NCBI GenBank assembly: GCA_964387645.1
Contig: CAYLYM010000006.1
Location: forward strand, 355-64,354
Direction of reading: 5' to 3'
Source of the DNA: an uncultured Calditrichaceae bacterium
GTDB lineage: Bacteria; Calditrichota; Calditrichia; RBG-13-44-9
Length of the DNA: 64,000 bases
This document shows positions 1-64,000 of the stretch, one piece after another; within the stretch, counting starts at the first letter, position 1; each line of letters opens with the position of its first letter. The notes below the pieces were generated by a model, which ran no database searches, had not been told where the DNA came from, and saw only the letters and a list, made by a program, of their open reading frames with translations. Position numbers and translations under genes: made by a program.

Positions 1-19
1 ACAGGCTTTATTTTTCGGC

Positions 20-862
20 ATGAAAAAATTTTTTCTCATCATCATTTTGACTTTATTCGTTTTTGAAAGTGCTCATACAAATGAAAGGTACTATTTTATT
101 CGATCTTCCACTTGCAACAACTTTTTTTCTAATTTCAAAAGCGATTTTCAACATTTTATTGGCATTGGTGTACAATTGTTCATTTCTCCCTCTCAATTCC
201 ATCAGGATGATTTGAAAAGAATTGGAATTATTGCTGGAAGTACTGCTTTATTGTTTTTAATAGATAAAGATATTCGAAATTTTGCACAATCTTATCAAAG
301 CAAAACAAACAACCGGGTTTTTCAATTAGATAATTATTATGGGAATAAATATACCTTTTACTTAACACTAAGCACCTATGTATTAGGTTATTTCTCAAGA
401 AAAGAGGCTGTTCGAGAAACAGGATTACTATCCATGGAAGCATTTTTGTATTCAGGATTCATTACGAACCTACTAAAAGTATTTATTGGCAGACGTAGAC
501 CCAATGGAGGTGAAAACCATCTCGTTTTTAAACCTTTCCAATTTAAAACGCATTACAAATCCCTTCCCAGTGGTCATTCGACAGTGAGTTTTGCGGTTTC
601 AACCATTATGGCAAAATCCTGGAATAATCTCTTTTGGAAAACATTTTGGTATGGTTCTGCGGCGATGGTGGCAGTATCACGGATTTACCATAATGCTCAC
701 TGGATTTCAGATATCTTTTCGGGAGGTATGATCGGTTACAGTATTGCTCATTTTATTAATAAGTATAACTGTGAAAGAGAAGACAATCTAAATATCCATT
801 CTTTTCAAAGCTTTCAAATTTATATCAATGGGAATAAGTTAGGTTTTATTCTTCAATTTTAA
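20..862 (+). CDS. PAP2-family phosphatase (membrane-associated acid phosphatase/phosphatidic acid phosphatase-like), N-terminal signal/TM segment
   Basis: PAP2 signature motifs are present in order: KVFIGRRRP, PSGHS, SRIYHNAHWISD. Hydrophobic N-terminus MKKFFLIIILTLFVF. Confidence 0.8.
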   Translation: MKKFFLIIILTLFVFESAHTNERYYFIRSSTCNNFFSNFKSDFQHFIGIGVQLFISPSQFHQDDLKRIGIIAGSTALLFLIDKDIRNFAQSYQSKTNNRVFQLDNYYGNKYTFYLTLSTYVLGYFSRKEAVRETGLLSMEAFLYSGFITNLLKVFIGRRRPNGGENHLVFKPFQFKTHYKSLPSGHSTVSFAVSTIMAKSWNNLFWKTFWYGSAAMVAVSRIYHNAHWISDIFSGGMIGYSIAHFINKYNCEREDNLNIHSFQSFQIYINGNKLGFILQF

Positions 863-1780
863 GGTAATTAGAACTTCATTAGACCTTCAGGGCTCTAAAT
901 TTAACTGATTATCTTGTCTTTAGTTAAATAATAAAAAATTTCGTGAGTACCATGACTTTCTTGCTCACCGTTCTACTAACCGCTAAGCTCTTATCTTAAA
1001 TTTGGACTGTTCATAATTGTCAAGAATGAAAAACAGAGAGATGTCATCCTGGGCATATTTGAGTGAATACCACCATTTTTCCTTAAAAAATTTATACACA
1101 AATAAATTTCTTTATCCATCAATTTTATATTTTGCCGTTAATTTTTTTTACATTTTACAATAAATTAATTTTAATTCTTTCTAAACCAGTTGATGTAGTT
1201 GATATGGAGAAAAAAATAAATTTGCTCAAATTGTTGCTCAAAGGGGAGATTTGCTATATGTATAATTTTCATAGAAAAATTGTTGTCGAATATGAAAAAA
1301 TATTTTATAAAAGTGAGAAAGATTTTCTGTTTAAATATTTAAAAAAATTAATAAAACAGAAACTTCCAAATTTCTATTGACAAAATAAATCATTTATTAT
1401 ATACTGTAATAATAGAATAATTATATTTTTGAAGAAGTTGGCGAAAATACAGGGAAATAGTTTTTTTGATCTTGCTTGTTTTAATTTAACATTATTTTTA
1501 AAAGATTGATCTATCAATAATTTTTCAAACCTTTAGCTTAAAAAATATCGAGCGAATATCTAAGAAAAAAATATAAGTTAAAAATATTTATCGAATAAGA
1601 TTTGTTAATGAAAAGAAATTTAGTTATGTATTTTTGAATATATATTGTATATTCAATTATATATTAAAAATATTATTAAATTCTGAAAAATATATCGTTT
1701 AAATTGATTATGGGATAAAGATTAGTTTTATTAATTTTTACTTGTTTTTAACAGGTTTATAAATAATACAGGAGGTATGA

Positions 1781-3457
1781 ATGCAAGGAATTGAAAAAAG
1801 CCCTACTGGAATTAAGGGATTCGATGAAATAACACTAGGAGGTTTACCTAAAGAGAGACCAACTTTAGTTTGTGGAAAAGCAGGTTGTGGAAAAACTTTA
1901 TTTGCTATGGAATTTATTTATAAAGGTGCAGTAGAATTTAGAGAACCTGGCGTATTTGTTGCATTTGAAGAGACTGAAGAAGAACTGAAAAAGAATGTTA
2001 CAGCACTGGGATGGAACCTGGATAAGCTGATTGGTGAGAAAAAATTGATTATTGAACATATTCGTATTAATCCTTCAGAAATTGTGGAGACGGGAGAATA
2101 TAGCCTGGATGGCCTTTTGCTTCGTTTGAAGGCTGCGATCGATGAGATTGGCGCAAAAAGATTGGCAATTGATACTATTGAAGTTTTATTTAGTAGTTAT
2201 TCCAACAGTTTTATACTTCGAGCCGAAATACAGCGGCTATTTCGTTTTCTTAAAGAAAATAAGGTTACAGCCGTTATCACGGGTGAAATGGGAGATGGTA
2301 GACTAACCCGACATGGACTGGAAGAATATGTTTCGGATTGTGTGGTTTCTTTAGATCATTCTGTTGCCAATGGAATTGCTACACGCAGGTTACGGGTGGT
2401 AAAGTATCGTGGCTCTCGCCACGGAACCAATGAATTTCCGTTTTTTATTGAAGAAAATGGATTTTCCTTAATGCCAGTTACTGATCTGGAGATGGATTAT
2501 GAGGTACCTCATGAGAAAATTTCCACAGGAATTCCCCGCTTAGATGCCATGTTTGGAGGTGAGGGCTGTTATCGGGGTAGCAGCATTCTTATTTCCGGTA
2601 CTGCCGGAACAGGAAAGAGTACTTTGGCAGTTACTTTTGCAGATGCCAGTTGTCGCCGCCAAGAACCCTGCCTCTATATTAGCTTCGAAGAATCAGCAGA
2701 TCAAATCATTAGAAACATGCGTTCGGTTGGATTTGATTTGAAAAAACATATAGATAATGGCTTATTGAAATTTTACTCAACACGTCCAACCTTGATGGGA
2801 TTGGAAGAACATCTTTTCATGATACAGTCACAGATAGATAAATTTAACCCCAAGATGGTAATTGTTGATCCTATTTCAAATTTAGTATCCATTTCATCTC
2901 AACTGGAAGTGAAATGGATGTTTACCCGCTTAATTGATTTTATTAAAAGGAAACAAATCACAACTATCATGACTGATTTAACGGAACAGGATAGTTATTT
3001 CCGGGAAAATTCAACTGTGGGTATCTCCTCTCTTATTGATACCTGGATTTTCCTCAGGGACATTGAATCGGGAGGAGAAAGAAATAGAGGGCTTTATATA
3101 CTAAAAGCCAGAGGATTGAATCACTCCAATCAGATTAGAGAATTTCATATTACTTCAAAAGGAATAAAGTTCCTGGATGTTTATACCGGACCTGGAGGAG
3201 TTTTAACAGGTTCGGCCCGATTGACTCAAATGGTAAATGATAAATTAGCAGAACTTAAACGAAAATATGAAGTAAAAAATAAACAATTACAGTTGGAATT
3301 AATGCGTAAACAGATGGAATCCAGGATAGCTGAAATCAGGGCTGAATATGAAGCAAAAGAAGCAGAACTTAAACGTTTAATTGAACAAGATGAATTAAAA
3401 CAAAAAATTTTGGAAGATGCCAGAAAAGAAATGGCGGAACTTCGTAGAGCGGATTAA
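1781..3457 (+). CDS. kaiC: Circadian-clock-type ATPase KaiC (duplicated RecA-like CI and CII domains) with ~70 aa C-terminal coiled-coil extension
   Basis: Two Walker A motifs (GKAGCGKT, GTAGTGKS). Paired catalytic glutamates FEETEE and FEES. SS pair aligning with the KaiC S431/T432 phosphosites (GISSLIDTWIFL). Lys/Glu/Arg-rich heptad tail (ELKRKYEVKNKQLQLELMRKQ...AELRRAD). AGGAGG RBS 6 nt upstream. Confidence 0.9.
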   Translation: MQGIEKSPTGIKGFDEITLGGLPKERPTLVCGKAGCGKTLFAMEFIYKGAVEFREPGVFVAFEETEEELKKNVTALGWNLDKLIGEKKLIIEHIRINPSEIVETGEYSLDGLLLRLKAAIDEIGAKRLAIDTIEVLFSSYSNSFILRAEIQRLFRFLKENKVTAVITGEMGDGRLTRHGLEEYVSDCVVSLDHSVANGIATRRLRVVKYRGSRHGTNEFPFFIEENGFSLMPVTDLEMDYEVPHEKISTGIPRLDAMFGGEGCYRGSSILISGTAGTGKSTLAVTFADASCRRQEPCLYISFEESADQIIRNMRSVGFDLKKHIDNGLLKFYSTRPTLMGLEEHLFMIQSQIDKFNPKMVIVDPISNLVSISSQLEVKWMFTRLIDFIKRKQITTIMTDLTEQDSYFRENSTVGISSLIDTWIFLRDIESGGERNRGLYILKARGLNHSNQIREFHITSKGIKFLDVYTGPGGVLTGSARLTQMVNDKLAELKRKYEVKNKQLQLELMRKQMESRIAEIRAEYEAKEAELKRLIEQDELKQKILEDARKEMAELRRAD

Positions 3458-3476
3458 AAATTTTTGAGGTGATAGA

Positions 3477-3815
3477 ATGGTCAAGACAAAATCAACTCAG
3501 GATCAAAAGTCGGATAAATCAGATGAGTTTTATGAGTTAAGACTTTATGTTGTAGGACAAAGTGAAAATTCTTTAAGAGCGTTTAAAAATTTGAAAAATA
3601 TTTGTGAAGAATACCTGAAGGGTAGGTATTCTATAGAAGTGATTGATTTGTTGGAAAATCCACAATTAGCTAAAGACCACCAGATATTGGCAGTTCCCAC
3701 CCTGGTTCGGAAATTGCCTGAACCAATGAAAAAAATAATCGGGAATCTTGCTAATAAAGAGAAAGTCCTTGTGGGACTGGATCTGAAACCGATGGAATTT
3801 AAGGATAAAGATTAA
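3477..3815 (+). CDS. kaiB: KaiB (thioredoxin-like fold), copy 1
   Basis: 112 aa. KaiB-like core [14 protein letters not shown]...[12 protein letters not shown]. Lies immediately downstream of kaiC with its own GAGGTG RBS. Confidence 0.85.
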
Positions 3816-3838
3816 TCTAAAGCAAGGAAGGATCATTA

Positions 3839-4177
3839 ATGAAAAATGGAGAAAAAGAAATTCAAAATGTAGCGGCTGAATTTGAAAAAGCTTTGCAAAA
3901 ACAGGGAAAGTTATTTTATCGACTCAAGCTTTTTATCTCTGCTAATTCGCCAAGATCGAACAAAGCGATCTTGAATTTAAAATATATCTGCCAGACTTAT
4001 CTTGATGAAAAATATGAATTAGAGGTAATTGATGTTTTAAAAGAAAGAAGTAGTTTAAAAACCTATCACATTATAGCTATTCCGACTTTAATTAAAGAGA
4101 CACCTCTTCCAAAACGAAAGCTGATTGGAGATTTATCCAATAAAGAAGAAGTTTTATATGGATTAGGCATCAAATGA
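3839..4177 (+). CDS. kaiB: KaiB paralog, copy 2
   Basis: 112 aa. LKLFISANSPRS...IIAIPTLIKETPLP matches the same KaiB architecture as copy 1 but is diverged from it. Tandem to copy 1 and co-oriented. Confidence 0.8.
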   Translation: MKNGEKEIQNVAAEFEKALQKQGKLFYRLKLFISANSPRSNKAILNLKYICQTYLDEKYELEVIDVLKERSSLKTYHIIAIPTLIKETPLPKRKLIGDLSNKEEVLYGLGIK

Positions 4178-4196
4178 GCGAGGAGGAATTCTTAAA

Positions 4197-7103
4197 GTGG
4201 GGAATGGAAAAAAAACTCAATCTCATCTTGAAAAGGAGATTCAACGTTTGCAGAAAGAGTTGGGAGAAGCCACTTCAACTTTAAACGCCATAAGAGCTGG
4301 CGAAGTGGATGCCATCGTGGTACATGGTGATAAACAGACCCATGTATATACACTTAAAAGAGCTGATCAATCGTTTCTAACTCTTGTTGAGGAAATGTTG
4401 GAAGGGGCTGTAATTTTTGCATTAGATGGCACGATAATATATTGTAATTCAAGCTTTGCTGAAATGGTCGGAATGCCGGTGAAAAAGGTTATCGGTTCAT
4501 CGTTTTATCAGTTTGTGCTCCCTTCGAGAAAAATTGATATAGAAAAAACTCTGAAAAAAATTGATAAGGATGGATTGCAATTTGAAATGGAATTGAAAAC
4601 TGCGTTGGATAAGAATATACCTGCACTTTTATCCATTAAAAAGACAACCATTGAAAAGGAAGAATTGTTCACCACAACAATTGTTGATTTAAGCGAACAA
4701 AAAAGAAATGAGGAGATTATTGCACGTGGAAGATTGATAGAATCAATGTTAAAACAATCGCAAGAAGCGATTTTGGTTTGTGATGTTGAAGGGCGAATTA
4801 TCATGAGTAGCGAGCCAGCCAGAGAAATGGCCGGTAAAACCAACCTGAATCAATATTTCAAGAATGTTTTCCCCAATATTGTTTTAATGTTAGACGATCC
4901 TTCAGGTTCAGAAACAATTAAACAAATTCCTTTCTCAATCGATGATATTTTGCAAGGCAAATTTTTTTACAATATCGAAGGTAAATTTCAGCGCGGAGAT
5001 GGCAAAATCTATAATATTTTACTGCGAGCTCAAAGTATAAGAGATGAGAAAGATAATATAATTGGTGCTGTTGTTGGGTTTTCGGATATCACTCGGATTA
5101 AGAAAACTGAAAGTAAACGTGTGGCGCTATTTCAGATATCACATGCAGCTTTTTCTGCAGGTAATTTGAAGGAATTCTATTCCAAAGTGCATCAGATTGT
5201 TGGCAAAGTTTGTTATGCTGAAAATTTTTATATTGCCTTGTATTATAGAAATAAAAAAAGATTTGAGTTTGTATATGTTGTGGATGAATATGAGAAATCA
5301 CGCTTACCCAGTGCTCTGGCAGAGATTCTTATAAATAAGGTCACCCAAAAAAAAGAACCTTTATTGGCTTCAAAATCCGAAATTAAAAATTGGGTTTTGG
5401 AAAAAGGAGAGAAGTTTGAAGGAAAAATACCGAATTATTTTTTAGGAGTGCCTTTAAAAGTAAAAGATCAGCCCATCGGCGTTTTGGCTCTTCAGACTTA
5501 TAGGAATTGTGTGTCTTTCGATGAGGAAGAGATGGATTTCTTGAGAGTTATATCTGAACAGGTGGCAATGGCTATAGAGCGTATTCGGATAAATGAAGAA
5601 AATAAATTTCACAATACTGTTTTAACGTGGGTGCCCTATGGAGTTTTAATATTAGATCATACAGGAAAATTGGTCTGGGCTAATTCCACCTTTTGTCAGA
5701 TGATAGATTATTCAATGAAGGAACTCCAGGATGAATTTCCACCAATATATAAAGATTCTGTAAATTTTGGGCAACTTTTCGTTGAGATAGTAAAGTCTCT
5801 CGAGGAAAGTCAATCGTGGCAGGGAGAACTTGTTGTTTTAAGAAAAGATGGGAGTAATTTTCCTGCAGAAGCAATTTTTTCTCCAATAGAAAGAAATGGG
5901 AGTTATTTAGCAAGATATGTTGCCATCATACAAGACGTTTCTGAGAAACGTGAATTGGAACAACAATTTTTCCAGGCTCAGAAAATGGAGGCCATTGGCA
6001 AACTTGCTGGTGGTGTGGCCCACGATTTTAATAATATTCTCACCATAATTAATGGTTATAGCGATTTATTGTTGGCCAGATTAGATACGGATCATCCTTT
6101 TTACAAAGAAATATCTATGATCCGAAAAGCTGGGGAGCGGGCAAGCGGGTTGACAAACCAGCTTTTAGCTTTCAGCAGAAAGCAAATGATACGCCCCAGA
6201 AATCTTAACCTGAATACAATAATAAAAGACACAGAAAAAATGTTGAAGCGTTTAATAGGCGAAGATATTGAGCTTGTAACTCATCTAGATCCCGATTTAA
6301 ATGAAATTCACGTTGATCCCACACAGATTGATCAAATCATTATGAATCTTGCTGTAAATGCCAGGGATGCCATGCCCAAAGGGGGCAAACTAACTATTGA
6401 AACAAAAAATGTCGAATTAGACCAGAGTTATATCCAGAAACATGGAGAAGTTAAAGCAGGTTCTTATGTGATGCTTTCTATAAGTGATACAGGAATCGGG
6501 ATAGATAAGGAAACGATGCAACATATTTTTGAGCCTTTTTTTACAACTAAAGGTAAGGGAGAAGGAACCGGGCTTGGTTTATCTACTGTATACGGAATTG
6601 TAAAGCAAAATAATGGATATATTTGGGTTTACAGCGAGCCCGGCGAAGGTGCAGTTTTTAAAATCTATTTCCCAATAACTTCTAAAAAAGCTGGAGATGT
6701 CGAAGTCGAGAAAATTTCATCAGAAGAGTTAATTGGTAATGAAACAATTCTCCTAGCAGAAGATGATCATTGGGTAAGAGAATTAACAAAGTCCACTCTG
6801 GAAGCTTATGGTTACAAAGTATTGGAAGTAGAACGCGGTGATGAAGCGCTTAAAATTTGCAAAGAATTTAAGAATCCCATACATTTGCTGTTAACTGATG
6901 TAGTTATGCCTGGAATGAGTGGTAGCGAACTAGCTAAAAAAATATTAGAATATCATAAGGATATCAAAATTTTATATATGTCGGGTTATACCGATGACGC
7001 CATGATAAGATATGGGATTCGTGATAAAGAAGTAGAGTTTCTTCAAAAGCCTTTTTCTTCAAAAGTTCTTCTTGAAAAAGTAAGAAAGATATTGAATAAA
7101 TAG
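4197..7103 (+). CDS. Hybrid sensor histidine kinase: PAS-PAS-GAF-PAS sensor region, HisKA (H-box VAHDFNNILTII), HATPase_c (N-box NLAVNARDAM, G-box GTGLGLSTVYGIV), C-terminal receiver domain
   Basis: 968 aa ORF with a GTG start 10 nt after AGGAGG. Conserved H, N, G1 and G2 boxes. C-terminal REC with DD...D...K pattern (ILLAEDDHW...LLLTDVVMPGMSG). Co-oriented directly after kaiB2 with a 19 nt gap. Confidence 0.85.
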   Translation: MGNGKKTQSHLEKEIQRLQKELGEATSTLNAIRAGEVDAIVVHGDKQTHVYTLKRADQSFLTLVEEMLEGAVIFALDGTIIYCNSSFAEMVGMPVKKVIGSSFYQFVLPSRKIDIEKTLKKIDKDGLQFEMELKTALDKNIPALLSIKKTTIEKEELFTTTIVDLSEQKRNEEIIARGRLIESMLKQSQEAILVCDVEGRIIMSSEPAREMAGKTNLNQYFKNVFPNIVLMLDDPSGSETIKQIPFSIDDILQGKFFYNIEGKFQRGDGKIYNILLRAQSIRDEKDNIIGAVVGFSDITRIKKTESKRVALFQISHAAFSAGNLKEFYSKVHQIVGKVCYAENFYIALYYRNKKRFEFVYVVDEYEKSRLPSALAEILINKVTQKKEPLLASKSEIKNWVLEKGEKFEGKIPNYFLGVPLKVKDQPIGVLALQTYRNCVSFDEEEMDFLRVISEQVAMAIERIRINEENKFHNTVLTWVPYGVLILDHTGKLVWANSTFCQMIDYSMKELQDEFPPIYKDSVNFGQLFVEIVKSLEESQSWQGELVVLRKDGSNFPAEAIFSPIERNGSYLARYVAIIQDVSEKRELEQQFFQAQKMEAIGKLAGGVAHDFNNILTIINGYSDLLLARLDTDHPFYKEISMIRKAGERASGLTNQLLAFSRKQMIRPRNLNLNTIIKDTEKMLKRLIGEDIELVTHLDPDLNEIHVDPTQIDQIIMNLAVNARDAMPKGGKLTIETKNVELDQSYIQKHGEVKAGSYVMLSISDTGIGIDKETMQHIFEPFFTTKGKGEGTGLGLSTVYGIVKQNNGYIWVYSEPGEGAVFKIYFPITSKKAGDVEVEKISSEELIGNETILLAEDDHWVRELTKSTLEAYGYKVLEVERGDEALKICKEFKNPIHLLLTDVVMPGMSGSELAKKILEYHKDIKILYMSGYTDDAMIRYGIRDKEVEFLQKPFSSKVLLEKVRKILNK

Positions 7104-7234
7104 AATAAAAAACTCACCACGGCACACTTATTCTTTTTTAACAATTAAAAGGTTATATTTTAATTTATTATTTCTGCAATTAAAGGACCGATTGATCCTT
7201 CAATTAAGATGATGAGACTTTAACTGTCGAAAAA

Positions 7235-7271
7235 ATCGATAAATTTATCGATTTTGAATCTATAATCGATA
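7235..7271. promoter_or_regulatory. Perfect 18-bp palindrome ATCGATAAATTTATCGAT plus a third ATCGATA half-site 13 bp downstream; candidate operator
   Basis: Read directly in the 520 bp intergenic region between the kai/HK operon and rdgB. Confidence 0.3.
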
Positions 7272-7623
7272 AGAAGACTCATCCAATTATAAATTTTAGA
7301 AAACTTAAATTTTGTTTTAAGTTTATTATTTTATTCGTCTTAGATAAATGCACTTAAGTTATTTTGATATTTTTTTGATAAAAATCAGCAGAAAGAGAGA
7401 AAGAATACCAATATTGAAGTAAAGCGGAAGTTTTTTGAAAGTGGATATGCTTTTGATTAGCAATATTTACAAATCAAAAGTTTCTGTTTTTAATAGACTC
7501 TTGAAAGTATAAATAAACCGCTTTTTTAAAATATAGCATTGCTAACAAGGTAAATCTGCTTTATTTTCGATCACATTTTATTGCGAATTACTTTGAGGAT
7601 GGAAAAAATTAGCAAGGTAATTT

Positions 7624-8217
7624 ATGTTAAAGATAGTTGTTGCTACTGGTAATGAAGACAAGTTTAGAGAAATTCTGGATATTTTAAAAGAAGTGCCGGC
7701 AGAGTTTTTCTCATTAAAAGATTTTCCTGATATACCTGAGATCGAGGAAACCGGTATAAGTTTTACCGAGAATGCGTTGTTAAAGGCAAGAACGGTACAC
7801 AAAGCTACTGGTCTTTTTACCCTTGCCGATGATTCAGGTCTTGAAGTAGACGCATTGAATGGAGCACCTGGAATTTATTCTGCACGTTATGCTGGGCAAG
7901 AAAAAGATTATACGGCAAATAATGAAAAGCTATTGAGAGAAATGGAGCAACTTCCTCCAAAAATGCGAGGTGCCCAATTTCGATGTGTGGTGGCTTTAGT
8001 TGGGCAGAATTTTGAGCAAATCGTGGAAGGTGTGATTCGAGGCCGAATTATTGATGAATTGCGCGGGAGTGCCGGATTTGGCTATGATCCCCTGTTCGTC
8101 CCCGAAGGTTACAACAAAACTTTTGCTGAGTTGGGTGAGGAGATCAAAAATAGGATCAGCCACCGTGCCAGAGCGTTTCATAAAGCGAAAGAAATTCTTC
8201 TGAACTTATGGGAATAA
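7624..8217 (+). CDS. rdgB: Non-canonical purine NTP pyrophosphatase (dITP/XTP pyrophosphatase, RdgB/Ham1 family)
   Basis: KIVVATGNEDKFREI N-terminus, FGYDPLF motif, about 197 aa. Confidence 0.85.
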   Translation: MLKIVVATGNEDKFREILDILKEVPAEFFSLKDFPDIPEIEETGISFTENALLKARTVHKATGLFTLADDSGLEVDALNGAPGIYSARYAGQEKDYTANNEKLLREMEQLPPKMRGAQFRCVVALVGQNFEQIVEGVIRGRIIDELRGSAGFGYDPLFVPEGYNKTFAELGEEIKNRISHRARAFHKAKEILLNLWE

Positions 8218-8230
8218 AAACCTCGATTTT

Positions 8231-8818
8231 TCAAACTAACCTTGCTTTGGTTTCTTCGGCAAACTGAATAAGTTGAGGAAAAAATTCCTGAAAATCTTTG
8301 TTAAACGCTTCGTATTGTTTTATTAGCTCACTAACACTTTTTCCCAGATTATTTTTCCGACTTAATCTTTGAGAAAGTCCTTTCAATGCTTTGTCAATTC
8401 CTTCAATTTCCCTGTAAGAAAGCAACCAATTATCTTCGATCATTTTAGGTAACATAAGTTGCATTCTTGGTGGAATGATTGAAACATATTTTCTTAAAAT
8501 GCCATACACCTTCTGGCAAAATGCTTCTAAAGGCAAGTCAGAATAATGTTTCCAATTTTTTGCCAGGAAATGATCGTAAAAAATATCGATGATGATACCT
8601 TTTAACAGATGAAAATCGCCATTAAGTCTATGTTGGCTTCGCAAAAAAACCTCGTGTGAGTCAGTAAATTTATCTATCTTTCTGTGTAGTAAAATGCCTT
8701 TACAAATTTCCTTATCATATTTCGACTGAAAATCATTGTCAACAAAATCAGCCAAAATATTTCCTATTAGTGAATCAGGAGAGTCATCAGCTAAAAACAG
8801 ATGTGCCAGAAAATTCAT
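8231..8818 (-). CDS. acpH: Acyl carrier protein phosphodiesterase (AcpH-like)
   Basis: N-terminus MNFLAHLFLADDSPDSLIGNILADFV is characteristic of AcpH. Size about 195 aa. Confidence 0.6.
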   Translation of the reverse strand: MNFLAHLFLADDSPDSLIGNILADFVDNDFQSKYDKEICKGILLHRKIDKFTDSHEVFLRSQHRLNGDFHLLKGIIIDIFYDHFLAKNWKHYSDLPLEAFCQKVYGILRKYVSIIPPRMQLMLPKMIEDNWLLSYREIEGIDKALKGLSQRLSRKNNLGKSVSELIKQYEAFNKDFQEFFPQLIQFAEETKARLV

Positions 8819-9261
8819 GGTTTAATAATCCTCTCGATCTCATTTAGTTTTCGTAGTTCCTAAAAATTAATTTATTTTTTAATACCCTTTATTTAAACAT
8901 AAATTGATAATGAAGTTGGATTTTTAAGTAAATTTTACCATTTCTTACCGATTAAAATTGTCAGTAAACACAGTTCCAGCAAGTTTAGAGTAATTGCATA
9001 GCTATTTAATTTCCATTCTGTGACGAAATAATGCAAAGTAATTTTTCAAAGATTTCTTTTACTAGAACTTGTATTGCTTTCTTTAAAAATTGGGTTATCC
9101 GTTAAGAAAAGTTTCAGGTTAATAATAATTTTCTAATTTACCCATTTTTTCATTTTATTTGAAAGTTAAATATAGTATTTTTTAAAATAAATTTAAAGAG
9201 GAGGGAAATTTAAAATGTAGTTAAAAGCAGAAATTTAATTTAATAAAAATAAAAGGTGAGA

Positions 9262-9936
9262 ATGGATTATAATTGGAGTGATTCTATGCAATTTATTGTT
9301 AATCATTCGGTTTATACGCCGGTGCGAATATTTTGTATTGGTCAGAATTATATAGCACACATTCGCGAATTGAAAAATGAAGTGCCAGATGAACCAGTTG
9401 TATTTCAGAAACCGTTTACCAGTTTAGTGCTACCCGGTGAAAAAGTTAAAATTCCGACCCACGGGAAAAATCTCCATCACGAAGTGGAAGTGGTTGTTCT
9501 TATTGGTAAAGAGGGAAAAGCTTATTCTGTAGATGAAGCTTCTTCTTTTGTAGCTGGTGTAAGTTTGGGATTAGATCTCACCTTAAGAGACGTTCAAACA
9601 GCCCTTCGTAAAAAAGGCTTGCCGTGGGAAGCGGCAAAAGCTTTTGAACAAAGTGCGCCAATTGGAGAATTTACACCTTTTGGAGATCACCTCGATTTAA
9701 AAAATATTTCATTTGAATGCCGGGTTAATGGTGAAGTTCGCCAAAAGGGAAATACAAGTAATATGATTTTTAGCATCGAGATGCTTATCTACAAAATGAG
9801 TAAGATTTGGAGATTTCGGCCGGGAGATGTGATTTACACTGGCACCCCTGAAGGTGTCGCACCGCTGAATCCCGGCGATAAAATCACCATCTTCAGCCCG
9901 GATATTGGTGAATTTGAGTGGGAAATCGTTTCATAA
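9262..9936 (+). CDS. Fumarylacetoacetate hydrolase (FAH) family protein (2-keto-4-pentenoate hydratase-like)
   Basis: IFCIGQNYIAHIRE...VVFQKP...HHEVEVVVLIGKEG...GTPEGV is a FAH-fold signature. ATG at 9262 is preferred over the upstream GTG. Confidence 0.75.
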   Translation: MDYNWSDSMQFIVNHSVYTPVRIFCIGQNYIAHIRELKNEVPDEPVVFQKPFTSLVLPGEKVKIPTHGKNLHHEVEVVVLIGKEGKAYSVDEASSFVAGVSLGLDLTLRDVQTALRKKGLPWEAAKAFEQSAPIGEFTPFGDHLDLKNISFECRVNGEVRQKGNTSNMIFSIEMLIYKMSKIWRFRPGDVIYTGTPEGVAPLNPGDKITIFSPDIGEFEWEIVS

Positions 9937-10140
9937 ATTTGGAATTATTTAATATTTATTTAAAAATATAAGTTAATGGAATATTAATACTCTGTAGAGA
10001 AATAGAGTTTTCGTTGAAAATTTTAAATGAGTATAAAATAATTTTTTTAATGATCCATATTAATTTAATAATAACCGAATACAGCCATTTGCTTAAAACA
10101 TTTAGTGCGTTTAATTTTTCAAAATAAAAAAATAAATAAA

Positions 10141-11043
10141 ATGAAAAAACATTTAACATTCATAATTTTCGTTGTACTTCTTTCTTTGAACATAGGAAAT
10201 ACACTCATGAAAAATGATTTAGTTCAACTTCAGCTTCTTTTGCCAGAACCCATCAACGGGTGGAGAATCACCGAAAAAGACCAGATGTATAATCCCAAAA
10301 ATTTATTTGATTACATAGATGGCGGAGCTGAATTATATCTTTCGTACGGGTTTCAACAGGTTGTTACGAGAACTTTCACCAAAACAGATGAACCTGATAT
10401 TATTGTGGATATATTTGATATGGGTTCGTCAGAGAGTGCTTTCGGTGTTTTCTCCCATTCCCGGGAAGTGATTGATACCACCTTCGGCCAGGGGTCACAG
10501 TATACAGCGGGGCTTCTTCTTTTCTGGAAAGATCGTTATTATGTCTCACTGATGGCCAGTTACGAGACAGAGCAAGCCAGGCAGACCATTTTTCAGATGG
10601 CCCACCAAATCGATGCAGCCATTCCGCAAAAGGGACAGATGCCAAAAATTTTAAGTTACCTTCCTCAAAAGAATCTGGTCCGGGAAAGTATTCGATTTTT
10701 CCGGCATCATGTCTGGCTGAATTCCCATTATTTCATTTCAGACGAAAATATCCTGCACATCAATCAAAACACTGCTGCGGTTCTTGCCAAATATCATTGT
10801 GCGGACCAAAAGTGTATTCTTTTGCTCATTCAATATCCCACCTTAAATGATGCCGAACGGGCATACAGAGATTTTATACGGATGTATTTACCTGAATTGC
10901 AGCATAGCCCTTCTGTTCAAATAGAGGACGGTACCTGGACAGCCTGTCAATTGAACGATCGACATCTAATTATTGTTTTTAATGCTCCGGATGAAAAGAT
11001 GGCTTTAGATTTAATTTTTAAGACCAAAAATAATTTGCAATAA
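10141..11043 (+). CDS. Secreted hypothetical protein (signal peptide MKKHLTFIIFVVLLSL)
   Basis: Long ORF with an N-terminal signal peptide. No recognisable catalytic motif. Confidence 0.5.
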   Translation: MKKHLTFIIFVVLLSLNIGNTLMKNDLVQLQLLLPEPINGWRITEKDQMYNPKNLFDYIDGGAELYLSYGFQQVVTRTFTKTDEPDIIVDIFDMGSSESAFGVFSHSREVIDTTFGQGSQYTAGLLLFWKDRYYVSLMASYETEQARQTIFQMAHQIDAAIPQKGQMPKILSYLPQKNLVRESIRFFRHHVWLNSHYFISDENILHINQNTAAVLAKYHCADQKCILLLIQYPTLNDAERAYRDFIRMYLPELQHSPSVQIEDGTWTACQLNDRHLIIVFNAPDEKMALDLIFKTKNNLQ

Positions 11044-11085
11044 TATATCAAGTAAAACAGCGCTCCCAGGACAAAGGAGGAGGCA

Positions 11086-12000
11086 ATGAAAAAAAATATT
11101 TTAACCCGTCGACAATTTTTAAAGGAAAGTACAACTGCTGCCCTCGTCGGTACTTTATATTTGAATGTTCCGAAAAAACTAAAAGCTGAAAATAATAAAA
11201 AAACCAGAGTGGTGTTAATTCGGAACCGGGATGTTATGAAGTGGACAAAAGATGGTAAGGTACAGTTGAATCGGCCACGCCAGGAAGTGGTGAAGGAGAT
11301 GCTCGACGAAGCGGTGAAAGTTTTACTAAATGAAAAGGATGCTGCTTCTGCCTGGAAAAAATTAATTCATCCTGATGATATCGTGGGTATTAAAACAAAT
11401 GTTTGGCGACAGTTACCCACAACCCGGGAAGTAGAGATTGCGATTAAGCAAGGTGTGCTTACTGCCGGAGTACCAGAAAACAATATTAGCATTGGCGATC
11501 GTGGAATACTGTACGATCCTATTTTCCAAAAAGCTACGGCTTTGATTAATGCCAGACCCATGCGTACTCATCACTGGGCCGGTGTTGGATCATTACTCAA
11601 AAATTACATTATGTTCATTGAGAATCCAAGCTCCTACCACCCGGATACTTGTGCAGATTTAGCTAAAATCTGGAAGTTACCACTTGTAAAAGGAAAAACT
11701 CGCTTAAACATTCTGGTTATGTTTACGCCACTTTTTCATGGAATTGGGCCACATCATTTCAATCCCAAATATGTCTGGCCCTATTGTGGATTGCTGGTAG
11801 GAACCGATCCCGTGGCAGTAGATGCGACCGGATTACGGATTTTGCTTGCCAGACGCAGGGAATTTTTCAAAGAAAATCGCCCAATTAATCCGCCTCCAAA
11901 ACATATCATCTTGGCGGATACCCGCTATGGCTTGGGTACTGCGGATCCGGATAATATAGAATTGGTTAAATTGGGCTGGCAGGAAGGAGCCCTAATTTAA
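11086..12000 (+). CDS. Tat-signal protein, tentatively DUF362-like
   Basis: RRQFLKESTTAALVG twin-arginine motif. IVGIKTNVW resembles the DUF362 IKPN-type motif. GGAGGAGG RBS. Confidence 0.45.
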   Translation: MKKNILTRRQFLKESTTAALVGTLYLNVPKKLKAENNKKTRVVLIRNRDVMKWTKDGKVQLNRPRQEVVKEMLDEAVKVLLNEKDAASAWKKLIHPDDIVGIKTNVWRQLPTTREVEIAIKQGVLTAGVPENNISIGDRGILYDPIFQKATALINARPMRTHHWAGVGSLLKNYIMFIENPSSYHPDTCADLAKIWKLPLVKGKTRLNILVMFTPLFHGIGPHHFNPKYVWPYCGLLVGTDPVAVDATGLRILLARRREFFKENRPINPPPKHIILADTRYGLGTADPDNIELVKLGWQEGALI

Positions 12001-12074
12001 TTTCTTTGTTCATAAATCTCTTGCGCTTCACACAAACATAGTTTTAACAAAAATAATGAAAGGAGGAGAGGGAT

Positions 12075-12665
12075 ATGGCAATCATTTTGCCCGAATTACC
12101 CTATTCAAAAGATGCTTTAGAACCCTATATTAGCGCTAAAACTTTAGAGTTTCATCACGGGAAGCATCATAATGCTTATGTGACAAATACCAACAAATTA
12201 ATCCAGGGTGCTGAATTCAAAAATGATGCATTGGAAACCATTATCAAAAAAGCTGCAGAAAATCCTTCGCTTACCGGGTTATTCAATAATGCTGCGCAGG
12301 CATGGAATCATGCTTTTTACTGGCAATGTATGAAACCTGGCGGCGGAAAACCGCAAGGGAAAATTGCCGATTTAATCAATGCCACTTTTGGCGATTATGA
12401 AAAATTTCTTGCTGAATTCAAAAATGCTGCCACTACACTTTTTGGAAGCGGCTGGGCATGGCTGGTTTTGAACGATAATAAGTTGGAAATCCTGAAAAGT
12501 GCCAATGCCGGTACCCCACTGGTGCATGATAAAAAACCTTTGTTAACTATAGATGTATGGGAACATGCTTATTATTTAGATTATCAGAATAGACGTCCCG
12601 ACTATGTAGCAGCATTTTTGGAAAATTTAGTAAATTGGGATTTTGTCAATCAGAATCTGGAATAA
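12075..12665 (+). CDS. Fe/Mn superoxide dismutase
   Basis: LPELPYSKDALEPYIS...EFHHGKHH...AQAWNHAFYWQCM...DVWEHAYYLDYQNRRPDY. RBS AAGGAGGAG. Confidence 0.9.
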   Translation: MAIILPELPYSKDALEPYISAKTLEFHHGKHHNAYVTNTNKLIQGAEFKNDALETIIKKAAENPSLTGLFNNAAQAWNHAFYWQCMKPGGGKPQGKIADLINATFGDYEKFLAEFKNAATTLFGSGWAWLVLNDNKLEILKSANAGTPLVHDKKPLLTIDVWEHAYYLDYQNRRPDYVAAFLENLVNWDFVNQNLE

Positions 12666-12887
12666 AAAATTATGAAGCACAAGAGATTTCTTTTTTCTTA
12701 TCTTTGAATTGAGTATGGTAATTTAATGACTGAAATTTATTGATATGATAAAAGTTCTATTTCTTTTTCTTTATTCCAGATGATTTATAATTTCTTTTTA
12801 TAGATCTTTAAAAAAATACATTGTGTAATACCTAATTCAAAAAATTAACTTTTAGAGACTTTAAGCTAACATTCAAGGGAGTTGCAA

Positions 12888-14690
12888 ATGAGGAAATTTT
12901 TAATATTCTGTATTTTCATGCTTTTGTTATCTCACGTCTGGGCTCAACATCCTGATCTTATCATTAATGTAGACGGAAGGCAAACTCACAGTTTAAATGG
13001 ACAGTGGAAAATCATTATCGATCCTTATGAGAATGGTTATTACGATTATCGTTATCAACCTTTGAAAAATGGATTTTTTAAGAATAGAAAACCGCGAAAT
13101 AAGACCGAAAGGGTTGAGTACAGTTTTGATAATTCTGATTTTTTAGAAGTTCCTGGCGATTGGAATACCCAGAAAGAAGAGTTAAAATGGTACGAAGGTA
13201 CCATCTGGTATCAAAGGTATTTTACTTATAAAAAGAAACCTAAAAAGCGGGTATTTATTTATTTTGGTGCAGCGAATTATCATGCCATTGTTTATGTTAA
13301 TGGAAAAAAGGTGGGTGAGCATATTGGTGGATTTACTCCGTTTAATTTCGAAATTACTGATCTAGTGAAAGAAGGTGAGAATTTTGTAGTTGTTAAAGTA
13401 GACAACACCCGTAAGCGCGATGCCGTCCCTACTCTCAATACGGATTGGTGGAATTATGGTGGTTTAACAAGGAGAGTTGAACTGGTAGAAGTGCCAGAGA
13501 CTTTTATTCGTGACTATTTTGTCCAGTTAAAAAAAGGTTCGACCAGGGAAGTGTCGGGTTGGGTTCAATTGGATGGACCGGATCTGGAACAGGAAGTTTC
13601 GATTAATATTCCTGAAGCGAAAGTCAAAAAAACTTTTACAACAAATGCTAATGGCTTTGTTGAATTTAGTTTTAAAGCCAAATTGAAGTTATGGTCACCA
13701 GAAACGCCAAAATTATATGATGTAGGAATTGCCTCAGAAACTGATCAGATTCAGGATCGGATTGGTTTCCGGAGTATAGAAACCAGAGGAAAGGATATTC
13801 TTTTGAATGGAAAACCGGTTTTCTTACGTGGCGTGTGCATCCATGAAGAAGCGCCAATTCGTTCTGGTAGAGCTTTTAATCCGACCGACGCCCGGGTATT
13901 GTTGGGTTGGGCAAAGGAAATGGGCTGTAATTTTGTAAGGCTGGCCCATTATCCACATAATGAATACATGACCCGAACTGCTGATGAATTGGGCATTTTA
14001 GTCTGGTCAGAGATTCCAGTCTACTGGACTATTCTATGGCAAAATCCCAAAACCTATAAAAATGCTCTTAACCAACTTACTGAAATGATCACGCGTGATA
14101 AAAATAAGGCATCTGTCATTTTGTGGTCAGTGGCGAATGAAACACCTTTGAGTGATGCGAGGTATCAATTCCTCTCTAACCTGATACAAGAGGGGCGGAA
14201 AATGGATCCAACCCGACTTTTCACCGCGGCAATGGAACGTCATTATATAGACGACAACACTCAGATGATTGATGATCCGTTGGGCAGTCAGTTAGATGTG
14301 TTGGGGTGCAATGAATATGTGGGTTGGTACGATGGGCTTCCAGAAAAGGCAGATCGTATCGTATGGAAGACGGTTTATAACAAACCACTTATTATGAGCG
14401 AGTTTGGAGGTGGGGCATTGTACGGTTATCACGGAGACAGTTTGACCATCTGGACTGAAGAATATCAGGAGAACCTTTATCGACACCAGATAAACATGTT
14501 GAAAAAGATTCCATTCTTACGCGGCACAACACCCTGGATTTTAATGGATTTCAAATCACCACGCCGACCACTACCAGAAATTCAGGATTATTATAATCGT
14601 AAAGGATTGATATCCAATCGCGGTCAAAAGAAAAAAGCATTCAAAGTGATGCAGGAATTTTATCAAGAACTTAAGGAAAAATGGGATTAA
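12888..14690 (+). CDS. Glycoside hydrolase family 2 enzyme (beta-glucuronidase/beta-galactosidase/beta-mannosidase-like), secreted
   Basis: Signal peptide MRKFLIFCIFMLLLSHVWA. GH2 sugar-binding and TIM-barrel motifs (WNYGGLTRRVEL, NEYVGWY, acid/base NE in WSVANE). Confidence 0.8.
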   Translation: MRKFLIFCIFMLLLSHVWAQHPDLIINVDGRQTHSLNGQWKIIIDPYENGYYDYRYQPLKNGFFKNRKPRNKTERVEYSFDNSDFLEVPGDWNTQKEELKWYEGTIWYQRYFTYKKKPKKRVFIYFGAANYHAIVYVNGKKVGEHIGGFTPFNFEITDLVKEGENFVVVKVDNTRKRDAVPTLNTDWWNYGGLTRRVELVEVPETFIRDYFVQLKKGSTREVSGWVQLDGPDLEQEVSINIPEAKVKKTFTTNANGFVEFSFKAKLKLWSPETPKLYDVGIASETDQIQDRIGFRSIETRGKDILLNGKPVFLRGVCIHEEAPIRSGRAFNPTDARVLLGWAKEMGCNFVRLAHYPHNEYMTRTADELGILVWSEIPVYWTILWQNPKTYKNALNQLTEMITRDKNKASVILWSVANETPLSDARYQFLSNLIQEGRKMDPTRLFTAAMERHYIDDNTQMIDDPLGSQLDVLGCNEYVGWYDGLPEKADRIVWKTVYNKPLIMSEFGGGALYGYHGDSLTIWTEEYQENLYRHQINMLKKIPFLRGTTPWILMDFKSPRRPLPEIQDYYNRKGLISNRGQKKKAFKVMQEFYQELKEKWD

Positions 14691-14780
14691 TTGTTTTCAA
14701 AGAATAAAACCGAATGGAATCCAATTAGATTCGGTTGAACAATATTAAATTTTTAAGCGAATTGATTGAGATTGGTTGTT

Positions 14781-14807
14781 GAGCCCCATTGGGGCTCAAT
14801 TTTTTTC
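14781..14807 (+). terminator. Rho-independent terminator (stem GAGCCCC/GGGGCTC, loop ATT, followed by a T-run)
   Basis: Seen directly 90 nt after the GH2 stop codon. Confidence 0.6.
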
Positions 14808-15123
14808 AGGCAATGCGGTCGGCGATGAGATTATTTATATTCTTTTGATTATTTTTTTATTTGGAAAGTATAAATGATAAAATATCCAGATTTTTCTGAT
14901 AGGGTGTCTTAGATTGTTTTTTTTAGATATCGAAAGATTAAATAGAGTGCTGACAGGTTGATTTTTATTTATTATTAAAAAACTTTAGTGTAGGACAACT
15001 ACAGACTCTTCACGGATCTGGTATCTGATTTCCATTGTTTTGTAGAACTGAATAATACAAATTAGATTAATAATTGTTGAATTGAACGTTATTCAATAAA
15101 TAGAGAAATAATTAGGAGTGTTT

Positions 15124-15924
15124 ATGTTGCGGATTGGTTATTATCAGTTCCGACCTTTGTTTGGGAAGGTGGAAAAAAACCGCGAGAAAATTTTTGCGAA
15201 ATTGAGATCAGTAAGAGCAGATCTTTTAGTATTACCGGAACTTCCTTTTACTGGTTATCATTTTGCTGATAAAGAGGAATTATTGCAGATGGCAGAAGAT
15301 CCTGAAGATAGCTCTACGCTCAGGGAATTGGTTGAAATCTGCGCAGAAAAAGATATGTTTATCGTAACAGGTTTTGCGGAAAAGCATGGAGATCGGGTTT
15401 ACAATTCCGCCTTTCTCGTTGGTCCGCAGGGTTTGCTTCATATTTACCGAAAGATTCACCTGTTTTTCCGGGAAAAAGAACTTTTCGTTCCTGGAGATAC
15501 GCCGTTGCGGGTGCAGGAGGTTAAGGGGGTGAAGATAGGAGTGATGATTTGCTTCGATTGGATATTCCCGGAAGTTACACGAAGTTTGGCGTTGCAAGGT
15601 GCACAGATCATCTGTCATCCAGCGAACCTTGTTTTAAGTTATTGCCAGCAGGCCATGCTAACCCGTTGTTTAGAAAACAATGTTTTTGCTATTACTGCTA
15701 ATCGCTTTGGCGCTGATAAAAGGCCTCATGGAACATTACGATTCACCGGAAAAAGCCAGATTGTAGCGCCAAAAGGTGAACTTCTGCATCGGTCAGTTTC
15801 GCAGAAAGAAGAACTGTTTGTGACTGAAATTGATCCCGGGGTTGCACTGGATAAAAAAATTACTCCAATGAACGATCTATTTACTGATCGTCGGGTGGAA
15901 TTTTATCAGAGTCTCTGCTCTTAG
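15124..15924 (+). CDS. Carbon-nitrogen hydrolase (nitrilase superfamily amidohydrolase)
   Basis: Glu-Lys-Cys triad context: LLVLPELPFTGYHF, RKIHLF, catalytic Cys in MICFDWIFPE. AGGAG RBS 5 nt before the ATG. Confidence 0.8.
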   Translation: MLRIGYYQFRPLFGKVEKNREKIFAKLRSVRADLLVLPELPFTGYHFADKEELLQMAEDPEDSSTLRELVEICAEKDMFIVTGFAEKHGDRVYNSAFLVGPQGLLHIYRKIHLFFREKELFVPGDTPLRVQEVKGVKIGVMICFDWIFPEVTRSLALQGAQIICHPANLVLSYCQQAMLTRCLENNVFAITANRFGADKRPHGTLRFTGKSQIVAPKGELLHRSVSQKEELFVTEIDPGVALDKKITPMNDLFTDRRVEFYQSLCS

Positions 15925-16032
15925 TGGGGTATTTTAAATTTTCGATTGTGTTTATCTCAAATGATGTGGAACCAGCTTTCTATAAAGATATTAAAAGCTT
16001 TGTAGCATAGTTTTAAAACAAGGAAAAATGAG

Positions 16033-17589
16033 ATGGCAAAAAATACTATCCTCTGGGTAGATGATGAGATAGAATTTTTACAACCACATATATTGTTTTT
16101 GAAAGAAAAGGGTTACGAGGTTATTACCACTACTAACGCCGATGATGCTATTGAAATGATTCGAAATGGTGTTTTTGACCTGGTTTTACTGGACGAAATG
16201 ATGCCTGGTAAAGATGGTTTAACTGCACTGGGTGAGATTAAGGAGCTGAATCCGGCCCTTCCGGTAATTATGATTACCAAAAATGAAGAAGAGACTCTGA
16301 TGGAAGATGCCATCGGTGCAAAAATAGATGATTATTTAACCAAGCCGGTGAATCCCAGTCAGATATTGATGGTATGTAAAAAGCATTTGGAATTTCACGA
16401 TATTTCACAGAAACGCTTGACGGAGGCTTCTTCACAAAAGATTCGGGAAATTGCTTTAAAATTGATGGAACCGCTAAATTTTAACGATTGGATTGACATT
16501 TACAGAAAATTGGTTGAATGGGACCTGGAGTTAGACCGGGTGAGCGATCAACAGATGCGCCAGGTTATTTACGATCAGCGTCGGGAATGTAATGTGGAAT
16601 TTGGAAAATTTATTGAAAGAAACTATATCGATTGGCTCCATCAAAAAGAAAATCGGCCAGAGTTGTCGATCGATATTGTGAAGAATTACGTTCTACCTGA
16701 AATGCAGGCGGGGAAAAAGGTAGTATTTGTCGTGATCGATTGTTTGCGTCTGGATCAATGGTTGACTTTAGAACCTTTCTTTTATCCATTCTTTAATATT
16801 TCAAAAACTTTTTATTACTCTATACTTCCCACGGCAACGCCTTTTTCACGTAATGCCATTTTTAGCGGGTTATTTCCATTGGAAATCGAGCGCCGTTATC
16901 CCGATATCTGGGCTCAGGGAGAAGATGATGATTACAGCCGCAACCGCTACGAGGACAAATTGCTTTACGATCAGTTACGTATTCTTGGTCTGAAACTTCA
17001 GTCATCTCCCGGATATATTAAAATTTTAAATTCGGAAGACGCCAAAAGTCTGGAAAAGAATTTGCCAGGTTATCTGGATTCATCATTATTGAGTATTGTA
17101 GTAAATTTTGTGGACATTTTGGCGCACAGCCGTTCGGATGTGCCTATTTTAAAAGAAATTGCTCCTGATGAATCTTCTTACCGCTCGCTGACTCGATCGT
17201 GGTTTGAACATTCTGCAATTTATAATGTCTTTAAGATTTTAGCCGATCAGAATGTGACTATTATTCTGACCAGCGATCATGGCAGTATTCGAAGTTTGAG
17301 GGGAACAAAAGTTATCGGTGATCGCGAAACCAGCACCAATTTGCGCTATAAATACGGGCGAAATTTGAAAGTAAATCCAAAACATGCCTTGTATATCAAG
17401 AACCCGAAAGATTTTAAATTACCTCAATCCAATTTCAATGTTAATTATATCATCGCTAAAGAAGATTACTATTTTGTTTATCCGACCAATTATCATAAAT
17501 ATCTGGCCTATTACCGCGATAGTTTTCAACATGGCGGGGTTTCGATGGAGGAAATGATTCTACCACTGGTGAAGTTGCAGCCTAAATAG
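16033..17589 (+). CDS. PorX-like response regulator: N-terminal CheY-like receiver fused to a PglZ (alkaline-phosphatase superfamily) effector domain
   Basis: REC motifs ILWVDDE...LVLLDEMMPGKDG...K. C-terminal PglZ-type metal-ligand motifs VFVVIDCLRLDQW and TSDHGS. Confidence 0.8.
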   Translation: MAKNTILWVDDEIEFLQPHILFLKEKGYEVITTTNADDAIEMIRNGVFDLVLLDEMMPGKDGLTALGEIKELNPALPVIMITKNEEETLMEDAIGAKIDDYLTKPVNPSQILMVCKKHLEFHDISQKRLTEASSQKIREIALKLMEPLNFNDWIDIYRKLVEWDLELDRVSDQQMRQVIYDQRRECNVEFGKFIERNYIDWLHQKENRPELSIDIVKNYVLPEMQAGKKVVFVVIDCLRLDQWLTLEPFFYPFFNISKTFYYSILPTATPFSRNAIFSGLFPLEIERRYPDIWAQGEDDDYSRNRYEDKLLYDQLRILGLKLQSSPGYIKILNSEDAKSLEKNLPGYLDSSLLSIVVNFVDILAHSRSDVPILKEIAPDESSYRSLTRSWFEHSAIYNVFKILADQNVTIILTSDHGSIRSLRGTKVIGDRETSTNLRYKYGRNLKVNPKHALYIKNPKDFKLPQSNFNVNYIIAKEDYYFVYPTNYHKYLAYYRDSFQHGGVSMEEMILPLVKLQPK

Positions 17590-17644
17590 AGGTTTAATTA
17601 TGGGCTTATATTTCTTTTCTGCTTTTTAGATAATGGAAATGGAT

Positions 17645-17680
17645 AATAAAAAATAAAAAATAAAAAATAAAAAATAAGAA
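17645..17680. repeat. Tandem heptamer repeat (ATAAAAA) x5 upstream of tsaE
   Basis: Sequence aataaaaaataaaaaataaaaaataaaaaataagaa read directly. Confidence 0.7.
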
Positions 17681-17693
17681 TGATTATTAGGGG

Positions 17694-18191
17694 ATGGCGT
17701 CAATTAGCGAAGAAAGATATTTAGAAAAAGAAGTATTAAATCCGGAAAAAACCCAAAAGATAGCCGAGCAGTTTGCCAGAGAACTCCATCCCGGCGATGT
17801 GGTGGCCTTTTATGGGGATTTGGGCACCGGGAAAACCTTCTTCATCAAAGCTCTTTGCCGGGCATTAGGGGTGGAACAGGAAGCCACTAGTCCTTCGTTT
17901 ACCATTATTAATGAATATCACACAAAAGAAGGTTTGTATATTTACCACTTTGATTTTTACCGAATCGAAAACGAGGCAGAATTAGTGAATCTTGGATTGG
18001 ATGAATTTTTTTATAATGATTATTTATGTTTTATTGAGTGGGCAGACAGGATAGAAAAAGAACTCCCTGAAAATTGCTGGAATGTTCATTTGGAATTCCT
18101 TAAAAATAAGCCTGAAGGGCGGAAAATTGTGATTAAAAAAAGGTATCATGATGAAAAAAGAAACAGTTTCTATTCTCGGTATCGAAAGTAG
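17694..18191 (+). CDS. tsaE: tRNA threonylcarbamoyladenosine biosynthesis ATPase TsaE (YjeE)
   Basis: P-loop GDLGTGKTFFIKALCRALG typical of TsaE. Size about 165 aa. Confidence 0.85.
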   Translation: MASISEERYLEKEVLNPEKTQKIAEQFARELHPGDVVAFYGDLGTGKTFFIKALCRALGVEQEATSPSFTIINEYHTKEGLYIYHFDFYRIENEAELVNLGLDEFFYNDYLCFIEWADRIEKELPENCWNVHLEFLKNKPEGRKIVIKKRYHDEKRNSFYSRYRK

Positions 18192-18837
18192 TGGCGCGAC
18201 ATCAAGTATTTCACTTTCCAGAGATGGAGAGTTGATCGGGGAATTTTCTCTGGTAATAAAGAATATTCATTCCCGACTTTTGTCTGTAATAATTCAACAG
18301 ATAATAGAATTAACCAGCATTCAATATCGTGATCTTTCGGCAATTGCCTTGTCCGCCGGGCCTGGATCTTTTACAGGCTTACGCATAGGCTACAGTCTGG
18401 CAAAAGGTCTGGCTCATGCCCTGAACTTACCTGTTGTTGAAGTGCCAACCTTGGATATCTTTGCTTATCAACAGGGTCAAACAGATTATCCAGTAGTGTC
18501 CCTCATTGATGCCCATCGAGGTGAAGTGTTTTTGTCTACTTATTGTTGGGAAAATAATCAGCTAAATCAGAAAACAGATAGTCAAATTCTTCCACTTGAA
18601 AAGATTTCCAATTTAGTAAAAGAATCTGCATTATTTGTTGGACCTGATGTTTTGAAATTTAAAAAGATTATTGAAGAATGTTGTGGCACCCGGGCTATTT
18701 TCCCCTTCCCTTTTAATTCCAGACCAGAAGCCAGAGCATTACAGGAATTGGCCTACCGAAAATATTTGTCTGGTGAAACAGTTTCTGCCCGTGATTGTGA
18801 ACCTAAGTATATGCGTCCTTTTAAAGGGATCATGTGA
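18148..18837 (+). CDS. tsaB: tRNA threonylcarbamoyladenosine biosynthesis protein TsaB (YeaZ)
   Basis: ILGIESSGATSSISL N-terminus and ASKH-fold glycine motifs. 44 nt overlap with tsaE. Confidence 0.85.
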   Translation: MMKKETVSILGIESSGATSSISLSRDGELIGEFSLVIKNIHSRLLSVIIQQIIELTSIQYRDLSAIALSAGPGSFTGLRIGYSLAKGLAHALNLPVVEVPTLDIFAYQQGQTDYPVVSLIDAHRGEVFLSTYCWENNQLNQKTDSQILPLEKISNLVKESALFVGPDVLKFKKIIEECCGTRAIFPFPFNSRPEARALQELAYRKYLSGETVSARDCEPKYMRPFKGIM

Positions 18838-19289
18838 TGAAAATTCGAAGAATGACTGAAAAAGACCTTGATGTTGTTACTAAATTAGAACGACGATTAT
18901 TTCCCGATCCCTGGTCTCGTAGCAGTTTCGAATTCGAAATTCATCAGAATATATATTCTTTTCCCATGGTTCTGGAGCAGAAAGGTCAAATTATAGGATA
19001 TGCTATCATCTGGAAAATCTACGAGGAATTCCATATTGCTAATCTGGCTATTCATCCAGATTTTCAGGGAAGAAAATTAGGCAGTTATTTTTTAGATCAA
19101 ATTCTTAAAATGAAAGGCGATTGCCGCTATGCTCTTTTGGAGGTTCGGGAGAGTAATAAACGGGCCATTCATTTATATGAGAAATTCGGATTTAAGACAA
19201 TTATGAAACGTCCAAAATATTATCGGAATGGTGAAACGGCACTGGTTATGCAGAAATTATTCTTAGATGAAAATAACGGGACAAAGTAA
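18834..19289 (+). CDS. rimI: Ribosomal-protein-alanine N-acetyltransferase RimI (GNAT)
   Basis: GNAT motif A QGRKLGSYFL. ATGA start/stop overlap with tsaB. Forms the conserved tsaE-tsaB-rimI cluster. Confidence 0.8.
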   Translation: MMKIRRMTEKDLDVVTKLERRLFPDPWSRSSFEFEIHQNIYSFPMVLEQKGQIIGYAIIWKIYEEFHIANLAIHPDFQGRKLGSYFLDQILKMKGDCRYALLEVRESNKRAIHLYEKFGFKTIMKRPKYYRNGETALVMQKLFLDENNGTK

Positions 19290-19455
19290 GAGTTATTTGA
19301 ACAAAATTTTCATTCTAATTTGTTAGATCGAGAGGGAATGACTTTTTCTTTATTTTAATTTATGACAAAAAATCATTTTTATTATTAAAGAAAAACAAAC
19401 ATTTTGAATTTGGCAGCTTTTCTTATTAATTTCGTCAAACTTGAGGGGGATTTGT

Positions 19456-20331
19456 ATGGATTGGTTTAAGAGAAAAAAGCGTATTTCTACTATTGAGAAG
19501 AAAACGCTTCCCGATGGATTATGGATAAAATGCGATCGTTGTGGTGAAATTATCTACCGGAGCCAGTTACTAAATCGTATGAATGTTTGTCCGAAATGTG
19601 ATTTCCATTTCCGTGTAACATCACAGGAATACATTAAATACTTATTTGATGAAAATAGTTTCGAAGAATTTAATCAGTACATTACTCCGGGTGATCCACT
19701 TAATTTTAAAGATACCAAAAAATATATTGATCGGCTAAAGGCTGCCCAGAAAAAGACTGGCTTGATGGATGCGGTCATTACTGGTTATGGAAAAATAGTC
19801 GGGCATGCAGTTGTTGGTGCTATAATGGATTTTACTTTTATTGGTGGTAGTATGGGCTCGGTGGTAGGTGAAAAAATTGCCAGAGCGATCGATCGGGCCC
19901 GGGAAGAAAGAAAACCTTTAATCATTGTTTCAGCTTCTGGTGGCGCCAGGATGATGGAAGCAGCTCTTTCGTTAATGCAGATGGCTAAAACCAGTGCTAA
20001 ACTTTCCCAATTATCAGATGCCGGCGTGCCCTTTATTAGCATTTTAACCGATCCGACAACAGGGGGAACAACAGCCAGTTTTGCCATGCTGGGTGATATT
20101 CATATTGCTGAACCCGGAGCATTGATCGGCTTTGCTGGTCAGCGTGTCATTAAACAAACCATTGGACAGGATTTACCTGAAGGCTTTCAAAGAGCCGAGT
20201 TCCTTCAGGAACATGGCTTTGTAGACATAATTGTTCATCGTATGGAAATGCGAAAAACAGTAGGCCGAATTCTTGACCTATTATGGCCAAAGGATGAGGA
20301 AACACAGGAGAAGTCAGCCGAAGCTCTTTAA
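19456..20331 (+). CDS. accD: Acetyl-CoA carboxylase carboxyltransferase beta subunit
   Basis: N-terminal C4 zinc ribbon CDRCGEIIY...CPKCDFH. Carboxyltransferase core GGSMGSVVGEK...SGGARMMEA. GAGGGG RBS before the ATG at 19456. Confidence 0.9.
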   Translation: MDWFKRKKRISTIEKKTLPDGLWIKCDRCGEIIYRSQLLNRMNVCPKCDFHFRVTSQEYIKYLFDENSFEEFNQYITPGDPLNFKDTKKYIDRLKAAQKKTGLMDAVITGYGKIVGHAVVGAIMDFTFIGGSMGSVVGEKIARAIDRAREERKPLIIVSASGGARMMEAALSLMQMAKTSAKLSQLSDAGVPFISILTDPTTGGTTASFAMLGDIHIAEPGALIGFAGQRVIKQTIGQDLPEGFQRAEFLQEHGFVDIIVHRMEMRKTVGRILDLLWPKDEETQEKSAEAL

Positions 20332-20415
20332 ATGGATTTTATGGAAATAGATTTTCGATAATTAATCTCCCTGATTTGAATCATTCCTTTTATTTTGAAA
20401 AAATAAAGGAAAGTG

Positions 20416-21189
20416 ATGCGCGATAAACCTTTGATATTAGTCAGTAATGATGATGGTATTTATTCTCCCGGAATTTTTGCTCTTTACAACGCCATGAAGC
20501 AAGTTGGTGAAGCATGGGTAGTGGCACCTGATTCCGAAAGAAGTGCCGTGGGACATGCTATTACTATCTCTGATCCTTTACGTGTGTGGGAGTATGAAAA
20601 GAATGGTGAATTTTTTGGCTATGCAGTGAATGGCACACCAGCAGATTGCGTGAAAATTGGTGTAAAGGCCATTATTAATGAAAAACCTGATCTGGTGGTA
20701 TCTGGTATTAATCAAGGACCGAATACTGCCATTAATGTGATGTATTCTGGTACGGTTTCGGCAGCGACCGAAGGTACTTTAATGGGAATTCCCTCCATAG
20801 CTTTTTCGTTGACTTCTTTTAAGAGTAAAGATTTTAATTTTGCTGCTGAGTTTGCTATTTATCTAGCCCAAAAAGTTCTTGAAAAGGGATTGCCTAATGG
20901 TACATTGCTTAATGTGAATATCCCACCATTGCCGAAGGAGGAGATTAAAGGAGTAAAAATTACCCGCCAGGGGAGGGCAAGGTATGAAGAGTATTTTGAG
21001 AAAAGAGTAGATCCAATGAATCGTAGTTACTACTGGTTAACTGGGAAAAAATTGCTGTTAGATAGCGCTCCTGATATAGATGATGTGGCAGTGATGGACA
21101 ATTTCATTGCCATCACTCCCATTCAGTTTGATCTTACCGATTATAAAGCTATTGAAGATTTGAAAAACTGGGAGTTAGGATTACCTTGA
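20416..21189 (+). CDS. surE: 5'/3'-nucleotidase SurE
   Basis: [15 protein letters not shown]...[16 protein letters not shown]. Confidence 0.9.
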
Positions 21190-22724
21190 TGGAAAAACTA
21201 CTTATACTTGATTTCGGTTCACAATATACCCAACTGATTGCCCGCAAGGTGCGGGAGCTTTCTGTTTATTCTGAAATACAGCCATTTAATTATCCTCTAG
21301 AGAAAATTAAAAATGATCATTTAATCAAAGCGATTATTCTATCAGGCGGGCCTGCATCGGTTTATGCAAAAAATGCTCCGCGACCAGATGTAGCAATATT
21401 CGATCTTGGTCTGCCGGTTTTGGGGATATGTTATGGCTTACAGCTAATAGCTTATCTTTTAGGTGGTGAAGTTAATAAAGCAGCATGCCGGGAGTATGGC
21501 CGTGCTGATCTGTTTTTTGATCCAGATGAGCCTTTTTTCGCTGGAATATCATCACCTACGCAAGTCTGGATGAGCCATGGAGATCACCTGACTGTTTTGC
21601 CTGAAGGCTTTGAAATTATTGGCAAGACGGACAACTCGCCCATTGCTGCCGTTGCCCACCGGGAGCGAAAAATTTATGGATTGCAATTCCATCCCGAAGT
21701 TTACCATACTACACATGGAAGAAAAATTCTGTCAAATTTTTTATTTAAAATATGTGGTTTTAAAGGTGATTGGTCCACAGAGTCTTTTATCGAGTCTTCC
21801 ATAAAAAAAATTCGGGAAATGGTTGGTTCTGAGCAGGTGCTCTTAGGTTTAAGTGGAGGGGTCGATTCCAGTGTTGCGGCGGTACTCATCCATAAAGCCA
21901 TTGGCGATCAACTGACCTGCATGTTTATTGATACCGGATTGCTACGTGCCGATGAAGCAGAAGAAGTTGATCGGGTATTCAGGCAAAATTTTCATATAAA
22001 TTTGATTTCAATCACTGCTGCAGATGTTTTTCTATCTAAATTAAAAGGCGTTGTTGATCCGGAAGAGAAGCGAAAGATCATTGGCAAAACTTTTGTTGAG
22101 ATCTTTGAAAAAGAAGCCCGCAAAATTGGTAAATTTAAATATCTGGCTCAGGGAACGCTTTATCCCGATGTAATCGAGAGCGTTAATTTTAAAGGACCGT
22201 CAGCAACGATTAAATCTCATCATAATGTTGGCGGTTTGCCAGAAAAAATGAATTTTAAACTACTTGAGCCTTTGCGGGAGTTATTTAAAGACGAAGTCCG
22301 TGCGGTAGGACGTAAGTTGAACATTCCCGAAGAGATTATCGGACGACATCCTTTTCCCGGACCTGGGTTGGCTGTGCGGATTCTCGGGGAAATAACCAAG
22401 GAACGTTTGAAAGTTCTTCGACAAGCAGATGCGATTTACATTGAAGAGCTGAAAAGGGCAGGTTTATATGATGAAATCTGGCAGGCGTTTGCAGTTTTAT
22501 TGCCAGTCCAATCTGTAGGTGTGATGGGAGACGAAAGAACTTATGAAAATGTTTTAGCGCTTCGGGCTGTAACCAGCACGGATGGAATGACGGCGGACTG
22601 GTATGAAATCCCCAGTCCAATTTTAGCCAGAATTTCTAATCGGATCATCAATGAAGTTAAAGGAATTAACCGGGTTGTTTATGATATAAGTTCTAAACCA
22701 CCTGCAACTATTGAATGGGAGTAA
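21189..22724 (+). CDS. guaA: GMP synthase (glutamine-hydrolysing)
   Basis: GATase domain [19 protein letters not shown] and catalytic GICYG. ATP-PPase SGGVDSSV. Start overlaps the surE stop (TGATG). Confidence 0.95.
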
Positions 22725-22737
22725 AGAGGAGACTGAT

Positions 22738-24570
22738 ATGTGTGGCATAGTTGGATATATTGGAAAAAAGCCAGCTACTCCTATTTTGATTAATGGATTA
22801 AAACGCCTGGAATATCGTGGATATGATTCAGCTGGTATTGCCATCATGGAAAACGGTAAGATTAATATCACCAAACAAGTAGGTAAAATAGCTGCCCTGG
22901 AAAGTATTTTAAACGGTTCAATCTCTGTTGGGCAAATGGGCATTGCCCACACTCGTTGGGCAACACATGGTGAGCCAACTCAGCTGAATGCTCATCCACA
23001 TACAGATTGTACTCAAAACATTGTGCTGGTTCACAATGGCATTATTGAAAATTGTAATTCCCTTCGAAAAATGCTTCAAGATAAAGGCCACACATTCAGA
23101 ACCGAAACAGATACTGAAGTTATAGCTCATTTAATCGAGGAACTATTTCGCAATGGTACTTCTTTCGAAGAAGCGTTTAGAGCTGCACTAAACCAAATTG
23201 ACGGCACTTATGGTCTTGCCCTTATCACCCAACATGAACCTGATAAATTATATTGTGCTCGAAAGGGGAGCCCTTTAGTTGTAGGTATCGGAGATAATGA
23301 ATATTTTGTTGGCTCGGATGCTTCTGCAATTATTACTCATACCAGAAATGTTTTTTATTTGGAAGATGGGGAAATTGCGATTATAAGCCGAGACGGTTTT
23401 GTGACAAAAACCATTTCAAACGAATTAATTCATAAGAAGATAGAAAAAATCAGTTTTGATTTAGAGCGCATCGAGAAGGCCGGTTATTCACATTTCATGT
23501 TGAAAGAAATATATGAGCAACCCAATACTGTTGCCGATGCTATGCGCGGTCGCCTTATCGAAGAAGAAGGTGTTGCTAAGCTGGGTGGATTAACTCCCAT
23601 ACTTCATAATGTGTTACGCGCAAGGAAGATTTTTATTACTGCCTGCGGAACCAGTTATCATGCCGGACTCATCGGGGAATATATGCTGGAAGAATATTGC
23701 CGGGTTCCCGTGGAAGTGGAATATGCTTCGGAGTTTCGTTATCGCGATCCCATTATTCAGGATGATAATTTAGTAATTGTCATCAGCCAATCCGGCGAAA
23801 CGGCTGATACTCTGGCAGCCTTAAGGGAAGCCAAAAGAAAGGGTGCGACGGTAATGGGGTTGGTAAATGTAGTCGGTTCTACCATTGCCCGCGAAACCCA
23901 TGGTGGAACTTATTTACATGCTGGTCCGGAAATTGGTGTGGCATCTACTAAAGCGTTCACATCGCAAGTTACCGCTTTGGCTTTGCTCACGATAATGATC
24001 GCCAGAACCAAAACCATGTCTGCCGAAGAGGGGCGTAAAATCGTTAAAGAGATGAAGACTTTGCCTGAAAAAGTAGAAGCAGCGCTCAAGACCGATGCTA
24101 TTGTAAAAGAGATCGCTGCTGAATTTAAAGATAAACGGAATTTTCTCTATCTTGGACGTGGTTATAACTATCCTGTAGCTTTGGAGGGTGCATTAAAACT
24201 CAAGGAAATTTCTTACATCCATGCCGAAGGCTACCCGGCAGCAGAAATGAAGCATGGCCCCATTGCTTTAATTGATGAAGATATGCCAGTGGTGGTGATT
24301 GCCACGCAAGACAGCACCTACGAGAAAATTGCCAGTAACATCGAGGAAGTTAAAGCACGGCGAGGCCGGGTGATCGCGGTTGTCTCAGAAGGTGATACTA
24401 AATTAGACAGGCTGGTAGATTATACCATCCCAATTCCCAATACTTTGAATTTACTACAGCCAATTGTCTCAATTATTCCACTGCAGCTATTAGCTTATCA
24501 TATTGCTGTGATGCGCGGATGTGATGTAGATCAACCACGGAACTTGGCCAAGAGTGTTACCGTTGAGTAG
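22738..24570 (+). CDS. glmS: Glutamine--fructose-6-phosphate aminotransferase
   Basis: MCGIVGY N-terminal nucleophile followed by two SIS domains. AAAGAGGAG RBS. Ends with TAG. Confidence 0.95.
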   Translation: MCGIVGYIGKKPATPILINGLKRLEYRGYDSAGIAIMENGKINITKQVGKIAALESILNGSISVGQMGIAHTRWATHGEPTQLNAHPHTDCTQNIVLVHNGIIENCNSLRKMLQDKGHTFRTETDTEVIAHLIEELFRNGTSFEEAFRAALNQIDGTYGLALITQHEPDKLYCARKGSPLVVGIGDNEYFVGSDASAIITHTRNVFYLEDGEIAIISRDGFVTKTISNELIHKKIEKISFDLERIEKAGYSHFMLKEIYEQPNTVADAMRGRLIEEEGVAKLGGLTPILHNVLRARKIFITACGTSYHAGLIGEYMLEEYCRVPVEVEYASEFRYRDPIIQDDNLVIVISQSGETADTLAALREAKRKGATVMGLVNVVGSTIARETHGGTYLHAGPEIGVASTKAFTSQVTALALLTIMIARTKTMSAEEGRKIVKEMKTLPEKVEAALKTDAIVKEIAAEFKDKRNFLYLGRGYNYPVALEGALKLKEISYIHAEGYPAAEMKHGPIALIDEDMPVVVIATQDSTYEKIASNIEEVKARRGRVIAVVSEGDTKLDRLVDYTIPIPNTLNLLQPIVSIIPLQLLAYHIAVMRGCDVDQPRNLAKSVTVE

Positions 24571-24597
24571 GAAAGAATAAAATACTGCAACAAAATG

Positions 24598-24622
24598 CTC
24601 CGGTCAAACCGGGGTTTTTCAT
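24598..24622 (+). terminator. Rho-independent terminator after glmS (7 bp stem CTCCGGT/ACCGGGG incl. one GU pair, loop CAA, T5)
   Basis: Read directly. Confidence 0.55.
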
Positions 24623-24820
24623 TTTATGAAATTGCTTTAAAATTTGAAGAATTAATAAAAGACACTCCATCTAATTTTTATGAGTTCGCGAAAAACTTCT
24701 TATTAAGAATAAAGTAATAGAACTTTTTTGCTTTTAAACTAAGCACGTTTTTGAAAATACAAAATTTTCTTGCTCCTTACAATGATAGCCATTAAATTTT
24801 GCTGCATTTTATAATAGATT

Positions 24821-24906
24821 GCCGGGGTGGTGGAATTGGCAGACGCGCTAGGTTCAGGACCTAGTGGGCTTGATCGCCCGTGCGGGTTCGAGTCCCGCCC
24901 TCGGCA
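24821..24906 (+). tRNA. tRNA-Leu, anticodon CAG, long variable arm
   Basis: Acceptor stem GCCGGGG/CCTCGGC. Anticodon loop TTCAGGA. T-arm GCGGGTTCGAGTCCCGC. Near-identical in layout to E. coli tRNA-Leu(CAG). CCA not encoded. Confidence 0.9.
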
Positions 24907-24913
24907 CCCCAAA

Positions 24914-24942
24914 GGCCCTGGTTTTCTTTCAGGGCTTTTTTA
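24914..24942 (+). terminator. Rho-independent terminator after the tRNA (GCCCTG/CAGGGC stem followed by T6)
   Basis: Read directly. Confidence 0.6.
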
Positions 24943-25183
24943 TTTTTAGTAGATGAGATCTCCTGGCAATTTTAAAATACGATATATAAAGTATTTCCTA
25001 AATTGATGAGAACTTACTATAAAATAGACTTATTTTAAGAAGCATAGTTCGATGGGATCTATTTAAAAAAAAGCAGTTTTAAAGAATTCAGTCTGGGTTT
25101 GGTCGAAGTCTGACCTCTCTATTTATGCATTTATATCGAAACTACGTTAATTTAAAATTTTAAAAGCGGTATTGAATAAGATC

Positions 25184-26505
25184 ATGAGTTTAACATATAA
25201 AAAAATATTTACATTCTGGGTTCCATTGGCTGCTACTTGGTTGATGATGTAGATAGAAGGACCTTTTTTCTGGCGGCAATTATAGCCCATCTGGCGGAGC
25301 CAAAGTACAACCTTGCAGCTTATGGTGTAGCTTTTTCCTTTGCACTGATCATCGATGCCCCTATCATTATGATTATGAGTGCTGCCACTGCTTTAGTAAA
25401 GGATCGAAAAAGTTTCTTAAAGCTCCGAAATTTTACCTATTTTCTTAATGGTCTGTTAACATTAAGCATGATTGCTTGTATTATTCCCACCATATTTTTT
25501 GGATCACTCAAAACCTGATTCATTTGCCACGGTTAGTTGCGGTGTTGACCCATAGGGCAATGATCATCTTGTTGCCCTGGCCAGATGCAATTGGTTATCG
25601 ACGTTTTTATCAGGGAATTCTTATACGAAGTAATTTAACACGCAGAGTGGCCTATGGAACGCTGGTACGCCTGTTTAGTATGAGCATGACGGCTTTACTT
25701 TTATATTTGATTTTTGATTTTCCTGGCGCTGTGGTTGGAGCATCGGCATTGTCGGTGGGTGTAACCCTGGAAGCTATAGTTAGCCGTTTAATGGCAAAAA
25801 AGGCAGTAAGGATGTTTATATCCATAGATAAAGGAGAACAAAAAACGACAAGAAAGGATCTTTCCTATATTAGTATTGCCCGTTTTTATAATCCACTGGC
25901 GCTGACATCAATACTCAGCCTGGGTGTCCATACCATTGTTACCTTTTTTGTTGGGCGAAGTAAATTAGCTCTGGAGTCTTTGGCCATGTTACCGGTGATC
26001 AATTCATTAGTGTTTATTTTTCGTGGTATCGGGCTTCATATCAGGAGGTCGGTATTGCTCTGTTGGGAGAAAAAGATGAAGGCTATGTACCGCTTCGAAA
26101 TTTTGCAGTATTATTACTGGCCACTGGATTAGTTGTAGGACTCTCATTGTTGGTATTCACTTCCCTGTCGCAGTGGTGGTTTCAGACAGTTTCTGGATTA
26201 TCGCAGGAATTAGGGCAATTGGCTATGTTTCCCGCTCAGATTATAGTCTTTATGCCTAGACTAACTGTTCATTTTTCCTTTGAAAAGTCAGTTCTGGTTG
26301 CCCATCGTTATACTACACCAATTTTACCACTGGAACCTTAATTGAGTTTGGAGGGATTCTTTTTGTGCTTATGTTTACCATACACTATTTTAACTTTGTT
26401 GGAGCCGTAGCGGTATGTTTAGCGTATGTATTGGGAAGATTAGCTTCCAACGGATATTTCTTTATTCCCCTTTTTAAAATTTTACGAGTGAGAAATAAAG
26501 ATTAG
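25184..26505 (+). pseudogene. Multiply frameshifted MOP/MATE-superfamily polysaccharide/lipid flippase gene
   Basis: One continuous polytopic membrane protein is spread over all three forward frames. The ATG at 25184 gives MSLTYKKIFTFWVPLAATWLMM then a TAG (frame 25184). A second segment, ORF 25237..25518, is in another frame. It then continues in the 25476, 26063 and 26341+ frames and ends at the TAG at 26503-26505. At least three frame changes. Confidence 0.6.
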
Positions 26506-26708
26506 GGTCATTCGTTTTAGTCGAATACCTGATTGATCCATCTAAAATAAATTGGGCAAGATTATTTCTGGCTTTAAGTTATTTCTCCCTAGCGGTATTT
26601 TTCTTTTAATTTGACCAGATACTTGGTATTTGCTGGAAATGTTCCTTTCTGCCTTCGGTTAATCCGGTTGACATAAACCAGCTCTTTGATTGATCCGGAT
26701 ATGAAAAA

Positions 26709-27026
26709 TTAGTCAAAATCTTTAAGTTGACTTGTATACATTTCAATTTCTTCGACATGTGCGTAATCCTTAAGCAGGCTGCGAACCACTCCGAGGAGAA
26801 TGAATCCTGATACAGATGGAGTAAATATTTTATTCTGTTTCACACCAAAGATGTTCGCCGTAGCTGTTTCTAAAAGGTTCTGTTTCGGGTTGATGAATAA
26901 AACTTCATCATATCCTTTTCTCCGGGCTATGCTCTGACGATATAAGTAATCTCCGTAATTAATGGCTTTGTGGGAGTCAAGTGCTGACGAAGGGGAGTGA
27001 GGGATCTCAAGCATTATAAAAAACAT
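26709..27026 (-). pseudogene. C-terminal remnant (about last 100 aa) of a class-IV aminotransferase (PabC/IlvE/D-amino-acid aminotransferase family)
   Basis: LDSHKAINYGDYLYRQSIARRKGYDEVLFINPKQNLLETATANIF...TPSVSGFILLGVVRS matches the C-terminal half of fold-type IV enzymes. The N-terminal ~170 aa is absent, with an in-frame TAA two codons upstream of the first Met. Confidence 0.55.
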
Positions 27027-27112
27027 CTGTTAAAGAGATCGATAGGCGTAGCCATAATGATTGAAGAAATCTACTTGAAATGATGGGGTGGTTTATTGTG
27101 CCTCTTTTAATC

Positions 27113-27550
27113 CTATAGAAAATTTTGTATAGTTTCTAAAAGATGGATAAAAAAATTTGACCGTTGAAATAACTGTTTTATTCCACAAACCTCTGCGAAG
27201 ATTTTTTTCTTTATCTGAACATGTTGGTAATAACCAATCAATTTTTTTGATATCTCCGGATTTTGTGTGCAAAATTCTTTTAAAAAGTTAAAATCAAAAT
27301 TTTGACTATCAATGTCAATGATGATATACCGACTGGTATCTTTTTTCCAGAAATCGAAGATTGCTTTCAGACCTCCGAGAATCTCAATCCGGTATTTTTT
27401 CCCCAATGTTTCTGTGAGACGAATTTGATCCAACATATTTTCGGTGTAAATGCCGATTGACTTTTTAGGTGAAGTCATCATTTGCCTCATCTCATTTTGA
27501 GTTCTTAATGATAATAATTCAATAACAAGATTTCCAGTTGAAAAAAACAA
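27113..27550 (-). CDS. Hypothetical protein with degenerate receiver-like (REC-like) fold
   Basis: YIIIDIDSQNF resembles the receiver phospho-acceptor region, but the acidic pair at the N-terminus is replaced (TEN). Confidence 0.35.
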   Translation of the reverse strand: MFFSTGNLVIELLSLRTQNEMRQMMTSPKKSIGIYTENMLDQIRLTETLGKKYRIEILGGLKAIFDFWKKDTSRYIIIDIDSQNFDFNFLKEFCTQNPEISKKLIGYYQHVQIKKKIFAEVCGIKQLFQRSNFFIHLLETIQNFL

Positions 27551-27639
27551 TGATGAAAATGGTCTCAGTTTGTTTTATTTTTATGATGTAAGATATATTT
27601 AAAAAAAGAAATGTTTAGAAATTTTTTGAGAAAAAAAAT

Positions 27640-28122
27640 ATGAAGAATAATACTAAGAAGCCTCTGGTTTATTTAGCCGGTGCTATTGAAAATGCTCCCG
27701 GGAATGGCAAAGAATGGCGGGAGAGGATTACACAGTTCCTGGTGAATGAGTTAAACCATGATGTATTTAATCCTTGTTTGGAAGAAAACCACGTGCTCAC
27801 ACCTGATGAGTTCCGTAATTTCAGGCAGTGGAAGAGCTCGGATCTGGTACGATTTCGAAAAGTAGTGCACAAAATCATAGAAAACGATTTAAGCATGTTG
27901 ATTAACAGGGTGGATTATATCATTTGTTTATGGGATGAGTATGTTCTGCATGGAGGAGGGACACATGGTGAACTTACTATGGCCTTCTGGCACAACATTC
28001 CTGTCTATATGGTAACGAAAATTCCTGTGCAAAAAATGAGCAGTTGGATTATCGGTTGCACGACCAGAATTTTTGATAACTTTGAAGAATTAAAGGTATT
28101 TTTACGAAAAAAATATAAATGA
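27640..28122 (+). CDS. Nucleoside 2-deoxyribosyltransferase-like (NDT/LOG-superfamily) small protein
   Basis: N-terminal LVYLAGAIE (cf. NDT IYFGAGWF). C-terminal HGGGTHGELTMAF aligns with the NDT catalytic-Glu motif GLGMELGYAL. 160 aa. Confidence 0.5.
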   Translation: MKNNTKKPLVYLAGAIENAPGNGKEWRERITQFLVNELNHDVFNPCLEENHVLTPDEFRNFRQWKSSDLVRFRKVVHKIIENDLSMLINRVDYIICLWDEYVLHGGGTHGELTMAFWHNIPVYMVTKIPVQKMSSWIIGCTTRIFDNFEELKVFLRKKYK

Positions 28123-28163
28123 CCTTTGGAAAGCGGCCTTTTTTCTAATTAAGGAAAGTTGCT

Positions 28164-28799
28164 ATGGAATATGTTTATCTGCATGGGTTTCTTTCTGGTC
28201 CTACTTCGCACAAGGGGAGTTTTTTCCGAAAATGTTTTGCTGAATTTGGTTTACAACTGCATTGTCCGGATCTTAATGAGGGTGATTTTGAACATTTAAC
28301 CATTACACGTCAGTTAAAGTTGATTGAGCAATTGGTAAGTAAATTGGGCAATAAAATTACTTTGTTAGGTTCTAGTTTGGGTGGATATCTGGCTACTTTG
28401 GCGGCGGAGCGGCATAAAGAAATCAGACGATTGGTTTTATTTGCTCCGGCTTTCGATTTTATCAATCGATATGCCGATCTTTTGAGTCCTCAGCAATTGC
28501 ATCGATGGAAAGAAGAAAAATATATTGAATTAAATCATTATAATTATCGTAAAAAACGAAAATTACATTTCAAAATCGTTGAAGATGCTAGGCAATATCG
28601 GGAAGTTCAGTTGCAAAGACAATTACCAGCGCAAATTTTTCATGGAATCAAAGATAGCGTCGTACCTTTTCAATTGAGTGTAGATTATTTACAATCACAC
28701 CCGATGGCAGATCTGATTCTTTTAAATTCCGATCACGATTTATTGGATAAATTAGACGTAATTTGGGATTATATGAAGATATTTCTTGAGTTGAAATAG
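28164..28799 (+). CDS. YqiA-like alpha/beta-hydrolase esterase
   Basis: YLHGFLSGPTS N-terminus, nucleophile elbow GSSLGG, about 210 aa. Confidence 0.7.
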   Translation: MEYVYLHGFLSGPTSHKGSFFRKCFAEFGLQLHCPDLNEGDFEHLTITRQLKLIEQLVSKLGNKITLLGSSLGGYLATLAAERHKEIRRLVLFAPAFDFINRYADLLSPQQLHRWKEEKYIELNHYNYRKKRKLHFKIVEDARQYREVQLQRQLPAQIFHGIKDSVVPFQLSVDYLQSHPMADLILLNSDHDLLDKLDVIWDYMKIFLELK

Positions 28800-28839
28800 T
28801 ACATTAGAATAGCCGATACCCCGATAATGGTTCGAATTT

Positions 28840-29043
28840 TTACAATAATCGAATATTCACCGCTCGATCGCCTTTTATCTCACGTTTTAAATCAAAACCA
28901 ACCCGGTCACCTTCTCGGAAAGTTGCATTGCGGAACTTGGGGTGAACGTCTCTTAAATTAAAATATACTTCGTCTTCATCTTCCATTATGATAAAACCAT
29001 ATCCTTTTAAAGGATCTAACATCTTGATAATACCTGTTTGCAT
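28840..29043 (-). CDS. Cold-shock protein (CspA family, S1-like OB fold)
   Basis: GIIKMLDPLKGYGFI... RNP1-like GYGFI motif, 67 aa. Confidence 0.85.
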   Translation of the reverse strand: MQTGIIKMLDPLKGYGFIIMEDEDEVYFNLRDVHPKFRNATFREGDRVGFDLKREIKGDRAVNIRLL

Positions 29044-29250
29044 TTTTCAACCCTCTTATTTTGGAAAAAATGTTACATCATATCGTTGGTCGATGCAAGG
29101 ACAAAATCCAATTTTGTTTACGGGAAGCAACAGAGAAGGGATGATTATGGAATTATTTTCATAAACAGATGGCTATGAGAAGAAAACTCTCTTATTATTG
29201 CATAATTGGTAGAGATCAGGTATATTTTAAATTATTAATAGAAAAAAAAT

Positions 29251-30180
29251 ATGTTTTTCAGGAGAAAAAATCGAATTAAGATCGTTTATCGAAGCGAATA
29301 TTTTTCTGGTCTTCATTCCAGGGATTCTCGCCAATCCTTCGATGTGATGAAGTTTAAAAAAGTGCGGGATCAATTAATTAAAGACCGATTGATAAAACAC
29401 AAAGATATCTTGAAAGCTCCCAGAATAAATGATGAAGATCTTCTGTTAGTTCATACCAGGGACTATCTGGCTAGTTTAAAAAGTCCTTTATTGGTGGGCG
29501 AAATCTTGAACCTGGATTATGTGAATCCCTGGGATGAATATATTTTTGAATATTTTCGTTATGTGGCTGGTGGAACTTTACTGGCTACAAAGTACGCCTT
29601 GGAAAATAACATAACGGTTTTTAATCTGGGAGGTGGATTCCATCATGCCCATCCTGACCATGCTGAAGGATTTTGTCTAATAAACGATGTGGCTATTGCT
29701 GTCCGTAAAATTCAGAAAGAATGTGGGGTTCAAAAAGTTCTTTTGGTAGACCTCGATTACCATCAGGGAAATGGCAACTTACTCTATTTTCGGAAAAATG
29801 AGAATGTCTTTACTTTTTCGATGCATGCGGATAATTGGGTTGAAATAACGAATAAAAAGAATAATGTGGACATCGAATTGCCGAATGGTATTGGAGATGA
29901 ACTTTATCTCAAAATATTAAAAGACGAACTGGTCAGGGTTTACACAGTTTTCCATCCACAGATAGTAATTTACATTGCCGGAAGTGACCCCTTTATTATG
30001 GATAGTCTATGTGATTTCAAAATTTCTGAAGAGGGCATGCTGGAGCGAGATAAATTTGTTTATCGGCAAACCCGTGAACGTCAAATTCCGTTGGTAGTTC
30101 TGGGTGCTGGTGGCTATGGCCCTGAAAGTTGGAAAATTTATTATAATTTTATTCAATGGGTACTAAAAGGAGCAAAATAG
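29251..30180 (+). CDS. Histone deacetylase-family (arginase/deacetylase fold) zinc amidohydrolase
   Basis: GGGFHHAHPDHAEGFCLINDVAIA and LVDLDYHQGNGN metal/substrate motifs. Confidence 0.8.
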   Translation: MFFRRKNRIKIVYRSEYFSGLHSRDSRQSFDVMKFKKVRDQLIKDRLIKHKDILKAPRINDEDLLLVHTRDYLASLKSPLLVGEILNLDYVNPWDEYIFEYFRYVAGGTLLATKYALENNITVFNLGGGFHHAHPDHAEGFCLINDVAIAVRKIQKECGVQKVLLVDLDYHQGNGNLLYFRKNENVFTFSMHADNWVEITNKKNNVDIELPNGIGDELYLKILKDELVRVYTVFHPQIVIYIAGSDPFIMDSLCDFKISEEGMLERDKFVYRQTRERQIPLVVLGAGGYGPESWKIYYNFIQWVLKGAK

Positions 30181-30285
30181 ATTATTAGTGTTATTTTTTT
30201 AAGGAGGGCTGCAAAAAATAGTTTTATTTTAATTTGTTAATCAAAGAAAATTTAAACCCTAAATTCAGAAAAAGGGTTTGTTTTA

Positions 30286-31191
30286 ATGTCAAAAGAATCT
30301 CGAAGGCTTCAGATAATATCCAGACGTTTAACTACTCATCAACTCCGACGCTTACAAGGAATGGATATACCATTCGATTATACAAATTTTTTGGGAAGAG
30401 ATATTAGCCAACGTAGTTCTCCTTACTTTCTGGGATATTATTCATGCGAAGGAATAGAATATGCTCTGGAGACTTATGGATTCTTCAGCCAATTACGTAA
30501 AAGGGGATTAGACAACTTTATATTAGTAGTAAACACTGAGGATCCTTACAAACAACGTATTGCCCTTTATTATAATCAGAAGGATTCGGATCATCTTCTT
30601 GGAGAGTTGGTTGTTAAGCGTAAGAATATTACTATAAATCCTCCTTTTCCCAGCCGGGTTCTTGGACGCAATTTCGAAGTAATTTCTGTAGAATGGTTGT
30701 GTTTGCAAAATCCCGAAGCGTCTTTTACGCCAGATCGGCCCAGGCTTCCCGGACAAAAATACCCCGGGTTGAAGATGGGTTCGATGGTAATGGAGTTATT
30801 AATTATCATGTGTGGAAGGCTGAGAACGGCGGGTTTATTAAATATTCCCGAACATTTTCATAATGCCCAGATGTATGCACCACAATTCCGTTTTATTGAT
30901 CCATTATATGCTGGTAAACAAAAAGCTATTGCCCGCGATCTTCTTCCTAAATATCATTTGGCAGATGTTTCCTGGGCGATCGATCTCAAATGTGTAACCG
31001 AAAATCGGAAACCCTTTGAATGGTTTATATCGGAGCAAATCATTCCACTTGACCGTGATCTTAAAGAATATTTTAATAACAAATCCTATGTGAATTATGT
31101 GAACAAAGTGGCTGAACAATATCGTTATGAAATTGATGAAGAAAAATGGAATGTAAAGAAACAAGAAATAGATTATTTTACGGGTAGTTGA
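30286..31191 (+). CDS. Hypothetical protein (301 aa), co-oriented partner of the HDAC-family gene
   Basis: Long ORF starting 106 nt after the HDAC gene stop. No confidently recognisable domain. Confidence 0.5.
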   Translation: MSKESRRLQIISRRLTTHQLRRLQGMDIPFDYTNFLGRDISQRSSPYFLGYYSCEGIEYALETYGFFSQLRKRGLDNFILVVNTEDPYKQRIALYYNQKDSDHLLGELVVKRKNITINPPFPSRVLGRNFEVISVEWLCLQNPEASFTPDRPRLPGQKYPGLKMGSMVMELLIIMCGRLRTAGLLNIPEHFHNAQMYAPQFRFIDPLYAGKQKAIARDLLPKYHLADVSWAIDLKCVTENRKPFEWFISEQIIPLDRDLKEYFNNKSYVNYVNKVAEQYRYEIDEEKWNVKKQEIDYFTGS

Positions 31192-31718
31192 ATCTGTCAG
31201 TTTTGTTAAAAATTTTTAAGATCAAAAGTGAGTTCAATCTAAGAAGGAATTTTTATTTTAACCTGAGGCCAGCCGAAGGATTTTTATCTTATTAGAAAAT
31301 TAAATTAAGAGATTTTTTTTATTTATCTGTTGGTCTGTCCCCGACAAGTCGGAATTTTTGATTCATTACGACCTGTGACCAGACATCTTCTGCCCGAATT
31401 TCAAGATTGTTTGTAGCTTTAAACCACATCTTCTGGCTTAGAAATTGGTATATTTCATTCCGGGGCAAGCGCGTTTTTCCTGCATGATGATATGGATAGT
31501 AGAAGCGGCATCTTGCGGCGAATCAAAATTGTCCGAATGGTAAAGAAGTTTTCAGTTGCAAATTGGTATTGCTGTCCGTGGCTGAAAGCCATTTCTACTC
31601 TATGTCAATTGCCTGATAACACCCACCAAATTTTTATAAAATTAAAAATATATTTATTTTTATTTCCCTTCCATTTAAATTTCTTTTATTTTACGACTTT
31701 TTTCTGGAGGAGAAATTA

Positions 31719-32747
31719 ATGGTTCGCCAGTTGAACTGTAATGAATTGAAATTCGCTTTATATCCTCATGCTCATGAAATGGAGATGTACGAAAGTTATT
31801 ACCGCAATGGTCAGTGGGATGAAGGTACTATAGTTAATTACCATGATATTACTTTATCGCCAGCAGCCAATATTTTAAATTACGATCAGGGTATTTTTGA
31901 GGGATTGAAAGCTTTTTACAGCCAGAAGGGAAATATTATTTTGTTTCGTACCGAAGAAAATGCTAAAAGATTTGAGCGTATTGCCCGAAAATTAACCATT
32001 CCCGATTTTCCTGTAGAAAAGTTTTTGAAAGTGGTGGGAGAAGTAGTTCTAGCAAATAAAGATTTTATACCACATAGCCATGATGGACATTGCAGTTTAT
32101 ATATATGCCCGGTATGTATTGGAATTGAACCATTACTGGGTGTACGTGCTTCCACTGAGTATCTCTTCTATATTTTTGCCAGTCTAGTTGGACCCTATTT
32201 TGATATAGTCGGCATTATTCGGCTGGTTGCTAAAGAAGTTGATCTAGCCAGTCCACATGGAACTGGCGACGCCAAAGCAGTGTGTAATTACCCGGTGACC
32301 ATGCGTCCTAAGAAAGAAGTATTAGCTGAAGGATTTAATTATGTTATATACTTAGACCCATTTGAAAGTAAATATATCGAAGAGGCTGGAGCTGCAAATT
32401 TTTTCGCTTTAATTGAAGGCGAAATCCTGGTAATCCCACCTTTAGGATCAATTCTTCCTGGTATAATCAGAGATTCGGTTATTAGTTTAGCGCGGGATTT
32501 TTACGGAATGAAAGTAGAGAAGAGAAATTTAAGTATGGAGGGAACGGTAAAACGAGCTAAAGAATGTTTCGTCACCAGAACAGCGGCCATTATCACATCA
32601 GTAAGCCACATTGGGTGGAAAGGCCAGGTGTACGATGTAAACAGAAACGATTATAGATTAGCACATAAACTTTATAACAAACTTATCAATATTCAACTCC
32701 AAGAGGAAGAATATCCCTTCGGGTGGGTAACTATTTTAGAATCATAA
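31719..32747 (+). CDS. Class-IV (fold-type IV) aminotransferase, long divergent BCAT-like paralog
   Basis: GIFEGLKAFY...LFRTEENAKRFERIARKL and C-terminal PGIIRDSVISLAR motifs. 342 aa. Confidence 0.7.
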   Translation: MVRQLNCNELKFALYPHAHEMEMYESYYRNGQWDEGTIVNYHDITLSPAANILNYDQGIFEGLKAFYSQKGNIILFRTEENAKRFERIARKLTIPDFPVEKFLKVVGEVVLANKDFIPHSHDGHCSLYICPVCIGIEPLLGVRASTEYLFYIFASLVGPYFDIVGIIRLVAKEVDLASPHGTGDAKAVCNYPVTMRPKKEVLAEGFNYVIYLDPFESKYIEEAGAANFFALIEGEILVIPPLGSILPGIIRDSVISLARDFYGMKVEKRNLSMEGTVKRAKECFVTRTAAIITSVSHIGWKGQVYDVNRNDYRLAHKLYNKLINIQLQEEEYPFGWVTILES

Positions 32748-32811
32748 TGGTCCTATTGTTTTAGCAAAGAAAAGAGATAAGTATTCATTATATTAAATTT
32801 TGGAGGATTTT

Positions 32812-33741
32812 ATGGAAGTTAATAAAGGATTGGCTGAAAAGATATGGCATAATGGAAAATTCATTAATTGGGATGATGCAAAAATACATGTGATGTCGCA
32901 TGTAGTTCATTATGGTACAGCAGTTTTTGAAGGGATTCGTTGCTATAAAAATAAAAACGGAAGTGCCATCTTCCGGCTTCAAGAACATATAAAAAGGTTG
33001 TTGAATTCGGCTAAAATATATCGGATGGTCCCGGAAGAATTTTCTGAAGAAGACCTTATTCAGGCCTGTATGGAGGCGGTAAAAATAAATCGGTTTGAAG
33101 AATGCTATATTCGTCCAGTCATTTTTCGCGGTTTGGGTGAATTTGGTGTGAATCCTTTGAATTCTCCCATCGAGACATTTATCGTTACCTGGTATTGGGG
33201 AAAATATTTGGGACCTGAAGCCCTAGAACGTGGAGTAGAAGTGATGGTTTCCTCCTGGAATCGTATGGCACCAAATACTCTTCCGACTCTGGCAAAAGCT
33301 GGTGCTAATTATATGAACTCACAGTTAATTAAAATGGAAGCTATAGTTAATGGTTATGTAGAGGGGATAGCTCTGGATTCTTCTGGATACGTATCCGAGG
33401 GAAGTGGAGAAAATATTTTTGTGGTAAAAGATAATAAAATTTATACACCGCCTTTGTCAGCTTCTGTTTTACCAGGTATTACACGCGATAGTATAATGAA
33501 GCTTTGTCATGATCTGGGTATTGAAGTTACAGAAATGATGATTCCTCGAGAAATGCTTTATATTTCGGATGAAGTTTTTTTTACCGGGACTGCTGCAGAA
33601 ATTACGCCGATTAGTTCCATTGATAAAATTCCCATTGGTGAAGCCAGGCGAGGTCCCATTACCAAGAAGTTACAAGATGAATTTTTTAGTATCATTAATG
33701 GAGAAAAAGAGGACCGTTACGGCTGGCTACAATATATTTGA
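32812..33741 (+). CDS. ilvE: Branched-chain amino acid aminotransferase
   Basis: [14 protein letters not shown]...[10 protein letters not shown]...[26 protein letters not shown] at 32812 preferred over the upstream TTG. Confidence 0.85.
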
Positions 33742-34400
33742 TTAGAAAAACCAAGGGATTAATATGTGGTTGATTTAGATTATATTTACAGTAAGTTAGA
33801 AATTTTTTTGTCGATATGAGCCATTTTAATATGGATTTTTTAGTCAGCTAGAGTATAATCGAAGGGGCATTCTGAGCCAATTCGAAGGACTTCTAATTTG
33901 AAAGTTTTTAAATAAAAATAAACCGCAGAGGGCGAATAATAGAGTGAATTAAAATTCGTAAAAAAACCGAATCCTTTGATTGAATGATCTGTGAAGTAGA
34001 AAAAGTTGTTATGGGATGATTTTCCGATGGCCTTCGGTAAGTAAGGAGTTGGTGAAGTATATTTTTAAAAGGGAGATCCTTTAAAAATATACTTGCTTTT
34101 TTACATAACAAACGCAAAGGCACAAAGATTTTTTGTAAAATAATTTTGAAATATAAAATAGCCATAAATATTTATTTGTCATTCTATAATTTTTCAAAGC
34201 TTTAAATTTTATTAAAATAATAGATCATCCTCTTTCCGCCACAGCCAGGCAGGATTTCGTTCAAAGTGATATTTGTGGAAAACCTGTCTTTTTAGAGTGG
34301 ATCCATATTGTTATTATTTTACCTTCAAAATATTCAAAGAATATTCAAAATATTTTGTTTTCTTTTATGAAATTTGCTTTTCAATTGATCTTTACTCTTG

Positions 34401-35696
34401 TTAAAGCTCAGGTCGTAGTTTACGTAGCTCTTCGTTTCCTAATTCAAGACCGTTTGCCTTTTCTCCAGTTTCTTCTCTGCGAAGTAAGTAGGCAAAAATC
34501 AAGCCCAGGAATCCTGTGATAGAGAATAACCACATTCCAAGAGAATAATCAGTCAAGCCATTAACAGTGCTAATATCGTTCGCCCAACCTATGAGGAAAT
34601 TAAAGAGGGTTAAACCCATATTTTGTATCATGGTCATTAATCCGTAAGCTGTTCCCAATTTTTTTTCTTCCACAATGAGGGCGACCGATGGCCACATAGC
34701 AGCGGGTACTAACGAAAAGGCCAGACCCATGACGGCGGTCATCCAACGTGGATCAATGGGCATATAAGCCATAACCAGATATACTGGAACAATCATTAAC
34801 GATCCCAGTATCATCAAACTGGCCCTTTTACCTTTACGATCGATAAAATAACCAAACAAAGGAGTACCTACCATCGATCCTAACGTGATGACACTGGAAG
34901 CAAATCCTGCAGCTCCACGGCTTAAACCGTGATGTTCCATAAAAAATTTAACGGCAAATGTCTGGAAAGGAAAAATCGCCGAATAGAAAGTGACACATAA
35001 AAGAGTAATATACCAGAAAGATGGTTTGAAGCTGAAAATCTCAGACAGGATAATTTTGTCCTGTTTTTGTTCTTCTGGCATTTCAAAGATTCGCCGCGCC
35101 CTGATGTCAAGTAGAATGTAAATGATAACTGAAAAAACAGATACTACTGCCATTGTAGATGAAATAAGCAGTGGCGCCTGCCAGCTTTGGTACAAATCTT
35201 TGGCCCAGGTTGGAGAGTTGAGTGCAGCAAATGAACCCAACCGAGCGATTGTTAAATTTAATCCAAACGCTAACGATAATTCTTTTCCTTTGAACCATTT
35301 TGCCAATACAGTAGTGATGGCTACGATGAGAGACTCTGAACCCAGACCGAAAACCAATCGCCCAGCCGCCATTACTACTAAACTTCCACCACTAAAAGTT
35401 GTCATCAGAGTTCCAATCATACACAATGCAGAAAAAAGGAATGCCGATTTTTTAGTACCTATGCGGTCGATAATTAGTCCACCAATGAGAACCATAAAAA
35501 TATTGGGTAAACTATAGATACCATTGAGCAATCCAATATTACTATCAGAGAAACCTAATTGTTTTTTCAAAAGGTCTGCAAGAGGACTGATACTGTCGTA
35601 AACATAATAATTGCCAAACATTGCCAGACTTATAAAAACCAACACTGACCAGCGGAGAAATGGTGTGGGTTCTTTCTTTTGAAAATCCGAATTCAT
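34401..35696 (-). CDS. MFS transporter
   Basis: 12-TM profile with GxxxDRxGxK-like loop GLIIDRIGTKK. Confidence 0.8.
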   Translation of the reverse strand: MNSDFQKKEPTPFLRWSVLVFISLAMFGNYYVYDSISPLADLLKKQLGFSDSNIGLLNGIYSLPNIFMVLIGGLIIDRIGTKKSAFLFSALCMIGTLMTTFSGGSLVVMAAGRLVFGLGSESLIVAITTVLAKWFKGKELSLAFGLNLTIARLGSFAALNSPTWAKDLYQSWQAPLLISSTMAVVSVFSVIIYILLDIRARRIFEMPEEQKQDKIILSEIFSFKPSFWYITLLCVTFYSAIFPFQTFAVKFFMEHHGLSRGAAGFASSVITLGSMVGTPLFGYFIDRKGKRASLMILGSLMIVPVYLVMAYMPIDPRWMTAVMGLAFSLVPAAMWPSVALIVEEKKLGTAYGLMTMIQNMGLTLFNFLIGWANDISTVNGLTDYSLGMWLFSITGFLGLIFAYLLRREETGEKANGLELGNEELRKLRPEL

Positions 35697-36148
35697 AAGT
35701 TTTCACCTTTTTTTATTTAATTAGTTTTCAAGAATTTAAAAAATACACGCAAATTTATCGAAAAAACAAGTAAGAATTTATAATTCACAAAATTTTAAAA
35801 TAATTATGAAGAAATAAAATTAAAATATTATTTTATAATGATTAAAAAAAGCATGGTGTAAATTTATGGTTTTTATAGTAATTTTGGAGAGATCAGATTT
35901 TAATTTGGATAAAATCAGGTTATTTGTGAATAGAAATTTGAGGAGTGAATAACTTTAGTATTAGATGTAGATATAAAAAAATAAAGTTATTAATTATAAA
36001 TTATTAAAGTTCATCAGGAATCATTTAAAAATATTCAGTATATGATATTCGATATATAATTGGGAAATTTTTCTACTTGATCTCACTGGTTTTTCAACCG
36101 ATTTTTTAATTAAATTGTTTTTTAAGTATAAAAATTTGATGACTTGAT

Positions 36149-36553
36149 ATGAAATTATCTAATAATAACAAAAAATCTAGATTATTGCTAAATGTTACAC
36201 CTCTCATAGATGTACTTTTCATCTTGATCATATTTTTTGCAGTTTCTTCAACATTCCTGGAGCAACCGGGTATCAAGTTAGCTTTACCGGAGGCTAAAAA
36301 GACGGATTTACAGAAAATTGAAAAAGCGGTATTGTTTATTACCAGTGATCAGAAATTGTTATTTCGTAATAAAGAGATTACTCTGGAAAATTTAGGTCCT
36401 ATTTTAAAAGATGCTATGGAACAGAGTTTGGATCAGACGTTAATCATCAACGCAGACAAAACAGTTCCCCATGGACTGGTGGTTAAGGTGATGGATATTG
36501 CTCGCCAAAATGGAGTTTTGAAGCTGGTAGTAGCAACTGAACAAAAGAAATAA
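36149..36553 (+). CDS. Biopolymer transport protein ExbD/TolR
   Basis: LNVTPLIDVLFILIIFF TM segment plus periplasmic domain. 134 aa. Confidence 0.8.
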   Translation: MKLSNNNKKSRLLLNVTPLIDVLFILIIFFAVSSTFLEQPGIKLALPEAKKTDLQKIEKAVLFITSDQKLLFRNKEITLENLGPILKDAMEQSLDQTLIINADKTVPHGLVVKVMDIARQNGVLKLVVATEQKK

Positions 36554-36592
36554 TGGCTGCCTGGTTATGATTTAAAGTTATATTTTACTGGA

Positions 36593-37702
36593 ATGAAAGA
36601 TAAAAATATATTTAATGAAGAAATTGGACATTTTGAGATTCAAGAGCGTTTTCTGCAATCAATCCGTTTTAATCGATTGTCTCATGCCTATCTTTTTTAT
36701 GGTAATGAGGGTGTTGGTAAAGAAGCTTTTGCAATTGAATTGGCCAAACTGTTGAACTGTGAGAAAGGGCCACTTTATATTTGTCAGAAATGTTCTTCTT
36801 GTGTCAAAATAAACCATTTACAGCATCCTGATTTAAAATTTGTTTTTCCCTTTCCTGGTGCCAATCAGGTTAAATCGGATGAAATTTCGGATGCTCTGGC
36901 TTTGAAGGCGCAAAATCCCTTTCGCCGGATCGTTTTTCCTGGAAAAAATACTTTTATTTCAATTGATACCATTCGTGAACTCAAGCAAGAAGCCAGGTAC
37001 AAACTTTACGAGGGCAAAAAAAAGGTCTTCATAATTAGCGAAGCGGATGAAATGCGACCAGAAGCTGCCAATGCTCTCCTTAAGCTCTTAGAGGAACCGC
37101 CAGATAATCTTATGTTAATTTTGATTACTTCACGGCTGCATCGTATATTGCCGACTATCCGATCCCGTTGCCAGCTTATTTATTTTCCGCCGCTGGAAAA
37201 TGATGTAATACTTCGAATTATCAAAAAGTACCATACCCCTCTGTCCGAAAATTTGTCTCATATTATTAGATTAGCACTTAAAAATATTAAATTAGCTTTC
37301 GATTTTATTGAAGATAATGTATTGGATAAAAGAGAGCAGTCCATTGAATATCTTCGTAAAGTGGTGGTTATTCAAAAATCCCATGATCTAATGTCTGAAA
37401 TTGAAAAAATGACTATGTCGAAAGACCGTCGGGAAATGCGGTTAATCCTTTTTTTTCTACTAACCTGGTTTCGGGACGCTTATCATTTAAAGACCAAAGG
37501 AAGAGAGGCTTCCTTAATTAATCTTGATAAAGAAAGCAACATTAAGGGCTTTGTACATGGATATCCGAAGGCTGATTATCAAAATCTCATAAACGAGGTA
37601 CAGAAAGCAATGAAAGATCTCGAAGACCCAAGAAATTTAAATCCAACATTGATTTTTACAAACCTCGCTATTAAACTTAATAAATTTATAAAAAATAATT
37701 AA
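36593..37702 (+). CDS. holB: DNA polymerase III delta-prime subunit
   Basis: HAYLFYGNEGVGKEAFA P-loop-like motif, zinc module CEKGPLYICQKCSSC, sensor FIISEAD. Confidence 0.85.
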   Translation: MKDKNIFNEEIGHFEIQERFLQSIRFNRLSHAYLFYGNEGVGKEAFAIELAKLLNCEKGPLYICQKCSSCVKINHLQHPDLKFVFPFPGANQVKSDEISDALALKAQNPFRRIVFPGKNTFISIDTIRELKQEARYKLYEGKKKVFIISEADEMRPEAANALLKLLEEPPDNLMLILITSRLHRILPTIRSRCQLIYFPPLENDVILRIIKKYHTPLSENLSHIIRLALKNIKLAFDFIEDNVLDKREQSIEYLRKVVVIQKSHDLMSEIEKMTMSKDRREMRLILFFLLTWFRDAYHLKTKGREASLINLDKESNIKGFVHGYPKADYQNLINEVQKAMKDLEDPRNLNPTLIFTNLAIKLNKFIKNN

Positions 37703-37717
37703 TCGAAAGCTTGAGGC

Positions 37718-38533
37718 ATGTCTGTGCCTTCTAATTTAGTTGAAGTTGCATTTAAAGGGAATCGTACAGGAATATATGTAAATCCCATAGATATTCAGGT
37801 AAAGCCTGGTAATTATGTGATTGTTGAGGCCGAAAGAGGAGAAGATCTGGGAATGGTCATTGCGCTGGGTAGAGTGGTTTCTTTAAAAGAAATGAAAACC
37901 GAACCGTTGAAATTGATGCGTTTGGCAACGCCGAATGATTTAGAAAAATTAGCGCAAAATCGCCAAGACGAAGAAAAAGCTTTTCAGGTTTGTAAAGAAA
38001 AAATTGCTCAACATGATCTGAATATGAAATTAGTGGATGTTGAATACCAATTCGATCGCAATAAGATTACTTTTTATTTTACTTCAGATCAACGAGTGGA
38101 TTTCCGGCAACTGGTGCGCGATTTAGCTGCAGTTTACCGTACGCGGATTGAACTTCGCCAGATTGGTGTGAGAGATGAAGCAAAACGCATAGGAGGGTAT
38201 GGTACCTGTGGATATAGATTATGTTGTGCCACATTTATGCGGGCATTCGAAACCATCACAACACAGTATGCCAAAGAACAATTGCTTCCCATGAATCCGT
38301 CCAAACTTTCTGGAGTGTGTGGCCGGTTAAAGTGTTGTTTGGCATTTGAGAAAGTATTTTATATGGAAGAATTAGAGAAGTACCCGGTTATTGATCATCC
38401 AGTTAGAACTCCACAGGGAGAAGGTGTGGTAGAAAAAATTGATATTTTCCATGGAACAATTTATGTCCGTTTCCCTAATGAAGAAATTGAAAAATTTACC
38501 CTTAACCAGATAGAAAAGATAGAAGTTGAATAA
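37718..38533 (+). CDS. PSP1 C-terminal domain protein (YaaT/RicT-like)
   Basis: PSP1 core with Cys cluster CGYRLCCATF...CGRLKCCLAFE. Conserved position downstream of holB. Confidence 0.8.
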   Translation: MSVPSNLVEVAFKGNRTGIYVNPIDIQVKPGNYVIVEAERGEDLGMVIALGRVVSLKEMKTEPLKLMRLATPNDLEKLAQNRQDEEKAFQVCKEKIAQHDLNMKLVDVEYQFDRNKITFYFTSDQRVDFRQLVRDLAAVYRTRIELRQIGVRDEAKRIGGYGTCGYRLCCATFMRAFETITTQYAKEQLLPMNPSKLSGVCGRLKCCLAFEKVFYMEELEKYPVIDHPVRTPQGEGVVEKIDIFHGTIYVRFPNEEIEKFTLNQIEKIEVE

Positions 38534-40616
38534 AAAGGAAGGAATGTTTGGAGTGGATGAAAAGAAAAAATATTTGATTACCAGCGCTCTCCCTTATGCT
38601 AATGGGCCCTTACATTTAGGACATTTGGCAGGAGCTTATTTACCAGGAGATATATATGCTCGTTACTGCCGGTTGAAAAAAAGAGATACCCTTTACGTTT
38701 GTGGCTCTGATGAACACGGCGTTCCCATTATGCTTCGGGCACGAGCTGAGGGTGTCTCTCCGCAGGAGGTTGTCAACCGTTATCATGCCATGAATGAAGA
38801 AAGTTTTAGAAAATTTGGTATGTCCTTCGATCATTATGGACGGACATCATTGCCGATACATTACCAGACCAGTCAGGATTTTTTTCGTAAATTGGCTGAA
38901 AAAAATTTGTTTATTCTTAAATCAGATAAGCAACTTTATGATCCAGAAGCAAAAATATTTTTGGCAGATCGCTTTGTCCGTGGAACTTGTCCGGTATGTC
39001 AGTATGAGGACGCTTATGGAGATCAGTGTGAAAAATGTGGATCATCTTTGAGTCCATCGGATTTAATCAATCCACGTAGTGCTATCACCAATGCTAAGCC
39101 CATCCTTAAGGAAAGTACGCACTGGTATTTGCCCCTTGCTAAATTTCAAAAACGATTGGAAGAATGGATTGCCACCCATCCGGAGTGGCGGCCTAATGTA
39201 CAGGGGCAAATTCAAAGTTGGCTTAAAGACGGTTTAAAAGATAGAGCAGTAACTCGCGATTTGCCGTGGGGAATTCCTGTTCCTGCCGATGTTGCCGAAA
39301 AAGCTGGTGTAAATGCTACAGGTAAGGTGATTTATGTTTGGTTTGAGGCGCCTATCGGGTATATATCAGCTACCAAAGAATGGGCGATAAAGCAAGGTGA
39401 TCCTGATCTCTGGAAAAAATATTGGTTAGATAAAAATACTCATCTGGTCCATTTCATCGGTAAGGACAATATTGTTTTCCATTGTCTTATTTTCCCGGCT
39501 ATGTTGATGGGTCATGGAGATTTTGTCCTTCCCGCGAATGTACCTGCGAATGAATTTTTGAACATAAAAGGATTAAAATTTTCGACCAGCCGCGGCATTG
39601 CTCTCTGGGTGGATGATTTCTTGAAAAAGTATCCTGCCGATTCTTTAAGGTATACACTTGCCAAGAATATGCCGGAAACCCGAGATGCTGATTTTTCCTG
39701 GGAAGAATTTCAGGCCAGACACAACAACGAATTAGCAGATATACTGGGCAATTTCGTTAATCGGACGCTTACTTTTATACATAATTATTTTAATGGAAAA
39801 TTGCCCAGAGCAGGTAAGATGGACGATCTAGATCAGGAATTGCTCAATTTGTTAAAAAATAGCAAAGATGAAATCGGCTACCAGATTGACCATTTTCAAT
39901 TTAAAGAAGCTACTCGTTTGTTTATGGATGTGGTACGATTCGCCAATAAATATTTTAATGATCAGGAGCCCTGGAAAACCCGGAAAGAAAATCCTGAAAA
40001 ATGTGCCACTACTTTGAATCTTTGCACTCAAACGGTCCATTCCCTGGCTATTTTAATGAATCCATTGTTGCCATTTACTTCGGCAAAAATTTGGAAGATG
40101 CTAAATCTGGAAGGTAAACCTGAAGATGCCAATTGGGATGATATTGGTTTATTAAATTTAAATGAAGGACATTGCTTAAATAAACCTGAAATCTTGTTTG
40201 AAAAGATCCCGGATAAGGTTATTCAAGAGGAAATTGAGAATATGCAGAAGATGTCAGAAAAAGCGGCAGCGCCAGAAAAAAAAGAAGCTGTTGAGTTTAT
40301 CTCAATTAAAGATTTTCAAAAAGTTCAATTAAAGACTGGAAAAATTTTAACGGCTGAGCGTATTAAGGGTGCAAATAAACTACTGAAATTGAAGGTACAG
40401 GTTGGTGAGGAAGAGAGACAATTAGTTGCGGGAATTGCTCAACATTACTCACCGGAAGAACTGCCAGGAAAAAACATTATCATTGTAGCCAACCTGAAGC
40501 CCGCTAAAATTCGCGGCATCGAATCACAGGGTATGCTTCTGGCCGTTCAGGATGATAACCGATTGGTACTTTTAACAACTGACAAAGAAGTATCCTCTGG
40601 AAAGCCTGTGAGTTAA
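38526..40616 (+). CDS. metG: Methionine--tRNA ligase with C-terminal tRNA-binding (EMAP-like) domain
   Basis: HLGH and KFSTS class-I motifs. Zinc knuckle CPVCQ...CEKCG. C-terminal OB-fold domain. Confidence 0.95.
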   Translation: MNKKEGMFGVDEKKKYLITSALPYANGPLHLGHLAGAYLPGDIYARYCRLKKRDTLYVCGSDEHGVPIMLRARAEGVSPQEVVNRYHAMNEESFRKFGMSFDHYGRTSLPIHYQTSQDFFRKLAEKNLFILKSDKQLYDPEAKIFLADRFVRGTCPVCQYEDAYGDQCEKCGSSLSPSDLINPRSAITNAKPILKESTHWYLPLAKFQKRLEEWIATHPEWRPNVQGQIQSWLKDGLKDRAVTRDLPWGIPVPADVAEKAGVNATGKVIYVWFEAPIGYISATKEWAIKQGDPDLWKKYWLDKNTHLVHFIGKDNIVFHCLIFPAMLMGHGDFVLPANVPANEFLNIKGLKFSTSRGIALWVDDFLKKYPADSLRYTLAKNMPETRDADFSWEEFQARHNNELADILGNFVNRTLTFIHNYFNGKLPRAGKMDDLDQELLNLLKNSKDEIGYQIDHFQFKEATRLFMDVVRFANKYFNDQEPWKTRKENPEKCATTLNLCTQTVHSLAILMNPLLPFTSAKIWKMLNLEGKPEDANWDDIGLLNLNEGHCLNKPEILFEKIPDKVIQEEIENMQKMSEKAAAPEKKEAVEFISIKDFQKVQLKTGKILTAERIKGANKLLKLKVQVGEEERQLVAGIAQHYSPEELPGKNIIIVANLKPAKIRGIESQGMLLAVQDDNRLVLLTTDKEVSSGKPVS

Positions 40617-40829
40617 AGTTTATAAAATATAAAAAATACTTTAATTATAAAAACCTGGCTTCGCAGGCCGGGTTATTATTTAGATCGAAAGACATTGGCT
40701 TTGAATTTAATCAACAATTCGAAAAGGCTTTAGTTTTAATATGTAAATCCAGAAATGTGTTAGTAGATATTTTCTAAAACATAATATCAGAATTGTCTGA
40801 AAAAGCGATTTATGCAATCGAAGTCAATT

Positions 40830-41372
40830 TTACTGATTACTGCTGTGCAAGGGCTCGAAATTTGTGTAATCTGCGTGGTGAATGATAATTCCTTCGTTGC
40901 TCCGCCAACGCCCGTTACCTTCACCTGCATGAACCGCAATTGTATGTAAAACTTCTTCTGGGATGCCTTCGTTAAATGCCAGACCCACACCGGAGAAGGG
41001 ATGGCGCAAATATTTTCCCTCTCTGGATTTTATAAATTCTCCATCCTTTTCTACATATTCCAGAATCTTTCCTACATCATGTAACAAAGCGCCACAAAGC
41101 AGATATTCCATATTAATGGAAATTTTATCTCTATATACATTTTTAAGTGCCTTACCTGCGTTGTAAGCCACCTGGACTACACCGCGGGTATGTTCAATAA
41201 AATTTGCCGGACAGGGTTTGATGAGCAAAGTAAAAGGCATCCGTAGTAAATCTTCAGGTTCCATTTTCCTCATTTCTAAAGCCTTCTCCCAGACCCGAAG
41301 TGTTTTTTCCTTGAGGGCTTCATCAGTAAACCATTCAAATTCCGGAATCAATTCAATGAGTTTCTCTCGCAT
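40830..41372 (-). CDS. HD-domain phosphohydrolase
   Basis: H...HD motif GALLHDVGK and downstream His/Asp ligands. Confidence 0.7.
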   Translation of the reverse strand: MREKLIELIPEFEWFTDEALKEKTLRVWEKALEMRKMEPEDLLRMPFTLLIKPCPANFIEHTRGVVQVAYNAGKALKNVYRDKISINMEYLLCGALLHDVGKILEYVEKDGEFIKSREGKYLRHPFSGVGLAFNEGIPEEVLHTIAVHAGEGNGRWRSNEGIIIHHADYTNFEPLHSSNQ

Positions 41373-41732
41373 AAATAAACTCCTTTATTTGTTTCAAAAT
41401 GATTCGCGTAGTGTTCCCTTTTGAAAAACTATTTTAAAAGATAAATTTTAAAAATGAAATGAAAAAGAATATTCTGATTGATCTTGGCTTTTCCAATGGT
41501 TGTCTTATTTCTTTTCTGTTTTTGGGTGAAATCGCCGCAAAATCTGTAAAATGAACGTGAGCATTGAATCACAGACCGTTTTAAATTCAGGGGAGTATAG
41601 TAATCAGTGTTTTGTTATCAGATAAATTGATCATAGGATTGATCTTAATGCTTATTTTGAATTTTGAGAAGTAGGTCAGTTAACTTTATATTTAGTCAAA
41701 AAGAGTGCTAAAATTGAACAAATTCATTGTAA

Positions 41733-42467
41733 CAGAAAAAAAGAGATATCCTTTTCTTAATCATTAACAGGCCAGGAAAACGCTATGTCTTAAGTCAGGC
41801 TTTAATAAAAAAATTTCATAAACAATTGGACTTCATACAAGACAATAAAGAAATACATGTTATAACTCTCGCTGATAAAGAATCAACCTTTTGCACCGGT
41901 GCGGATTTGGCTTACTTAAAGTAGCTAAGCCAGTATACCGATCAGGAAAATTTAAAAGATTCCCGACGCCTGGCAAACCTGTTTCAGAAGATTTACCGAT
42001 TACCCAAACTAACTGTGGCGATGATCAATGGTCCAGCTTTGGCTGGAGGATGCGGTCTGGCACTTTGCTGCGATATTTTGATCGCTGATCAGGAATAGGT
42101 CTGCCTGGGATTTACTGAGCCAAGAATTGGCTTTGTCCCTGCCATCGTTATGAACTTTCTTATTCGGAAAGTGCCATTGCACGTGGCACATTGGTTGGCT
42201 TTAAGTGCTGAAATTATCTCTGCCGAACAAGCACGTCAGATGGGACTTGTTCATAAAGTTTTTACTTCGACTCAATTGGAACACAAAACGGTTGAATTGA
42301 TAGAATCGTTGCTTATCCGGAATAGCTTCCAGGCCATGATGCAAACTAAGCAACTTTTTCAGGAATTATTGGACTTGCCACTTTCCCGGGGTCTGGATTT
42401 GGCATGTGAGGTCAATGCACGTAATCGTAAAACAGTTGATTACCAATGCGATTGGCTGCTTTTTTGA
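41733..42467 (+). pseudogene. Enoyl-CoA hydratase/isomerase (crotonase) pseudogene: no start codon and two in-frame TAG codons
   Basis: A single frame encodes a crotonase-like sequence (LIINRPGK, TGADLAYLK*LS, MINGPALAGGCGLALCCDILIADQE*VCLGFTEPRIGF, ISAEQARQMGLVHKVF). In-frame TAGs at 41922-41924 and 42096-42098. The N-terminal ~10 aa including the start codon are missing: an in-frame TAA lies at 41730-41732 and the first ATG is at 42008. Confidence 0.65.
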
Positions 42468-42531
42468 ATAAACAGAAATTAGATTGGAATGGTAAGAATA
42501 AGTAAGATTCTGAAAAAAGTTTAGAATAGTT

Positions 42532-43236
42532 CTAATTTTGGGATTCTTGCAGTTTTTTCAACTCTTTTTCAATGTCCAATAACAAGTCCTTGTATGCTCC
42601 TTCTTTAACTACTTTCATTTCTCCACTTTGTACAAGATTGTGTAAGGTCCGAAGCACCTTGTTGATAAATTCGACTGTTTGCTTTACAAAATTCTTCAGC
42701 CGAATGGCATCGTCTGGATCTTTTTCGTTTATCATCTGGACCATAGTGTATAAGGGAGTCAAAGAATTATTAATATAATGGCTCAGGGTAACCAAAATTC
42801 GCTGGACTTGCTTCAAAGCCCGTAACTGGTTCTCCCGTTCTATGAGTTGATTCTGTAGGTCTAGTAATCGTTGAATTGATCGCATTTTTAATTGTAATTC
42901 GGGTGGTGTGTAGGGTACATACAGAAACTCGTCTGCCCCGAGTTCAAAAGCAGTCAGATGTTGTAAAAATAAATCTTTTTGAACAATACAAATAAGAGGG
43001 ATGTGTTTCAAATTTGGCTCGCTTTTTAAACGCTCACACACTTCAGCGGCTTTTTTTTCAACCCCTTCTAAATCTAATATAACCATGCGGTATTTAGAAT
43101 CAGTATATAGTTTGAAAAATGCTTGTTCGTAATCATTTAATACTTCAACCTGAAATCCTTCCTGGTTTAAATCAACTTTGAATGACTCAGCCAGAGATTG
43201 ATTTTGAGTTACAAGTAAAATCATTTTTTTATCCAT
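42532..43236 (-). CDS. Response regulator-like protein: receiver domain plus C-terminal coiled-coil/helical output
   Basis: MILLVTQNQ...RMVILDLEGV receiver-like core and a heptad-rich C-terminus. No HTH recognised. Confidence 0.6.
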   Translation of the reverse strand: MDKKMILLVTQNQSLAESFKVDLNQEGFQVEVLNDYEQAFFKLYTDSKYRMVILDLEGVEKKAAEVCERLKSEPNLKHIPLICIVQKDLFLQHLTAFELGADEFLYVPYTPPELQLKMRSIQRLLDLQNQLIERENQLRALKQVQRILVTLSHYINNSLTPLYTMVQMINEKDPDDAIRLKNFVKQTVEFINKVLRTLHNLVQSGEMKVVKEGAYKDLLLDIEKELKKLQESQN

Positions 43237-43339
43237 TTAGTTGATTTTTATTTTTTACTAAAAATGAATATTTCTTCTTTGGCCTATTTTAATATAATTA
43301 ATATAATATCACTAATTAAAATAAAATATCTAATATTTT

Positions 43340-43370
43340 TTGACATTTTAAAATGAGCCTTTGATATAAT
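43340..43370 (+). promoter_or_regulatory. Near-consensus sigma-70-type promoter (TTGACA, 17 nt spacer, TGaTATAAT extended -10)
   Basis: Read directly, about 160 nt upstream of smpB. Confidence 0.4.
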
Positions 43371-43531
43371 CAAAAAATTTCTTTTTAATTGATTGATAGT
43401 ATTTTATTCATATTTTCTACGTGAATTTTCAAGTGAATAACTTGGGTTAAATTCGCATTTATAATTTTTTCTTGAATAATACTATCATAATGGCTAATTT
43501 GTCGCCAATTTATGAAGAGAAAAGTGTAAAA

Positions 43532-43996
43532 ATGTCTGAAGGAATTAAACTCGTAACGACAAACAAGAAAGCTTTTCACGATTATCATATTCAGGAAAAG
43601 CTGGAGGCGGGGATGGTATTAATCGGTACCGAAGTGAAGTCCCTTCGCGAAGGACGCTGCAACCTGAAAGACAGTTACGCTCGCATCAAAAATGGTGAGG
43701 TGTGGCTGATTGGAATGCATATCAGTCCTTATAAAAATGAAGGCTATGTGACTCACGATCCAACTAGAAATAGGAAATTGTTGTTACATAAAAACGAGAT
43801 TAAACGTCTTCACCGTAAGGTACAGGAAAAAGGTGTTACTTTAGTGCCATTGCGTGTTTACTTTAAAAGCGGTTGGGCAAAGGTTGAATTGGGATTAGCA
43901 ACCGGTAAACACCAATATGACAAACGGCAAGAAATCGCCCGGCGTCAGCAGGAAAGAGATATGAAACGGCTGGAAAAAAAGTATCGCATAAAGTAG
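43532..43996 (+). CDS. smpB: SsrA-binding protein SmpB
   Basis: [31 protein letters not shown]. Start at MSEGIK preferred over the upstream in-frame ATG at 43472. Confidence 0.9.
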
Positions 43997-44006
43997 GAGT
44001 TCGAGA

Positions 44007-45224
44007 ATGAACAGTAAATTTTTACCCGTTGAAGAACAATTAAAGATCATTTCCCGCGGCACGGTGGACCTCCTGCCCATGGATGAGCTAATAATGAAAT
44101 TAGAAAGAAGCTATAAAACGGGCAAACCTTTACGAATCAAACAGGGTTTCGATCCTACTGCCCCTGATATTCATCTTGGGCACACCGTTGGATTGCGCAA
44201 ATTACGCCAGTTTCAGGAACTGGGTCATCAGGTGGTGGTGATCATTGGCGATTATACAGGCATGGTTGGCGATCCCAGCGAAAAGAATAGTACTCGTCCC
44301 AGATTAACTCATGAAGAAGTGATGGCAAATGCTAAAACATATCAGGAACAATTTTTCAAGATTCTTGATCGTGAAAAAACAGAAATTCGTTACAATGGTG
44401 AATGGTTCAGCCGGATGAGTTTCGCAGAAATTATGAATCTTGCTTCAAAATTTACCGTTGCCCGAATGTTGGAAAGAGATGATTTTGCCCGTCGTTATCA
44501 AAATAAGCAACCTATAAGTATACATGAATTTTTCTATCCACTTATGCAGGGATACGATTCAGTGATGATTCAGGCTGATATTGAGATTGGTGCCACCGAA
44601 CAAAAATTTAATCTGGTTATTGGCCGGCAGATTCAAAAAGAATATGGTCAGGAAGCTCAGATCGTTTTAACATTGCCGGTTCTCGAAGGCATCGATGGAG
44701 TGCAAAGAATGAGTAAATCGGTGGGAAATTATATTGGCATCGATGAACCACCGGAGGAAATGTTTGGTAAAACGATGAGTATTCCCGACCATCTCATTTA
44801 TTCATATTTTGAACTAGTAACTGATGTAAATTTAGATCGATTGGCCGAGATTAAAAAACAGTTAGAAGACCCCTCAATAAATCCCATGATCTTAAAACGG
44901 GAACTAGGACGAACTCTGGTACGGATGTATCATGGAGAGGAAGCGGCACGCAGCGCCGAAAAACATTTCGATCTTGTGCATAAGAAAAAAGAAGTTCCTG
45001 AAGATATCCCGGTGTACAAATTAACATCAGAGTCAAAAAGGTTGATTGACATTATTGTGGAAGCTGGTTTAACCGGCGGAAAAAGCGAGGCCCGGCGACT
45101 GATTCGTCAAGGAGGAGTAAAATTAGATGGTGAAACCGTGTCGAACGAACTTCTGGAAGTCAGCGCCGACGGTGAAAAGATTTTAAAAGTGGGCAAACGT
45201 AAATTCTTGAAATTGATTTCATAA
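44007..45224 (+). CDS. tyrS: Tyrosine--tRNA ligase (with C-terminal S4 domain)
   Basis: HLGH and KMSKS-equivalent RMSKSVGN motifs. S4-like [14 protein letters not shown]. Confidence 0.85.
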
Positions 45225-45440
45225 TAAACCTGTTTTTCATTACTCAAAAATGAAAAACCGAATAATAACACGAATAAAATCAGAACACAGGAGTTCAAAA
45301 ACCCCCGGGATCTTTTTGAAATTATATAAAAAATAATATTAAAAGTTCCTATTAGGATAAGTGTTAATTTTTAAATTCACTTCAACCAAGCAGAGATAAT
45401 CACCTAATTCTTTTAGGCGATTATCCGTTTACAAAGCTTT

Positions 45441-46184
45441 TTAGATTTTTTTTAACAAATATTCACATCCGGTGGTTAGAAATTCTCTAAGAATAGGAAC
45501 GTTAGGAAATCGAATAATGGGTATTCCATAGCGATATTTAAAAATCGGTCGAAGTAGAAAGAGACCTTTCACAACGGGCTGAAAACCAAATTTATGAAAA
45601 AGTTTTTCGAACTGTCTTATAGACAACCCAATCTGATAATTTTTCATTACTGATTTCAAGTAATTCTGTGATTCACCCAACCATCTTCCCAGCGTATACC
45701 AGAAGAATTCTGGCAATAGATGGACATAAGGAGTCCACTTTAAAAAAGAACGGGCATGTTGCTGATGACCAGCGAAAGGTGAAAACCGAGGTGGGAAGGT
45801 AATGAAAAAGTACCCTCCTGGATTCAAAAAATGGCGAATGATTTTAAATACCACCTCTCTATTGGAAATATGCTCGATCACATCGCGCATTACCACTACA
45901 TCGAATCTTTCTGAAATCTGGTCTAATAAACTAAAATCAGTAATATCACCCTGAAAAACTTTCAGCAAAGGATTTATTTCGCGGGCAATTTTTACACGGT
46001 GTGTTTCCAATTCAATTCCCGTTCCTTCCATTCCGATTTTTAGTAAATAATCTAAAAAGCCTGCTTCCGCACAACCAACTTCCAAAACACTCAATTTTTT
46101 GAAATCAGGAATATGTTGTTCCAGAAATGGTACAAGATAATCTTGCGCAAATTGCTTTTGTTCTTCAAAATGTTTTACAGCCAC
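45441..46184 (-). CDS. Class I SAM-dependent methyltransferase
   Basis: Motif I VLEVGCAEAGF and post-I acidic residue. Confidence 0.75.
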   Translation of the reverse strand: MAVKHFEEQKQFAQDYLVPFLEQHIPDFKKLSVLEVGCAEAGFLDYLLKIGMEGTGIELETHRVKIAREINPLLKVFQGDITDFSLLDQISERFDVVVMRDVIEHISNREVVFKIIRHFLNPGGYFFITFPPRFSPFAGHQQHARSFLKWTPYVHLLPEFFWYTLGRWLGESQNYLKSVMKNYQIGLSIRQFEKLFHKFGFQPVVKGLFLLRPIFKYRYGIPIIRFPNVPILREFLTTGCEYLLKKI

Positions 46185-46195
46185 AATATTTTACT

Positions 46196-47017
46196 TTAGA
46201 TTTGTTTTTTGTTTTTTGTTCTTTGTTCTTTTTTTTCTTTAAACCTTGTCTTTTTTATGCTTTTCTGCAAGCTTAATGGTAGTTCCAAATCATTTTTTTC
46301 CAGAAGTTTTTGATCCCTGAGAATAATTTCTGTCGGACCATCCGCAATGATTTTTCCCTGATTCAGAATAATGACCCTGTGGCAGGTTTCCAGGGCCATA
46401 TCCAGATCGTGGGTAGTAAGAATGATGGTTTCAAGGCTTTTTTGAATCCAGCGAATAATTTTCCGCCGATGTGACAAATCCAGATTGCTTGTTGGTTCAT
46501 CCATTGCGATTAATTTGGGTTGCATGGCCAGAACTGTTGCCAAACTGGCAATTTTTCTTTCACCGAAACTCAAATGAAAGGATGAACGGTTTTCGTACCC
46601 TGTTAATCCCAAGTTTTCCAGTGCCTCGTCCACGCGGTGTTTCACTTCATCTGGTGAAAGTCCCATATTAAGCGGCCCGAAGGCTACATCTTCGAAAATA
46701 GTTGGACAGAATAATTGATCATCCGGATTCTGGAAAACTATTCCAACCAACTTCTTGATCGATATGGCATTTTTTTTATTCACTGGATAACCGAATATTT
46801 TCAATTCACCTTCTCCCCGACGAATTCCAGTGAGTAAAGTAAGCAATGTTGATTTTCCGGAACCGTTAGGACCAATGACAGCTACCTTCTCACCTTCCTG
46901 GATTTCGAAACTTATGCCTCGTAATGCATTTGTGCCATCCGGGTACCGGTATGAAAGCTCCCTTGCCCAAATAACTAATTTGTCTTGATTTCGTTCGGAA
47001 AATTTTTTCATATCCAA
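46196..47017 (-). CDS. cbiO: ECF-type ABC ATPase component (CbiO/NikO), with Lys-rich C-terminal tail
   Basis: Walker A GPNGSGKST, signature LSFGERK, Walker B LIAMDEPTSNLD. Tail KKTRFKEKKEQRTKNKKQI. Confidence 0.85.
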   Translation of the reverse strand: MDMKKFSERNQDKLVIWARELSYRYPDGTNALRGISFEIQEGEKVAVIGPNGSGKSTLLTLLTGIRRGEGELKIFGYPVNKKNAISIKKLVGIVFQNPDDQLFCPTIFEDVAFGPLNMGLSPDEVKHRVDEALENLGLTGYENRSSFHLSFGERKIASLATVLAMQPKLIAMDEPTSNLDLSHRRKIIRWIQKSLETIILTTHDLDMALETCHRVIILNQGKIIADGPTEIILRDQKLLEKNDLELPLSLQKSIKKTRFKEKKEQRTKNKKQI

Positions 47018-47075
47018 TTTTATTTCAGATAATCGATGTTTTCTTAAATATTCTGATTCAAAGAGCCATAAAATT

Positions 47076-47834
47076 TCACAAAATTAAAAAAGGTAAAATA
47101 AGAATAATTATAAAGAGCACCAACAATAACGAATCCCGCTGCTTCCAATTCAAATCACTTATGGTGTAAATTTTTCCGGAGAAACCTCTGGCGTCCATGG
47201 CCTGATAAACTCTCTCGCTGCGTTCATAGGTTCGAATGAACAGAACACCTATTTGCTGAGCAAAAACCTTAAGTCGGGTAAAAAATGGTAAATGAATGTA
47301 TCTTGCATTATATGCCATGAGCATTCGTTCAACTTCATCAATCAATAGAAAAATAAACCGATACATGAAGGACAAAATTAGAATGATGATACGAGGTATA
47401 TGAAATTTTTCCATTCCTTTCAAAAGCCGGTTAAATTCGGTAGTTGTGGTGAGAATAATGGACATGAACACTGCCAGAACCGATTTTACATTGATCAGAA
47501 GAAATTTATCTAATCCGCTCCGGTAAAATTTAAATATTCCAAGTTTAAAACCTGCTTCATGATCAGAAGGAAAAAACGGTAACAAAAAAGTGATAAAAAA
47601 AATCATGGGATAAATTTTAGCCAGTTTAGAAAGAAAATGCAAAAATGAAATCCCGCTGGTTAAAGCCAGAATGACCGGAACAAATGACAGTGGGATGAAA
47701 TAACGTTTAGCATCCTGAGGAATAACTACAAGCACCAGAATGTAAGAGACCATCATAAAAAATTTTAACCGGGGATCGGCTAAATGAACCAAACTATTTC
47801 CCGATCGATGGTGATCGAAAAAATCATGTCGCAT
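47076..47834 (-). CDS. cbiQ: ECF transporter transmembrane T component CbiQ/NikQ
   Basis: Polytopic membrane protein with the CbiQ-like DPRLK N-terminal motif. Sits between CbiO and the PDGLE/CbiM genes. Confidence 0.8.
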   Translation of the reverse strand: MRHDFFDHHRSGNSLVHLADPRLKFFMMVSYILVLVVIPQDAKRYFIPLSFVPVILALTSGISFLHFLSKLAKIYPMIFFITFLLPFFPSDHEAGFKLGIFKFYRSGLDKFLLINVKSVLAVFMSIILTTTTEFNRLLKGMEKFHIPRIIILILSFMYRFIFLLIDEVERMLMAYNARYIHLPFFTRLKVFAQQIGVLFIRTYERSERVYQAMDARGFSGKIYTISDLNWKQRDSLLLVLFIIILILPFLIL

Positions 47835-48138
47835 GGGACATCTTTTTATTATTCTTGTATCTGGAAAATTTCTTTTTAATTAACCAAAATATTGTAAAAA
47901 TTATCAGGATTCCCAGAACGGCAGATAACATCTGATTTAACATTGGAGTAAAATGTTCTGAAATGGTGTAATCAGCCACAGGAGAATGATAAATTTCTTT
48001 TTCTTTTAAACCTAACTTTTGGGCAGTCCATTCTAATCCGTCCGGATGGGTTGAAGATAGCGTAGTTAAAAAAATCAGTAGAATAAATGCGAATACAATA
48101 AGCCAATATTTCCTAAAAAACTGATATAACCTTTCCAT
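47824..48138 (-). CDS. PDGLE-domain small membrane protein (CbiN/NikN-like)
   Basis: Two TM segments flanking a PDGLEW motif. Start placed at MERLYQFF, chosen by me over the longer ORF-track start. Confidence 0.55.
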   Translation of the reverse strand: MERLYQFFRKYWLIVFAFILLIFLTTLSSTHPDGLEWTAQKLGLKEKEIYHSPVADYTISEHFTPMLNQMLSAVLGILIIFTIFWLIKKKFSRYKNNKKMSHAT

Positions 48139-48152
48139 GATTTTATTTATTC

Positions 48153-48803
48153 TTAACCTTTCTGATTTATATAAATAAGGTCTGGGCGAATATGGCGAAT
48201 GGCCTGGTAGATAAAAACGGTCAATATACCTTCCAAAACGCCTATGATGGCATGAACACCAGACATTAATCCCACTACGATTTTCCAATCGGCGAATCCG
48301 GATAGACCTAACTCAATGCCACACAAAATAGCGCCAATTTCTACAGATAGCCATGCCGACATGAAAATATTAAACAAAATCAATTGGTTCTTTTGGAAAA
48401 ATTGTGCTTCCAATTTGGAAATAATTTTAAAGAATAAGTAGCTCCCACAAACTCCTGCAATACCCATATTAAGAATATTGGCTCCAAGTGCTGTTAATCC
48501 TCCGTCCTGAAAAACAAACATCTGAACAACGAGTACTAAAGAAATTAAAAAAACACTGGCAAAAGGGCCTAATAATGATGCTGCTAAAAAACCGCCTAAC
48601 AAATGTCCCGATGTTCCCTCTGATATAGGTATGTTTATCATCTGCGCAACAAAAATAAAAGCAGCTAGTAAGGCAATTTTTGGAACACTCTGTTCGTTAA
48701 ATTGTTTTTTTACTTTTTGCCAGAAATAAATAAGATATCCACTACTCAAAGTATAAGTGGTTACTATTACTGGCGTATTCAAAAATCCATCCGGAATGTG
48801 CAT
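48153..48803 (-). CDS. cbiM: ECF substrate-specific component CbiM/NikM
   Basis: MHIPDGFL N-terminal metal-binding motif and 7-TM body. Confidence 0.85.
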   Translation of the reverse strand: MHIPDGFLNTPVIVTTYTLSSGYLIYFWQKVKKQFNEQSVPKIALLAAFIFVAQMINIPISEGTSGHLLGGFLAASLLGPFASVFLISLVLVVQMFVFQDGGLTALGANILNMGIAGVCGSYLFFKIISKLEAQFFQKNQLILFNIFMSAWLSVEIGAILCGIELGLSGFADWKIVVGLMSGVHAIIGVLEGILTVFIYQAIRHIRPDLIYINQKG

Positions 48804-48806
48804 ATA

Positions 48807-49220
48807 TTAAACCAAATTTTTTCCCGTGGAAGTTAGATTCAAATGGCCGTGCTTAACCCCTTTTGTAGCAATAAGTTTTTCAGCCAGTTCTTTTACCTCT
48901 TGACTTTTGCCTCGTAAAAGAATGACCTCGATACAATTGTCATGATCCAGGTGAATATGCATAGAGGACAACACAATATGATAATAATCATGTTGCAGAT
49001 CAATTAATCGATCATCTAATTCTCTGCGGTGATGATCATACAAGATATGCAAGACGCCCACAACTTCTTCATTTAAAGCGATTTCTTTTTTTATTAATTC
49101 TTTCCGAATTAAATCTCGTATGGCTTCCGATCGATTGGGATAATGCTTTTTCTTGATATGCTCATCAAACTTTTTGCTTAAATCCTCCGGAATTGATACT
49201 CCAAATCTGACCAATTTCAT
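48807..49220 (-). CDS. nikR: Nickel-responsive transcriptional regulator NikR (RHH DNA-binding + ACT-like metal-binding domain)
   Basis: RFGVSIPEDLSKKFDE...RSEAIRDLIR RHH N-terminus. C-terminal H...H..C..H cluster (HILYDHH, HDNCIEV). Confidence 0.8.
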   Translation of the reverse strand: MKLVRFGVSIPEDLSKKFDEHIKKKHYPNRSEAIRDLIRKELIKKEIALNEEVVGVLHILYDHHRRELDDRLIDLQHDYYHIVLSSMHIHLDHDNCIEVILLRGKSQEVKELAEKLIATKGVKHGHLNLTSTGKNLV

Positions 49221-49403
49221 TTCATACTTCCTTTGTATTATTTATTTTGTAAAAGTAGCAAGCGATATAATTAAATTCAAGAGAAATGATAATTGAAGAC
49301 TAACTTTACATCATAAAAACATTTAATTAAAACCCTGGCAAATTAGAGCCAGGGTCACATTTCACTATATTTGAGAGTCAAATTTTTATTTTTTATTTTT
49401 TTA

Positions 49404-51287
49404 CTATTCTGGTACAATAATCTTTAACCGATCGCCAGGTTGAATCAAGTTGCTTCGGCGGTTGTTCCATCGCTTTAGATCACGAATACTTACACCATAT
49501 TGAGACGCGATATCCCACAAGGTATCACCCTGCCGAACTGTATAAATGATAGTTTTACCATCTTCAGCAACCTTCGGCTGGATGTTTTTTGTTTTCTTTT
49601 CTTCAACTCGAGCATAAGTATGATCGGGTGGTCTCGAGGGATTGGAGTTTTTATTTAACCACACATTTAGTTTTTGTCCAGGATGAATAATCCTTGTGTA
49701 TCCCAATCCATTCCAGTTACGCAATTGAGATACACTAACACCATATTGAATGGCAATATCCCACAAAGTTTCACCTTTTTTTACCTGATGGACATATTTC
49801 ACTCTGCCAGGAACATTTTCAACTGGTTTACGGCGGATATAGGTTTCCTTATTATATGTGCTCATTTTTGCCAGAGCCCGAGCATATTTTTTATTTTGTG
49901 GGACAGGAATTACCAGTGAATGTCCTGCTAGTATTAGTGATCCACGAATCTTATTAAAACGCTTAATCTCGGAAACACTTACGCCATAACGTCTTGCAAT
50001 TGTAGATAGTGTTTCACCACTCCGAATAAGATGGTGAATCCAGGTAAGTTTTTTATCATCCGGAACTTTGGCGTAATTTTCCAGGAATTTTTGTCTGGTA
50101 CCTTTAGGAATATTTAAGACCCAGCTATCGCGGTCTGGCGGGGTGCACCAACGTAATAAAGCTGGATTCAGGTTTTTTAATGTTTCAAAAGTTGTATCCA
50201 CACACTGAGCAACAATGTTAAGGTCTACACATTCTCTAACTGTCACAGTGTCATATTCTAGGGGAGGTTCGGGTTCTACGAAGAATCCGTATTTCTCCGG
50301 TTCTTTAGCCATGATGGCGGCAGCAATAAATGTTGGAACGTAATTACGTGTTTGTCGGGGAAGTCGAGGCAAACTCCAGAAATCCTCAACTTTATAACGC
50401 TGCATGCGCCATTCAATTTTTTTAGGGCTATAATTATAACCAGCAATAGCTAAATACCAGTTGTGATTGAATCGTTCATGGAGATCTTTCAAATGTTTTG
50501 CAGCAGCCCGGGTAGATTTTTCAGGATCCATTCGTTCATCATACCACCAACTACTTTGTAAACCATAAGCCCGTCCTGTACTACTAATGAACTGCCACAT
50601 ACCTACTGCTCTGGCATAGGAACGAGCCCGAGGATTAAAACCACTTTCAATCATGGCTAGATAAAAAAGTTCAGTCGGCACTCCTTCTTCTTTTAGAATT
50701 CGGGTAATCAAGTTTTTGTATTTTCCGGCTCGCTGTAACCATTTAGTAAATATTTTGCGCCCCTTCCCCTGAAAATAACGCATGGCATTTTCAACTTTCT
50801 TGTTCAGTTCCAGGGGTATAGTGAGTTTTTCCTTTTCCTCCAATACGTCCGGGATGGTAATGGTGGATGTATCAGCACTTTCTGTAGTAAGACTATCCTG
50901 TAAAGCCGAGATAACCTTCATTACATTAGCTGCAGTAAGGGTATCCTGTTCAATACCATTTAAACGGGCAAGGTATCTGGCGTATTCTAAACTGACTTCC
51001 TGAATGACCCTTAGAGAGGCTGAATCCGGTGCGGAAGGATGTGTTTCACGAAAAACTGTAATGTAATCCATCGCTTTGTTGTAAAAATAATCAGCGCCTA
51101 GCGAATCGCCCACTTCCTCGGCTTGCTGTCCCATTTCAATGTAAGATTGAGCCATATAAAGGGTATCGCTCAGGGATTTCGTGATAGTTTTTTGAGTTAT
51201 TTCAGGTTGGTGAACTGGTTTGCGTAACACTCCACAAGATATAAAGAAAAATAAAATAGCACTCCCCAAAAGTATTTTTTTCATCAT
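49404..51287 (-). CDS. mltD: Membrane-bound lytic murein transglycosylase D-like (SLT domain + three LysM repeats)
   Basis: SLT catalytic region ESGFNPRARS...GMWQF. LysM repeats (TLSTIARRYGVSVSEI, TLWDIAIQYGVSVSQL, TLWDIASQYGVSIRDL). Confidence 0.8.
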   Translation of the reverse strand: MMKKILLGSAILFFFISCGVLRKPVHQPEITQKTITKSLSDTLYMAQSYIEMGQQAEEVGDSLGADYFYNKAMDYITVFRETHPSAPDSASLRVIQEVSLEYARYLARLNGIEQDTLTAANVMKVISALQDSLTTESADTSTITIPDVLEEKEKLTIPLELNKKVENAMRYFQGKGRKIFTKWLQRAGKYKNLITRILKEEGVPTELFYLAMIESGFNPRARSYARAVGMWQFISSTGRAYGLQSSWWYDERMDPEKSTRAAAKHLKDLHERFNHNWYLAIAGYNYSPKKIEWRMQRYKVEDFWSLPRLPRQTRNYVPTFIAAAIMAKEPEKYGFFVEPEPPLEYDTVTVRECVDLNIVAQCVDTTFETLKNLNPALLRWCTPPDRDSWVLNIPKGTRQKFLENYAKVPDDKKLTWIHHLIRSGETLSTIARRYGVSVSEIKRFNKIRGSLILAGHSLVIPVPQNKKYARALAKMSTYNKETYIRRKPVENVPGRVKYVHQVKKGETLWDIAIQYGVSVSQLRNWNGLGYTRIIHPGQKLNVWLNKNSNPSRPPDHTYARVEEKKTKNIQPKVAEDGKTIIYTVRQGDTLWDIASQYGVSIRDLKRWNNRRSNLIQPGDRLKIIVPE

Positions 51288-51288
51288 T

Positions 51289-51789
51289 TTATTCCAATAG
51301 TCCTTTTTTAGTTAACATCACAATTTTCCTTATCACATCTGTAGTAGACCGTCCGGGAATATGAGAGGCTGTATAAACCTGACCTCCATAAGATTGAACA
51401 ACTTCTCTTCCTACCACACCTTCTAAAGTATAATCTCCGCCTTTTACCAGAATATCCGGTTTTAACACCCGAAGAAGAGGAATGGGGGTATCTTCTTCGT
51501 AAATAATGACGTAATCTACCGATGCCAATGCCGCCAGCATTACTGCACGGTCTTCTTGAGCTACAATCGGTCGCGGCTCTCCCCTGATATTTCTGACTGA
51601 TTGATCACTGTTCAATCCCACAATCAGAATATCTCCAAAAGATTTAGCATTCTCCAGATATTCCACATGACCCCGGTGCAGAATATCAAATACTCCATTA
51701 GTAAATACGACCTTCTTTTTGTGTTTGCGGAAATCTTCCCGGATTTGTTTCAACTCCGGCAAAGTCTTTATTTTTTCGTAGATTTTCAT
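51289..51789 (-). CDS. rfaE2: D-glycero-beta-D-manno-heptose 1-phosphate adenylyltransferase (RfaE domain II, stand-alone)
   Basis: Cytidylyltransferase motif TNGVFDILHRGHVEYL. Confidence 0.85.
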   Translation of the reverse strand: MKIYEKIKTLPELKQIREDFRKHKKKVVFTNGVFDILHRGHVEYLENAKSFGDILIVGLNSDQSVRNIRGEPRPIVAQEDRAVMLAALASVDYVIIYEEDTPIPLLRVLKPDILVKGGDYTLEGVVGREVVQSYGGQVYTASHIPGRSTTDVIRKIVMLTKKGLLE

Positions 51790-52006
51790 TGAACCCTAAA
51801 AAGAATTATAATTAAATAATTAATAAGAAAATTACAAAAAGTTTGATAAAAGTACCTTGAAAAAATAGGTTATTTAAATTGAATAATGTTTCTCGTCTAT
51901 TATTTAATTTGACCATAATCAAAATGTTTTATTTAATAAAGTAAAAAGAAAATAATCAATAGCTGATATTGTCAAGCGACAAAAATTATTTTTTTATAAA
52001 ATGTAA

Positions 52007-53014
52007 TTAATCATCAAAATCGTCTTGATGTTTTAAAATCCATTCGATCAAGTGGTCTCTTTCTACTGGTACAACACCTACTTCGCCACAAACCCATCCA
52101 GCAGCAAAATTGGCCAGAGTAACAGCTTCTTTCATATTCGCACCGCCACATAAAGCATAAGTCAAAGTTGCGATAACAGTATCTCCAGCCCCGGAAACAT
52201 CAGCCACTTTTCTGGCTCTTGTTCCAATAAAAACACTTTCCCCATCGGCTGTAAACAAGGCCATTCCTTTAGAACCCCGAGTTATTAATACCGCCTGGCA
52301 GTCCAGCGCTTTTAACAACTTTTGACCTGCCTGCTGTATATTTTCGTCAGAATAAATACGAACAGCAAGAGCCTCCTCTGTTTCTTTTGTGTTTGGTTTA
52401 AAAACCGTCACCTTTTTAAAAGAAAAAAAATTGTTAAATTTGGGATCAACTGTGACAAATTTATTTTTCTTGTTCGCTAATTGAATGATACGCTCTACTA
52501 ACTCCGGGACAATAACACCTTTATTGTAATCCTGAAGAATTATCGCCGACACATCGTTGATTTTTTGCTCCAGGCGGTGAAAAATTTCTTTTTGAATTTC
52601 AGACGGGATAGGTTTGGTAGACTCCCGATCTACTCTGGCAATATGCTGATTATTCCCAATAATGCGAGTTTTCAATGTGGTTGGTCGATCGCTGGATTGA
52701 ACAATCCCTTCAGTCGATAACCCGTTTTCTTGCAACATCTGGATAAATATTTCACCCATACGATCATTACCCACTGTACCAAATAAAACTGGTTTAGCTT
52801 TTAAACCCAATAGATTATAAGCAACATTGGCTGCACCGCCAAAACGAAACTGTGCCGATTCGATATTCACAATAGGAACCGGAGCCTCAGGAGAAATACG
52901 AGTGACCTCACCCCACAAATATTCATCTACCATCAAATCACCCAAAACGAGGATTTCTTTATCTGTGGCTTGACTGGTGATCTCTTGTAATCTCTCTCGA
53001 CTAAAATGAACCAA
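52007..53014 (-). CDS. rfaE1: D-glycero-beta-D-manno-heptose-7-phosphate kinase (RfaE domain I, PfkB family, stand-alone)
   Basis: ILVLGDLMVDEYLWGEVTRISPEAPVP, GAGD motif DVSGAGDTV. Confidence 0.85.
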   Translation of the reverse strand: MVHFSRERLQEITSQATDKEILVLGDLMVDEYLWGEVTRISPEAPVPIVNIESAQFRFGGAANVAYNLLGLKAKPVLFGTVGNDRMGEIFIQMLQENGLSTEGIVQSSDRPTTLKTRIIGNNQHIARVDRESTKPIPSEIQKEIFHRLEQKINDVSAIILQDYNKGVIVPELVERIIQLANKKNKFVTVDPKFNNFFSFKKVTVFKPNTKETEEALAVRIYSDENIQQAGQKLLKALDCQAVLITRGSKGMALFTADGESVFIGTRARKVADVSGAGDTVIATLTYALCGGANMKEAVTLANFAAGWVCGEVGVVPVERDHLIEWILKHQDDFDD

Positions 53015-53168
53015 TGTAACGCTCCTTCCATTGCTTGCAAACTATTCATCCCATTACGGAATGGTTCATCCTTGAACTGTAAAACTGTTTACATGAAGAA
53101 CGATGTTCCATGCATTTACCCATGCTTACTAAAAAATCCTGAAGAAAATGGGATAATAACTTTTTTAA

Positions 53169-53441
53169 CTAATTTTCTATGAACTTGCTGATCAAATTTA
53201 ATATGGGTTCTTTTACAATGCTGACTATAAAAAGAAAAATAAGCAAAGGGAAACCGGTCATGTAAATGAATTTTGTAAATCCAGGAACCCAGGAATAATC
53301 CAGAAGCGGTATGAATGTAATCAAAATAAAGCATAATAAGACATAGTATTCCAATACTCGCATGGCTTTCTTATAATATTTTTCGGCCATTTCTTTTGTC
53401 TGCTCCTTATTCTTTTTTTCCCCAATAGTTTGTTTTTTCAT
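53169..53441 (-). CDS. Small hypothetical membrane protein
   Basis: 90 aa ORF with two hydrophobic segments. Weak support. Confidence 0.3.
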   Translation of the reverse strand: MKKQTIGEKKNKEQTKEMAEKYYKKAMRVLEYYVLLCFILITFIPLLDYSWVPGFTKFIYMTGFPLLIFLFIVSIVKEPILNLISKFIEN

Positions 53442-53966
53442 GCTATACCCTCATCGATATCCCATTTGTACAATATTATTTTTGACATCAGAAAATATTG
53501 CCAGCTAATTGATTCAATCTAAACTGCATGAACATAAATAATTTGCTATCGTGTAAGCAAACAATAATTCCACTCTTCTAAATCATTCAGAACTTTAGTT
53601 AAATCCGTTTCAAAAGTTAATTGGGAAATTTTTATCATCCATTGAATCTACCGAGCATATAAATAAAAAAATTAGTTCTCGCTCAATTTCCAATTTTTGA
53701 AAAATATGTATAGGATTATTTTTTTGGTAATCAACTTCCAAAAGTTTAGCTTTAAAGAGTGAATTTTCATCCAGATACTCTCTTGTTTCACTTCACCCAC
53801 CTAAATTTTTTTATCACCATTATACTGAATAGAGAAATATTTTGGTCCGGCTTTCTTTCTGACAGCACACTGCATAATCGCCGTAGGGATTAACAAGATC
53901 AAATATTTTACAGTTGCGCTCCTTTTAATTTGTTGGTTCTTCGATTGTAATAGATGTTTGGGTAAA

Positions 53967-54872
53967 TTATTCAAGAGAATCTACTTGAATGGATTCCTTT
54001 TTGACTACTTTACGAATTTTTTTCTCAACAATACCATTAGCATCCAGTACTAGATAGGGGACAATCTCGTCTGCACTTCCCAGTGTCCCGAGATTGCGCC
54101 CATTCAACCAAATCTCTACTCCATCGGCTCTCCCTAACATGAATTGCACAGTGCGTCTCGCAGAAATTTTTCTGGTATAACCCGCCGGCATGATATAATC
54201 TGTCGTATCCACCCCATCCCGTATCTCTCGAATCCATGTACGCTCTTTTGCTCTTAATTCGACATTCACCTCTGCAAATCTATTAAATATTCCCACCCTG
54301 CTTTGCTTCATAGTTGGCGTAGACAGGCTATCTTCTTTTTGCATTCGACTAATAAAATCAGATACAGTAATTTCTTTAATAGGTACCTGACTTTTCTCAA
54401 CAAATAAAAATTGCTGATAAGCTAAATACGTTACAATGCCAACGACAATCACGGTAACCGAAATCCAGAAATTTCGGTGAATTCTGTCTAAATTTAAACG
54501 GAAAGGCAATTCTTTCCAAAAAGAGGTTTTTTCTTTATCTTCCCTTGGTGAGGTGGAAGCGATTGTTTTTCCCACTTGTGCATCGGTTTCTGGAATTTTC
54601 TTTTCGGATGAATTATCATGTTCTTTCAATGGTCCACTGCCGAAAAAAAGGTTAAAATCTTTCCAGACTTCCTCTTTATCTTCACCAATTTCCTTAAGAT
54701 ACCGTTTAAACAAAATACGGTCATAACCTTTTGGAAGTTTATTCAGGTTACCCGCTTCAATATCCTGAAGAATCTGTAGTGAAAGGCGACTACGTTTGGA
54801 AATTTCTTCTAGAGTGATTTTCTTTTTTTCTCGAATCTCTTTGAGGTTCTTAAAAAACTCTTTCATTGCCAA
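53967..54872 (-). CDS. rodZ: RodZ-like cytoskeleton protein (HTH_XRE + TM + DUF4115-like C-terminus)
   Basis: N-terminal HTH LKEIREKKKITLEEISKRSRL. Single TM. C-terminal GVEIWLNGRNLGTLG beta-rich domain. Confidence 0.7.
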   Translation of the reverse strand: MAMKEFFKNLKEIREKKKITLEEISKRSRLSLQILQDIEAGNLNKLPKGYDRILFKRYLKEIGEDKEEVWKDFNLFFGSGPLKEHDNSSEKKIPETDAQVGKTIASTSPREDKEKTSFWKELPFRLNLDRIHRNFWISVTVIVVGIVTYLAYQQFLFVEKSQVPIKEITVSDFISRMQKEDSLSTPTMKQSRVGIFNRFAEVNVELRAKERTWIREIRDGVDTTDYIMPAGYTRKISARRTVQFMLGRADGVEIWLNGRNLGTLGSADEIVPYLVLDANGIVEKKIRKVVKKESIQVDSLE

Positions 54873-54887
54873 AAAATTTCCTTGTAG

Positions 54888-56606
54888 TTAACGTAAATCT
54901 TTGAGCCTGAGTTGAAGATGGGTTTGTCCATTCCATTTATTTTCTTCAACTACATAGGCACAATCGATTCTTCCATTTCCTTTTTCAATTATATTAATGT
55001 AATCACCCATATTAAAACCGATAGCGTCTAAAACAATGCCATCCTGTTCCACTTTCATCTTAAGATGATTTGAACCAACTATTGTGGGTGTTCCATGCAC
55101 TTGTAGATTTCTGGATACAAAAACAGGACGCATATTCATAGGACCAAATGGGCCAAGTAGTTTTAGTAATCGAATAAAACGTGGGGTAAAATCCCGGAAA
55201 GATATCTCTGCATCCACATGTAAACATGCAGTTAGATTTTCTGGTGTCAGCGTATTCGAAGCAACTTCTTTAAAACACTCTACAAATTTTGGTATTTTTT
55301 TTTCATCAATAGTAAGTCCAGCTGCATATTTATGTCCACCAAAACCGCTTAGCAGGTGAGAACATTCTCGAATAGCTTCATATATGTTAAAATTGGCTAT
55401 GCTTCGAGCACTTCCTTTACCGATGCCGTCCATGATTGTGATCATAATAGTTGGTCGATAAAACTTTTCTACCAAGCGGGAAGCGACAATCCCGATAACA
55501 CCGGGATGCCAATCTTTCTTATAGACAACAAAGGCCCGGTCATTCTCTGGGTCCAGTTTGTTTTCTACAATATTCAAGGCTTCTTTAAAGGTAATTTCAT
55601 CGATATTCCGTCGTAAACGATTTTCTCGTTCTAATTCTCGTGCAAACATTCGTGCTTGTTGGAGGCTTTGGGCAGTGAGCAATTGAACGGCCCGACGGGC
55701 ATCTCCCAACCGGCCTACCGCATTAATTCTGGGTGCAAAAACAAAAACGATCAATCCCACAGTGACTTCTTTTTGGCTCAATCCAGAAGTCTCTAACAAC
55801 GCCCGTACCCCATATCGAGGATTATAATTAATTTTGTCTAGTCCATGGCGAACCAAAATTCGATTTTCATCGATTAAAGGAACGATATCTGCTGAGCTCC
55901 CAATAGCTACCAAATCAAGATACTCGTCCAATTCACCCTGAGGCATATTTAATTTTTGGTAAAGTCCTTGTAACAATTTGAAGGCTACACCTACACCCGC
56001 TAATTCTTTAAATGGATAGGAACAATCTGGCCGTTTTGGATCGCATAATGCAATAGCCGGAGGCAGCTCTTCACCAGGTTGATGATGATCGCACACGATA
56101 GTATCCATTCCCAACTCTTTAGCTAATCTAATTTCATCTACAGCTGTGATTCCGCAATCAACTGTAATAATGAGAGAAATTCCTTTTTCTGCTGCTTCTC
56201 GAATGCTGCCCTCCGAAAGACCATACCCTTCCGTCATCCGGTCGGGGATATAATACGAAACTTTAGGACCAACCAGGCGGGAAAGTACCAGATAAAGCAG
56301 CGATGCCCCACAAACACCATCTACATCATAATCGCCATAGATGAGGATATTTTCTCCGGAACTTAAGGCATGGTAAAGACGGTCAACCGCTTTATCCATG
56401 TCTCTCATCAAAAAAGGATCATGAAGATTTTCCAGATCGGGGCGAAAAAAAATACGGGCTTTATCGAATGAATCAATTTTTCGATTCAAAAGCACGCGAG
56501 CCAAAATAGTTGGAACCGCCAATTCCCTGGCTATTTTATTAATGGTTTCTTCATCATAGTCGCAATTGAATACCCATTTGTACTCCATTCTTACACCTAT
56601 GTACAT
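54888..56606 (-). CDS. recJ: Single-stranded-DNA-specific exonuclease RecJ (DHH/DHHA1)
   Basis: DHH motifs ILIYGDYDVDGV, ITVDCG, IVCDHHQP. DHHA1 GGHKYAAG. Confidence 0.9.
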   Translation of the reverse strand: MYIGVRMEYKWVFNCDYDEETINKIARELAVPTILARVLLNRKIDSFDKARIFFRPDLENLHDPFLMRDMDKAVDRLYHALSSGENILIYGDYDVDGVCGASLLYLVLSRLVGPKVSYYIPDRMTEGYGLSEGSIREAAEKGISLIITVDCGITAVDEIRLAKELGMDTIVCDHHQPGEELPPAIALCDPKRPDCSYPFKELAGVGVAFKLLQGLYQKLNMPQGELDEYLDLVAIGSSADIVPLIDENRILVRHGLDKINYNPRYGVRALLETSGLSQKEVTVGLIVFVFAPRINAVGRLGDARRAVQLLTAQSLQQARMFARELERENRLRRNIDEITFKEALNIVENKLDPENDRAFVVYKKDWHPGVIGIVASRLVEKFYRPTIMITIMDGIGKGSARSIANFNIYEAIRECSHLLSGFGGHKYAAGLTIDEKKIPKFVECFKEVASNTLTPENLTACLHVDAEISFRDFTPRFIRLLKLLGPFGPMNMRPVFVSRNLQVHGTPTIVGSNHLKMKVEQDGIVLDAIGFNMGDYINIIEKGNGRIDCAYVVEENKWNGQTHLQLRLKDLR

Positions 56607-56921
56607 TATATATTTTCATTTCTTTATTTTCTTTTTTTTTCTCAAAAATATAAACCATTCCTATCATACTATTTTTATTGATTCTAAAAAATAATTTTAA
56701 TATTCAAAAATTAGAATAGCAAATGCTTTTTCAGTTTGTATTTATTCACAAAATTTATTTAGATTATACATTTTTTCACATATATACTACCAGGAACAGA
56801 AGTAACCTGAACAATATTTTTCCATAACTCTATTTTGTTTCATTCGATTACAAGTCGAATACTGGTTGCATTTAAGCCAACTTAAATTTAAATTTGTTAC
56901 AAATTTATCGGGGATAATAAC

Positions 56922-57566
56922 ATGAAGAAGATCATATTCATTTTTTTAATATTATTTTCACTTTCTGAGGTTGTCTTTGCAAAAACTCCTTTTACTGAAT
57001 TTAAAGTAGGGTATTTAGATCCCCGGGACACTAAGGCAGGTTATATTTTTGGTATTAATGTTGGCAGAATGATTGATGAAAGTTTGAGCTGGAGCTTTGA
57101 ACTTAATTATTTTCAAAAAAATTATAAAAAAATTACCGATGTAGCGGTAAGCCAGAATGGCCTTAATCGATACTCAACTAAAGAACTCCGCGTTGAGCTT
57201 ACTTCCAGAATCGTTCCCCTTTTTCTAAAATTAAACTATGAACATTCTGTAAGACCAGGAAGTCCACTCTACGCTCGAGCTTCTGGAGGAGTGGGTTGGG
57301 AATTTGTTTGGAACAAAGAGAACAATTACGACACCAATCAATTTAAAAACCGTTTTTTTAATGGATTTGGCTGGCAACTGAGTGGAGGATTGGGATTCGA
57401 GATAAGTTCTTCGGCCAATTTGTTTATAGATGCATTTTACAACGAATCTAAGGTAAAACGAAATAAAAAAACAAACTCTTTAGGATATCCTACCTGGGAA
57501 GAATTGGATATCTCTGGTTTGGGAGTTCGATTAGGAATTAGCATTGTTGGATTTGGATGGTTATAA
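56922..57566 (+). CDS. Outer-membrane beta-barrel protein (OmpA-like/porin-family fold), signal peptide
   Basis: Signal peptide MKKIIFIFLILFSLSEVVFA. Alternating amphipathic beta-strand pattern with aromatic girdle. Ends in GFGWL. Confidence 0.55.
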   Translation: MKKIIFIFLILFSLSEVVFAKTPFTEFKVGYLDPRDTKAGYIFGINVGRMIDESLSWSFELNYFQKNYKKITDVAVSQNGLNRYSTKELRVELTSRIVPLFLKLNYEHSVRPGSPLYARASGGVGWEFVWNKENNYDTNQFKNRFFNGFGWQLSGGLGFEISSSANLFIDAFYNESKVKRNKKTNSLGYPTWEELDISGLGVRLGISIVGFGWL

Positions 57567-58845
57567 TTTGAACAGGTTGTTATTAACCAATATAAATATT
57601 TTTAATAAGAAAATTTTTTTACGAATACTTTTTTTGATTTTTCTTTTTGTTTTTGGGTGTGCCCGCCAGGTGCGGCAAATACGGCGCATTCCACAAAAAG
57701 CTCCTACACCCTCGATTCGGGTAGCCTTGAATGAAAATTTTAGAACAGGGAAGCTTCTTTTTAAAGGGAAGTTTAAGCTTCGGACCGAGGAAGCAACCTA
57801 TGTACTGGATGAATCGGTTGGTGAATTTACCGTAAAATTTCAGCAAAAGCATTTGAGTTTTCGTAGTCCTCGCCGCCAATTTAATTTCAGAAATTTCAGG
57901 AAAATCGTCTTTTACCCGGAGGGCAAAGGCGTCTTTTATTGGAATGGAATCCCCTATTCTGGTGAAATTCTTTTCGTACTAAAAGGTAAAAATATTGTTG
58001 TTATCAATAAACTGCTTTTATCCGAGTATTTGAAAGGTGTTATTCCATCCGAAATACCCAGCCATAATGAAGAGTACTTTCAAGCAATTAAAGCCCAGGC
58101 TGTTGCTGCTCGTACTTACGCCCTGTATCACATTAAACATCCTAATTCAAACTTGTTTGATGTTTATGCCGATTCTCGCGATCAGGTTTATCAGGGTAAA
58201 CGAATAGAAACTCCTCTGGCAGATAAAGCTGTTGAAGAAACAGCAGGATTAATTTTAATGACAAGAGATGGGAGATATATTGAAACGCAATTTCACTCTA
58301 CTTGTGGTGGCATGTTGGAAATGCGTGACGATTATGGAGGTAATATCACCAGAAATAAAGGTTTTTTAAACGATAAAACTGAAGATGAATACAATTGCGT
58401 GACCTCGCCACTTTATCGTTGGGTTGAAAAAGTTGATACACGGGATATTCTGCGAAATTTAGTCCAATTGAAAAAACTTTCTTTTACTCAGGCCCAAAAA
58501 TTGCAACAAAACGGATTTGTTTTAGATATTCAGATTCTATCGCGCCGACCCTCCGGGCGAATTGATCGTCTAATAATCCAAATTAATGAACAATCCTTCA
58601 TTTTAAATGAACGGCAAATTCGTCGTGTATTGTCTCCTGTTCCGGACAAACCATTACCCAGTTCATTAATTCTCTTCAAGAGCATTCCCAGTCAACCAGA
58701 CCAATTTTTTATTATTGGAGCAGGTTTTGGACATGGTAAAGGATTGTGTCAATGGGGAGCTATTGGAATGGCATTGAAAAAAAAATCATTTGAAGAAATT
58801 CTATCCTTCTATTATCCTGATCTGGTTTTAAAGAAGGAGTATTAA
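57544..58845 (+). CDS. SpoIID/LytB-domain protein (lytic transglycosylase/amidase enhancer)
   Basis: SpoIID signature EYFQAIKAQAVAARTYAL. Confidence 0.8.
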   Translation: MLDLDGYNLNRLLLTNINIFNKKIFLRILFLIFLFVFGCARQVRQIRRIPQKAPTPSIRVALNENFRTGKLLFKGKFKLRTEEATYVLDESVGEFTVKFQQKHLSFRSPRRQFNFRNFRKIVFYPEGKGVFYWNGIPYSGEILFVLKGKNIVVINKLLLSEYLKGVIPSEIPSHNEEYFQAIKAQAVAARTYALYHIKHPNSNLFDVYADSRDQVYQGKRIETPLADKAVEETAGLILMTRDGRYIETQFHSTCGGMLEMRDDYGGNITRNKGFLNDKTEDEYNCVTSPLYRWVEKVDTRDILRNLVQLKKLSFTQAQKLQQNGFVLDIQILSRRPSGRIDRLIIQINEQSFILNERQIRRVLSPVPDKPLPSSLILFKSIPSQPDQFFIIGAGFGHGKGLCQWGAIGMALKKKSFEEILSFYYPDLVLKKEY

Positions 58846-58883
58846 TACAAGCATTTTTTGTTTACTAAAAAAGAGAGCAGAAT

Positions 58884-59627
58884 ATGTATTTTAATAAAAT
58901 CGCTTATATCAAATTAACCATTTTTTTATTATTCATTTTTTTTCAAAATTTGGTTTTCGGACAAACATCCACCCGATTAAAAGAAATACTTTGGCGTAAT
59001 GATTTCCACCAAATGATATCTTACTTTGGAGAAGATCACATTACTTTGAAAGATCCAGGAGAAATACAAAAACAAAAAGAGGCGCGTTCATTTATTGAAA
59101 AAGAAGGTTTGCGAGTGCAGGTTTTTGCTGGAAGCGATACAATTCATGCTGAAAATGTAGCGCGACAACTACAGGAATTGAAGTTGGATTCCGTTTATGT
59201 GATCCATGAAAATAATCTGTTCAAAGTTCAAATTGGAAATTTTTCAGAGCGATTAGAAGCCGAAAAAATGCTGGATCGTTTGCGTTATCTTGGCATCACC
59301 AATGCCTGGATTGTCAATGCCACAATTCATGTACCTAAGGGTCATGCTTTTTCTGAGCAGAAAAAAGTTGTCACCCGAGAAGAAAAAATAGGAACGAAAT
59401 TTATTTATGCAATTCAGGTTTTCGTCACTGGTAGTCCTGATAAAGCTAGATCTCTGCAAAAAGCATTAAGGAATAAATTCCCTTACCCCATTTGGTTAGT
59501 TCAACAAGATCAATTATGGAAAATCCTGGTTGGTAAATTTCAAGACAGAGAAAAAGCTCAACAGGCCCTGGAAAACATTCAATCTTCTGGAATAACAGAT
59601 GCCTGGATCACCCAGGTAAATGATTAA
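58884..59627 (+). CDS. SPOR-domain (peptidoglycan-binding) protein, two SPOR repeats
   Basis: Two RVQVFAGSD.../AIQVFVTGSPDKA... beta-alpha-beta-beta SPOR-like units. Confidence 0.7.
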   Translation: MYFNKIAYIKLTIFLLFIFFQNLVFGQTSTRLKEILWRNDFHQMISYFGEDHITLKDPGEIQKQKEARSFIEKEGLRVQVFAGSDTIHAENVARQLQELKLDSVYVIHENNLFKVQIGNFSERLEAEKMLDRLRYLGITNAWIVNATIHVPKGHAFSEQKKVVTREEKIGTKFIYAIQVFVTGSPDKARSLQKALRNKFPYPIWLVQQDQLWKILVGKFQDREKAQQALENIQSSGITDAWITQVND

Positions 59628-59949
59628 AGTTTTAATGTGATTTGATTTAATCCAGTTCTCTTAACCCGGGATTTTCTCTCTTCTTTTCAAAATATTACTA
59701 AATCAAAGTGACTATGTATAATATCGGTGTATTCTGGGATAATAAGGTGTGATATTATCCGCAAGATTTTGGTGAATGAGTAGTTGTGAGTGGTTGAAAA
59801 AAAGCAAAGGATAACTGGATTATTTTCAAATATTAAAGAAACATGAGTTAGGAAAAGAGTTTTTCTTTGTATTTTATGTTAAGCATCTGTATTTATTTTT
59901 TGACATCTTATAGAGAATTCATTAACTTGAAAAAAAAAGAAAGACAATT

Positions 59950-60294
59950 ATGGAAATTAAATATGCAGTAGAGACAAGAGGAAATGTTCTGATTTTTACG
60001 ATTTTACAGAATGAAATAAATAAAAATCAGGTAGCATCTTTAAAAGAAAAGCTTTTTTTAGAAATTGCAGATAGGAATAGTAAAATCGTTTTGAATTTGA
60101 AGCATGTACAAACTATTGATAGTTCAGGTCTGGGTGCTATATTGTTTGGAACCAGGCAGGCCCGTAATGCCGGTGGAAATCTGGTGCTAGCAACAGTGAA
60201 TCCTAAGGTTGAAACTATGATTCGCATTGCACAATTAGACCGAGTTTTTGATATTTTTACTTCAATAGAAGAAGCTGTTTCATTTTTTGAGTAG
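59950..60294 (+). CDS. STAS-domain anti-sigma-factor antagonist (SpoIIAA-like)
   Basis: TIDSSGLGAILFG with conserved phosphorylatable Ser context. Confidence 0.8.
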   Translation: MEIKYAVETRGNVLIFTILQNEINKNQVASLKEKLFLEIADRNSKIVLNLKHVQTIDSSGLGAILFGTRQARNAGGNLVLATVNPKVETMIRIAQLDRVFDIFTSIEEAVSFFE

Positions 60295-60375
60295 ATATAG
60301 TAGAGAACCATGTCCCTTTTTTCTGGTATAATAGACAAAATTATTTAATATGAATAGGGGTAATAAAATAATTTT

Positions 60376-61305
60376 ATGTGCCAGGATGAGAAAAAAAATA
60401 GAAGAATAATTTATTTTTCCATTATTGTTTCAATCCTTATTCATATTCTAGGATTAATTTTACTGAATTATGAAACCCTTTTGAGTTCAGCTATTGAACA
60501 ACAAACACCAATTTCGGAACCATTAGAATTGGTCTTTGAGCAAACCCAATCTAAAGAGCTCCAACCAAAATTACCGGATCAATTTTATGAGTTAGTTGAG
60601 AATCCCAATGCCACTGGAGATATTCCCAAGGCTTCTGGGAGGCTTTCTACTGAATCTTCTCTTTCGCAGGCTCCTGTAATTCAACCTGGTGAACTCCATG
60701 CCATCCCGGGTGAGGAAACAGAAAGTATCAACAAATCTTCTTCACGAGAATCAGGACAGGAGGAATCCTCGGATTCCCAGATTCGAGAAGCGGTAGAGAA
60801 TGCTTTATTGGCTTATAAAGAGTCACACATTTTTAATCGTTCTGCCTTAACTGGAAAAATCGATTCCCCTAAGGGTAATACATCTCAAGAAGAACAGACT
60901 GAAGAAGCTGAAACGTTAGGGGAGAGTTCTTTGAGTCCAAAAGGATTTAATGCCGATTTAGTGGGTGACTTCGCTTTAAGTACTTATTCCTGGAATTGGG
61001 CTCCCTACTGGTTGGCTTTTAAGCGGAAATTGTTACGAGTATGGATGGCACCTCCTGCTTATTACCAGTTGGGTTTAATTCATGGTTACACCATAGTTCG
61101 TCTTAAAGTTGATCGACAGGGAAATATGACTGATCTAAAAGTTTTGCAACAGGTGGGACATCAGTCACTTCAACAAAGTTCGGTAAATGCTCTCTATGCG
61201 ACTTTTCCCTTTAAACCATTACCAGAAGATTTCCCGGATGAATATCTGGAAGTAACCATAAAAATGGTGTATCCGGATTTGAGACGACTTAGAGCCTACC
61301 AGTAG
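60376..61305 (+). CDS. TonB-like energy transducer (N-terminal TM, acidic/Pro linker, TonB_C-like domain)
   Basis: TM IIYFSIIVSILIHILGLILL. Glu/Ser/Pro-rich spacer. C-terminal YTIVRLKVDRQGNMTDLKVLQQVGHQSLQQSSVNAL resembles the TonB C-terminal fold. Confidence 0.6.
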   Translation: MCQDEKKNRRIIYFSIIVSILIHILGLILLNYETLLSSAIEQQTPISEPLELVFEQTQSKELQPKLPDQFYELVENPNATGDIPKASGRLSTESSLSQAPVIQPGELHAIPGEETESINKSSSRESGQEESSDSQIREAVENALLAYKESHIFNRSALTGKIDSPKGNTSQEEQTEEAETLGESSLSPKGFNADLVGDFALSTYSWNWAPYWLAFKRKLLRVWMAPPAYYQLGLIHGYTIVRLKVDRQGNMTDLKVLQQVGHQSLQQSSVNALYATFPFKPLPEDFPDEYLEVTIKMVYPDLRRLRAYQ

Positions 61306-61406
61306 TTTTCTCAGAAATATTTAATCTATTTGGATTGTCTTATTTTTATCAAGAAATTAATACTATGTATTTTGGGGCAGGGTAAAAGTGTTTAATTGGA
61401 GAGATT

Positions 61407-62072
61407 ATGTTTGAGTTGTTTTCTAAAGGTGGCATAATTATGTATCCGCTGCTGTTGAGCTCGATTGTTGCTCTGGCAGTAATTATAGAAAGATTGTGGT
61501 TCTTACGCCGCAAAAAAATTCTGGTACCGGAAATTATCAATGTGTTGGATAAGATTAATTCAACTGCCGAATTGAATATCGTAAGCTCGATCTGCGAAAA
61601 GATGCCTGGACCTTTTGCTCGGATAATTCGTTTGTGCCTTGATAATCAGGATCTGCCACCAGATGAATTACGGGCTTTAGTGGAAGACGAAGGCCGCCAG
61701 GAAGTGCGTATCCTGGAAAGAGGATTGGTTACCCTGGAAACTGTGGCGGCTGTGGCTCCATTAATGGGACTTTTGGGAACTGTTATTGGGATGATTAAGG
61801 TATTCAATATCATTCAAACATTAGGTGTTGGTCAGGCTAAAGCTTTATCAGGAGGTATCTCAGAGGCTCTGATTACTACAGCAACCGGGTTGGTTGTCGG
61901 TATTCTAGCATTGATCGCCTATAATTATTTCCGCCACCGTTCTGAAGCATTTATTTTAGATATTGAAAAATATGTTATTCTTCTATTAAATAAACTTATT
62001 CGCTTTAAGCGCGAAAATGAAAATGTGGAATTTGATAGTCTGAATTTAAAAACAAAGCAAGATCTTCGTTAA
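61407..62072 (+). CDS. exbB: MotA/TolQ/ExbB proton-channel protein
   Basis: ETVAAVAPLMGLLGTVIGMIKVF...TTATGLVVGILALIAYNYF. Confidence 0.8.
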   Translation: MFELFSKGGIIMYPLLLSSIVALAVIIERLWFLRRKKILVPEIINVLDKINSTAELNIVSSICEKMPGPFARIIRLCLDNQDLPPDELRALVEDEGRQEVRILERGLVTLETVAAVAPLMGLLGTVIGMIKVFNIIQTLGVGQAKALSGGISEALITTATGLVVGILALIAYNYFRHRSEAFILDIEKYVILLLNKLIRFKRENENVEFDSLNLKTKQDLR

Positions 62073-62342
62073 AAAATATCCTTAAAATATTTTTTTCTAA
62101 CCTACCTTTATTAATCAGACATTTTGTTAATCGTTTGTTTTGTCCTTAATTTAAAAAATTTTCCTGGAGGAAATTGAATTTATTGGAAGTATTTTTTCAG
62201 ATTTCTATACTTAATCCTTTTGAGGAAAATAAGCGTTTTGTTAAAATAAATGATATCTATTATTTTGTTAGATAGTGGTTATATTAAATAATGAAATTTT
62301 ATTTATATAAAAACAATTTATAGAGCAAAAGTAAAATGAGAG

Positions 62343-63680
62343 TTATTGGCGGTTTGTAATATTTTTATCAGTGCTTTCCAAAAGATTGCTTATTGGAACA
62401 AGACGATAACCTTTTTCTTTTATAAATTGAATGAGTTCTGGTAAGGCCATAAACAGATGATCGTGATTTCGATTGGAACCCAGGTGCATGAGAATGATTA
62501 CACCTTTTAATCCATTTGCATTGTCTTTTTCTAGTTTCTGGAAATGTTGTAATAAATCTTCTGGTTTAAGATAAAGCCTGGATGATTCATCTGTTACCCA
62601 GTCGAATGTATCGAAGCCATTAGTCCAGCGTATATGTAGAAAACCTGCTTCCGCCGCCCAGGACAAAATTTGCCGGTTATATTCACCATAAGGAGCACGC
62701 CAAAATGGTATTAAATGTTTATTTGTTATCTGAAAAAAAATACTATCAGTTTTCAGGAGTTCTTTTATTACAAATTTTCTATCAACATAATCTGCTGTGT
62801 TCTGTCGACGATTTTGCGTGTAAGTAGTGAGATGAGGATGGCTATAAGTGTGGTTGGCTATTTCATGACCATCCTGAAGCATTTGTTTTACCAGCTCGGA
62901 GTTTTTTTCCATAAACTTTCCGGTGAGAAATATTGTGCAATGGATTCCTTCGCCTCGCAAAATTTTTAAGATTTCCTTTGTATGGGATGCATCTGAACCG
63001 CCATCAAAGGTAAGGGAAAGGACTTTTTCTTTAGTAGAAACCTGATCAATGGAATGACGCAACGCCTCAACAAGTTTTCGCCGATAATGAACCAGAACCT
63101 CATCTCGATAAATAATTTTCTGTTTTTGATCCAGTATTATTATTTTGAAATGATTTAGCCCATATTCTAAGGGCATTGTTAAGGATAATAAAGTATCCTT
63201 TTTAGCCAGTTGGGAGATTTCTGGTTGTTTATCTCTCCAAATATTTAGAATCCAGCCTTTTTTGAGATGTAAATTTAAATTGTAAAGATTTTGATTTGAG
63301 AAGTGCTTTCTCTTCAATTGTAATTGATTATATTTTGGTTGGATTTCTGATAAATATGTTTTAGGAGAAGAAATAATCACAGTATCTTGAACGATGAACG
63401 GCTGGTGTTCTTCGATTTGGTTCCAGCGATATTGAAAATAGATAAATTGGATAATAATAATGGCAAACAATATAAATTGTGAAATTATCTGAATTTTTGT
63501 TTTTTGTTTCTGAATTTTATTCAAAAACTGCTGCCATTGAAATTTTAAAAAACAAGAGTAGCTGCAAAAATAATGATGCTGTATTGCTTTTCGACAATCC
63601 CGGCAGATGGATTGTTTACATTGATAGCATCGTGAATAAGCAATTCTGTCTGGGTGATTTTTACAAAAGCGAATTTGCAT
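62343..63680 (-). CDS. Polysaccharide deacetylase (NodB homology domain) with N-terminal Cys-rich zinc-ribbon and one TM segment
   Basis: NodB motifs LTFDGG, HEIANHTYSHP. N-terminal C-x11-CxxC-x4-CxxC-x9-C-x3-C followed by the hydrophobic helix IISQFILFAIIIIQFIYF. Confidence 0.8.
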   Translation of the reverse strand: MQIRFCKNHPDRIAYSRCYQCKQSICRDCRKAIQHHYFCSYSCFLKFQWQQFLNKIQKQKTKIQIISQFILFAIIIIQFIYFQYRWNQIEEHQPFIVQDTVIISSPKTYLSEIQPKYNQLQLKRKHFSNQNLYNLNLHLKKGWILNIWRDKQPEISQLAKKDTLLSLTMPLEYGLNHFKIIILDQKQKIIYRDEVLVHYRRKLVEALRHSIDQVSTKEKVLSLTFDGGSDASHTKEILKILRGEGIHCTIFLTGKFMEKNSELVKQMLQDGHEIANHTYSHPHLTTYTQNRRQNTADYVDRKFVIKELLKTDSIFFQITNKHLIPFWRAPYGEYNRQILSWAAEAGFLHIRWTNGFDTFDWVTDESSRLYLKPEDLLQHFQKLEKDNANGLKGVIILMHLGSNRNHDHLFMALPELIQFIKEKGYRLVPISNLLESTDKNITNRQ

Positions 63681-63797
63681 TGTTAAATGTTATAAAATTA
63701 TCCTAATACATTGAAAGTTTAAAGAATTTTTTAGCGATAACAGGTCTCAGATTTTAAGTTCAATTTACATTTTTATCTTAAATCTATATTGTAAGAA

Positions 63798-64000
63798 TTA
63801 TCTCCACCATTCAATCGGCCAATGATATTTTTTGGCAATGGGAATTAATTTTTTAGTTGGATTAACGACTACAGCTTGGCCAAATAATTCCATGTGATCG
63901 GCATCAGAGTGATGGTTGGCAAATACGATTGAATCAGGTAAAGAAATTTTCCAAATGTGGCTAAATTTTTTAATTAAAATGCTCTTACGTTTTCCGTATG
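63798..64000 (-). CDS. Partial CDS (C-terminus only, runs off window end): HAD-IB-like hydrolase
   Basis: Minus-strand translation ...DSIVFANHHSDADHMELFGQAVVVNPTKKLIPIAKKYHWPIEWWR* resembles the HAD-IB motif IV region (DSxxDxxML...NP). Confidence 0.4.
   Translation of the reverse strand, partial: YGKRKSILIKKFSHIWKISLPDSIVFANHHSDADHMELFGQAVVVNPTKKLIPIAKKYHWPIEWWR

Follow-up and report, generated by a model that had tools for sequence, protein, structure and literature searches.

A KaiA-less kaiC-kaiB-kaiB-hybrid kinase locus of an uncultured Calditrichaceae bacterium as a member of a widespread two-KaiB cassette

Gene order, candidate transcription signals and KaiC

The window, the whole 64-kb stretch of DNA analysed here, carries close to its start four co-oriented genes that encode a KaiC protein, two KaiB proteins and a hybrid sensor histidine kinase:

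1781-3457, + strand: kaiC, 558 aa, ATG start, from the list of open reading frames (ORFs)
3477-3815, + strand: kaiB-a, 112 aa, the position-1 (Rhodobacter-KaiB-type) paralogue
3839-4177, + strand: kaiB-b, 112 aa, the position-2 (Legionella-KaiB-type) paralogue
4197-7103, + strand: hybrid sensor histidine kinase, 968 aa, GTG start

In the ORF list all four genes lie on the + strand, separated by 19, 23 and 19 nt (kaiC/kaiB-a, kaiB-a/kaiB-b and kaiB-b/kinase), in agreement with the 19 to 23 nt given in the preliminary description of this DNA, and the Shine-Dalgarno-like motifs of 5-7 nt found ahead of 4/4 genes bear out its statement that each gene has a Shine-Dalgarno sequence of its own. A scan of the + strand listed no terminator-like hairpins in the three intergenic gaps, those that it listed lying inside coding sequences. 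The same four genes were recovered on four independent metagenome contigs, and homologous loci display an identical gene order, often with 4-nt overlaps. The arrangement is operon-like, and co-transcription of the four genes is predicted. Family searches of the adjoining genes revealed no KaiA-like gene flanking the operon, and the earlier report of a missing kaiA holds for these operon flanks. An upstream 82-aa ORF (1132-1380) was considered as a hidden KaiA-like partner and rejected, as it is without a family match and is probably spurious in AT-rich DNA.

Upstream of kaiC, possible transcription signals were located:

1377-1405, + strand: candidate sigma-70-like promoter TTGACA-17-TATACT, 11/12 consensus matches, within the 400-nt AT-rich leader 5' of kaiC
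1629-1636, + strand: Bacteroidota-type -7 box TAnnTTTG, a possible promoter by motif match
1634-1642 / 1648-1656, + strand: perfect 9-nt inverted repeat TTGAATATA-N5-TATATTCAA, overlapping the -7 box, a possible operator

The promoter scan as a whole gave 17 sites against a shuffle mean of 28.9, that is, fewer than in shuffled sequence, and the promoter at 1377-1405 is therefore kept as a candidate only. Likewise, the TAnnTTTG box and the inverted repeat stay putative because the motif occurs in the window no more often than expected by chance (79 observed vs 84 expected). No terminator was listed in the 1.2 kb scanned 3' of the kinase (7104-8300), which includes the 520-nt gap to the next gene, and, taken together with the rarity of promoter sites and the unenriched TAnnTTTG motif, this leaves all transcription signals of the locus as candidates.

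The features of KaiC on which its assignment rests are the following:

1874-1897, + strand: CI Walker A motif GKAGCGKT, residues 32-39
2597-2620, + strand: CII Walker A motif GTAGTGKS, residues 273-280
3026-3031, + strand: Ser416-Ser417, predicted autophosphorylation sites, which align with S413/S414 of the Rhodobacter protein (EE mimic: 8FWI)
3233-3454, + strand: C-terminal extension of KaiC, predicted coiled coil, residues ~485-558

The Pfam family PF06745 matched KaiC twice, and the NCBIfam model NF006799 exceeded its cutoff of 408 with 701.7 bits, whereas the RadA model TIGR00416 reached only 72 bits, which separates the protein from the RadA/RecA-like ATPases. Its best match in the PDB is 8DBA (E 6e-187, residues 2-541 aligned). 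The Walker A motifs and the catalytic EE pairs at residues 63/64 (CI) and 303/304 (CII), including the Walker lysines, are invariant in 85 relatives, and the SS phosphosite is kept in 82 of these 85. The tail of about 70 aa reported previously was recovered at residues ~485-558; it is rich in E, K, L, A and R with a weak heptad pattern, aligns gap-free with the 8DBA coiled coil as far as residue 541, and compares with a median tail length of 86 aa among the relatives. By the criteria of PMC10076222, in which the KaiC2 clade is marked by a tail of ~50 aa and SS sites, this protein is typical of the KaiC2/Rhodobacter type, with intact catalytic motifs and a predicted independence of KaiA, and the earlier description of a Rhodobacter-type KaiC with a Walker A motif and an EE pair in each domain and an SS site is upheld in every element.

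The two KaiB paralogues and their distribution

Both small proteins belong to the KaiB family PF07689 (94.4 bits for KaiB-a and 76.1 bits for KaiB-b, cutoff 27), and the best PDB matches of both are KaiB chains. The pair had been described as a tandem kaiB duplication, and adjacent genes of equal length (112 aa) from one Pfam family are what a recent, lineage-specific duplication yielding two redundant KaiBs would leave behind. Such an origin is nevertheless extremely improbable, as the two proteins are only 46% identical and each is far closer to the same-position KaiBs of other phyla than to its neighbour, with mean identities of 68% within position 1, 50% within position 2, 45% between the groups and 46% within a genome. 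In a neighbour-joining tree, 57/57 position-2 KaiBs form one clade that includes 0/58 position-1 KaiBs, the split being perfect in 84/100 bootstraps, and the layout is found in more than 10 phyla as well as in the archaeon Methanoperedens; with clades that separate cleanly and span phyla, the duplication is not a recent one. Profile scores assign the two proteins in the same way, the position-1 HMM beating the position-2 HMM by 24.5 bits on KaiB-a and the position-2 HMM beating the position-1 HMM by 25.9 bits on KaiB-b. Among the characterised proteins, Rhodobacter KaiB scores higher with the position-1 HMM (by 14 bits) and Legionella KaiB with the position-2 HMM (by 17.5 bits), the latter falling in the position-2 clade in 92/100 bootstraps, while the placement of cyanobacterial KaiB1 is unstable (50/100 bootstraps). 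In direct phmmer comparison, KaiB-b gave 75.6 bits with Rhodobacter KaiB and 62.4 bits with Legionella KaiB, a result that places it nearer to the former and runs counter to the profile assignment. The possibility that KaiB-b is a decaying copy was excluded, since the gene is intact in 57/57 loci with a dN/dS of 0.05-0.18, compared with 0.02-0.13 at position 1. KaiB-b also carries a conserved N-terminal helix (residues ~3-21) that is absent from KaiB-a. Judged by tree, profiles and substitution rates, the two KaiBs are ancient, different paralogues, each under purifying selection, and KaiC and KaiB-a are orthologous to the KaiBC pair of Rhodobacter sphaeroides.

The folds of the two proteins were modelled with AF2 from one clade-restricted alignment per KaiB, and both models are of low confidence, with a mean pLDDT of 60.5 for KaiB-a and 59.8 for KaiB-b and values of 45-65 in the C-terminal halves. 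Within this limit, ground-state KaiB accounts for each of the 17 best PDB matches of the low-pLDDT KaiB-a model (TMt 0.65-0.76), and fold-switched KaiB for each of the 10 best of the equally low-scoring KaiB-b model; the KaiB-b model superposes on 4KUN with TMt 0.80 and on the KaiC-bound 8FWJ_M with TMt 0.81, on ground-state structures with TMt of at most 0.5 and an rmsd of ~7 A, and on the SasA N-domain (6X61) with TMt 0.60-0.64. The classical K58/G89/D91 residues were tried as indicators of the fold state and set aside as non-diagnostic because the position-2 consensus retains Gly89 and Asp91 (T. elongatus numbering), KaiB-b itself having G...G. It is conceivable, if somewhat unlikely, that both KaiBs are metamorphic and that shallow alignments have produced a spurious difference between the models, in which case the two proteins could form mixed rings on KaiC or act under different conditions (e.g., of temperature). 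The low pLDDT of both models and the Gly89/Asp91-like residues of the position-2 consensus are compatible with this explanation, as is the known sensitivity of AF2 to alignment composition for KaiB (PMC10808063), but the model difference follows the characterised clade members, with Rhodobacter KaiB being ground-state/metamorphic and Legionella KaiB having been crystallised in the fold-switched form (PMC10808063, PMC11665890). We favor, at lower confidence, a KaiB-a that would be metamorphic and rest in the ground-state fold, and would therefore bind slowly, beside a KaiB-b that may rest in a thioredoxin-like, binding-competent fold resembling Legionella KaiB and the SasA N-domain.

The preliminary description had called the arrangement unusual and raised the question of whether the kaiB-kaiB order recurs in other genomes. 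In a sample of 80 species-representative genomes, whose loci were those scoring best with a KaiC profile built from four sequences, two kaiB genes follow the kaiC2-type kaiC in 52/73 scorable genes, a share of 71% that may be inflated because 3 of the 4 profile members came from two-KaiB loci, and the order can no longer be called unusual. Further kaiC-kaiB-kaiB examples were found in Kamptonema and in two loci (L008/L009) with a protein named Janthinobacterium lividum. Where kaiC is followed by a gap in single-KaiB loci (L013, L056 and L066), tblastn found no missed first kaiB, and in another locus (L051) a 45-aa KaiB-a-like remnant lies within an over-long kaiC ORF. The statement that the KaiBC systems described so far lack a tandem kaiB pair may hold for the literature and is false for the sequence databases: paired KaiB paralogues and the four-gene layout were found undescribed in the full-text literature searched, a body to which the Legionella kai paper PMC4113418 did not belong. 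No account of the two-KaiB logic of the cassette was found in that literature, in which the KaiC2 type and the nearby PAS kinase are known.

The hybrid kinase and its N-terminal module

The gene that follows kaiB-b can be divided into three parts:

4197-4721, + strand: Kai-associated kinase N-module, residues 1-175, comprising a coiled-coil helix, the 'AIRAGEVDAIVV' motif and the first PAS domain
4767-5966, + strand: variable sensor part with PAS-2, GAF and PAS-3, poorly conserved among post-kaiB proteins
5997-7085, + strand: HisKA and HATPase_c (residues 601-828) and receiver domain (851-963), from Pfam and motifs

Pfam and motif searches resolved a PAS domain at residues 63-170, a second at ~191-300, a GAF domain at ~324-461 and a PAS-3 domain at ~472-590 (480-583 by Pfam), followed in the C-terminal part by HisKA, HATPase_c and REC. 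The kinase has the H-box histidine His609 (AHDFNN), the G1 motif DTGIG at 764 and the G2 motif GEGTGL at 788, and the phospho-acceptor of the receiver is Asp901 in LLLTDVVMP. The PAS-PAS-GAF-PAS hybrid kinase of the earlier account is thus present as described, and its supposed unusualness is what falls away, since a PAS kinase adjoining kaiBC has already been noted in PMC10931921.

The N-terminal 175 residues (helix-GEVDA-PAS) were detected in 48/48 post-kaiB proteins at 64-243 bits, whereas other PAS kinases of the same loci scored at most 45 bits on the N-module profile, and all six unbiased library matches (6/6) lie directly after kaiB. We found no curated family specific for the N-module beyond generic PAS. 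These observations mark this N-terminal stretch as a specific signature of Kai loci, to judge from the proteins compared, and the output domains behind it vary. The N-module is also found in single-KaiB loci, and KaiB-b is therefore not required for it.

The position of kaiB-b, which always lies directly 5' of the output gene, raises an alternative in which KaiB-b no longer acts on KaiC and serves as a dedicated thioredoxin-fold adaptor of the kinase, a "split SasA" on separate polypeptides. This arrangement would be consistent with the resemblance of the KaiB-b model to the SasA N-domain given above, with the extra N-terminal helix conserved in KaiB-b and not in KaiB-a, and with the faster evolution of KaiB-b relative to KaiB-a. 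We consider it unlikely, given that the KaiB-b model is nearer to KaiC-bound KaiB (8FWJ_M) than to SasA, that the N-module is equally present in loci without a position-2 KaiB, and that no KaiB-b/kinase fusions were found among the top 120 homologues. Co-evolution of KaiB-b and the N-module (mirror-tree, distance-matrix correlation) gave no specific signal, the partial r of 0.10 comparing with 0.18 for KaiB-a, and was uninformative. With 52/73 loci of the same order, two old KaiB clades and a conserved post-kaiB N-module, the locus is a commonplace example of a cassette with a wide distribution.

Possible function and comparison with known Kai systems

We regard the locus as probably, and with some reserve, a complete KaiA-independent KaiC2-type cassette, of a form that is widespread in bacteria and present in some archaea and in which kaiC2 is followed by a position-1 and a position-2 kaiB and then by the gene of an output protein that starts with the N-module. 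The R. sphaeroides KaiBC pair is an ATP/ADP-driven hourglass and not a free-running clock (PMC10076222), and by analogy with that system KaiC hexamers would be joined tail-to-tail by the coiled coil, which would keep the A-loops exposed, so that, by homology, KaiC would autophosphorylate on Ser416/Ser417 without KaiA. Fold-switched KaiB-a would bind the CI ring, speed ATP hydrolysis and drive dephosphorylation once the ATP/ADP ratio falls, the expected outcome being an hourglass or energy-state timer as opposed to a free-running clock. More tentatively, KaiB-b, if binding-competent at rest, would bind CI without a fold-switch delay; it could then seed the KaiB-a ring, compete with it, or form a bridge to the kinase. 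For its part, the kinase may dock via its N-module, in the manner of the KidA PAS domains, which bind fold-switched KaiB (PMC9478674), and might add its own PAS/GAF inputs, with the receiver passing the phosphate to a partner not encoded nearby; these last steps are likewise proposed at lower confidence. Membership of the circadian oscillators is not claimed because the closest studied system, that of Rhodobacter, is an hourglass, and a self-sustained oscillation would not be expected from this analogy.

Extended to its relatives, the prevalent KaiA-less form could be, in place of a single-KaiB pair, a four-part machine with a division of labour, in which KaiC would work with a metamorphic KaiB for the slow step that sets the delay, with a fold-locked, thioredoxin-like KaiB that has the extra N-terminal helix, is competent at all times and would behave on the CI ring like the SasA N-domain (nucleating, competing or adapting), and with a docking N-module that recruits interchangeable outputs, namely, histidine kinases of several types, GGDEF/EAL proteins and sigma-54 activators. 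We put this forward tentatively, as a possibility that falls clearly short of even.

The host is probably a non-phototroph, as no signs of phototrophy were found in the 64-kb window, and a day/night ATP/ADP cue is for that reason not obvious. A substantial possibility, held at somewhat under even, is that the cassette is a stress or energy-state module, of the sort suggested for Legionella KaiBC, and not a timer; KaiC would then gate the kinase as a scaffold or switch dependent on ATP, without measuring day length. Beyond the lack of phototrophy signs, KaiB-b shares a clade with the KaiB of Legionella, whose kai operon has been tied to the stress response and not to rhythms (PMC10808063, PMC11665890); KaiC2B2 of Synechocystis is dispensable for rhythms (PMC11372060); and anaerobes and methanotrophic archaea also carry this cassette. 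Against this, the Rhodobacter pair to which KaiC and KaiB-a are closely orthologous does form an hourglass (PMC10076222), and an ATP/ADP-driven hourglass is already an energy-state sensor, so that the timer and energy-state readings overlap.

The Rhodobacter (Cereibacter) sphaeroides system (8DBA, 8FWI, 8FWJ; PMC10076222) resembles the present one in a KaiC that aligns end to end, coiled-coil tail included, in its SS phosphosite and the Walker A motif and EE pair of each domain, in the absence of KaiA (here from the operon flanks), in a KaiB (KaiB-RS) of the same paralogue type as KaiB-a, and in a PAS histidine kinase nearby. It differs in having a single KaiB, whereas a second, divergent paralogue is present here, and in that the kinase here is a PAS-PAS-GAF-PAS hybrid encoded directly downstream, in a host that is probably not phototrophic. 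The kai operon of Legionella pneumophila (Lpp1114/Lpp1115; KaiB 4KUN) is likewise a KaiA-less operon of a non-phototroph, with KaiB-b falling in the Lpp1115 clade and its low-pLDDT model superposing well on 4KUN. In contrast, Legionella has only a position-2-type KaiB and no position-1 KaiB, the identity of that KaiB to KaiB-b is only ~41%, and the residue equivalent to Gly89 is Ala in Lpp1115 but still Gly in KaiB-b (PMC11665890). Legionella KaiB also forms a long branch in the tree.

With KaiABC of Synechococcus elongatus, the locus shares a double-domain KaiC autokinase/ATPase, as predicted here from sequence, and a KaiB that binds CI in the thioredoxin-like fold, again a prediction for the present proteins; in S. 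elongatus, outputs are coupled to KaiB/KaiC by the thioredoxin fold of SasA-N and the PAS domains of KidA (PMC9478674). Unlike that system, the operon flanks here contain no KaiA, the phosphosites are SS and not ST, KaiC has a long predicted coiled-coil tail and scores 340 with the cyanobacterial KaiC model TIGR02655, whose cutoff is 546, and the output kinase is without a fused KaiB-like domain. KaiC2-KaiB2 of Synechocystis sp. PCC 6803 and the "Bacteroidetes KaiB2/KaiC2-only" group belong to the same KaiC2 subgroup, Schmelling et al. having reported that Bacteroidetes encode only KaiB2/KaiC2-like proteins (PMC5520375, PMC11372060). In these surveys homologues are counted per genome, and the survey text covered here does not resolve side-by-side KaiB paralogues or the conserved N-module of the downstream protein.

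Taken alone, the window is a modest finding, another intact copy of a common cassette. Work on clock evolution before KaiA rests on single-KaiB systems (Rhodobacter, Rhodopseudomonas and Legionella), and if most KaiC2 systems carry two KaiBs of different function together with a dedicated docking module on their outputs, these models would miss a component conserved across more than 10 phyla. Should one KaiB be metamorphic and the other possibly locked, the pair would amount to a natural fold-switching experiment at ~46% identity, side by side, for which cultured relatives exist in Spirosoma, Mucilaginibacter, Pedobacter, Nostoc and Janthinobacterium.

The kai operon and its KaiC

The operon comprises four genes, kaiB-a and kaiB-b being the first and second kaiB after kaiC:

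1781-3457, + strand: kaiC, 558 aa (ORF list, PF06745)
3477-3815, + strand: kaiB-a, 112 aa (ORF list, KaiB PF07689)
3839-4177, + strand: kaiB-b, 112 aa (ORF list, KaiB PF07689)
4197-7103, + strand: hybrid kinase, 968 aa, GTG start (ORF list, Pfam/NCBIfam domains)

The ORF list matched exactly the coordinates of the preliminary description, with all four genes on one strand and intergenic gaps of 19, 23 and 19 nt. Its report of a Shine-Dalgarno (SD) before each gene was likewise reproduced, with 5-7-nt SD-like motifs upstream of all four (AGGAGGT, GAGGTGA, AAGGA, and AGGAGG; window 1751-4196). Among the 39 other scored ORFs of the window, 4 showed an SD match of at least 6 nt and 19 showed none. 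In this respect the kai operon stands apart locally from a host with weak SD usage, a contrast that may point to horizontal acquisition or to translational coupling. G+C content is even over the operon and the window, in which a tRNA-Leu(CAG) (24820-24909, +) was the sole RNA gene detected. The terminator scan of the operon listed no terminator-like hairpins in the three intergenic gaps and listed some within coding sequences. The promoter call upstream of kaiC is tentative. A perfect 9-nt inverted repeat, TTGAATATA-N5-TATATTCAA (window 1634-1656), lies ~125 nt upstream of kaiC and overlaps a TAnnTTTG box at 1629-1636; it could be an operator, chance matches being likely in AT-rich DNA. The AT-rich spacer upstream of kaiC also holds an 82-aa ORF with a TTG start (1132-1380, +), called on metagenome contigs as well, which had no family match and is probably not a real gene.

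The window KaiC carries two PF06745 domains and scores 701.7 bits on NF006799 (cutoff 408), only 340 bits on the cyanobacterial KaiC model TIGR02655 (cutoff 546), and 72 bits on the RadA model. Its Walker A motifs occupy residues 32-39 and 273-280, its EE pairs are at 63/64 and 303/304, and its Ser416-Ser417 pair aligns on Rhodobacter S413/S414. The closest solved structure is Rhodobacter sphaeroides KaiC (8DBA, E 6e-187), with an alignment spanning residues 2-541, well into the coiled-coil tail. Across 85 KaiC relatives collected, the Walker lysines and EE pairs never vary, the SS pair is kept in 82, and the median tail length is 86 aa. On this sequence evidence, the earlier reading of a Rhodobacter-type KaiC with intact motifs, SS site, and long tail holds; this character is established knowledge without novelty. 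The KaiC2 clade, the KaiA-independent Rhodobacter-type subgroup, is defined by a ~50-aa C-terminal extension and a two-serine site, and in Rhodobacter the tail leads to a dodecamer with exposed A-loops and KaiA-independent autophosphorylation, while KaiB and a falling ATP/ADP ratio drive dephosphorylation as an hourglass (Pitsawong et al., PMC10076222).

The exact KaiC sequence was found on four metagenome contigs with unchanged gene order, and the representative of its 90%-identity cluster is labelled "Bacteroidetes bacterium" by NCBI. The REC-PglZ regulator encoded further along the window (16033-17589) is in keeping with a Bacteroidota host. In one of the four copies (L002:3690-6412, JGI 3300033150), the kinase is split about the PAS-2/GAF region into two called genes of 398 and 490 aa, as the result of a natural frameshift or of misassembly.

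Two ancient KaiB paralogues in a common cassette

The preliminary description regarded the tandem kaiB arrangement as an unusual duplication and raised the question of its recurrence in related genomes. A census using a KaiC profile and one genome per species confirmed more than 568 matches, of which the best 80 loci were kept; ORFs and KaiB, KaiC, and kinase homologues were called in them, and a kaiC counted as scorable if 900 nt or more of sequence followed it. KaiC identity to the window KaiC was at most 58% in all 80 loci from these representative genomes, so the window's own species is probably absent from the set. Two kaiB genes follow 52 of the 73 scorable kaiC genes, one follows 19, and none follows 2, although the two-kaiB share of 71% is possibly overestimated, given that the profile was built mostly from two-kaiB loci and the loci are its best matches. 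Two-kaiB loci occur in Bacteroidota, Cyanobacteria, Acidobacteriota, Desulfobacterota, Myxococcota, Planctomycetota, Verrucomicrobiota, Nitrospirota, Chloroflexota, Firmicutes, Proteobacteria, and the archaeon Candidatus Methanoperedens. The full kaiC-kaiB-kaiB-kinase order was seen in Kamptonema and in two loci under the NCBI protein name Janthinobacterium lividum (L008/L009), and a Brevinematales locus has a single kaiB. The arrangement is thus not unusual, and the window locus is an intact, ordinary example of a cassette that is very common.

Nor are the two kaiB genes products of a recent, local duplication. KaiB-a and KaiB-b are 46% identical, and KaiB-b finds its closest relatives (~50% identical) among proteins labelled "KaiB family" in filamentous cyanobacteria and other phyla. 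Mean identity is 68% among position-1 KaiBs across phyla, 50% among position-2 KaiBs, 45% between positions, and 46% within same-genome pairs. In a neighbour-joining tree, one clade holds 57/57 position-2 and 0/58 position-1 KaiBs, a split reproduced without exception in 84 of 100 bootstraps and never below 0.9 in the others. Using a clade-specific HMM difference score (positive for position-1 type, negative for position-2 type), KaiB-a scored +24.5 bits and KaiB-b -25.9 bits. Rhodobacter KaiB goes with position 1 (+14 bits; excluded from the position-2 clade in 88/100 bootstraps) and Legionella Lpp1115 with position 2 (-17.5 bits; included in that clade in 92/100), and the placement of cyanobacterial KaiB1 was unstable (50/100). 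In database searches, all of the best 120 KaiB-a relatives were position-1 type and 109 of the best 120 KaiB-b relatives position-2 type. The neighbours therefore belong to two separate, phylum-spanning clades, and a recent local duplication is ruled out by their 46% identity, by this clade structure and by the same arrangement in other genomes. Purifying selection acts on both paralogues, with dN/dS of 0.02-0.13 at position 1 and 0.05-0.18 at position 2 in pairs with unsaturated dS, position-2 KaiBs evolving faster.

Among KaiBs studied by experiment, those of Rhodobacter and cyanobacteria are metamorphic and rest in the ground-state fold, whereas crystals of Legionella KaiB captured the thioredoxin-like, fold-switched form (PMC10808063, PMC11665890). 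Following AF-Cluster logic, the structure of each window KaiB was predicted from a 31-sequence alignment of its own clade only, with a mean pLDDT of only ~60 for both models.

Predicted models of the two window KaiBs
KaiB-a, element order: beta-alpha-beta ... alpha-beta
KaiB-a, PDB matches: best 17 all ground-state KaiB crystals (TMt 0.65-0.76); alignment to fold-switched structures limited to the N-terminal half
KaiB-b, element order: additional N-terminal helix, then beta-alpha-beta-alpha-beta ... alpha
KaiB-b, PDB matches: best 10 all fold-switched, including 4KUN (0.80), 5JYT, and KaiC-bound 8FWJ_M (0.81); against ground-state structures, TMt at most 0.5 at ~7 A rmsd

The two models differ as the clade assignments would predict, but the classical switch residues were not diagnostic of fold state. 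The models weakly suggest, with the balance tipping slightly in favour, that KaiB-a rests in the ground-state and KaiB-b in the fold-switched fold.

The output kinase and its N-terminal module

The window kinase has the domain order PAS, PAS, GAF, PAS, HisKA, HATPase_c, and REC (Pfam/NCBIfam), with an H-box (AHDFNN) that contains His609, both G1 and G2 boxes, and a receiver domain that contains Asp901. Among proteins encoded directly 3' of the last kaiB in 48 two-kaiB loci, PAS was found in 46, a histidine kinase (variously HisKA, HisKA_2, HisKA_3, or HWE) in 42, and a receiver domain in 13; two of the proteins are GGDEF/EAL proteins and two are sigma-54 activators. Common to these proteins are the first ~175 residues, here termed the N-module, comprising a helix, an "AIRxGEVDALVV" motif, and the first PAS domain, with ~15 near-invariant positions. 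An HMM of this module scored 64-243 bits on post-kaiB proteins of two-KaiB loci and at most 45 bits on other PAS kinases of the same loci. The window kinase aligns to it from HMM position 1 onwards, in support of a GTG start at 4197. Residues 1-175, searched without a word index against 1.84 billion representative proteins, gave 4,811 matches at E 1e-10 or better, the best nearly always N-terminal in their proteins. Six matches picked blind to context (29-42% identical) were all encoded directly 3' of kaiB, in four cases a kaiB-kaiB pair and in two a lone kaiB. The module thus marks output proteins linked to Kai; a family database search found no curated family for it.

By analogy, the N-module is likely a docking element, a prediction with a precedent in cyanobacterial KidA, which binds KaiB in its fold-switched form through PAS domains at its N-terminus (PMC9478674). 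KaiB-b cannot be its obligatory partner because single-KaiB loci also have the module, and a distance-correlation test detected no specific KaiB-b/N-module co-evolution. Neither an Hpt protein nor a response regulator is encoded next to the window kinase. A REC-domain phmmer search of the window detected just one further receiver-domain protein, a 518-aa response regulator with REC and PglZ domains (16033-17589, +), an architecture known from PorX, which regulates type IX secretion in Bacteroidota. This protein is a remote candidate for a partner of the kinase.

Proposed mechanism and variants of the cassette

KaiA-less KaiC2 systems with such a tail, an SS site, and a PAS kinase nearby are already known, and a 2017 study noted that Bacteroidetes carry only KaiB2/KaiC2-like genes (PMC5520375). 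Within an incomplete full-text coverage of the literature, we found no description of a common cassette form with two anciently diverged KaiB paralogues in fixed order, of these as Rhodobacter-type and Legionella-type KaiBs with differing predicted resting folds, or of a dedicated N-terminal module on the output protein. By homology, tail-mediated KaiC assembly would hold the A-loops out and allow S416/S417 autophosphorylation without KaiA, and KaiB-a would fold-switch, bind CI, and promote ATP hydrolysis and dephosphorylation upon a drop in ATP/ADP. KaiB-b may be a permanently binding-competent paralogue that would seed, compete with, or complement the KaiB-a ring, like the cyanobacterial SasA N-domain. 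The kinase would then read the Kai complex via its N-module, integrate its own PAS/GAF signals, and pass phosphate on via its own receiver domain. In this probably non-phototrophic Bacteroidota host, the output could be time measurement or a plain report of energy or stress state; the Legionella and Synechocystis KaiC2B2 precedents call for caution over the timekeeping reading.

Several loci depart from the window arrangement or its host range. Two Candidatus Methanoperedens loci (L060 and L062) carry a kaiC-kaiB-kaiB-output cassette with KaiCs 55-57% identical to the window KaiC, and its presence in methanotrophic archaea implies inter-domain transfer of the whole cassette. One deltaproteobacterial MAG (L042:3288-8003) has tandem KaiC2 cassettes, kaiC-kaiB-kaiB followed by kaiC-kaiB, with an N-module protein encoded upstream at 944-1936. 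In L051:5965-8046, an over-long kaiC ORF (693 aa) hides a 45-aa out-of-frame stretch, 76% identical to KaiB-a, that looks like a frameshifted or decaying position-1 kaiB, only the position-2 kaiB being intact. In L093:3289-6037, kaiB-kaiB-kinase lacks any called kaiC within the preceding 3.3 kb, and L094 and L095 combine an N-module kinase with short, possibly tail-less KaiCs (485 and 492 aa); the cassette is therefore not strictly tied to a long-tailed KaiC.

Follow-up and report, generated by a model that had tools for sequence, protein, structure and literature searches.

KaiC-RS is the KaiC of Rhodobacter (Cereibacter) sphaeroides (PDB 8DBA, 8FWI, 8FWJ and 8DB3; Pitsawong et al., Nature 2023, PMC10076222). 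Crystallography and cryo-EM showed that its C-terminal tail forms a bundle of 12 helices which joins two hexamers tail to tail into a dodecamer (PMC10076222). The dodecamer is a dumbbell in which the hexamers are bridged by a coil of ~115 Å (PMC10076222; bioRxiv 10.64898/2026.04.01.715469). KaiC-RS has an exposed A-loop and autophosphorylates without KaiA (PMC10076222). [quoted passage not shown] The role assigned to the coil is fast auto-dephosphorylation, brought about by a shift in its register that is coupled to the phosphosites; the coil also gives the hexamer stability upon KaiB binding (PMC10076222). KaiB binds to CI, distant from the tail, and KaiBC-RS is an hourglass which is reset by the ATP/ADP ratio and shows no autonomous cycling (PMC10076222).

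Synechocystis KaiC2 and the KaiC proteins of Rhodopseudomonas palustris and Legionella pneumophila form part of the KaiC2 subgroup (Schmelling et al. 2017, PMC5520375), the signature of which is a Ser-Ser pair in place of Ser-Thr (PMC10076222, PMC5520375). For Bacteroidetes, only KaiB2/KaiC2-like proteins were reported (PMC5520375). The canonical KaiC1 of Synechococcus elongatus (PDB 1TF7 and others) has Ser-Thr sites and a buried A-loop released by KaiA; it forms a single hexamer and runs a self-sustained, temperature-compensated oscillation. The resurrected ancestral KaiC-eta matches KaiC-RS in the length of its tail, and SAXS showed it to be a dumbbell-shaped dodecamer; it carries an inhibitory Lys beside the CII catalytic Glu and has very low activity (bioRxiv 10.64898/2026.04.01.715469).

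Here we analysed a kaiC gene and its surroundings in a stretch of 64,000 nucleotides, in the following called the window. The features are:

1781..3457 (stop codon included), + strand: kaiC of the KaiC2 / KaiC-RS type, a 558-aa ORF coding for a double-domain KaiC
1802..2476, + strand: CI ATPase domain, residues 8-232, the best Pfam stretch
2519..3205, + strand: CII kinase/phosphatase domain, approximately residues 247-475 (AAA_25, DnaB_C and RecA matches over 238-393; bounds approximate)
3026..3031, + strand: Ser416-Ser417, predicted dual phosphorylation sites (codons TCC TCT), aligned to S413/S414 of KaiC-RS
3209..3451, + strand: C-terminal helix / coiled-coil extension, residues 477-557 (81 residues), from AF2 helix, heptad seam and homology
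3443..3454, + strand: terminal R-R-A-D motif, R555-D558, the exact end of the protein
3477..3815, + strand: kaiB copy 1, 112 aa, PF07689 with E = 3e-27, starting 19 nt past kaiC
3839..4177, + strand: kaiB copy 2, 112 aa, divergent, PF07689 with E = 2e-21 and 8FWJ_M with E = 3e-20
4197..7103, + strand: hybrid sensor histidine kinase, 968 aa, with PAS, GAF, HisKA, HATPase_c and receiver domains in Pfam

With a probability of roughly 85%, the tail of this KaiC is an orthologue of the KaiC-RS coiled-coil extension, and the system to which it belongs is a dodecamer-forming KaiC2 hourglass. Reading the tail as a coiled coil is not new in itself, as it restates the 2023 KaiC-RS paper (PMC10076222); the window KaiC belongs to a known family, as an ordinary and uncharacterised member.

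The protein contains two PF06745 KaiC domains (E = 3e-113, Pfam). In CI, the Walker A motif GKAGCGKT lies at residues 32-39 and the catalytic pair is E63/E64, which aligns to E62/E63 of KaiC-RS, where mutation abolished the CI ATPase (PMC10076222). In CII, the Walker A motif is GTAGTGKS at 273-280 and the catalytic pair is E303/E304, aligned to E302/E303 of KaiC-RS. Across 72 homologues the Walker A motifs and EE pairs of both domains are invariant, as is S416, and S417 is at least 90% conserved. Pfam detected no KaiA domain in the 50 ORFs of the window that have 150 aa or more, in either KaiB or in the 82-aa upstream ORF. The Ser-Ser phosphosites together with a KaiA-less kaiC-kaiB-kaiB-kinase operon thus assign the window KaiC to the KaiC2 type. 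Tandem domains, Ser-Ser sites, a helical tail with the ~50 extra residues that distinguish this type from KaiC1/KaiC3 and an adjacent kaiB without a kaiA in the window all agree with membership in the KaiC2 / KaiC-RS group; the Ser-Ser sites, the longer tail and the lack of a kaiA in the window set the protein apart from canonical KaiA-dependent KaiC1. With the members of the KaiC2 subgroup it shares the Ser-Ser sites, the KaiA-independent type and a KaiB2-like KaiB alongside, and there is no difference of substance. The likeness to S. elongatus KaiC1 comprises the CI/CII architecture and the catalytic motifs (36-37% identity, TM ~0.9 over two rings). This alignment stops at query residue 494, which is chain residue 507 of 519, leaving 64 residues beyond it in the window protein versus 12, so that its tail is ~52 residues longer. 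At the position of the KaiC-eta Lys the window protein has S370, and in this it resembles the later 'theta' (Thr) state.

The best sequence match in the PDB was KaiC-RS (8DBA/8FWI/8FWJ), with E = 6e-187 for 8DBA over residues 2-541 at 52% identity. The same three entries were the top Foldseek matches in the order 8FWJ/8FWI/8DBA (E ~5e-66, 52% identity, 529-546 alignment columns). Both proteins have double KaiC domains, the Ser-Ser sites, the EE pairs and a kaiB directly downstream of kaiC, with no kaiA in the window, and in both the C-terminal helix is ~50 residues longer than that of cyanobacterial KaiC. The likeness extends into the coil itself. When the window tail was aligned without gaps to the KaiC-RS coil, 17 of 58 residues were identical with a BLOSUM z of 5.7, a score reached by none of 20000 composition-preserving shuffles, and the next-best offset was exactly -7, i. 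e. one heptad. The two tails have a core register in common (window/KaiC-RS: I516/I, I519/L, Y523/L, L530/L, L533/L). However, identity in the tail is only ~30%, compared with 52% overall, and the dodecamer that we infer for the window KaiC is transferred from this 52%-identical homologue. The window protein also stops at RRAD, 81 residues past the LTG motif, whereas KaiC-RS continues for about ten residues more, and the window has two kaiB genes. Ser370 stands where KaiC-RS has Glu369, a site tied to the catalytic rate in a 2026 preprint (bioRxiv 10.64898/2026.04.01.715469); therefore the kinetics may differ from those of KaiC-RS. Finally, the host of KaiC-RS is a purple phototroph and the host of the window, which has a low GC content (36.5%), is apparently non-phototrophic, so that a day/night ATP/ADP cue would be an extrapolation here.

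In cyanobacterial KaiC, the A-loop/C-terminus is the established binding site of KaiA (PMC10076222, PMC5520375). From this the original prediction had argued that a coil at this position favours a constitutively exposed A-loop and hexamer-hexamer stacking. An exposed A-loop and KaiA-free phosphorylation are indeed found in KaiC-RS, but the coil is not their cause, since truncation keeps exchange and phosphorylation. Likewise, two hexamers are joined in KaiC-RS, but stacking is a loose term for a dumbbell which is bridged by the coil and in which the rings are not in direct contact. A stronger version would be that the coil draws the A-loop out and holds it in the exposed state, that the tail is needed for KaiA-independent autophosphorylation and that its removal stops cycling. 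The helix does start directly past the LTG motif beside the A-loop position, and the KaiC-RS authors at first conjectured that the tail substitutes for KaiA (PMC10076222). Yet we consider this version improbable: the truncation site Glu490 corresponds approximately to window residue 493, and KaiC-RS lacking the coil retains wild-type exchange and phosphorylation, the A-loop being pivotal according to the authors. What is lost instead is dephosphorylation and stability, in a system that never cycles autonomously (PMC10076222). For the same reason autonomous phosphorylation cycling, which had been proposed as the read-out of a truncation mutant, was the wrong target for an hourglass reset by ATP/ADP. 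More plausibly, KaiA-independent autophosphorylation of the window KaiC would derive from an intrinsically extended A-loop and not from the coil.

Translation of 3230-3457 (+) gives MVNDKLAELKRKYEVKNKQ...EMAELRRAD*, the very peptide that had been quoted in the original prediction; residues 484-558 correspond to 3230..3454 and the stop codon to 3455-3457. AlphaFold2, run on the monomer, predicts a single continuous helix for residues 477-557, which would measure ~120 Å if straight. Its onset thus lies ~7 residues (21 nt) upstream of the segment as first delimited, and that segment falls within the helix except for its two final codons, that of D558 and the stop. The pLDDT is 84-88 for residues 481-530 and 83 for 531-540; it declines to 75 over 541-550 and to 58 over the final eight residues. 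The coiled-coil idea therefore passes the disorder check that had been set for it, as the tail is predicted to be ordered and helical.

The composition of residues 484-558 (n = 75) is biased: 49% are D/E/K/R and 29% LIVMFYW, Pro and Gly are absent, and E, K, L, A and R together make up 68% of the tail. In the best register of the lone sequence, LIVMFYW occupy 55% of the a/d positions versus 19% elsewhere, which was matched by 1.4% of shuffles (p = 0.014). A Fourier analysis of the window tail alone gave no significant power at periods of 3.5, 3.6 or 7 residues. About 9 of its 21 a/d positions are polar or Ala, among them, in the first half, the 'a' residues K488, K495, Q502 and R509. Because the periodicity of the lone sequence was weak, a family profile was built. 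Over 56 non-redundant tails the hydrophobic period was strongest at exactly 3.5 residues (p = 0.001). Hydrophobic residues are conserved in columns 492, 498, 505, 512, 516, 519, 523, 530, 533, 544, 551 and 554; except for 492, which is one residue off, these columns follow an unbroken single a/d register from 498 to 554 (a = 516/523/530/544/551; d = 498/505/512/519/533/554). LIVMFYW occupancy reaches 0.98-1.00 at columns 505, 512, 516, 519, 523 and 551, and Ala predominates at columns 514, 517, 518, 521 and 525. Hence the description of the tail as strongly heptad-patterned and charged is correct for its charge and for the family, and overstated for the single sequence. The long coiled coil itself is borne out by the predicted helix, the family seam and the homology to the KaiC-RS coil.

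A charged helix of this kind could also be an unpaired single stable alpha-helix (SAH), i. e. a spacer or ruler that might present RRAD to a partner. Besides the charged composition, the tail has 28 opposite-charge pairs at i to i+3 and i to i+4 compared with 17.6 +/- 3.3 in shuffles (p = 0.002), the heptad signal of the lone sequence is weak and the helix of the AF2 monomer is straight and free-standing. The content of bulky hydrophobics, however, is in our judgement high for an SAH segment, the hydrophobic seam with period 3.5 is kept across phyla, and the coil to which the tail aligns in register was solved as a 12-helix bundle. An SAH is therefore very improbable, and we rejected it on the conserved a/d seam with columns at 98-100% LIVMFYW.

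For the preferred reading, a coiled coil orthologous to that of KaiC-RS, the mechanism would be as follows. The six helices of one hexamer would interdigitate with the six of a second hexamer to form a 12-helix bundle; with their CII rings joined tail to tail by this bundle, the two hexamers would make up a dumbbell-shaped dodecamer. At the end of the tail, the invariant R-x-A-D may reach the opposite CII ring and could have its role there. The hydrophobic core would be sparse, with a bulky seam (I516, I519, Y523, L530, L533) beside a conserved seam of small residues, mainly Ala. Such a pair of seams suits a bundle that swaps partners and shifts its register upon phosphorylation of Ser416/Ser417. 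By analogy to KaiC-RS, the coil would couple the phosphorylation state to fast auto-dephosphorylation by back-transfer to ADP of the ATP-synthase type, and would hold the hexamers together when KaiB binds and loosens CI. The dodecamer, the register shift, the role in dephosphorylation and the hourglass behaviour are all suggested for the window KaiC by this homology.

In the window, the four genes kaiC-kaiB-kaiB-kinase are separated by gaps of 19-23 nt. The top PDB match of kaiB copy 1 was KaiB-RS (8FWJ_M, E = 8e-29); copy 2 is 46% identical to copy 1. The hybrid histidine kinase is likely to be an output or input partner within the kaiC operon. Of 80 related loci among the matches listed, 37 have a histidine-kinase core at most 6 kb downstream of kaiC, and a second kaiB occurs at 26 of 80 loci with a tailed kaiC (about a third), again among the matches listed. 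Most likely, an operon with two KaiBs and a kinase encodes an ATP/ADP-responsive hourglass timer or a metabolic-state switch and not a self-sustained oscillator. The tight operon and the recurrence of both neighbours would also fit a tail that serves mainly as a docking helix for an operon partner, such as the divergent KaiB copy 2 or the kinase with its heptad-like N-terminus, and not as a homotypic bundle. This is highly improbable as the main function, because KaiB of KaiC-RS binds far from the tail (PMC10076222) and the tail is equally conserved at loci with 0, 1 or 2 kaiB genes. Docking of this kind is compatible with a coiled-coil bundle and does not exclude it.

Among 120 homologues listed, the tail is present in 119 of 119 full-length proteins (556-605 aa; query coverage 95-100%, and 98-100% in all but one). 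These homologues include a 99%-identical protein from an NCBI MAG labelled 'Bacteroidetes bacterium'. The tails past the LTG motif comprise 81-114 residues, that of the window having 81, and they align essentially without gaps through the terminal R-x-A-D, in which, over 72 homologues, R555 never varies and D558 is conserved to at least 90%. At scorable GTDB loci among the matches listed, 60 of 61 tails were at least 80 residues long; the tailed loci span Bacteroidota, Ignavibacteria, Acidobacteriota, Cyanobacteria, Planctomycetota and Methanoperedens, and the best KaiC identity in GTDB genome contigs among the matches listed was 58%. The closest relatives thus keep the tail, whose absence from orthologues would have counted against the coiled coil. 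A phmmer search of 1.84 billion representatives with the tail only returned 20 weak matches (best E = 1.6e-6), few because the query is short and biased and because full-length KaiC2s are collapsed into few 50% clusters. Of these, 18 were proteins of 59-176 aa matched to or near their own C-terminus, six of which were inspected and are KaiC C-terminal fragments; the remaining two were giant coiled-coil proteins. There is thus no indication of the tail outside KaiC in this search with a short, biased query. That the tail is no real feature, i. e. a disordered low-complexity segment, for which its biased composition might speak, or a frameshift or read-through artefact of assembly, is effectively refuted by the identical 558-aa protein encoded on four independent metagenome contigs, the position-specific, gap-free conservation in more than 100 homologues, the ordered helix predicted by AF2 and the KaiC fragments returned by the tail-only search.

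The significance of the locus lies mostly in annotation: a low-GC MAG contains a complete KaiC2-type kaiC-kaiB-kaiB-histidine kinase operon, the KaiC of which carries every sequence hallmark of the dodecameric hourglass KaiC of R. sphaeroides. A further non-phototrophic lineage is thereby seen to conserve the tail, its invariant terminal Arg and the a/d seam, and the family-level map of the bulky seam, the Ala seam and R555 names specific residues that could be mutated.

The recurrent two-KaiB architecture may merit separate study. At these loci the order of the paralogues is fixed. The first is highly conserved, with 72% identity across phyla, and this tightly conserved 'first KaiB' class includes kaiB copy 1 of the window. 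The second paralogue is a KaiB2-like protein of ordinary or divergent type. Possibly, the kaiC-kaiB-kaiB-kinase arrangement represents a KaiBC timer variant of its own, not described before, in which the KaiBs have separate roles on a coiled-coil dodecamer, but we think this unlikely. One KaiB could for example bind CI as an activator of the ATPase; the other could act as antagonist or as adaptor to the histidine kinase. If true, this variant could give a non-phototrophic bacterium a richer timing than a simple ATP/ADP hourglass.

Elsewhere in the window, a PorX-like REC-PglZ gene is present, and one tRNA was the sole Rfam match.

The KaiC gene lies in close succession with its 3' neighbours; 19-23 nt separate kaiC, two kaiB genes and a histidine kinase gene.

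1781..3457 (+), kaiC, ORF of 558 aa carrying the Pfam KaiC domain twice (PF06745, E = 3e-113)
3477..3815, kaiB copy 1 (PF07689)
3839..4177, kaiB copy 2 (PF07689)
4197..7103, hybrid histidine kinase of 968 aa (PAS, GAF, HisKA, HATPase_c and receiver domains)

Translation of 3230-3457 gives MVNDKLAELKRKYEV...EMAELRRAD*, i.e. residues 484-558 and the stop codon. This KaiC has a Walker A motif and a catalytic Glu pair in each of its two domains, together with the Ser-Ser phosphosite pair S416/S417, which corresponds to S413/S414 of the Rhodobacter sphaeroides protein (KaiC-RS). Four independent metagenome contigs encode the identical KaiC with the same neighbours; thus the tail did not arise from misassembly. 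The kinase gene, which has a GTG start 19 nt from kaiB copy 2, apparently belongs to the kaiC-kaiB-kaiB operon. Among the matches listed, 37 of 80 loci have a kinase core 3' of the tailed kaiC. On the sister contig L002 the kinase gene is broken into separate 398-aa and 490-aa ORFs.

Of the 75 tail residues, 49% carry a charge and 29% are bulky hydrophobics; Pro and Gly are absent. The original prediction had called them strongly heptad-patterned. For the single sequence this is an overstatement, because the best register, with LIVMFYW at 55% of a/d positions versus 19% elsewhere, is matched by 1.4% of shuffles and the Fourier power at a period of 3.5 residues does not reach significance. The heptad signal of this sequence by itself is modest. 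For the family the description holds: an alignment of the 120 listed homologues, thinned to 56 non-redundant tails, gave a hydrophobicity profile that peaked at exactly 3.5 residues (p = 0.001). One unbroken a/d register runs through hydrophobic columns 498, 505, 512, 516, 519, 523, 530, 533, 544, 551 and 554, several of which are 98-100% hydrophobic in the family alignment. An Ala-rich stripe (514, 517, 518, 521, 525) adjoins them; R555 never varies and D558 hardly does. From an alignment of 72 sequences, AlphaFold2 predicted residues 477-557 as a single helix (81 residues, ~120 Å) and not as a disordered tail, with pLDDT of 75-88 across 481-550 and 58 in the last eight residues. The helix begins about 7 residues earlier than had been proposed. 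Composition, family heptad profile and predicted helix together confirm a charged helical tail at 3230-3457.

The tail is kept in close relatives. The nearest one (77% identity, among the matches listed) also has 558 aa and ends in RRAD. The full-length homologues (119 among the 120 listed) are 556-605 aa long; their alignments span 95-100% of the query, and 98-100% in all but one. Their tails past the LTG motif measure 81-114 residues and align nearly gap-free through the terminal R-x-A-D motif; the 81 residues of the window protein are the minimal form, yet a common one (23/120 listed homologues). In GTDB contigs from one genome per species, 60 of 61 scorable loci among the matches listed have a tail of at least 80 residues, and the tailed loci span Bacteroidota, Ignavibacteria, Acidobacteriota, Cyanobacteria, Planctomycetota, Proteobacteria and the archaeon Methanoperedens. 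A search of 1.84 billion representatives with the tail only matched short proteins at their C-terminus, those inspected being KaiC C-terminal fragments, and two unrelated giant coiled-coil proteins.

The single scorable locus with a short tail (29 residues past LTG) is L041, a Janthinobacterium lividum MAG (KaiC ORF 5953..7515). Its tblastn match to the query nonetheless runs through residue 555, and the tail there is probably frameshifted or pseudogenized. In P0122 and P0123, metagenomic KaiC2-type C-terminal fragments, roughly 45 residues are apparently deleted, namely the A-loop region DVY..GPGGVLTGSAR and the beginning of the tail; the sequence rejoins mid-coil (…TDKGVNLLVIQLNLERKRKAMEAQ…).

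Among solved structures, the best sequence matches are 8DBA, 8FWI and 8FWJ of KaiC-RS (E = 6e-187), the alignment extending through the tail up to residue 541. Foldseek returned the same structures at the top (E ~5e-66, 546 alignment columns, 52% identity). Ungapped comparison of the two tails gave z = 5.7, a score reached by 0/20000 composition-preserving shuffles; hence the likeness goes beyond shared composition. The second-best offset is exactly one heptad. The KaiC-RS extension, which exceeds that of other KaiC clades by ~50 residues and is typical of the Ser-Ser KaiC2 subgroup, assembles into a 12-helix coiled-coil bundle that holds two hexamers together as a dodecamer (Pitsawong et al., Nature 2023, PMC10076222). 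S. elongatus KaiC is ~52 residues shorter than the window protein. D172 matches D171 of KaiC-RS, whereas Ser370 stands where KaiC-RS has Glu369. The 370-equivalent site has been linked to CII activity; a slow ancestor carries Lys there and an intermediate node Thr (bioRxiv 10.64898/2026.04.01.715469). Further small differences from KaiC-RS are the second kaiB gene and the low-GC host (36.5%), labelled Bacteroidetes in NCBI. This label fits the report that Bacteroidetes encode only KaiB2/KaiC2-like proteins (Schmelling et al. 2017, PMC5520375). The window KaiC is clearly a member of a clade whose tail, structure and function are already published.

Most likely, by homology, the tail works as in KaiC-RS. 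Six tails from each of two hexamers would build the bundle, and the invariant C-terminal motif would extend to the opposite CII ring. On phosphorylation the KaiC-RS helices exchange partners, with a register shift along ~115 Å that is coupled to the phosphosites via an allosteric network (PMC10076222). The bulky seam and the Ala seam would, in our interpretation, fit a helix that packs against two alternative neighbours. When the KaiC-RS coil is truncated, nucleotide exchange (19.1 vs 18.0 per h) and autophosphorylation (5.5 vs 7.4 per h) do not change, but hardly any ADP-driven dephosphorylation is left, and without the coil the hexamer disassembles upon KaiB binding (PMC10076222). KaiB on CI raises ATPase activity 7.5-fold, and KaiBC-RS is an hourglass set by the ATP/ADP ratio (Q10 ~1.9), not a self-sustained oscillator (PMC10076222).

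The original prediction of a coiled coil, of hexamer-hexamer association and of a KaiA-free context with exposed A-loop is supported, for hexamer association and the A-loop by homology to KaiC-RS; in substance it is the published model and not a new idea. Its causal part fails in KaiC-RS: the coil does not expose the A-loop or enable the kinase, truncation costs dephosphorylation and the stability of the KaiB-bound hexamer and not phosphorylation, and the supposed autonomous cycling is an hourglass.

A single-alpha-helix spacer would also account for the high charge and the enriched i/i+4 salt bridges, but it conflicts with the hydrophobic seam kept across the family and with the homology to a solved bundle, which make it very improbable. 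That the tail is a partner-docking element we consider slightly less probable still. A disordered tail or an artefact is excluded by the four contigs, the position-specific conservation and the AlphaFold2 helix.

Of possibly wider interest is only the KaiB pair. Two tandem kaiB genes 3' of the tailed kaiC occur in 26 of 80 related GTDB loci among the matches listed (L007, L011, L012, L015, L021, L023, L024 and others). The first KaiBs cluster tightly as one clade, with a mean identity of 72% across phyla; for each of them the nearest neighbour from a different locus is again a first KaiB (27/27). Second KaiBs are intermixed with the single KaiBs of one-kaiB loci at ~53% identity; kaiB copy 2 of the window is a divergent member. 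No description of such a fixed-order paralogue pair was found in the literature searched.

Elsewhere in the window the following were noted.

1132..1380, ORF of 82 aa, also called as a gene on sister metagenome contigs; no Pfam match at E <= 1e-4
16033..17589, receiver fused to a PglZ (alkaline-phosphatase-like) domain
24821..24906, tRNA (Rfam), one in the window
25476..26132, 27640..28122 and 30286..31191, ORFs of 160-301 aa; no Pfam match (E 1e-4; 0.01 for the first and third)

The 82-aa ORF sits between a PAP2 gene and a ~400-nt AT-rich region upstream of kaiC. The receiver-PglZ architecture is that of PorX, which regulates type IX secretion in Bacteroidota, and agrees with an origin of the DNA in that phylum. 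The other genes are ordinary housekeeping ones (guaA, glmS, surE, tsaE/tsaB, accD, metG, tyrS, smpB, recJ, Fe/Mn SOD, cbiMQO).

Follow-up and report, generated by a model that had tools for sequence, protein, structure and literature searches.

Among the known systems closest to the locus reported here is the KaiBC hourglass of R. sphaeroides (8DBA, 8FWJ). The likeness covers KaiC over its full length, including the coiled coil and the Ser-Ser phosphosite, and the R. sphaeroides KaiB (KaiB_RS) is of one class with KaiB-a, the first of the two tandem KaiBs described below. A PAS histidine kinase is likewise present in the operons of R. sphaeroides and R. palustris (PMC4794148). The timers of these two organisms and of Legionella have so far been treated as KaiC plus one KaiB. 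R. sphaeroides-type systems have been reported with a single KaiB, whereas the present locus and most of the relatives sampled carry a second, distinct KaiB type, represented here by KaiB-b.

In cyanobacterial KaiB, KaiA and the CikA pseudo-receiver dock onto the edge formed by beta2 of the fold-switched form, and the C-terminal half touches KaiC (PMC6378743). SasA-N (PDB 6X61) resembles KaiB-b in concept, being a fixed fold-switched protein on the CI site that helps a slow-switching KaiB to assemble; the recruitment of KaiB by SasA, or by KaiB that is fold-switched, is cooperative (10.1101/2020.06.17.158394). However, SasA-N is fused to its kinase and KaiB-b is a separate protein. KidA of S. 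elongatus, a multi-PAS protein whose N-terminal PAS domains bind fold-switched KaiB (PMC9478674), offers a precedent for a putative KaiB-binding role of the PAS-containing module beside kaiB; KidA itself is not encoded beside kaiB. The cyanobacterial KaiB_TV-4 (8UBH) is an additional KaiB copy whose fold-switched state is stabilised, and it shows that one genome can hold both ground-state-favouring and fold-switched-favouring KaiBs (PMC10808063). As far as reported, KaiB_TV-4 is not in tandem with a switcher; its similarity to KaiB-b is only weak, at 32 bits, and it scores higher, at 54 bits, with KaiB-a.

Organization of the locus and KaiC

In the window, the 64,000-nucleotide stretch of DNA from an uncultured Calditrichaceae bacterium that was analysed, kaiC, kaiB-a, kaiB-b and the gene of a PAS/GAF hybrid histidine kinase form a tight co-directional cluster (Table 1). 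The successive gaps are 19, 23 and 19 nt, and a Shine-Dalgarno-like purine run lies 5' of each kaiB gene. The identical four-gene locus was seen on independent metagenome contigs. KaiA did not turn up among the scanned ORFs. A scan for sigma-70 promoters and terminators over positions 900-7700 was uninformative, with fewer promoter-like sites than in shuffled sequences; a single 11/12 match is located at 1377-1405.

KaiC scores 377 bits against the Pfam KaiC model and 702 bits against NCBIfam NF006799, and falls under the cut-off of the cyanobacterial model TIGR02655. Its alignment to KaiC_RS (PDB 8DBA) reaches 626 bits and spans residues 2-541 of 558, coiled coil included. In the GISSL motif, S416 and S417 align to S413 and S414 of KaiC_RS, giving a Ser-Ser rather than a Ser-Thr phosphosite. 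The coiled-coil extension has been given a role in KaiA-independent phosphorylation (10.1101/2022.11.28.518275).

Table 1. Positions in the window of the genes and gene parts of the kai cluster
Feature	Coordinates	Strand	Description
kaiC	1781..3457	+	558 aa, KaiC2 / R. sphaeroides type; two RecA-like KaiC domains
KaiC C-terminal coiled-coil extension	3248..3454	+	~residues 490-558, ~60 aa; aligned to the 8DBA tail
kaiB-a (position-1 type)	3477..3815	+	112 aa, Pfam KaiB match
kaiB-b (position-2 type)	3839..4177	+	112 aa, Pfam KaiB match
KaiB-b N-terminal extension	3839..3913	+	class-specific motif, here AAEFEKAL
Hybrid sensor histidine kinase	4197..7103	+	968 aa; Pfam domains
Sensor N-terminal module	4197..4736	+	residues 1-180: coiled coil, 'AIRAGEVDAIVV', first PAS

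Two distinct members of the KaiB family

An earlier note on this DNA had described two tandem 112-residue proteins with the KaiB core, and the ORFs together with the matches to PF07689 confirm it. KaiB-a scores 94.4 bits (E 3.4e-27) and KaiB-b 76.1 bits (E 1.8e-21) against a gathering cut-off of 27 bits, each over 81 of the 82 model positions. The pair adjoins the gene of a full-length two-domain KaiC, and both proteins carry P-T-L, P-x-P and (I/L)IG(N/D)L(A/S), that is, the switch prolines (Te P63, P70 and P72) and the IIGDLS block. The strings quoted for the two copies, a 12-residue tail in the first and AIPTLIKETPLP in the second, were found, and the N-terminal segments differ. Divergence of the copies had also been claimed, and it holds: a gap-free alignment of 87 residues gives 46% identity and 70% similarity, so the two are not near-identical products of a duplication.

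Neither protein reaches the cut-offs of the NCBIfam models for cyanobacterial circadian KaiB, NF006798 and TIGR02654 (109.5 vs 110 and 100.6 vs 145.3 for KaiB-a; 67.9 vs 110 and 64.9 vs 145.3 for KaiB-b). The suggestion that one copy is SasA-N-like is not borne out by its sequence. Against the SasA model NF006800, with a cut-off of 342 bits, the two KaiBs score 27.9 and 28.3 bits, a similarity as marginal for KaiB-b (28 bits) as for KaiB-a. Both KaiBs are stand-alone proteins, and Pfam shows nothing KaiB-like among the domains of the kinase that follows.

KaiB-a has a low-complexity N-terminal tail and an invariant VLVGLD segment near its C-terminus, and its homologues at 65-75% identity number in the thousands. 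KaiB-b is a divergent, atypical long-branch member of a second KaiB group, with best homologues just ~50% identical. It has an N-terminal extension of 25 aa and terminates directly after GLGIK. The motif of the b-type proteins, (S/T)TEE-F-E-x-A-L, sits 7-14 residues ahead of beta1; its FEx[AS] core occurs in 71 of 133 b-type and in none of 80 a-type proteins.

Ancient paralogy and distribution of the pair

The tandem KaiBs had been taken as a peculiarity of this locus, but they are an instance of a widespread, ancient paralog pair with a fixed gene order. A profile search of genome contigs with the KaiB-b alignment yielded 80 loci from at least 10 phyla, Archaea included, and 66 of these have kaiB-a followed by kaiB-b; the KaiB-b sequence alone, as query of the genome contig scan, returned no relatives. 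Among the assessable metagenome loci found via KaiB-a, the same order is present in 67 of 69. On average, a and b proteins are as different within a locus (53.5% identity) as between loci (52.6%), compared with 72.9% identity among a-types and 62.9% among b-types. When position-1 and position-2 KaiBs were compared, the nearest neighbour belonged to the same class in 134 out of 134 cases, and a neighbour-joining tree splits the two positions. Judged from these comparisons, the two KaiBs represent two ancient orthologous groups that have been kept together in a fixed order across Bacteria and Archaea. This distribution points to two specialised KaiBs, not one, in the majority of Kai timers outside the cyanobacteria. 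A literature search, made outside subscription-only papers, found no description of tandem or paired KaiBs.

Class-specific HMMs place KaiB-a in class A (A 152, B 124, the window sequence being left out) and KaiB-b in class B (A 90, B 116). The characterised metamorphic KaiB of R. sphaeroides scores 138 with A and 120 with B, and by sequence KaiB-a groups with it. Legionella pneumophila Lpp1115 leans to the b class (85 vs 74 bits) and lies next to KaiB-b in the neighbour-joining tree, a grouping that may be an artefact because the two are ~41% identical and both are long branches.

The median gap between kaiB-a and kaiB-b is ~20 nt, and 12 of 126 pairs overlap by 1 or 4 nt. Full-length fusion proteins with a before b were found in several unrelated sequences (L095, P0252-P0255 and P0261). 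Clean fusions are rare, with about six among 1.8 billion representatives; frameshift-garbled matches with two KaiB domains, which may be assembly artefacts, were not counted. It is noted that single-KaiB loci of either type also exist.

A recent local duplication, leaving either redundancy or a decaying second copy, has the adjacency of the genes in its favour and nothing more. We have rejected it, and the pseudogene reading with it, as next to impossible: the copies are only 46% identical, identity within loci is no higher than between loci, class separation is perfect, and more than 130 loci conserve an intact b-type ORF with motifs of its own.

Predicted fold states and sequence constraint

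AlphaFold2 was run with paralog-specific alignments. The KaiB-a model (strand 19-25, helix 30-47, strand 51-57, helices 63-67, 74-77 and 84-94, strand 98-102) has the ground-state topology with a C-terminal strand, at a mean pLDDT of 60. The KaiB-b model, with a mean pLDDT of 69, starts with a helix at residues 3-21, followed by strand-helix-strand-helix-strand-strand-helix, the fold-switched thioredoxin-like topology. Both models are of low confidence, with pLDDT values of 51-69 in the C-terminal halves and of 54-67 in the N-terminal motif of KaiB-b, which is modelled as a helix. In Foldseek searches, whose scores include sequence, the top 17 PDB matches of the KaiB-a model are ground-state KaiB crystals; KaiB-a is also more similar in sequence to the cyanobacterial ground-state crystals. 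The top 10 matches of the KaiB-b model are all fold-switched KaiBs (4KUN, 8FWJ_M, 5JYT and 5JWR), and SasA-N structures match it at E ~1e-4. The best structural match of the KaiB-b model is Lpp1115 (4KUN), crystallised in the fold-switched state, with a TM-score of 0.85 (target-normalised) and an rmsd of 1.7 Å. It should be mentioned that AlphaFold2 returns the fold-switched state for KaiB by default, even for a KaiB favouring the ground state (PMC10808063), which makes the state modelled for KaiB-b weak evidence. The supplement of that study holds a KaiB alignment and tree, without state calls for single sequences. The fold bias between KaiB-a and KaiB-b is thus a low-confidence prediction of the models.

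The switch prolines are 100% conserved in both classes. The equivalents of Gly89 and Asp91, two residues that tip cyanobacterial KaiB towards the ground state, are retained to 95-97% across both clades (97% in the b clade) and to 86% and 73% in the a and b clades, respectively. Most b-clade members have a hydrophobic residue at the position of R. sphaeroides I68, and the b-clade consensus at positions 68, 88, 89 and 91 is L, V or L, G and D. KaiB-a has G100 and D102 at the Gly89 and Asp91 positions. KaiB-b of the window has G108 at the Gly89 position and Tyr at 88, and is odd in having Lys in place of I68, Gly in place of D91, Ala for Gly after beta1, and L-K in place of the class Y-Q. Lpp1115 differs from KaiB-b in having Ala and Ser at the Gly89 and Ile88 positions, where KaiB-b has Gly and Tyr, and in being without the EEFExA N-terminal extension.

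The earlier note had suggested that one copy may be fold-switching and the other fold-locked, for example as a KaiC brake and a relay to the kinase, and had proposed a look at the fold-switch determinants. This idea is partly supported. The AlphaFold2 models and their closest structures do split in that way; however, the b clade keeps Gly89 and mostly Asp91, and the pLDDT values are low. A locked form would be expected to carry substitutions that destabilise the ground state, namely loss of Gly89, a small or polar residue at the Ile88 position and a charged one at I68; KaiB-b has the last of these and not the first two. Single-site determinants (Te K58, I88, G89 and D91; R. sphaeroides I68, V83 and N84) were rejected as a basis for a locked KaiB-b, because they do not split the classes cleanly. 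By the known determinants, the b clade looks switch-competent rather than locked.

A difference between the classes is seen in where their sequences are constrained. In the switching half, a-types have an entropy of 0.72 bits and b-types one of 1.17 bits; the values for beta2 are 0.82 and 0.21 bits, respectively. At the level of sequence, KaiB-a has its tightest constraint in the C-terminal half, the part that is obliged to encode two folds. KaiB-b is the faster-evolving of the two overall, yet its beta2 is near-invariant and it carries the class-specific, putatively helical EEFExA segment at the N-terminus. These conservation patterns fit a division of labour between the two proteins.

The downstream sensor kinase

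The Pfam domain order of the kinase is N-module, PAS, GAF, PAS, HisKA, HATPase_c and REC. The ORF following the last kaiB matches kinase residues ~5-180 in ~77 of the 80 genome loci and in most metagenome loci, whatever its C-terminal output; the N-module is conserved beside kaiB in more than 100 loci, and a consensus was built from 115. A PDB sequence search with the N-module gave generic PAS matches only, from residue ~55 onward, leaving the first 50 residues unmatched, and a protein homologue search with kinase residues 1-175 returned no matches. Single-KaiB loci of either type keep the PAS sensor (PMC4794148), and KaiB-b is therefore not required for the linkage to the sensor.

Proposed division of labour and alternative explanations

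We propose that KaiB-a is a slow switcher and KaiB-b a binding-competent adaptor to the PAS sensor. KaiB-a would rest in the ground-state fold, switch slowly, bind the ADP-bound CI ring of KaiC and promote dephosphorylation, like KaiB_RS. KaiB-b, biased to the binding-competent thioredoxin-like fold, would occupy the same CI ring, while its beta2 edge, its N-terminal helix or both engage a partner, the likeliest being the PAS sensor encoded downstream, through its conserved N-module, as the PAS domains of KidA bind fold-switched KaiB (PMC9478674). By engaging the sensor N-module, KaiB-b would couple the KaiC state to the kinase. It may also nucleate the binding of KaiB-a, as SasA does for cyanobacterial KaiB. 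We give this proposal as a whole, jointly with the assignment of the locus in the window to KaiBC timers or energy-state modules of the KaiC2 (R. sphaeroides-like) type, a probability of about 0.45.

Both paralogs could instead be metamorphic KaiC-CI binders doing the same job at different set-points (switching rate, temperature range or ATP/ADP threshold), with neither KaiB a dedicated adaptor and the hourglass gaining a second time constant or a broader working range. The shared switch prolines, Gly89 and Asp91 are consistent with this, as are the PTL..P.P..IIGDLS block kept in both clades, which is a KaiC contact in cyanobacteria (PMC6378743), and the existence of single-KaiB loci of either type. 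In addition, Schmelling et al. considered that the conserved G88 of KaiB2-type proteins speaks against a fixed fold-switched state (PMC5520375). However, a change of set-point alone leaves the b-type beta2 strand and the EEFExA helix unexplained; the b-types are relaxed precisely in the segments that change secondary structure, and the two AlphaFold2 models differ in state. We consider this explanation rather unlikely.

An obligate hetero-oligomer, in which KaiB-a and KaiB-b act as one functional unit (whether as heterodimers in solution or by alternating around the KaiC ring), would account for the fixed order, the tight spacing with occasional overlaps, the a-b fusions and the almost constant co-occurrence of the two types. 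The fusions are rare, though, and many two-domain matches are garbled by frameshifts; adjacent KaiBs make no contact in the KaiC_RS-KaiB_RS complex; and systems with a single KaiB are functional in R. sphaeroides and R. palustris according to the literature. Such an arrangement seems improbable. Still less probable is that KaiB-b is a competitive antagonist, filling CI sites without stimulating dephosphorylation and so setting a threshold for KaiB-a. The fold-switched KaiB-b model would suit this role, SasA at high concentration competes with KaiB for one site, and co-expression from one operon would fix the protein ratio. An antagonist, however, has no obvious need for a conserved beta2 edge or N-terminal motif, and the a-b fusions point to cooperation over competition.

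Extending the proposed division of labour to Kai systems at large is on the unlikely side. In that extension, most Kai systems apart from cyanobacterial KaiABC would share a core of three proteins instead of the two of 'KaiBC': KaiC2, KaiB-a as the metamorphic partner, and KaiB-b, constitutively fold-switched and docking the PAS-sensor N-module onto the KaiC ring via beta2 and EEFExA. This would make KaiB-b the free-standing ancestral equivalent of the SasA-N and CikA-PsR output logic, and the pockets of KaiB phylogenies predicted to be fold-switched would largely correspond to KaiB-b.

Nearly all close relatives of the operon that were sampled encode two distinct KaiBs, with their order fixed, ahead of the conserved N-module sensor. 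If the resting folds of KaiB-a and KaiB-b do differ, the functions of slow switch and always-ready binder would already be split into two genes. This would give a handle on why fold switching evolved, on the role of the KaiB variants from AF-Cluster that are stabilised in the fold-switched state, and on the route from KaiC state to two-component signalling where SasA and CikA are absent. By record titles, the pair is present in the cultivable genera Nostoc, Chitinophaga, Spirosoma, Methanosarcina and Massilia, which makes the proposal accessible to experiment.

The kai locus carries two classes of KaiB

The genes kaiC, kaiB-a, kaiB-b and a hybrid kinase gene form a tight cluster, all in the same direction, and several independent metagenome contigs carry an identical kai locus. 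The representative of the cluster to which KaiC belongs has a Bacteroidota MAG as its annotated source. The remainder of the window holds the usual chromosomal housekeeping genes. The Pfam KaiB domain covers both KaiB proteins nearly end to end, with 94.4 bits for KaiB-a (encoded first) and 76.1 bits for KaiB-b (encoded second) against a cut-off of 27, and the two are 46% identical across 87 residues without gaps. The peptide strings quoted for the two copies in the earlier note are present in the open reading frames of the window, and its description of them as divergent paralogs, rather than near-identical copies, is borne out.

Features of the kai locus and its surroundings in the window
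Feature	Position	Strand	Remarks
82-aa ORF	1132-1380	+	between PAP2 gene and kaiC
Sigma-70-like promoter match	1377-1405		TTGACA-17-TATACT
kaiC	1781-3457	+	19-nt gap to kaiB-a
kaiB-a	3477-3815	+	112 aa; 23-nt gap to kaiB-b
kaiB-b	3839-4177	+	112 aa; 19-nt gap to hybrid kinase
Hybrid kinase	4197-7103	+	968 aa, PAS-GAF-PAS-HisKA-HATPase-REC
REC-PglZ response regulator	16033-17589	+	9 kb downstream of kai cluster
Protein with weak REC match	42532-43236	-	234 aa; 35 kb from kai cluster

Homologues of KaiB-a number in the thousands, with 65-75% identity, in Proteobacteria, Desulfobacterota, Cyanobacteria and methanogens. For KaiB-b only about 255 word-sharing matches were obtained, the best at about 50% identity and most with an N-terminal extension. 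When species-representative genomes were scanned with a b-type alignment, 80 loci were collected, and in 66 of them a KaiB scoring higher to KaiB-a lies directly upstream of the KaiB-b-like gene, with kaiC before it. Hosts of the tandem include Nostoc, Aulosira, Leptolyngbya, Methanoperedens, Methanoregula, Methanosarcina, Bathyarchaeia, Bacteroidales, Chitinophaga, Spirosoma, Acidobacteriota, Desulfobacterota, Nitrospirae and Chloroflexota. A search from the a side, with an a-type alignment against metagenome contigs, gave 80 further loci, 69 with enough downstream DNA. Among these 69, the order is outright a-then-b in 57; in another nine the a gene is overlapped by the longest-ORF start of a b-type ORF, in one locus a and b are fused in frame, and the b-type gene is missing solely in L109 and L116. 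By estimate, a and b lie about 20 nt apart (median), with overlaps of 1 or 4 nt in 12/126 pairs. It is noted that six loci (L011, L018, L077, L094, L122 and L163, from Methanoperedens, Methanomicrobiales and metagenome contigs) hold three consecutive KaiB genes, the additional one being a more divergent a-like copy ahead of the a-b pair.

Across 67 tandem loci (the 66 genome loci and the window), the a-b identity within a locus (53.5%) equals that between loci (52.6%), while mean identities are 72.9% for a-a and 62.9% for b-b. For each of the 134 KaiB sequences the nearest neighbour belongs to the same positional class, and the two positions are apart in a neighbour-joining tree. Judged from these comparisons, KaiB-a and KaiB-b are ancient paralogs. 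A recent duplication of kaiB is refuted. Class HMMs A and B, built without the window sequences, scored window KaiB-a at 152 and 124 bits, respectively, and window KaiB-b at 90 and 116; the corresponding scores are 138 and 120 for R. sphaeroides KaiB, 119 and 110 for T. elongatus KaiB, and 74 and 85 for Legionella Lpp1115.

Multiple KaiB copies in some genomes have been described (PMC10808063, PMC5520375), as has 'KaiB2', the main non-cyanobacterial KaiB type with conserved G88 (PMC5520375). Searches of freely accessible full texts turned up no account of a fixed a/b tandem whose members have class-specific features; specialists may already know the arrangement from genome browsers. The individual genes are ordinary family members, and it is the conserved a/b pairing that recasts 'KaiBC' systems in a directly testable way.

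Relation to KaiC2-type systems

The window KaiC scores 702 bits to NCBIfam NF006799, yet stays under the cyanobacterial KaiC equivalog cut-off. Its closest solved relative is R. sphaeroides KaiC (8DBA, 626 bits), with which it shares a C-terminal coiled-coil extension within the alignment and an S416/S417 pair aligned with the phosphosites S413/S414. By the account of the R. sphaeroides work, this extension, typical of the KaiC2 subgroup, permits KaiA-independent autophosphorylation in an hourglass timer run by the ATP/ADP ratio (10.1101/2022.11.28.518275), and in R. sphaeroides fold-switched KaiB binds the ADP-bound CI ring domain of KaiC. A kaiC-kaiB-PAS/HK operon is on record for R. palustris and R. 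sphaeroides (PMC4794148), and a 2011 gene-context survey found kinases or GGDEF/EAL proteins downstream of kaiC-kaiB clusters. The window locus belongs to the known KaiC2-type kaiC-kaiB-PAS/HK family, differing from the described model systems by its second KaiB class. Neither KaiB-a nor KaiB-b reaches the cyanobacterial KaiB equivalog cut-offs; KaiB-a, at 109.5 bits, narrowly misses the 110-bit cut-off of NCBIfam NF006798, and for this reason KaiB-a-like proteins are annotated merely as 'KaiB family'.

Sequence differences and constraint between the classes

The b-type proteins carry a conserved N-terminal motif, (S/T)TEE-F-E-x-A-L, 7-14 residues ahead of beta1 (AAEFEKAL in window KaiB-b), in place of the low-complexity K/E/S/T tail of a-type proteins. 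FEx[AS] occurs in 71/133 b-type and 0/80 a-type proteins.

Class-specific residues (T. elongatus, Te, numbering) and segment entropies
Site or segment	a-type	b-type
Te A41 (beta2)	S/R/T	E 77%, D 14%
Te L48-K49	L-K	Y 88%, Q 92%
Te L80	L 100%	M 67%
Entropy, whole switching half	0.72 bits	1.17 bits
Entropy, Te 50-62	0.97 bits	1.82 bits
Entropy, Te 82-93	0.72 bits	1.37 bits
Entropy, beta2 strand	0.82 bits	0.21 bits

The a-type class is therefore far better conserved where the two KaiB folds differ in secondary structure, and beta2 is the one segment in which the b-type class is the better conserved. Fold-switched KaiB of cyanobacteria touches the KaiC B-loop with its C-terminal half, and KaiA and the CikA pseudo-receiver dock on its beta2 edge (PMC6378743). 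The a-type pattern would fit a sequence serving two folds and a KaiC interface, and the b-type pattern a single fold with a partner at the beta2 edge.

It should be mentioned that window KaiB-b is an atypical b-class member on an unusually long branch. It has Ala35 for a near-invariant Gly (98%), L67-K68 for Y-Q (88%, 92%), Arg70 for Pro (80%), Lys92 for Leu/Phe and Gly110 for Asp. Its grouping with Legionella, Chitinophaga and Spirosoma sequences may be an effect of long-branch attraction.

Predicted fold states

AlphaFold2 models were built from 35-sequence alignments of the respective class. The KaiB-a model (mean pLDDT 60) has strand-helix-strand, three helices and a C-terminal strand at 98-102, the hallmark of the KaiB ground state. 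The KaiB-b model (mean pLDDT 69) has an N-terminal helix at 3-21 followed by strand-helix-strand-helix-strand-strand-helix, the fold-switched, thioredoxin-like topology. In Foldseek searches of the PDB, in which the score includes sequence, crystals of ground-state KaiB (4KSO, 2QKE, 1VGL, 1R5P, 1WWJ) take all of the first 17 places for the KaiB-a model, with fold-switched structures about four orders of magnitude worse by E-value. The first 10 places for the KaiB-b model all go to fold-switched KaiBs (4KUN, 8FWJ_M, 5JYT, 5JWR, 5JWO, 5JWQ, 5N8Y), with SasA-N and thioredoxins ranking after them. Both models are of low confidence in their C-terminal halves. Since even T. elongatus KaiB, which favours the ground state, comes out fold-switched in default ColabFold (PMC10808063), the KaiB-a call is the more informative.

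Single-site determinants do not divide the classes: the Gly89 equivalent is present in 95-97% of both, the Asp91 equivalent in 86% (a) and 73% (b), and the prolines in 100% of both. Hydrophobic residues occupy the R. sphaeroides I68 position in both clades, but window KaiB-b has Lys there, together with Tyr in place of I88 and Gly in place of D91, and its chain stops two residues further on. In the KaiB family tree, members predicted as fold-switched and ground-state are interspersed (PMC10808063). A bias in fold is a reasonable prediction. Of the earlier proposal of one switch-competent and one fold-locked, SasA-N-like copy, the bias is retained as a prediction; locking is not established, the Gly89 equivalent being kept, and KaiB-b matches SasA-N by neither sequence nor architecture.

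Sensor module, fusions and proposed roles

The ORF directly after the last kaiB matches kinase residues ~5-180 in ~77/80 genome loci and most metagenome loci. This sensor N-module (a coiled coil, 'AIRxGEVDALVV' and the first PAS; over 100 loci within L007-L166) is kept irrespective of what follows it: a kinase, a hybrid kinase or, in the 235-aa stand-alone protein of Bacteroidales, no further domain. Its consensus over 115 loci is L..E..ELR.RL.EAEETL.AIR.GEVDALVVS...G.QVYTL.GAD.PYR.L.E.M.EGA.TL..DG.ILYCN..FA. Solved relatives in the PDB cover the PAS part only, with none for the first 50 residues.

In a profile search of 1.84 billion representatives, two-KaiB-domain proteins rank first. Two complete KaiB domains in the order a-b were confirmed by domain classification in P0252-P0255, P0261 and locus L095 (4996-5609), where a linker replaces the b-type EEFExA extension; many other two-domain entries look like frameshift-garbled merges of adjacent genes and were left out of this count. 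Such fusions point weakly, though consistently, to KaiB-a and KaiB-b acting together.

Building on the observed paralogy, synteny, motifs, constraint patterns and predicted folds, we infer all binding partners and signalling directions of the following arrangement, with a probability of roughly 45%. KaiB-a would be a metamorphic KaiC regulator of the R. sphaeroides KaiB type, resting in the ground state, switching, binding ADP-bound CI and promoting dephosphorylation. KaiB-b would be an adaptor on the same KaiC ring, biased to the binding-competent fold. Its beta2 strand, its N-terminal helix or both would engage a partner, most plausibly the sensor N-module, and KaiB-b might nucleate the binding of KaiB-a as well. 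As precedents, KidA PAS domains bind fold-switched KaiB (PMC9478674), and SasA or fold-switched KaiB recruits KaiB heterocooperatively (10.1101/2020.06.17.158394).

The sensor is also present at loci with just one KaiB, of whichever class, which argues against a strict adaptor role of KaiB-b. Two switchers with different set-points, alike in single-site determinants and divided in predicted fold, are conceivable though unlikely. An obligate hetero-oligomer, set beside both the a-b fusions and the single-KaiB loci, seems improbable, and KaiB-b as a competitive antagonist very improbable.

Other observations at the locus

Two near-identical metagenome contigs of one population, L002 (1883-3509 and 4249-6824) and L003 (3690-6412), have split gene calls for kaiC (301 + 220 aa) and the kinase (608 + 250 aa and 398 + 490 aa) with both kaiB genes intact, reflecting either natural disrupted variants or errors of assembly. 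Either the REC-PglZ regulator or the 234-aa protein might serve the hybrid kinase as a phosphorelay partner; an Hpt protein was not noticed. The 82-aa ORF, without a Pfam match and called on sister contigs too, overlaps the best promoter match, ~375 nt upstream of kaiC.

Follow-up and report, generated by a model that had tools for sequence, protein, structure and literature searches.

The closest described systems are PorX of P. gingivalis (PGN_1019; PDB 7PV7, 7PVA, 7PVK) and PorX of F. johnsoniae (Fjoh_2906; PDB 8TED, 8P6F). PorX occurs only in the FCB group, where it accompanies the system for type IX secretion (T9SS), and is 500-530 aa long (PMC9757075), with a three-helix bundle in its structure (PMC10951265). 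The active site includes, in P. gingivalis numbering, D239, T272, R276, N358, D361, H365, D415, H416 and H500 (PMC9757075), and in this species porX and porY lie at separate loci (PMC10951265, PMC9757075). For the F. johnsoniae protein, phosphodiesterase activity and D54-dependent binding to GldL have been described (PMC10951265). In 2026, P. gingivalis UbK1 was reported to phosphorylate PorX in vitro, in a paper that argues for PorX roles beyond T9SS and makes its porX-ubK neighbourhood argument for P. gingivalis strains only (PMC13241743). The target of UbK1 was Tyr79, a site that according to the authors is not broadly conserved, and a Y79A substitution had no secretion phenotype (PMC13241743).

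Analysis of the window, the whole 64-kb stretch of DNA under study, revealed an intact 518-aa open reading frame with an ATG start and zero internal stops, whose length falls inside the PorX range. The features of the gene and its flanks are as follows:

15118-15924, CN-hydrolase/nitrilase-like gene, upstream flank of porX (profile scan)
15913..15929, plus strand, hairpin resembling a terminator where the upstream CN-hydrolase gene ends (consensus scan, weak evidence)
16020..16024, plus strand, Shine-Dalgarno-like AAGGA, 8 nt before the porX ATG (read from the sequence)
16033..17589, plus strand, porX coding sequence, 518 aa plus stop (ORF, NCBIfam NF052313, PDB 7pv7/8ted)
16048..16368, plus strand, receiver (CheY-like) domain, residues 6-112 (Pfam PF00072)
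16390..16647, plus strand, predicted central helical-bundle linker, about residues 120-205 (boundaries estimated from collinearity with the solved structures)
16648..17586, plus strand, PglZ / alkaline-phosphatase-superfamily phosphodiesterase domain, about residues 206-518 (Pfam PF08665)
17645..17677, no strand, perfect repeat, (AATAAAA) x 4.7, within the 104 bp between porX and tsaE (sequence)
17694..18191, plus strand, tsaE / yjeE (UbK-family ATPase/kinase), directly downstream of porX (TIGR00150)
18148-18837, plus strand, tsaB (TIGR03725, above cutoff)
18834-19289, plus strand, rimI (TIGR01575, above cutoff)

The encoded protein matched the NCBIfam equivalog NF052313 (T9SS_RR_PorX) with 727.2 bits (cutoff 300), its residues 5-518 covering model positions 2-513 of 513. 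Comparison with the solved structures gave E values of 2.8e-150 for PDB 7pv7 (residues 4-518; 7pva was also matched) and 7.6e-145 for the full-length match to 8ted (residues 3-518). Residues 4-518 aligned with residues 13-523 of 7pv7 in one block with three short gaps, at 44% identity to P. gingivalis PorX, and the two proteins agree in their three-part architecture and almost in length. Pfam identified both Response_reg (residues 6-112; E 5.9e-25; 88 bits, cutoff 30.2) and PglZ (PF08665, residues 228-419; E 9.2e-17; 62 bits, cutoff 25), so that the fusion of a receiver to a PglZ domain that an earlier note had read from the sequence is found far beyond chance. The stretch between both domains aligned almost without gaps to 7pv7, with one 1-residue deletion, and this collinearity predicts a helical-bundle linker in the window protein as well.

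Inspection of the alignment showed that the receiver carries the phospho-acceptor D54 (P. gingivalis D58; also D54 in F. johnsoniae), the acidic pocket D10/D11, T82 and K104. In the PglZ domain, the metal ligands D236, D361, H365, D415, H416 and H500 are accompanied by the nucleophile T269 and the phosphate contacts R273 and N358; D239, T272 and R276 of P. gingivalis correspond to D236, T269 and R273, and the remaining active-site residues are identical. The earlier note had named missing PglZ metal-binding residues as a refuting observation, and every ligand is present. Indeed, none of the 14 functional residues (5 in the receiver, 9 in PglZ) varies among 82 aligned PorX sequences. Dimer-interface residues M90 and D100 of the receiver and S385 and S389 of PglZ are shared with P. 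gingivalis, whereas the third receiver-interface residue, I129 in that species, is S125 in the window protein. With a family score of more than twice the cutoff, collinearity with both solved structures and all catalytic residues kept, the description of the protein as PorX-like holds, and the window gene is very probably a PorX orthologue of a Calditrichota bacterium.

We then compared the locus with those of its relatives, of which at least 598 were confirmed in the genome collection. Among the matches listed, the closest were Calditrichota metagenome-assembled genomes (MAGs), with 69-79% identity in PorX, and these are collinear with the window over about 10 kb, the common gene order being CN-hydrolase-porX-tsaE-tsaB-rimI-accD-surE-guaA. 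Calditrichaeota have been placed in the FCB superphylum (PMC5317091), which bears out the earlier suggestion of an FCB-group host; the NCBI taxonomy lists Calditrichota directly under Pseudomonadati. The P. gingivalis protein has a Bacteroidota host and the window protein a Calditrichota one. Because it is an ordinary intact PorX, in the same position adjoining tsaE/UbK as its relatives, the window porX represents a new host phylum for a known family and no new kind of system; nothing was found to back the alternative offered, that the PglZ output is put to a novel use.

Regarding type IX secretion, 35 of 80 related loci have the T9SS translocon gene sprA/sov (TIGR04189, 859-891 bits) directly upstream of porX. 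In loci such as L026 and L033, from MAGs labelled Ignavibacteriota and Bacteroidota, the order is sprA-porX-tsaE-tsaB-accD and PorX is 56-62% identical to the window protein; they share the downstream tsaE-tsaB-accD string with the window, but carry sprA/sov directly upstream on the same strand where the window has the CN-hydrolase and a GH2 glycosidase. Among the related loci sampled, sprA adjoins porX in 0 Calditrichota or KSB1 loci, the window included. NCBIfam scans of 63 ORFs of at least 100 aa (two nested opposite-strand ORFs being left out), with Pfam rescanning of those without a hit, detected no sprA, porK-N, porV, porT, TIGR04183, PorY or SigP in the 64-kb window, and no T9SS genes were present in the ∼2-4 kb past each window end, as seen in metagenome contigs matched by exact proteins, where the genes encode NUDIX, PAP2, HAD and CDP-alcohol phosphatidyltransferase proteins. 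Thus PorY, SigP, PorL and the T9SS, the partners of P. gingivalis PorX, are not seen in this region. In F. johnsoniae, gliding too is driven by the T9SS, whereas the cultured Calditrichota member Caldithrix abyssi has flagellar genes and reportedly lacks Bacteroidetes-type gliding machinery (PMC5317091). The searchable literature holds no paper that pairs Calditrichota, Calditrichaeota or Caldithrix with T9SS; the T9SS cargo C-terminal domain TIGR04183 has, however, been reported in Calditrichaeota (PMC5317091). Since the closest relatives belong to this FCB phylum, the comparison favours a T9SS-bearing FCB-group organism, the other alternative raised before.

The earlier note also called the gene an orphan with no cognate kinase adjacent. 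A profile scan of the flanking genes identified no histidine kinase beside porX; the sole such gene of the window, at 4197-7103, encodes a 968-aa PAS hybrid kinase and is part of a KaiC-KaiB-KaiB cluster at a distance of 9 kb. The statement is thus correct for two-component kinases, but not for kinases generally, because the adjoining tsaE belongs to the UbK kinase family. Likewise, the orphan label fits the lack of an adjacent histidine kinase but marks no peculiarity of this copy, given that P. gingivalis likewise carries porX and porY apart from each other, and also has tsaE/ubK1 directly downstream of porX. In the relatives, the 25 most frequent families listed for the 37 non-sprA upstream neighbours of porX include no histidine kinase family, and no kinase family in that list recurs in two or more of these neighbours; none was seen either among nine downstream neighbours in loci lacking tsaE and the upstream neighbour in locus L009. 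The genes so checked encode trigger factor, NamZ, a molybdopterin oxidoreductase, PurL, a GAF-SpoIIE phosphatase, a polyphenol-oxidoreductase (Cu-oxidase_4) family protein, an Omp85/PD40 protein, one lone receiver protein and one protein with no Pfam match.

The window tsaE product scored 115.7 bits with TIGR00150 (cutoff 60.1), gave structural matches to YdiB of B. subtilis (PDB 5np9, E 1e-28) and to TsaE (PDB 9zw5, E 1e-27), and contains all four motifs: Walker A GDLGTGKT (41-48), SPS (66-68), HFDFYR (85-90) and EW (115-116). Across the related loci, tsaE directly follows porX in the same orientation in 69 of 79 informative cases, from several FCB lineages, a constancy close to that of the tsaE-tsaB adjacency (51 of 58 loci). 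TsaE and TsaB form a known complex. The porX-tsaE gap has a median of about 9 nt in related loci and is 104 bp in the window, where the consensus scan predicted no terminator-like site in the spacer. The hairpin at 15913..15929 weakly suggests that a new transcript starts at porX; nevertheless, promoter- and terminator-like sites are no commoner here than in shuffled sequence, so these scans say little about operon structure.

One reading of this arrangement is that the porX-tsaE(ubK) pairing constitutes an ancient functional module, selectively maintained across Calditrichota, KSB1, Ignavibacteriota and Bacteroidota, to which sprA was added in many lineages. We consider this possible, though rather unlikely. 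The position of Tyr79 is occupied by Ala75 in the window protein and, among 82 sequences, by tyrosine in P. gingivalis only; since this residue is not conserved, the module would need a contact or a phosphosite other than Tyr79. The receiver domain of the window protein contains just two tyrosines, Y28 and Y101.

A PorX-family enzyme whose main partner is TsaE/UbK, with a possible role in oligonucleotide signalling, tRNA t6A modification or translation, and for which the T9SS connection is of secondary weight, or missing in Calditrichota, would account for the same constancy of tsaE, for the in vitro phosphorylation by UbK1 together with the wider roles argued by its authors (PMC13241743) and for the T9SS-free window. 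It would also agree with the upstream neighbour of porX, which by contrast with tsaE is variable (sprA in 35 related loci, CN-hydrolase in 5-6, an SNF2 helicase in 3 and assorted others). Yet we regard it as improbable, because the UbK1 target is Ala75 here, Y79A has neither a secretion phenotype nor any other established one (PMC13241743), and the 35 loci with sprA beside porX speak for a connection of the PorX family to T9SS. Moreover, tsaE-tsaB-rimI is a housekeeping unit, so that porX may lie beside tsaE merely through an old, co-transcribed order of genes, and the sampled loci, being phylogenetically related, do not amount to independent observations.

PglZ is also a hallmark of BREX, and BREX PglZ proteins, such as BREX-3 PglZ, share the fold and the metal-binding residues with the window PorX, which raised the question of a BREX-type or other anti-phage component with an incidental receiver domain. 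A weak secondary match to BREX_PglZ_3 (NF033449) over residues 125-515 (E 6.7e-32) and an SNF2/DrmD-like helicase upstream of porX in three related loci point in that direction; however, the match reached 110.6 bits, under the cutoff of 250 and against 727 for the PorX model, and BREX PglZ proteins have no receiver domain, are found in defence islands with pglX and brxC, and measure at least 600 aa (PMC9757075), compared to 518 aa here. No pglX, brxC/pglY, brxL or other defence gene was detected among the scanned window ORFs, the neighbours of porX are SOD, GH2, CN-hydrolase, tsaE, tsaB, rimI, accD, surE, guaA and glmS, and both the flat G+C content across the region and the gene order conserved in relatives do not fit a mobile defence island. 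Score, size and gene context lead us to reject a defence identity as extremely improbable. A decayed or catalytically dead relic that survives only through its position in the tsaE operon, as T9SS genes missing nearby and a phylum not known for gliding (PMC5317091) might suggest, is scarcely credible in view of a full-length ORF with no frameshift, 14/14 functional residues intact and invariant across the family, an identical protein in an independent metagenome assembly, and the 69-79% identity among Calditrichota relatives, which indicates purifying selection. The organism of the window also occurs in JGI metagenomes 3300033141, 3300033149, 3300033150 and 3300033156 and in ENA ERZ27248458.

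With the PorX orthologue as the preferred reading, a mode of action can be proposed by analogy with P. gingivalis and F. johnsoniae. The phosphate on Asp54 would come from an unlinked PorY-type histidine kinase or from acetyl phosphate, and phosphorylation would lead to dimerisation through the receiver and PglZ interfaces. The dimer would be an active two-zinc phosphodiesterase with Thr269 as the nucleophile, which may convert pGpG and linear or cyclic oligoadenylates into mononucleotides. In parallel, the phosphorylated receiver would bind the cytoplasmic tail of the T9SS motor protein PorL/GldL, and thereby tune secretion. The adjacent TsaE/UbK-family protein may give a second, non-canonical phosphorylation input, as reported for P. 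gingivalis. We infer these biochemical steps for the window protein from orthologues that are only 44% identical to it.

As it stands, the window porX is a routine annotation that standard pipelines would call PorX. What the analysis provides is, on the one hand, the documentation of an intact PorX in Calditrichota, a phylum without T9SS discussion in the searchable literature. On the other hand, the comparison shows that most of the FCB lineages sampled have tsaE/ubK directly downstream of porX, and that many have sprA directly upstream of it, which extends to further FCB lineages a gene-neighbourhood argument restricted to P. gingivalis in the 2026 paper (PMC13241743). If the porX-tsaE pairing is functional, it would offer a handle on the inputs to PorX. 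And if the ancient module were real, PorX would, across the whole superphylum, connect secretion and the hydrolysis of oligonucleotides with the TsaE/UbK ATPase-kinase and its part in tRNA t6A modification or in protein phosphorylation.

The porX gene is a single ORF without interruption (16033-17589, + strand) with an ATG start and 518 codons plus a stop in the ORF listing, and a ribosome-binding motif, AAGGA, is found 8 nt 5′ of the ATG. Pfam recognised two domains in the protein, both well over their gathering scores:

PorX residues 6-112, receiver domain, E 5.9e-25
PorX residues 228-419, PglZ domain, E 9.2e-17

The coordinates and the receiver-PglZ architecture described in the earlier note are therefore correct. 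Against the NCBIfam equivalog model NF052313 ('T9SS response regulator signal transducer PorX', cutoff 300), the protein scored 727.2 bits and matched end to end, with residues 5-518 covering positions 2-513 of the 513 in the model. A PDB search returned the PorX structures of P. gingivalis (7PV7, 7PVA and 7PVK, E about 1e-150; 44% identity to the window protein) and F. johnsoniae (8TED and 8P6F, E about 1e-145), each as one block covering residues 3/4-518. The paper on the P. gingivalis structure (PMC9757075) supplied the functional residues, which were then mapped on the window protein. The phospho-acceptor D58 corresponds to an identical residue, D54, the acidic pocket D14/D15 to D10/D11, and the metal ligands and nucleophile (D239, T272, D361, H365, D415, H416 and H500) to D236, T269, D361, H365, D415, H416 and H500, all identical. 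The phosphate contacts R276 and N358 are R273 and N358 in the window protein, which also retains the dimer-interface residues M94, D104, S385 and S389 (P. gingivalis numbering). MAFFT was used to align the window protein with P. gingivalis PorX and 80 relatives, and all 14 checked receiver and PglZ positions were invariant. Loss of the PglZ metal-binding residues, which would speak against the PorX reading proposed earlier, is clearly not observed, since every one of them is identical to its mapped counterpart and invariant in the 82 sequences; with the equivalog score, the structural matches and the intact catalytic residues, that reading stands. The receiver, the helical linker and the two-zinc PglZ active site are intact and the genomic position is canonical for the family, and the gene is very probably a PorX orthologue with conserved biochemistry. 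The family itself is already known, being curated, crystallised in two species and enzymologically described, and an annotation pipeline would name the gene PorX.

The neighbours of porX from Fe-SOD to glmS are housekeeping genes, all on the + strand, and G+C content is even over the region:

12075, + strand, Fe-SOD
12882, + strand, GH2 glycosidase
15118, + strand, CN-hydrolase, immediately preceding porX
17694, + strand, tsaE, immediately following porX
18148, + strand, tsaB
18834, + strand, rimI
19441, + strand, accD
20413, + strand, surE
21186, + strand, guaA
22711, + strand, glmS

NCBIfam was used to scan 63 of the 65 window ORFs of at least 100 aa (the other two are nested opposite-strand ORFs), and ORFs with no match were rescanned with Pfam. 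Among these 63 ORFs of the 64-kb window, no T9SS structural gene, TIGR04183 cargo tail, BREX or other PglZ-partner gene, or PorY-like kinase was found. The sole histidine kinase of the window, a PAS/GAF hybrid of 968 aa (4197-7103), closely follows kaiC and two kaiB genes; it is part of that cluster and does not belong to porX. A consensus scan placed a terminator-like hairpin at the end of the CN-hydrolase gene (15913-15929) and predicted none in the 104-bp porX-tsaE spacer. This pattern would fit a transcript starting at porX and reading through into tsaE, but is weak evidence, as such sites are no commoner here than in shuffled sequence. The spacer also carries a perfect (AATAAAA) x 4.7 tandem repeat (17645-17677).

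Several other features of the window were recorded. The tight kai cluster (1781-7103, +), which encodes KaiC (558 aa; 702 bits on PRK09302, cutoff 408), two KaiB proteins and the hybrid kinase with its own receiver, amounts to a clock-like KaiBC module plus output kinase, in a genome that is Calditrichota-like and not cyanobacterial. Four metagenomes have contigs with an identical cluster; in one of the four (L083) the kinase is split in two ORFs. On the - strand, a 105-aa ORF (26709-27026) whose match is limited to the C-terminal part of class-IV (branched-chain/PabC) aminotransferases is followed by one of 145 aa that matches no family (27113-27550); the pair resembles a single gene that has decayed or been frameshifted, and two intact ilvE paralogues lie nearby (31719-33741). 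A probable gene fragment is another 105-aa ORF (42150-42467, +), which matches enoyl-CoA hydratases over their C-terminal third only. The genes at 46196-49220 (-), encoding the NikR repressor, CbiM, a 154-aa protein with no family match, CbiQ and CbiO, form an ECF-type nickel/cobalt uptake operon, in which one start codon was probably miscalled since the CbiM ORF and the next one overlap by about 135 nt. Finally, recJ is one 572-aa ORF in the window (54888-56606) and is split into 406 and 122 aa (3676-5294) in L086, a contig from another metagenome on which the gene order is unchanged and the ExbB-like protein identical; the cause of the split is either variation between strains or faulty assembly.

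The regulator had been called an orphan, and indeed no histidine kinase lies beside porX. This is a family trait rather than an anomaly, because porX and porY are also at separate loci in P. gingivalis and the literature calls both orphans. The conserved downstream gene is more informative than the missing kinase. Same-strand tsaE directly follows porX in 69 of the 79 related loci with at least 500 bp of downstream sequence (median gap about 9 nt, measured to the longest ORF start), tsaB comes next in 51/58, and accD is present in 54. At tsaE-less loci, the nine downstream genes checked were unrelated housekeeping genes except for one stand-alone 129-aa receiver protein, which takes the place of tsaE in a Caldithrix-labelled locus (L038, 7618-8004). 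According to a 2026 J Biol Chem paper (PMC13241743), members of the TsaE/YjeE/YdiB family are protein kinases of the UbK type, 81 P. gingivalis strains have ubK1 downstream of porX, and UbK1 phosphorylates Tyr79 of the PorX receiver domain in vitro; gingipain secretion is unchanged by the Y79A substitution, and Tyr79 is not widely conserved. The window TsaE has 4/4 UbK motifs (GDLGTGKT 41-48, SPS 66-68, HFDFYR 85-90 and EW 115-116) and hits YdiB of B. subtilis (5NP9, E 1e-28) and a 141-aa TsaE (9ZW5, E 1e-27) in the PDB. The Tyr79 equivalent in the window PorX is Ala75, and among the 82 aligned sequences only P. gingivalis has Tyr at this position. Thus, the porX-tsaE neighbourhood is conserved far outside P. 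gingivalis, whereas the UbK1 phosphosite is not.

The upstream neighbour of porX is variable among the 80 related loci. In 35 of them sprA/sov, which encodes the T9SS translocon, lies directly 5′ on the same strand (among others L014, L016-L018, L022, L024, L026, L027, L030 and L033; about 1-5950 upstream of porX), and the three longest ORFs tested scored 859-891 bits on TIGR04189. The end of sprA is 50-400 bp from the porX start in nearly every case, the sole exception being L058, where a smaller ORF intervenes. All sprA-porX loci, and the string sprA-porX-tsaE-tsaB-accD, come from MAGs labelled Ignavibacteriota, Bacteroidota or Chlorobiaceae; sprA is absent from the porX flank of every Calditrichota and KSB1 locus among the 80 and from the window. 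Other upstream genes encode CN-hydrolases (5 in the Pfam scan, 6 with tblastn), helicases of the SNF2 type (3) and various products that occur once each, and no histidine-kinase family was present among the 25 upstream families listed, which include every family with two or more members. At three loci (L015 3908-5914, L021 3912-5921 and one more) an SNF2/DrmD-like helicase is directly 5′ of a full-length PorX-like gene (proteins 59-60% identical), with no tsaE downstream.

With each GTDB species represented by one genome, a scan confirmed at least 598 PorX relatives. Among the matches listed, the closest came from MAGs labelled Calditrichota, Calditrichia or Caldithrix (69-79% identity), followed by MAGs labelled KSB1, Bacteroidota, Ignavibacteriota and Chlorobiaceae (56-62%). 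The whole string CN-hydrolase-porX-tsaE-tsaB-rimI-accD-surE-guaA is common to the window and the two best Calditrichota loci (L002 and L005), with identities of 60-61% for tsaE, 45-46% for tsaB and 63-80% for five other genes. From these closest relatives and this common gene order, the window therefore belongs to a member of the Calditrichota. Several JGI and ENA metagenomes also have short contigs encoding proteins identical to the window's. According to the C. abyssi genome paper (PMC5317091), the phylum belongs to the FCB superphylum, Calditrichaeota have the T9SS cargo domain TIGR04183, and C. abyssi has flagellar genes without Bacteroidetes-type gliding genes. PorX is reported to be restricted to the FCB group, always alongside T9SS (PMC9757075).

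By analogy with its orthologues, an unlinked PorY-type kinase or acetyl phosphate would phosphorylate Asp54 and lead to dimerisation. The dimer would use Thr269 as nucleophile to hydrolyse pGpG and oligoadenylates, linear or cyclic, and the phosphorylated receiver would bind the PorL/GldL cytoplasmic tail and so modulate type IX secretion. TsaE/UbK input is possible. That PorX also controls a T9SS in this organism is a further claim and, with the view of the genome confined to the 64-kb window, no more than reasonably likely. A PorX-TsaE module independent of T9SS would account for the deep synteny, but it is improbable, since the Tyr79 phosphosite is missing, tsaE-tsaB-rimI are housekeeping genes and sprA is linked to porX in relatives. 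Identity as a BREX or other defence PglZ is rejected as extremely unlikely on protein size, neighbours and score (the second-best NCBIfam match, BREX-3 PglZ, reached 110.6 bits vs a cutoff of 250), and a decayed relic, equally remote, is rejected on the invariance of the functional residues and the intact ORF.

The arrangement sprA-porX-tsaE-tsaB-accD, which spans phyla, is useful as a side observation and is not a new system. With no discussion of PorX or T9SS for Calditrichota found in the searchable literature, what is new here is a member of the PorX family in this phylum.
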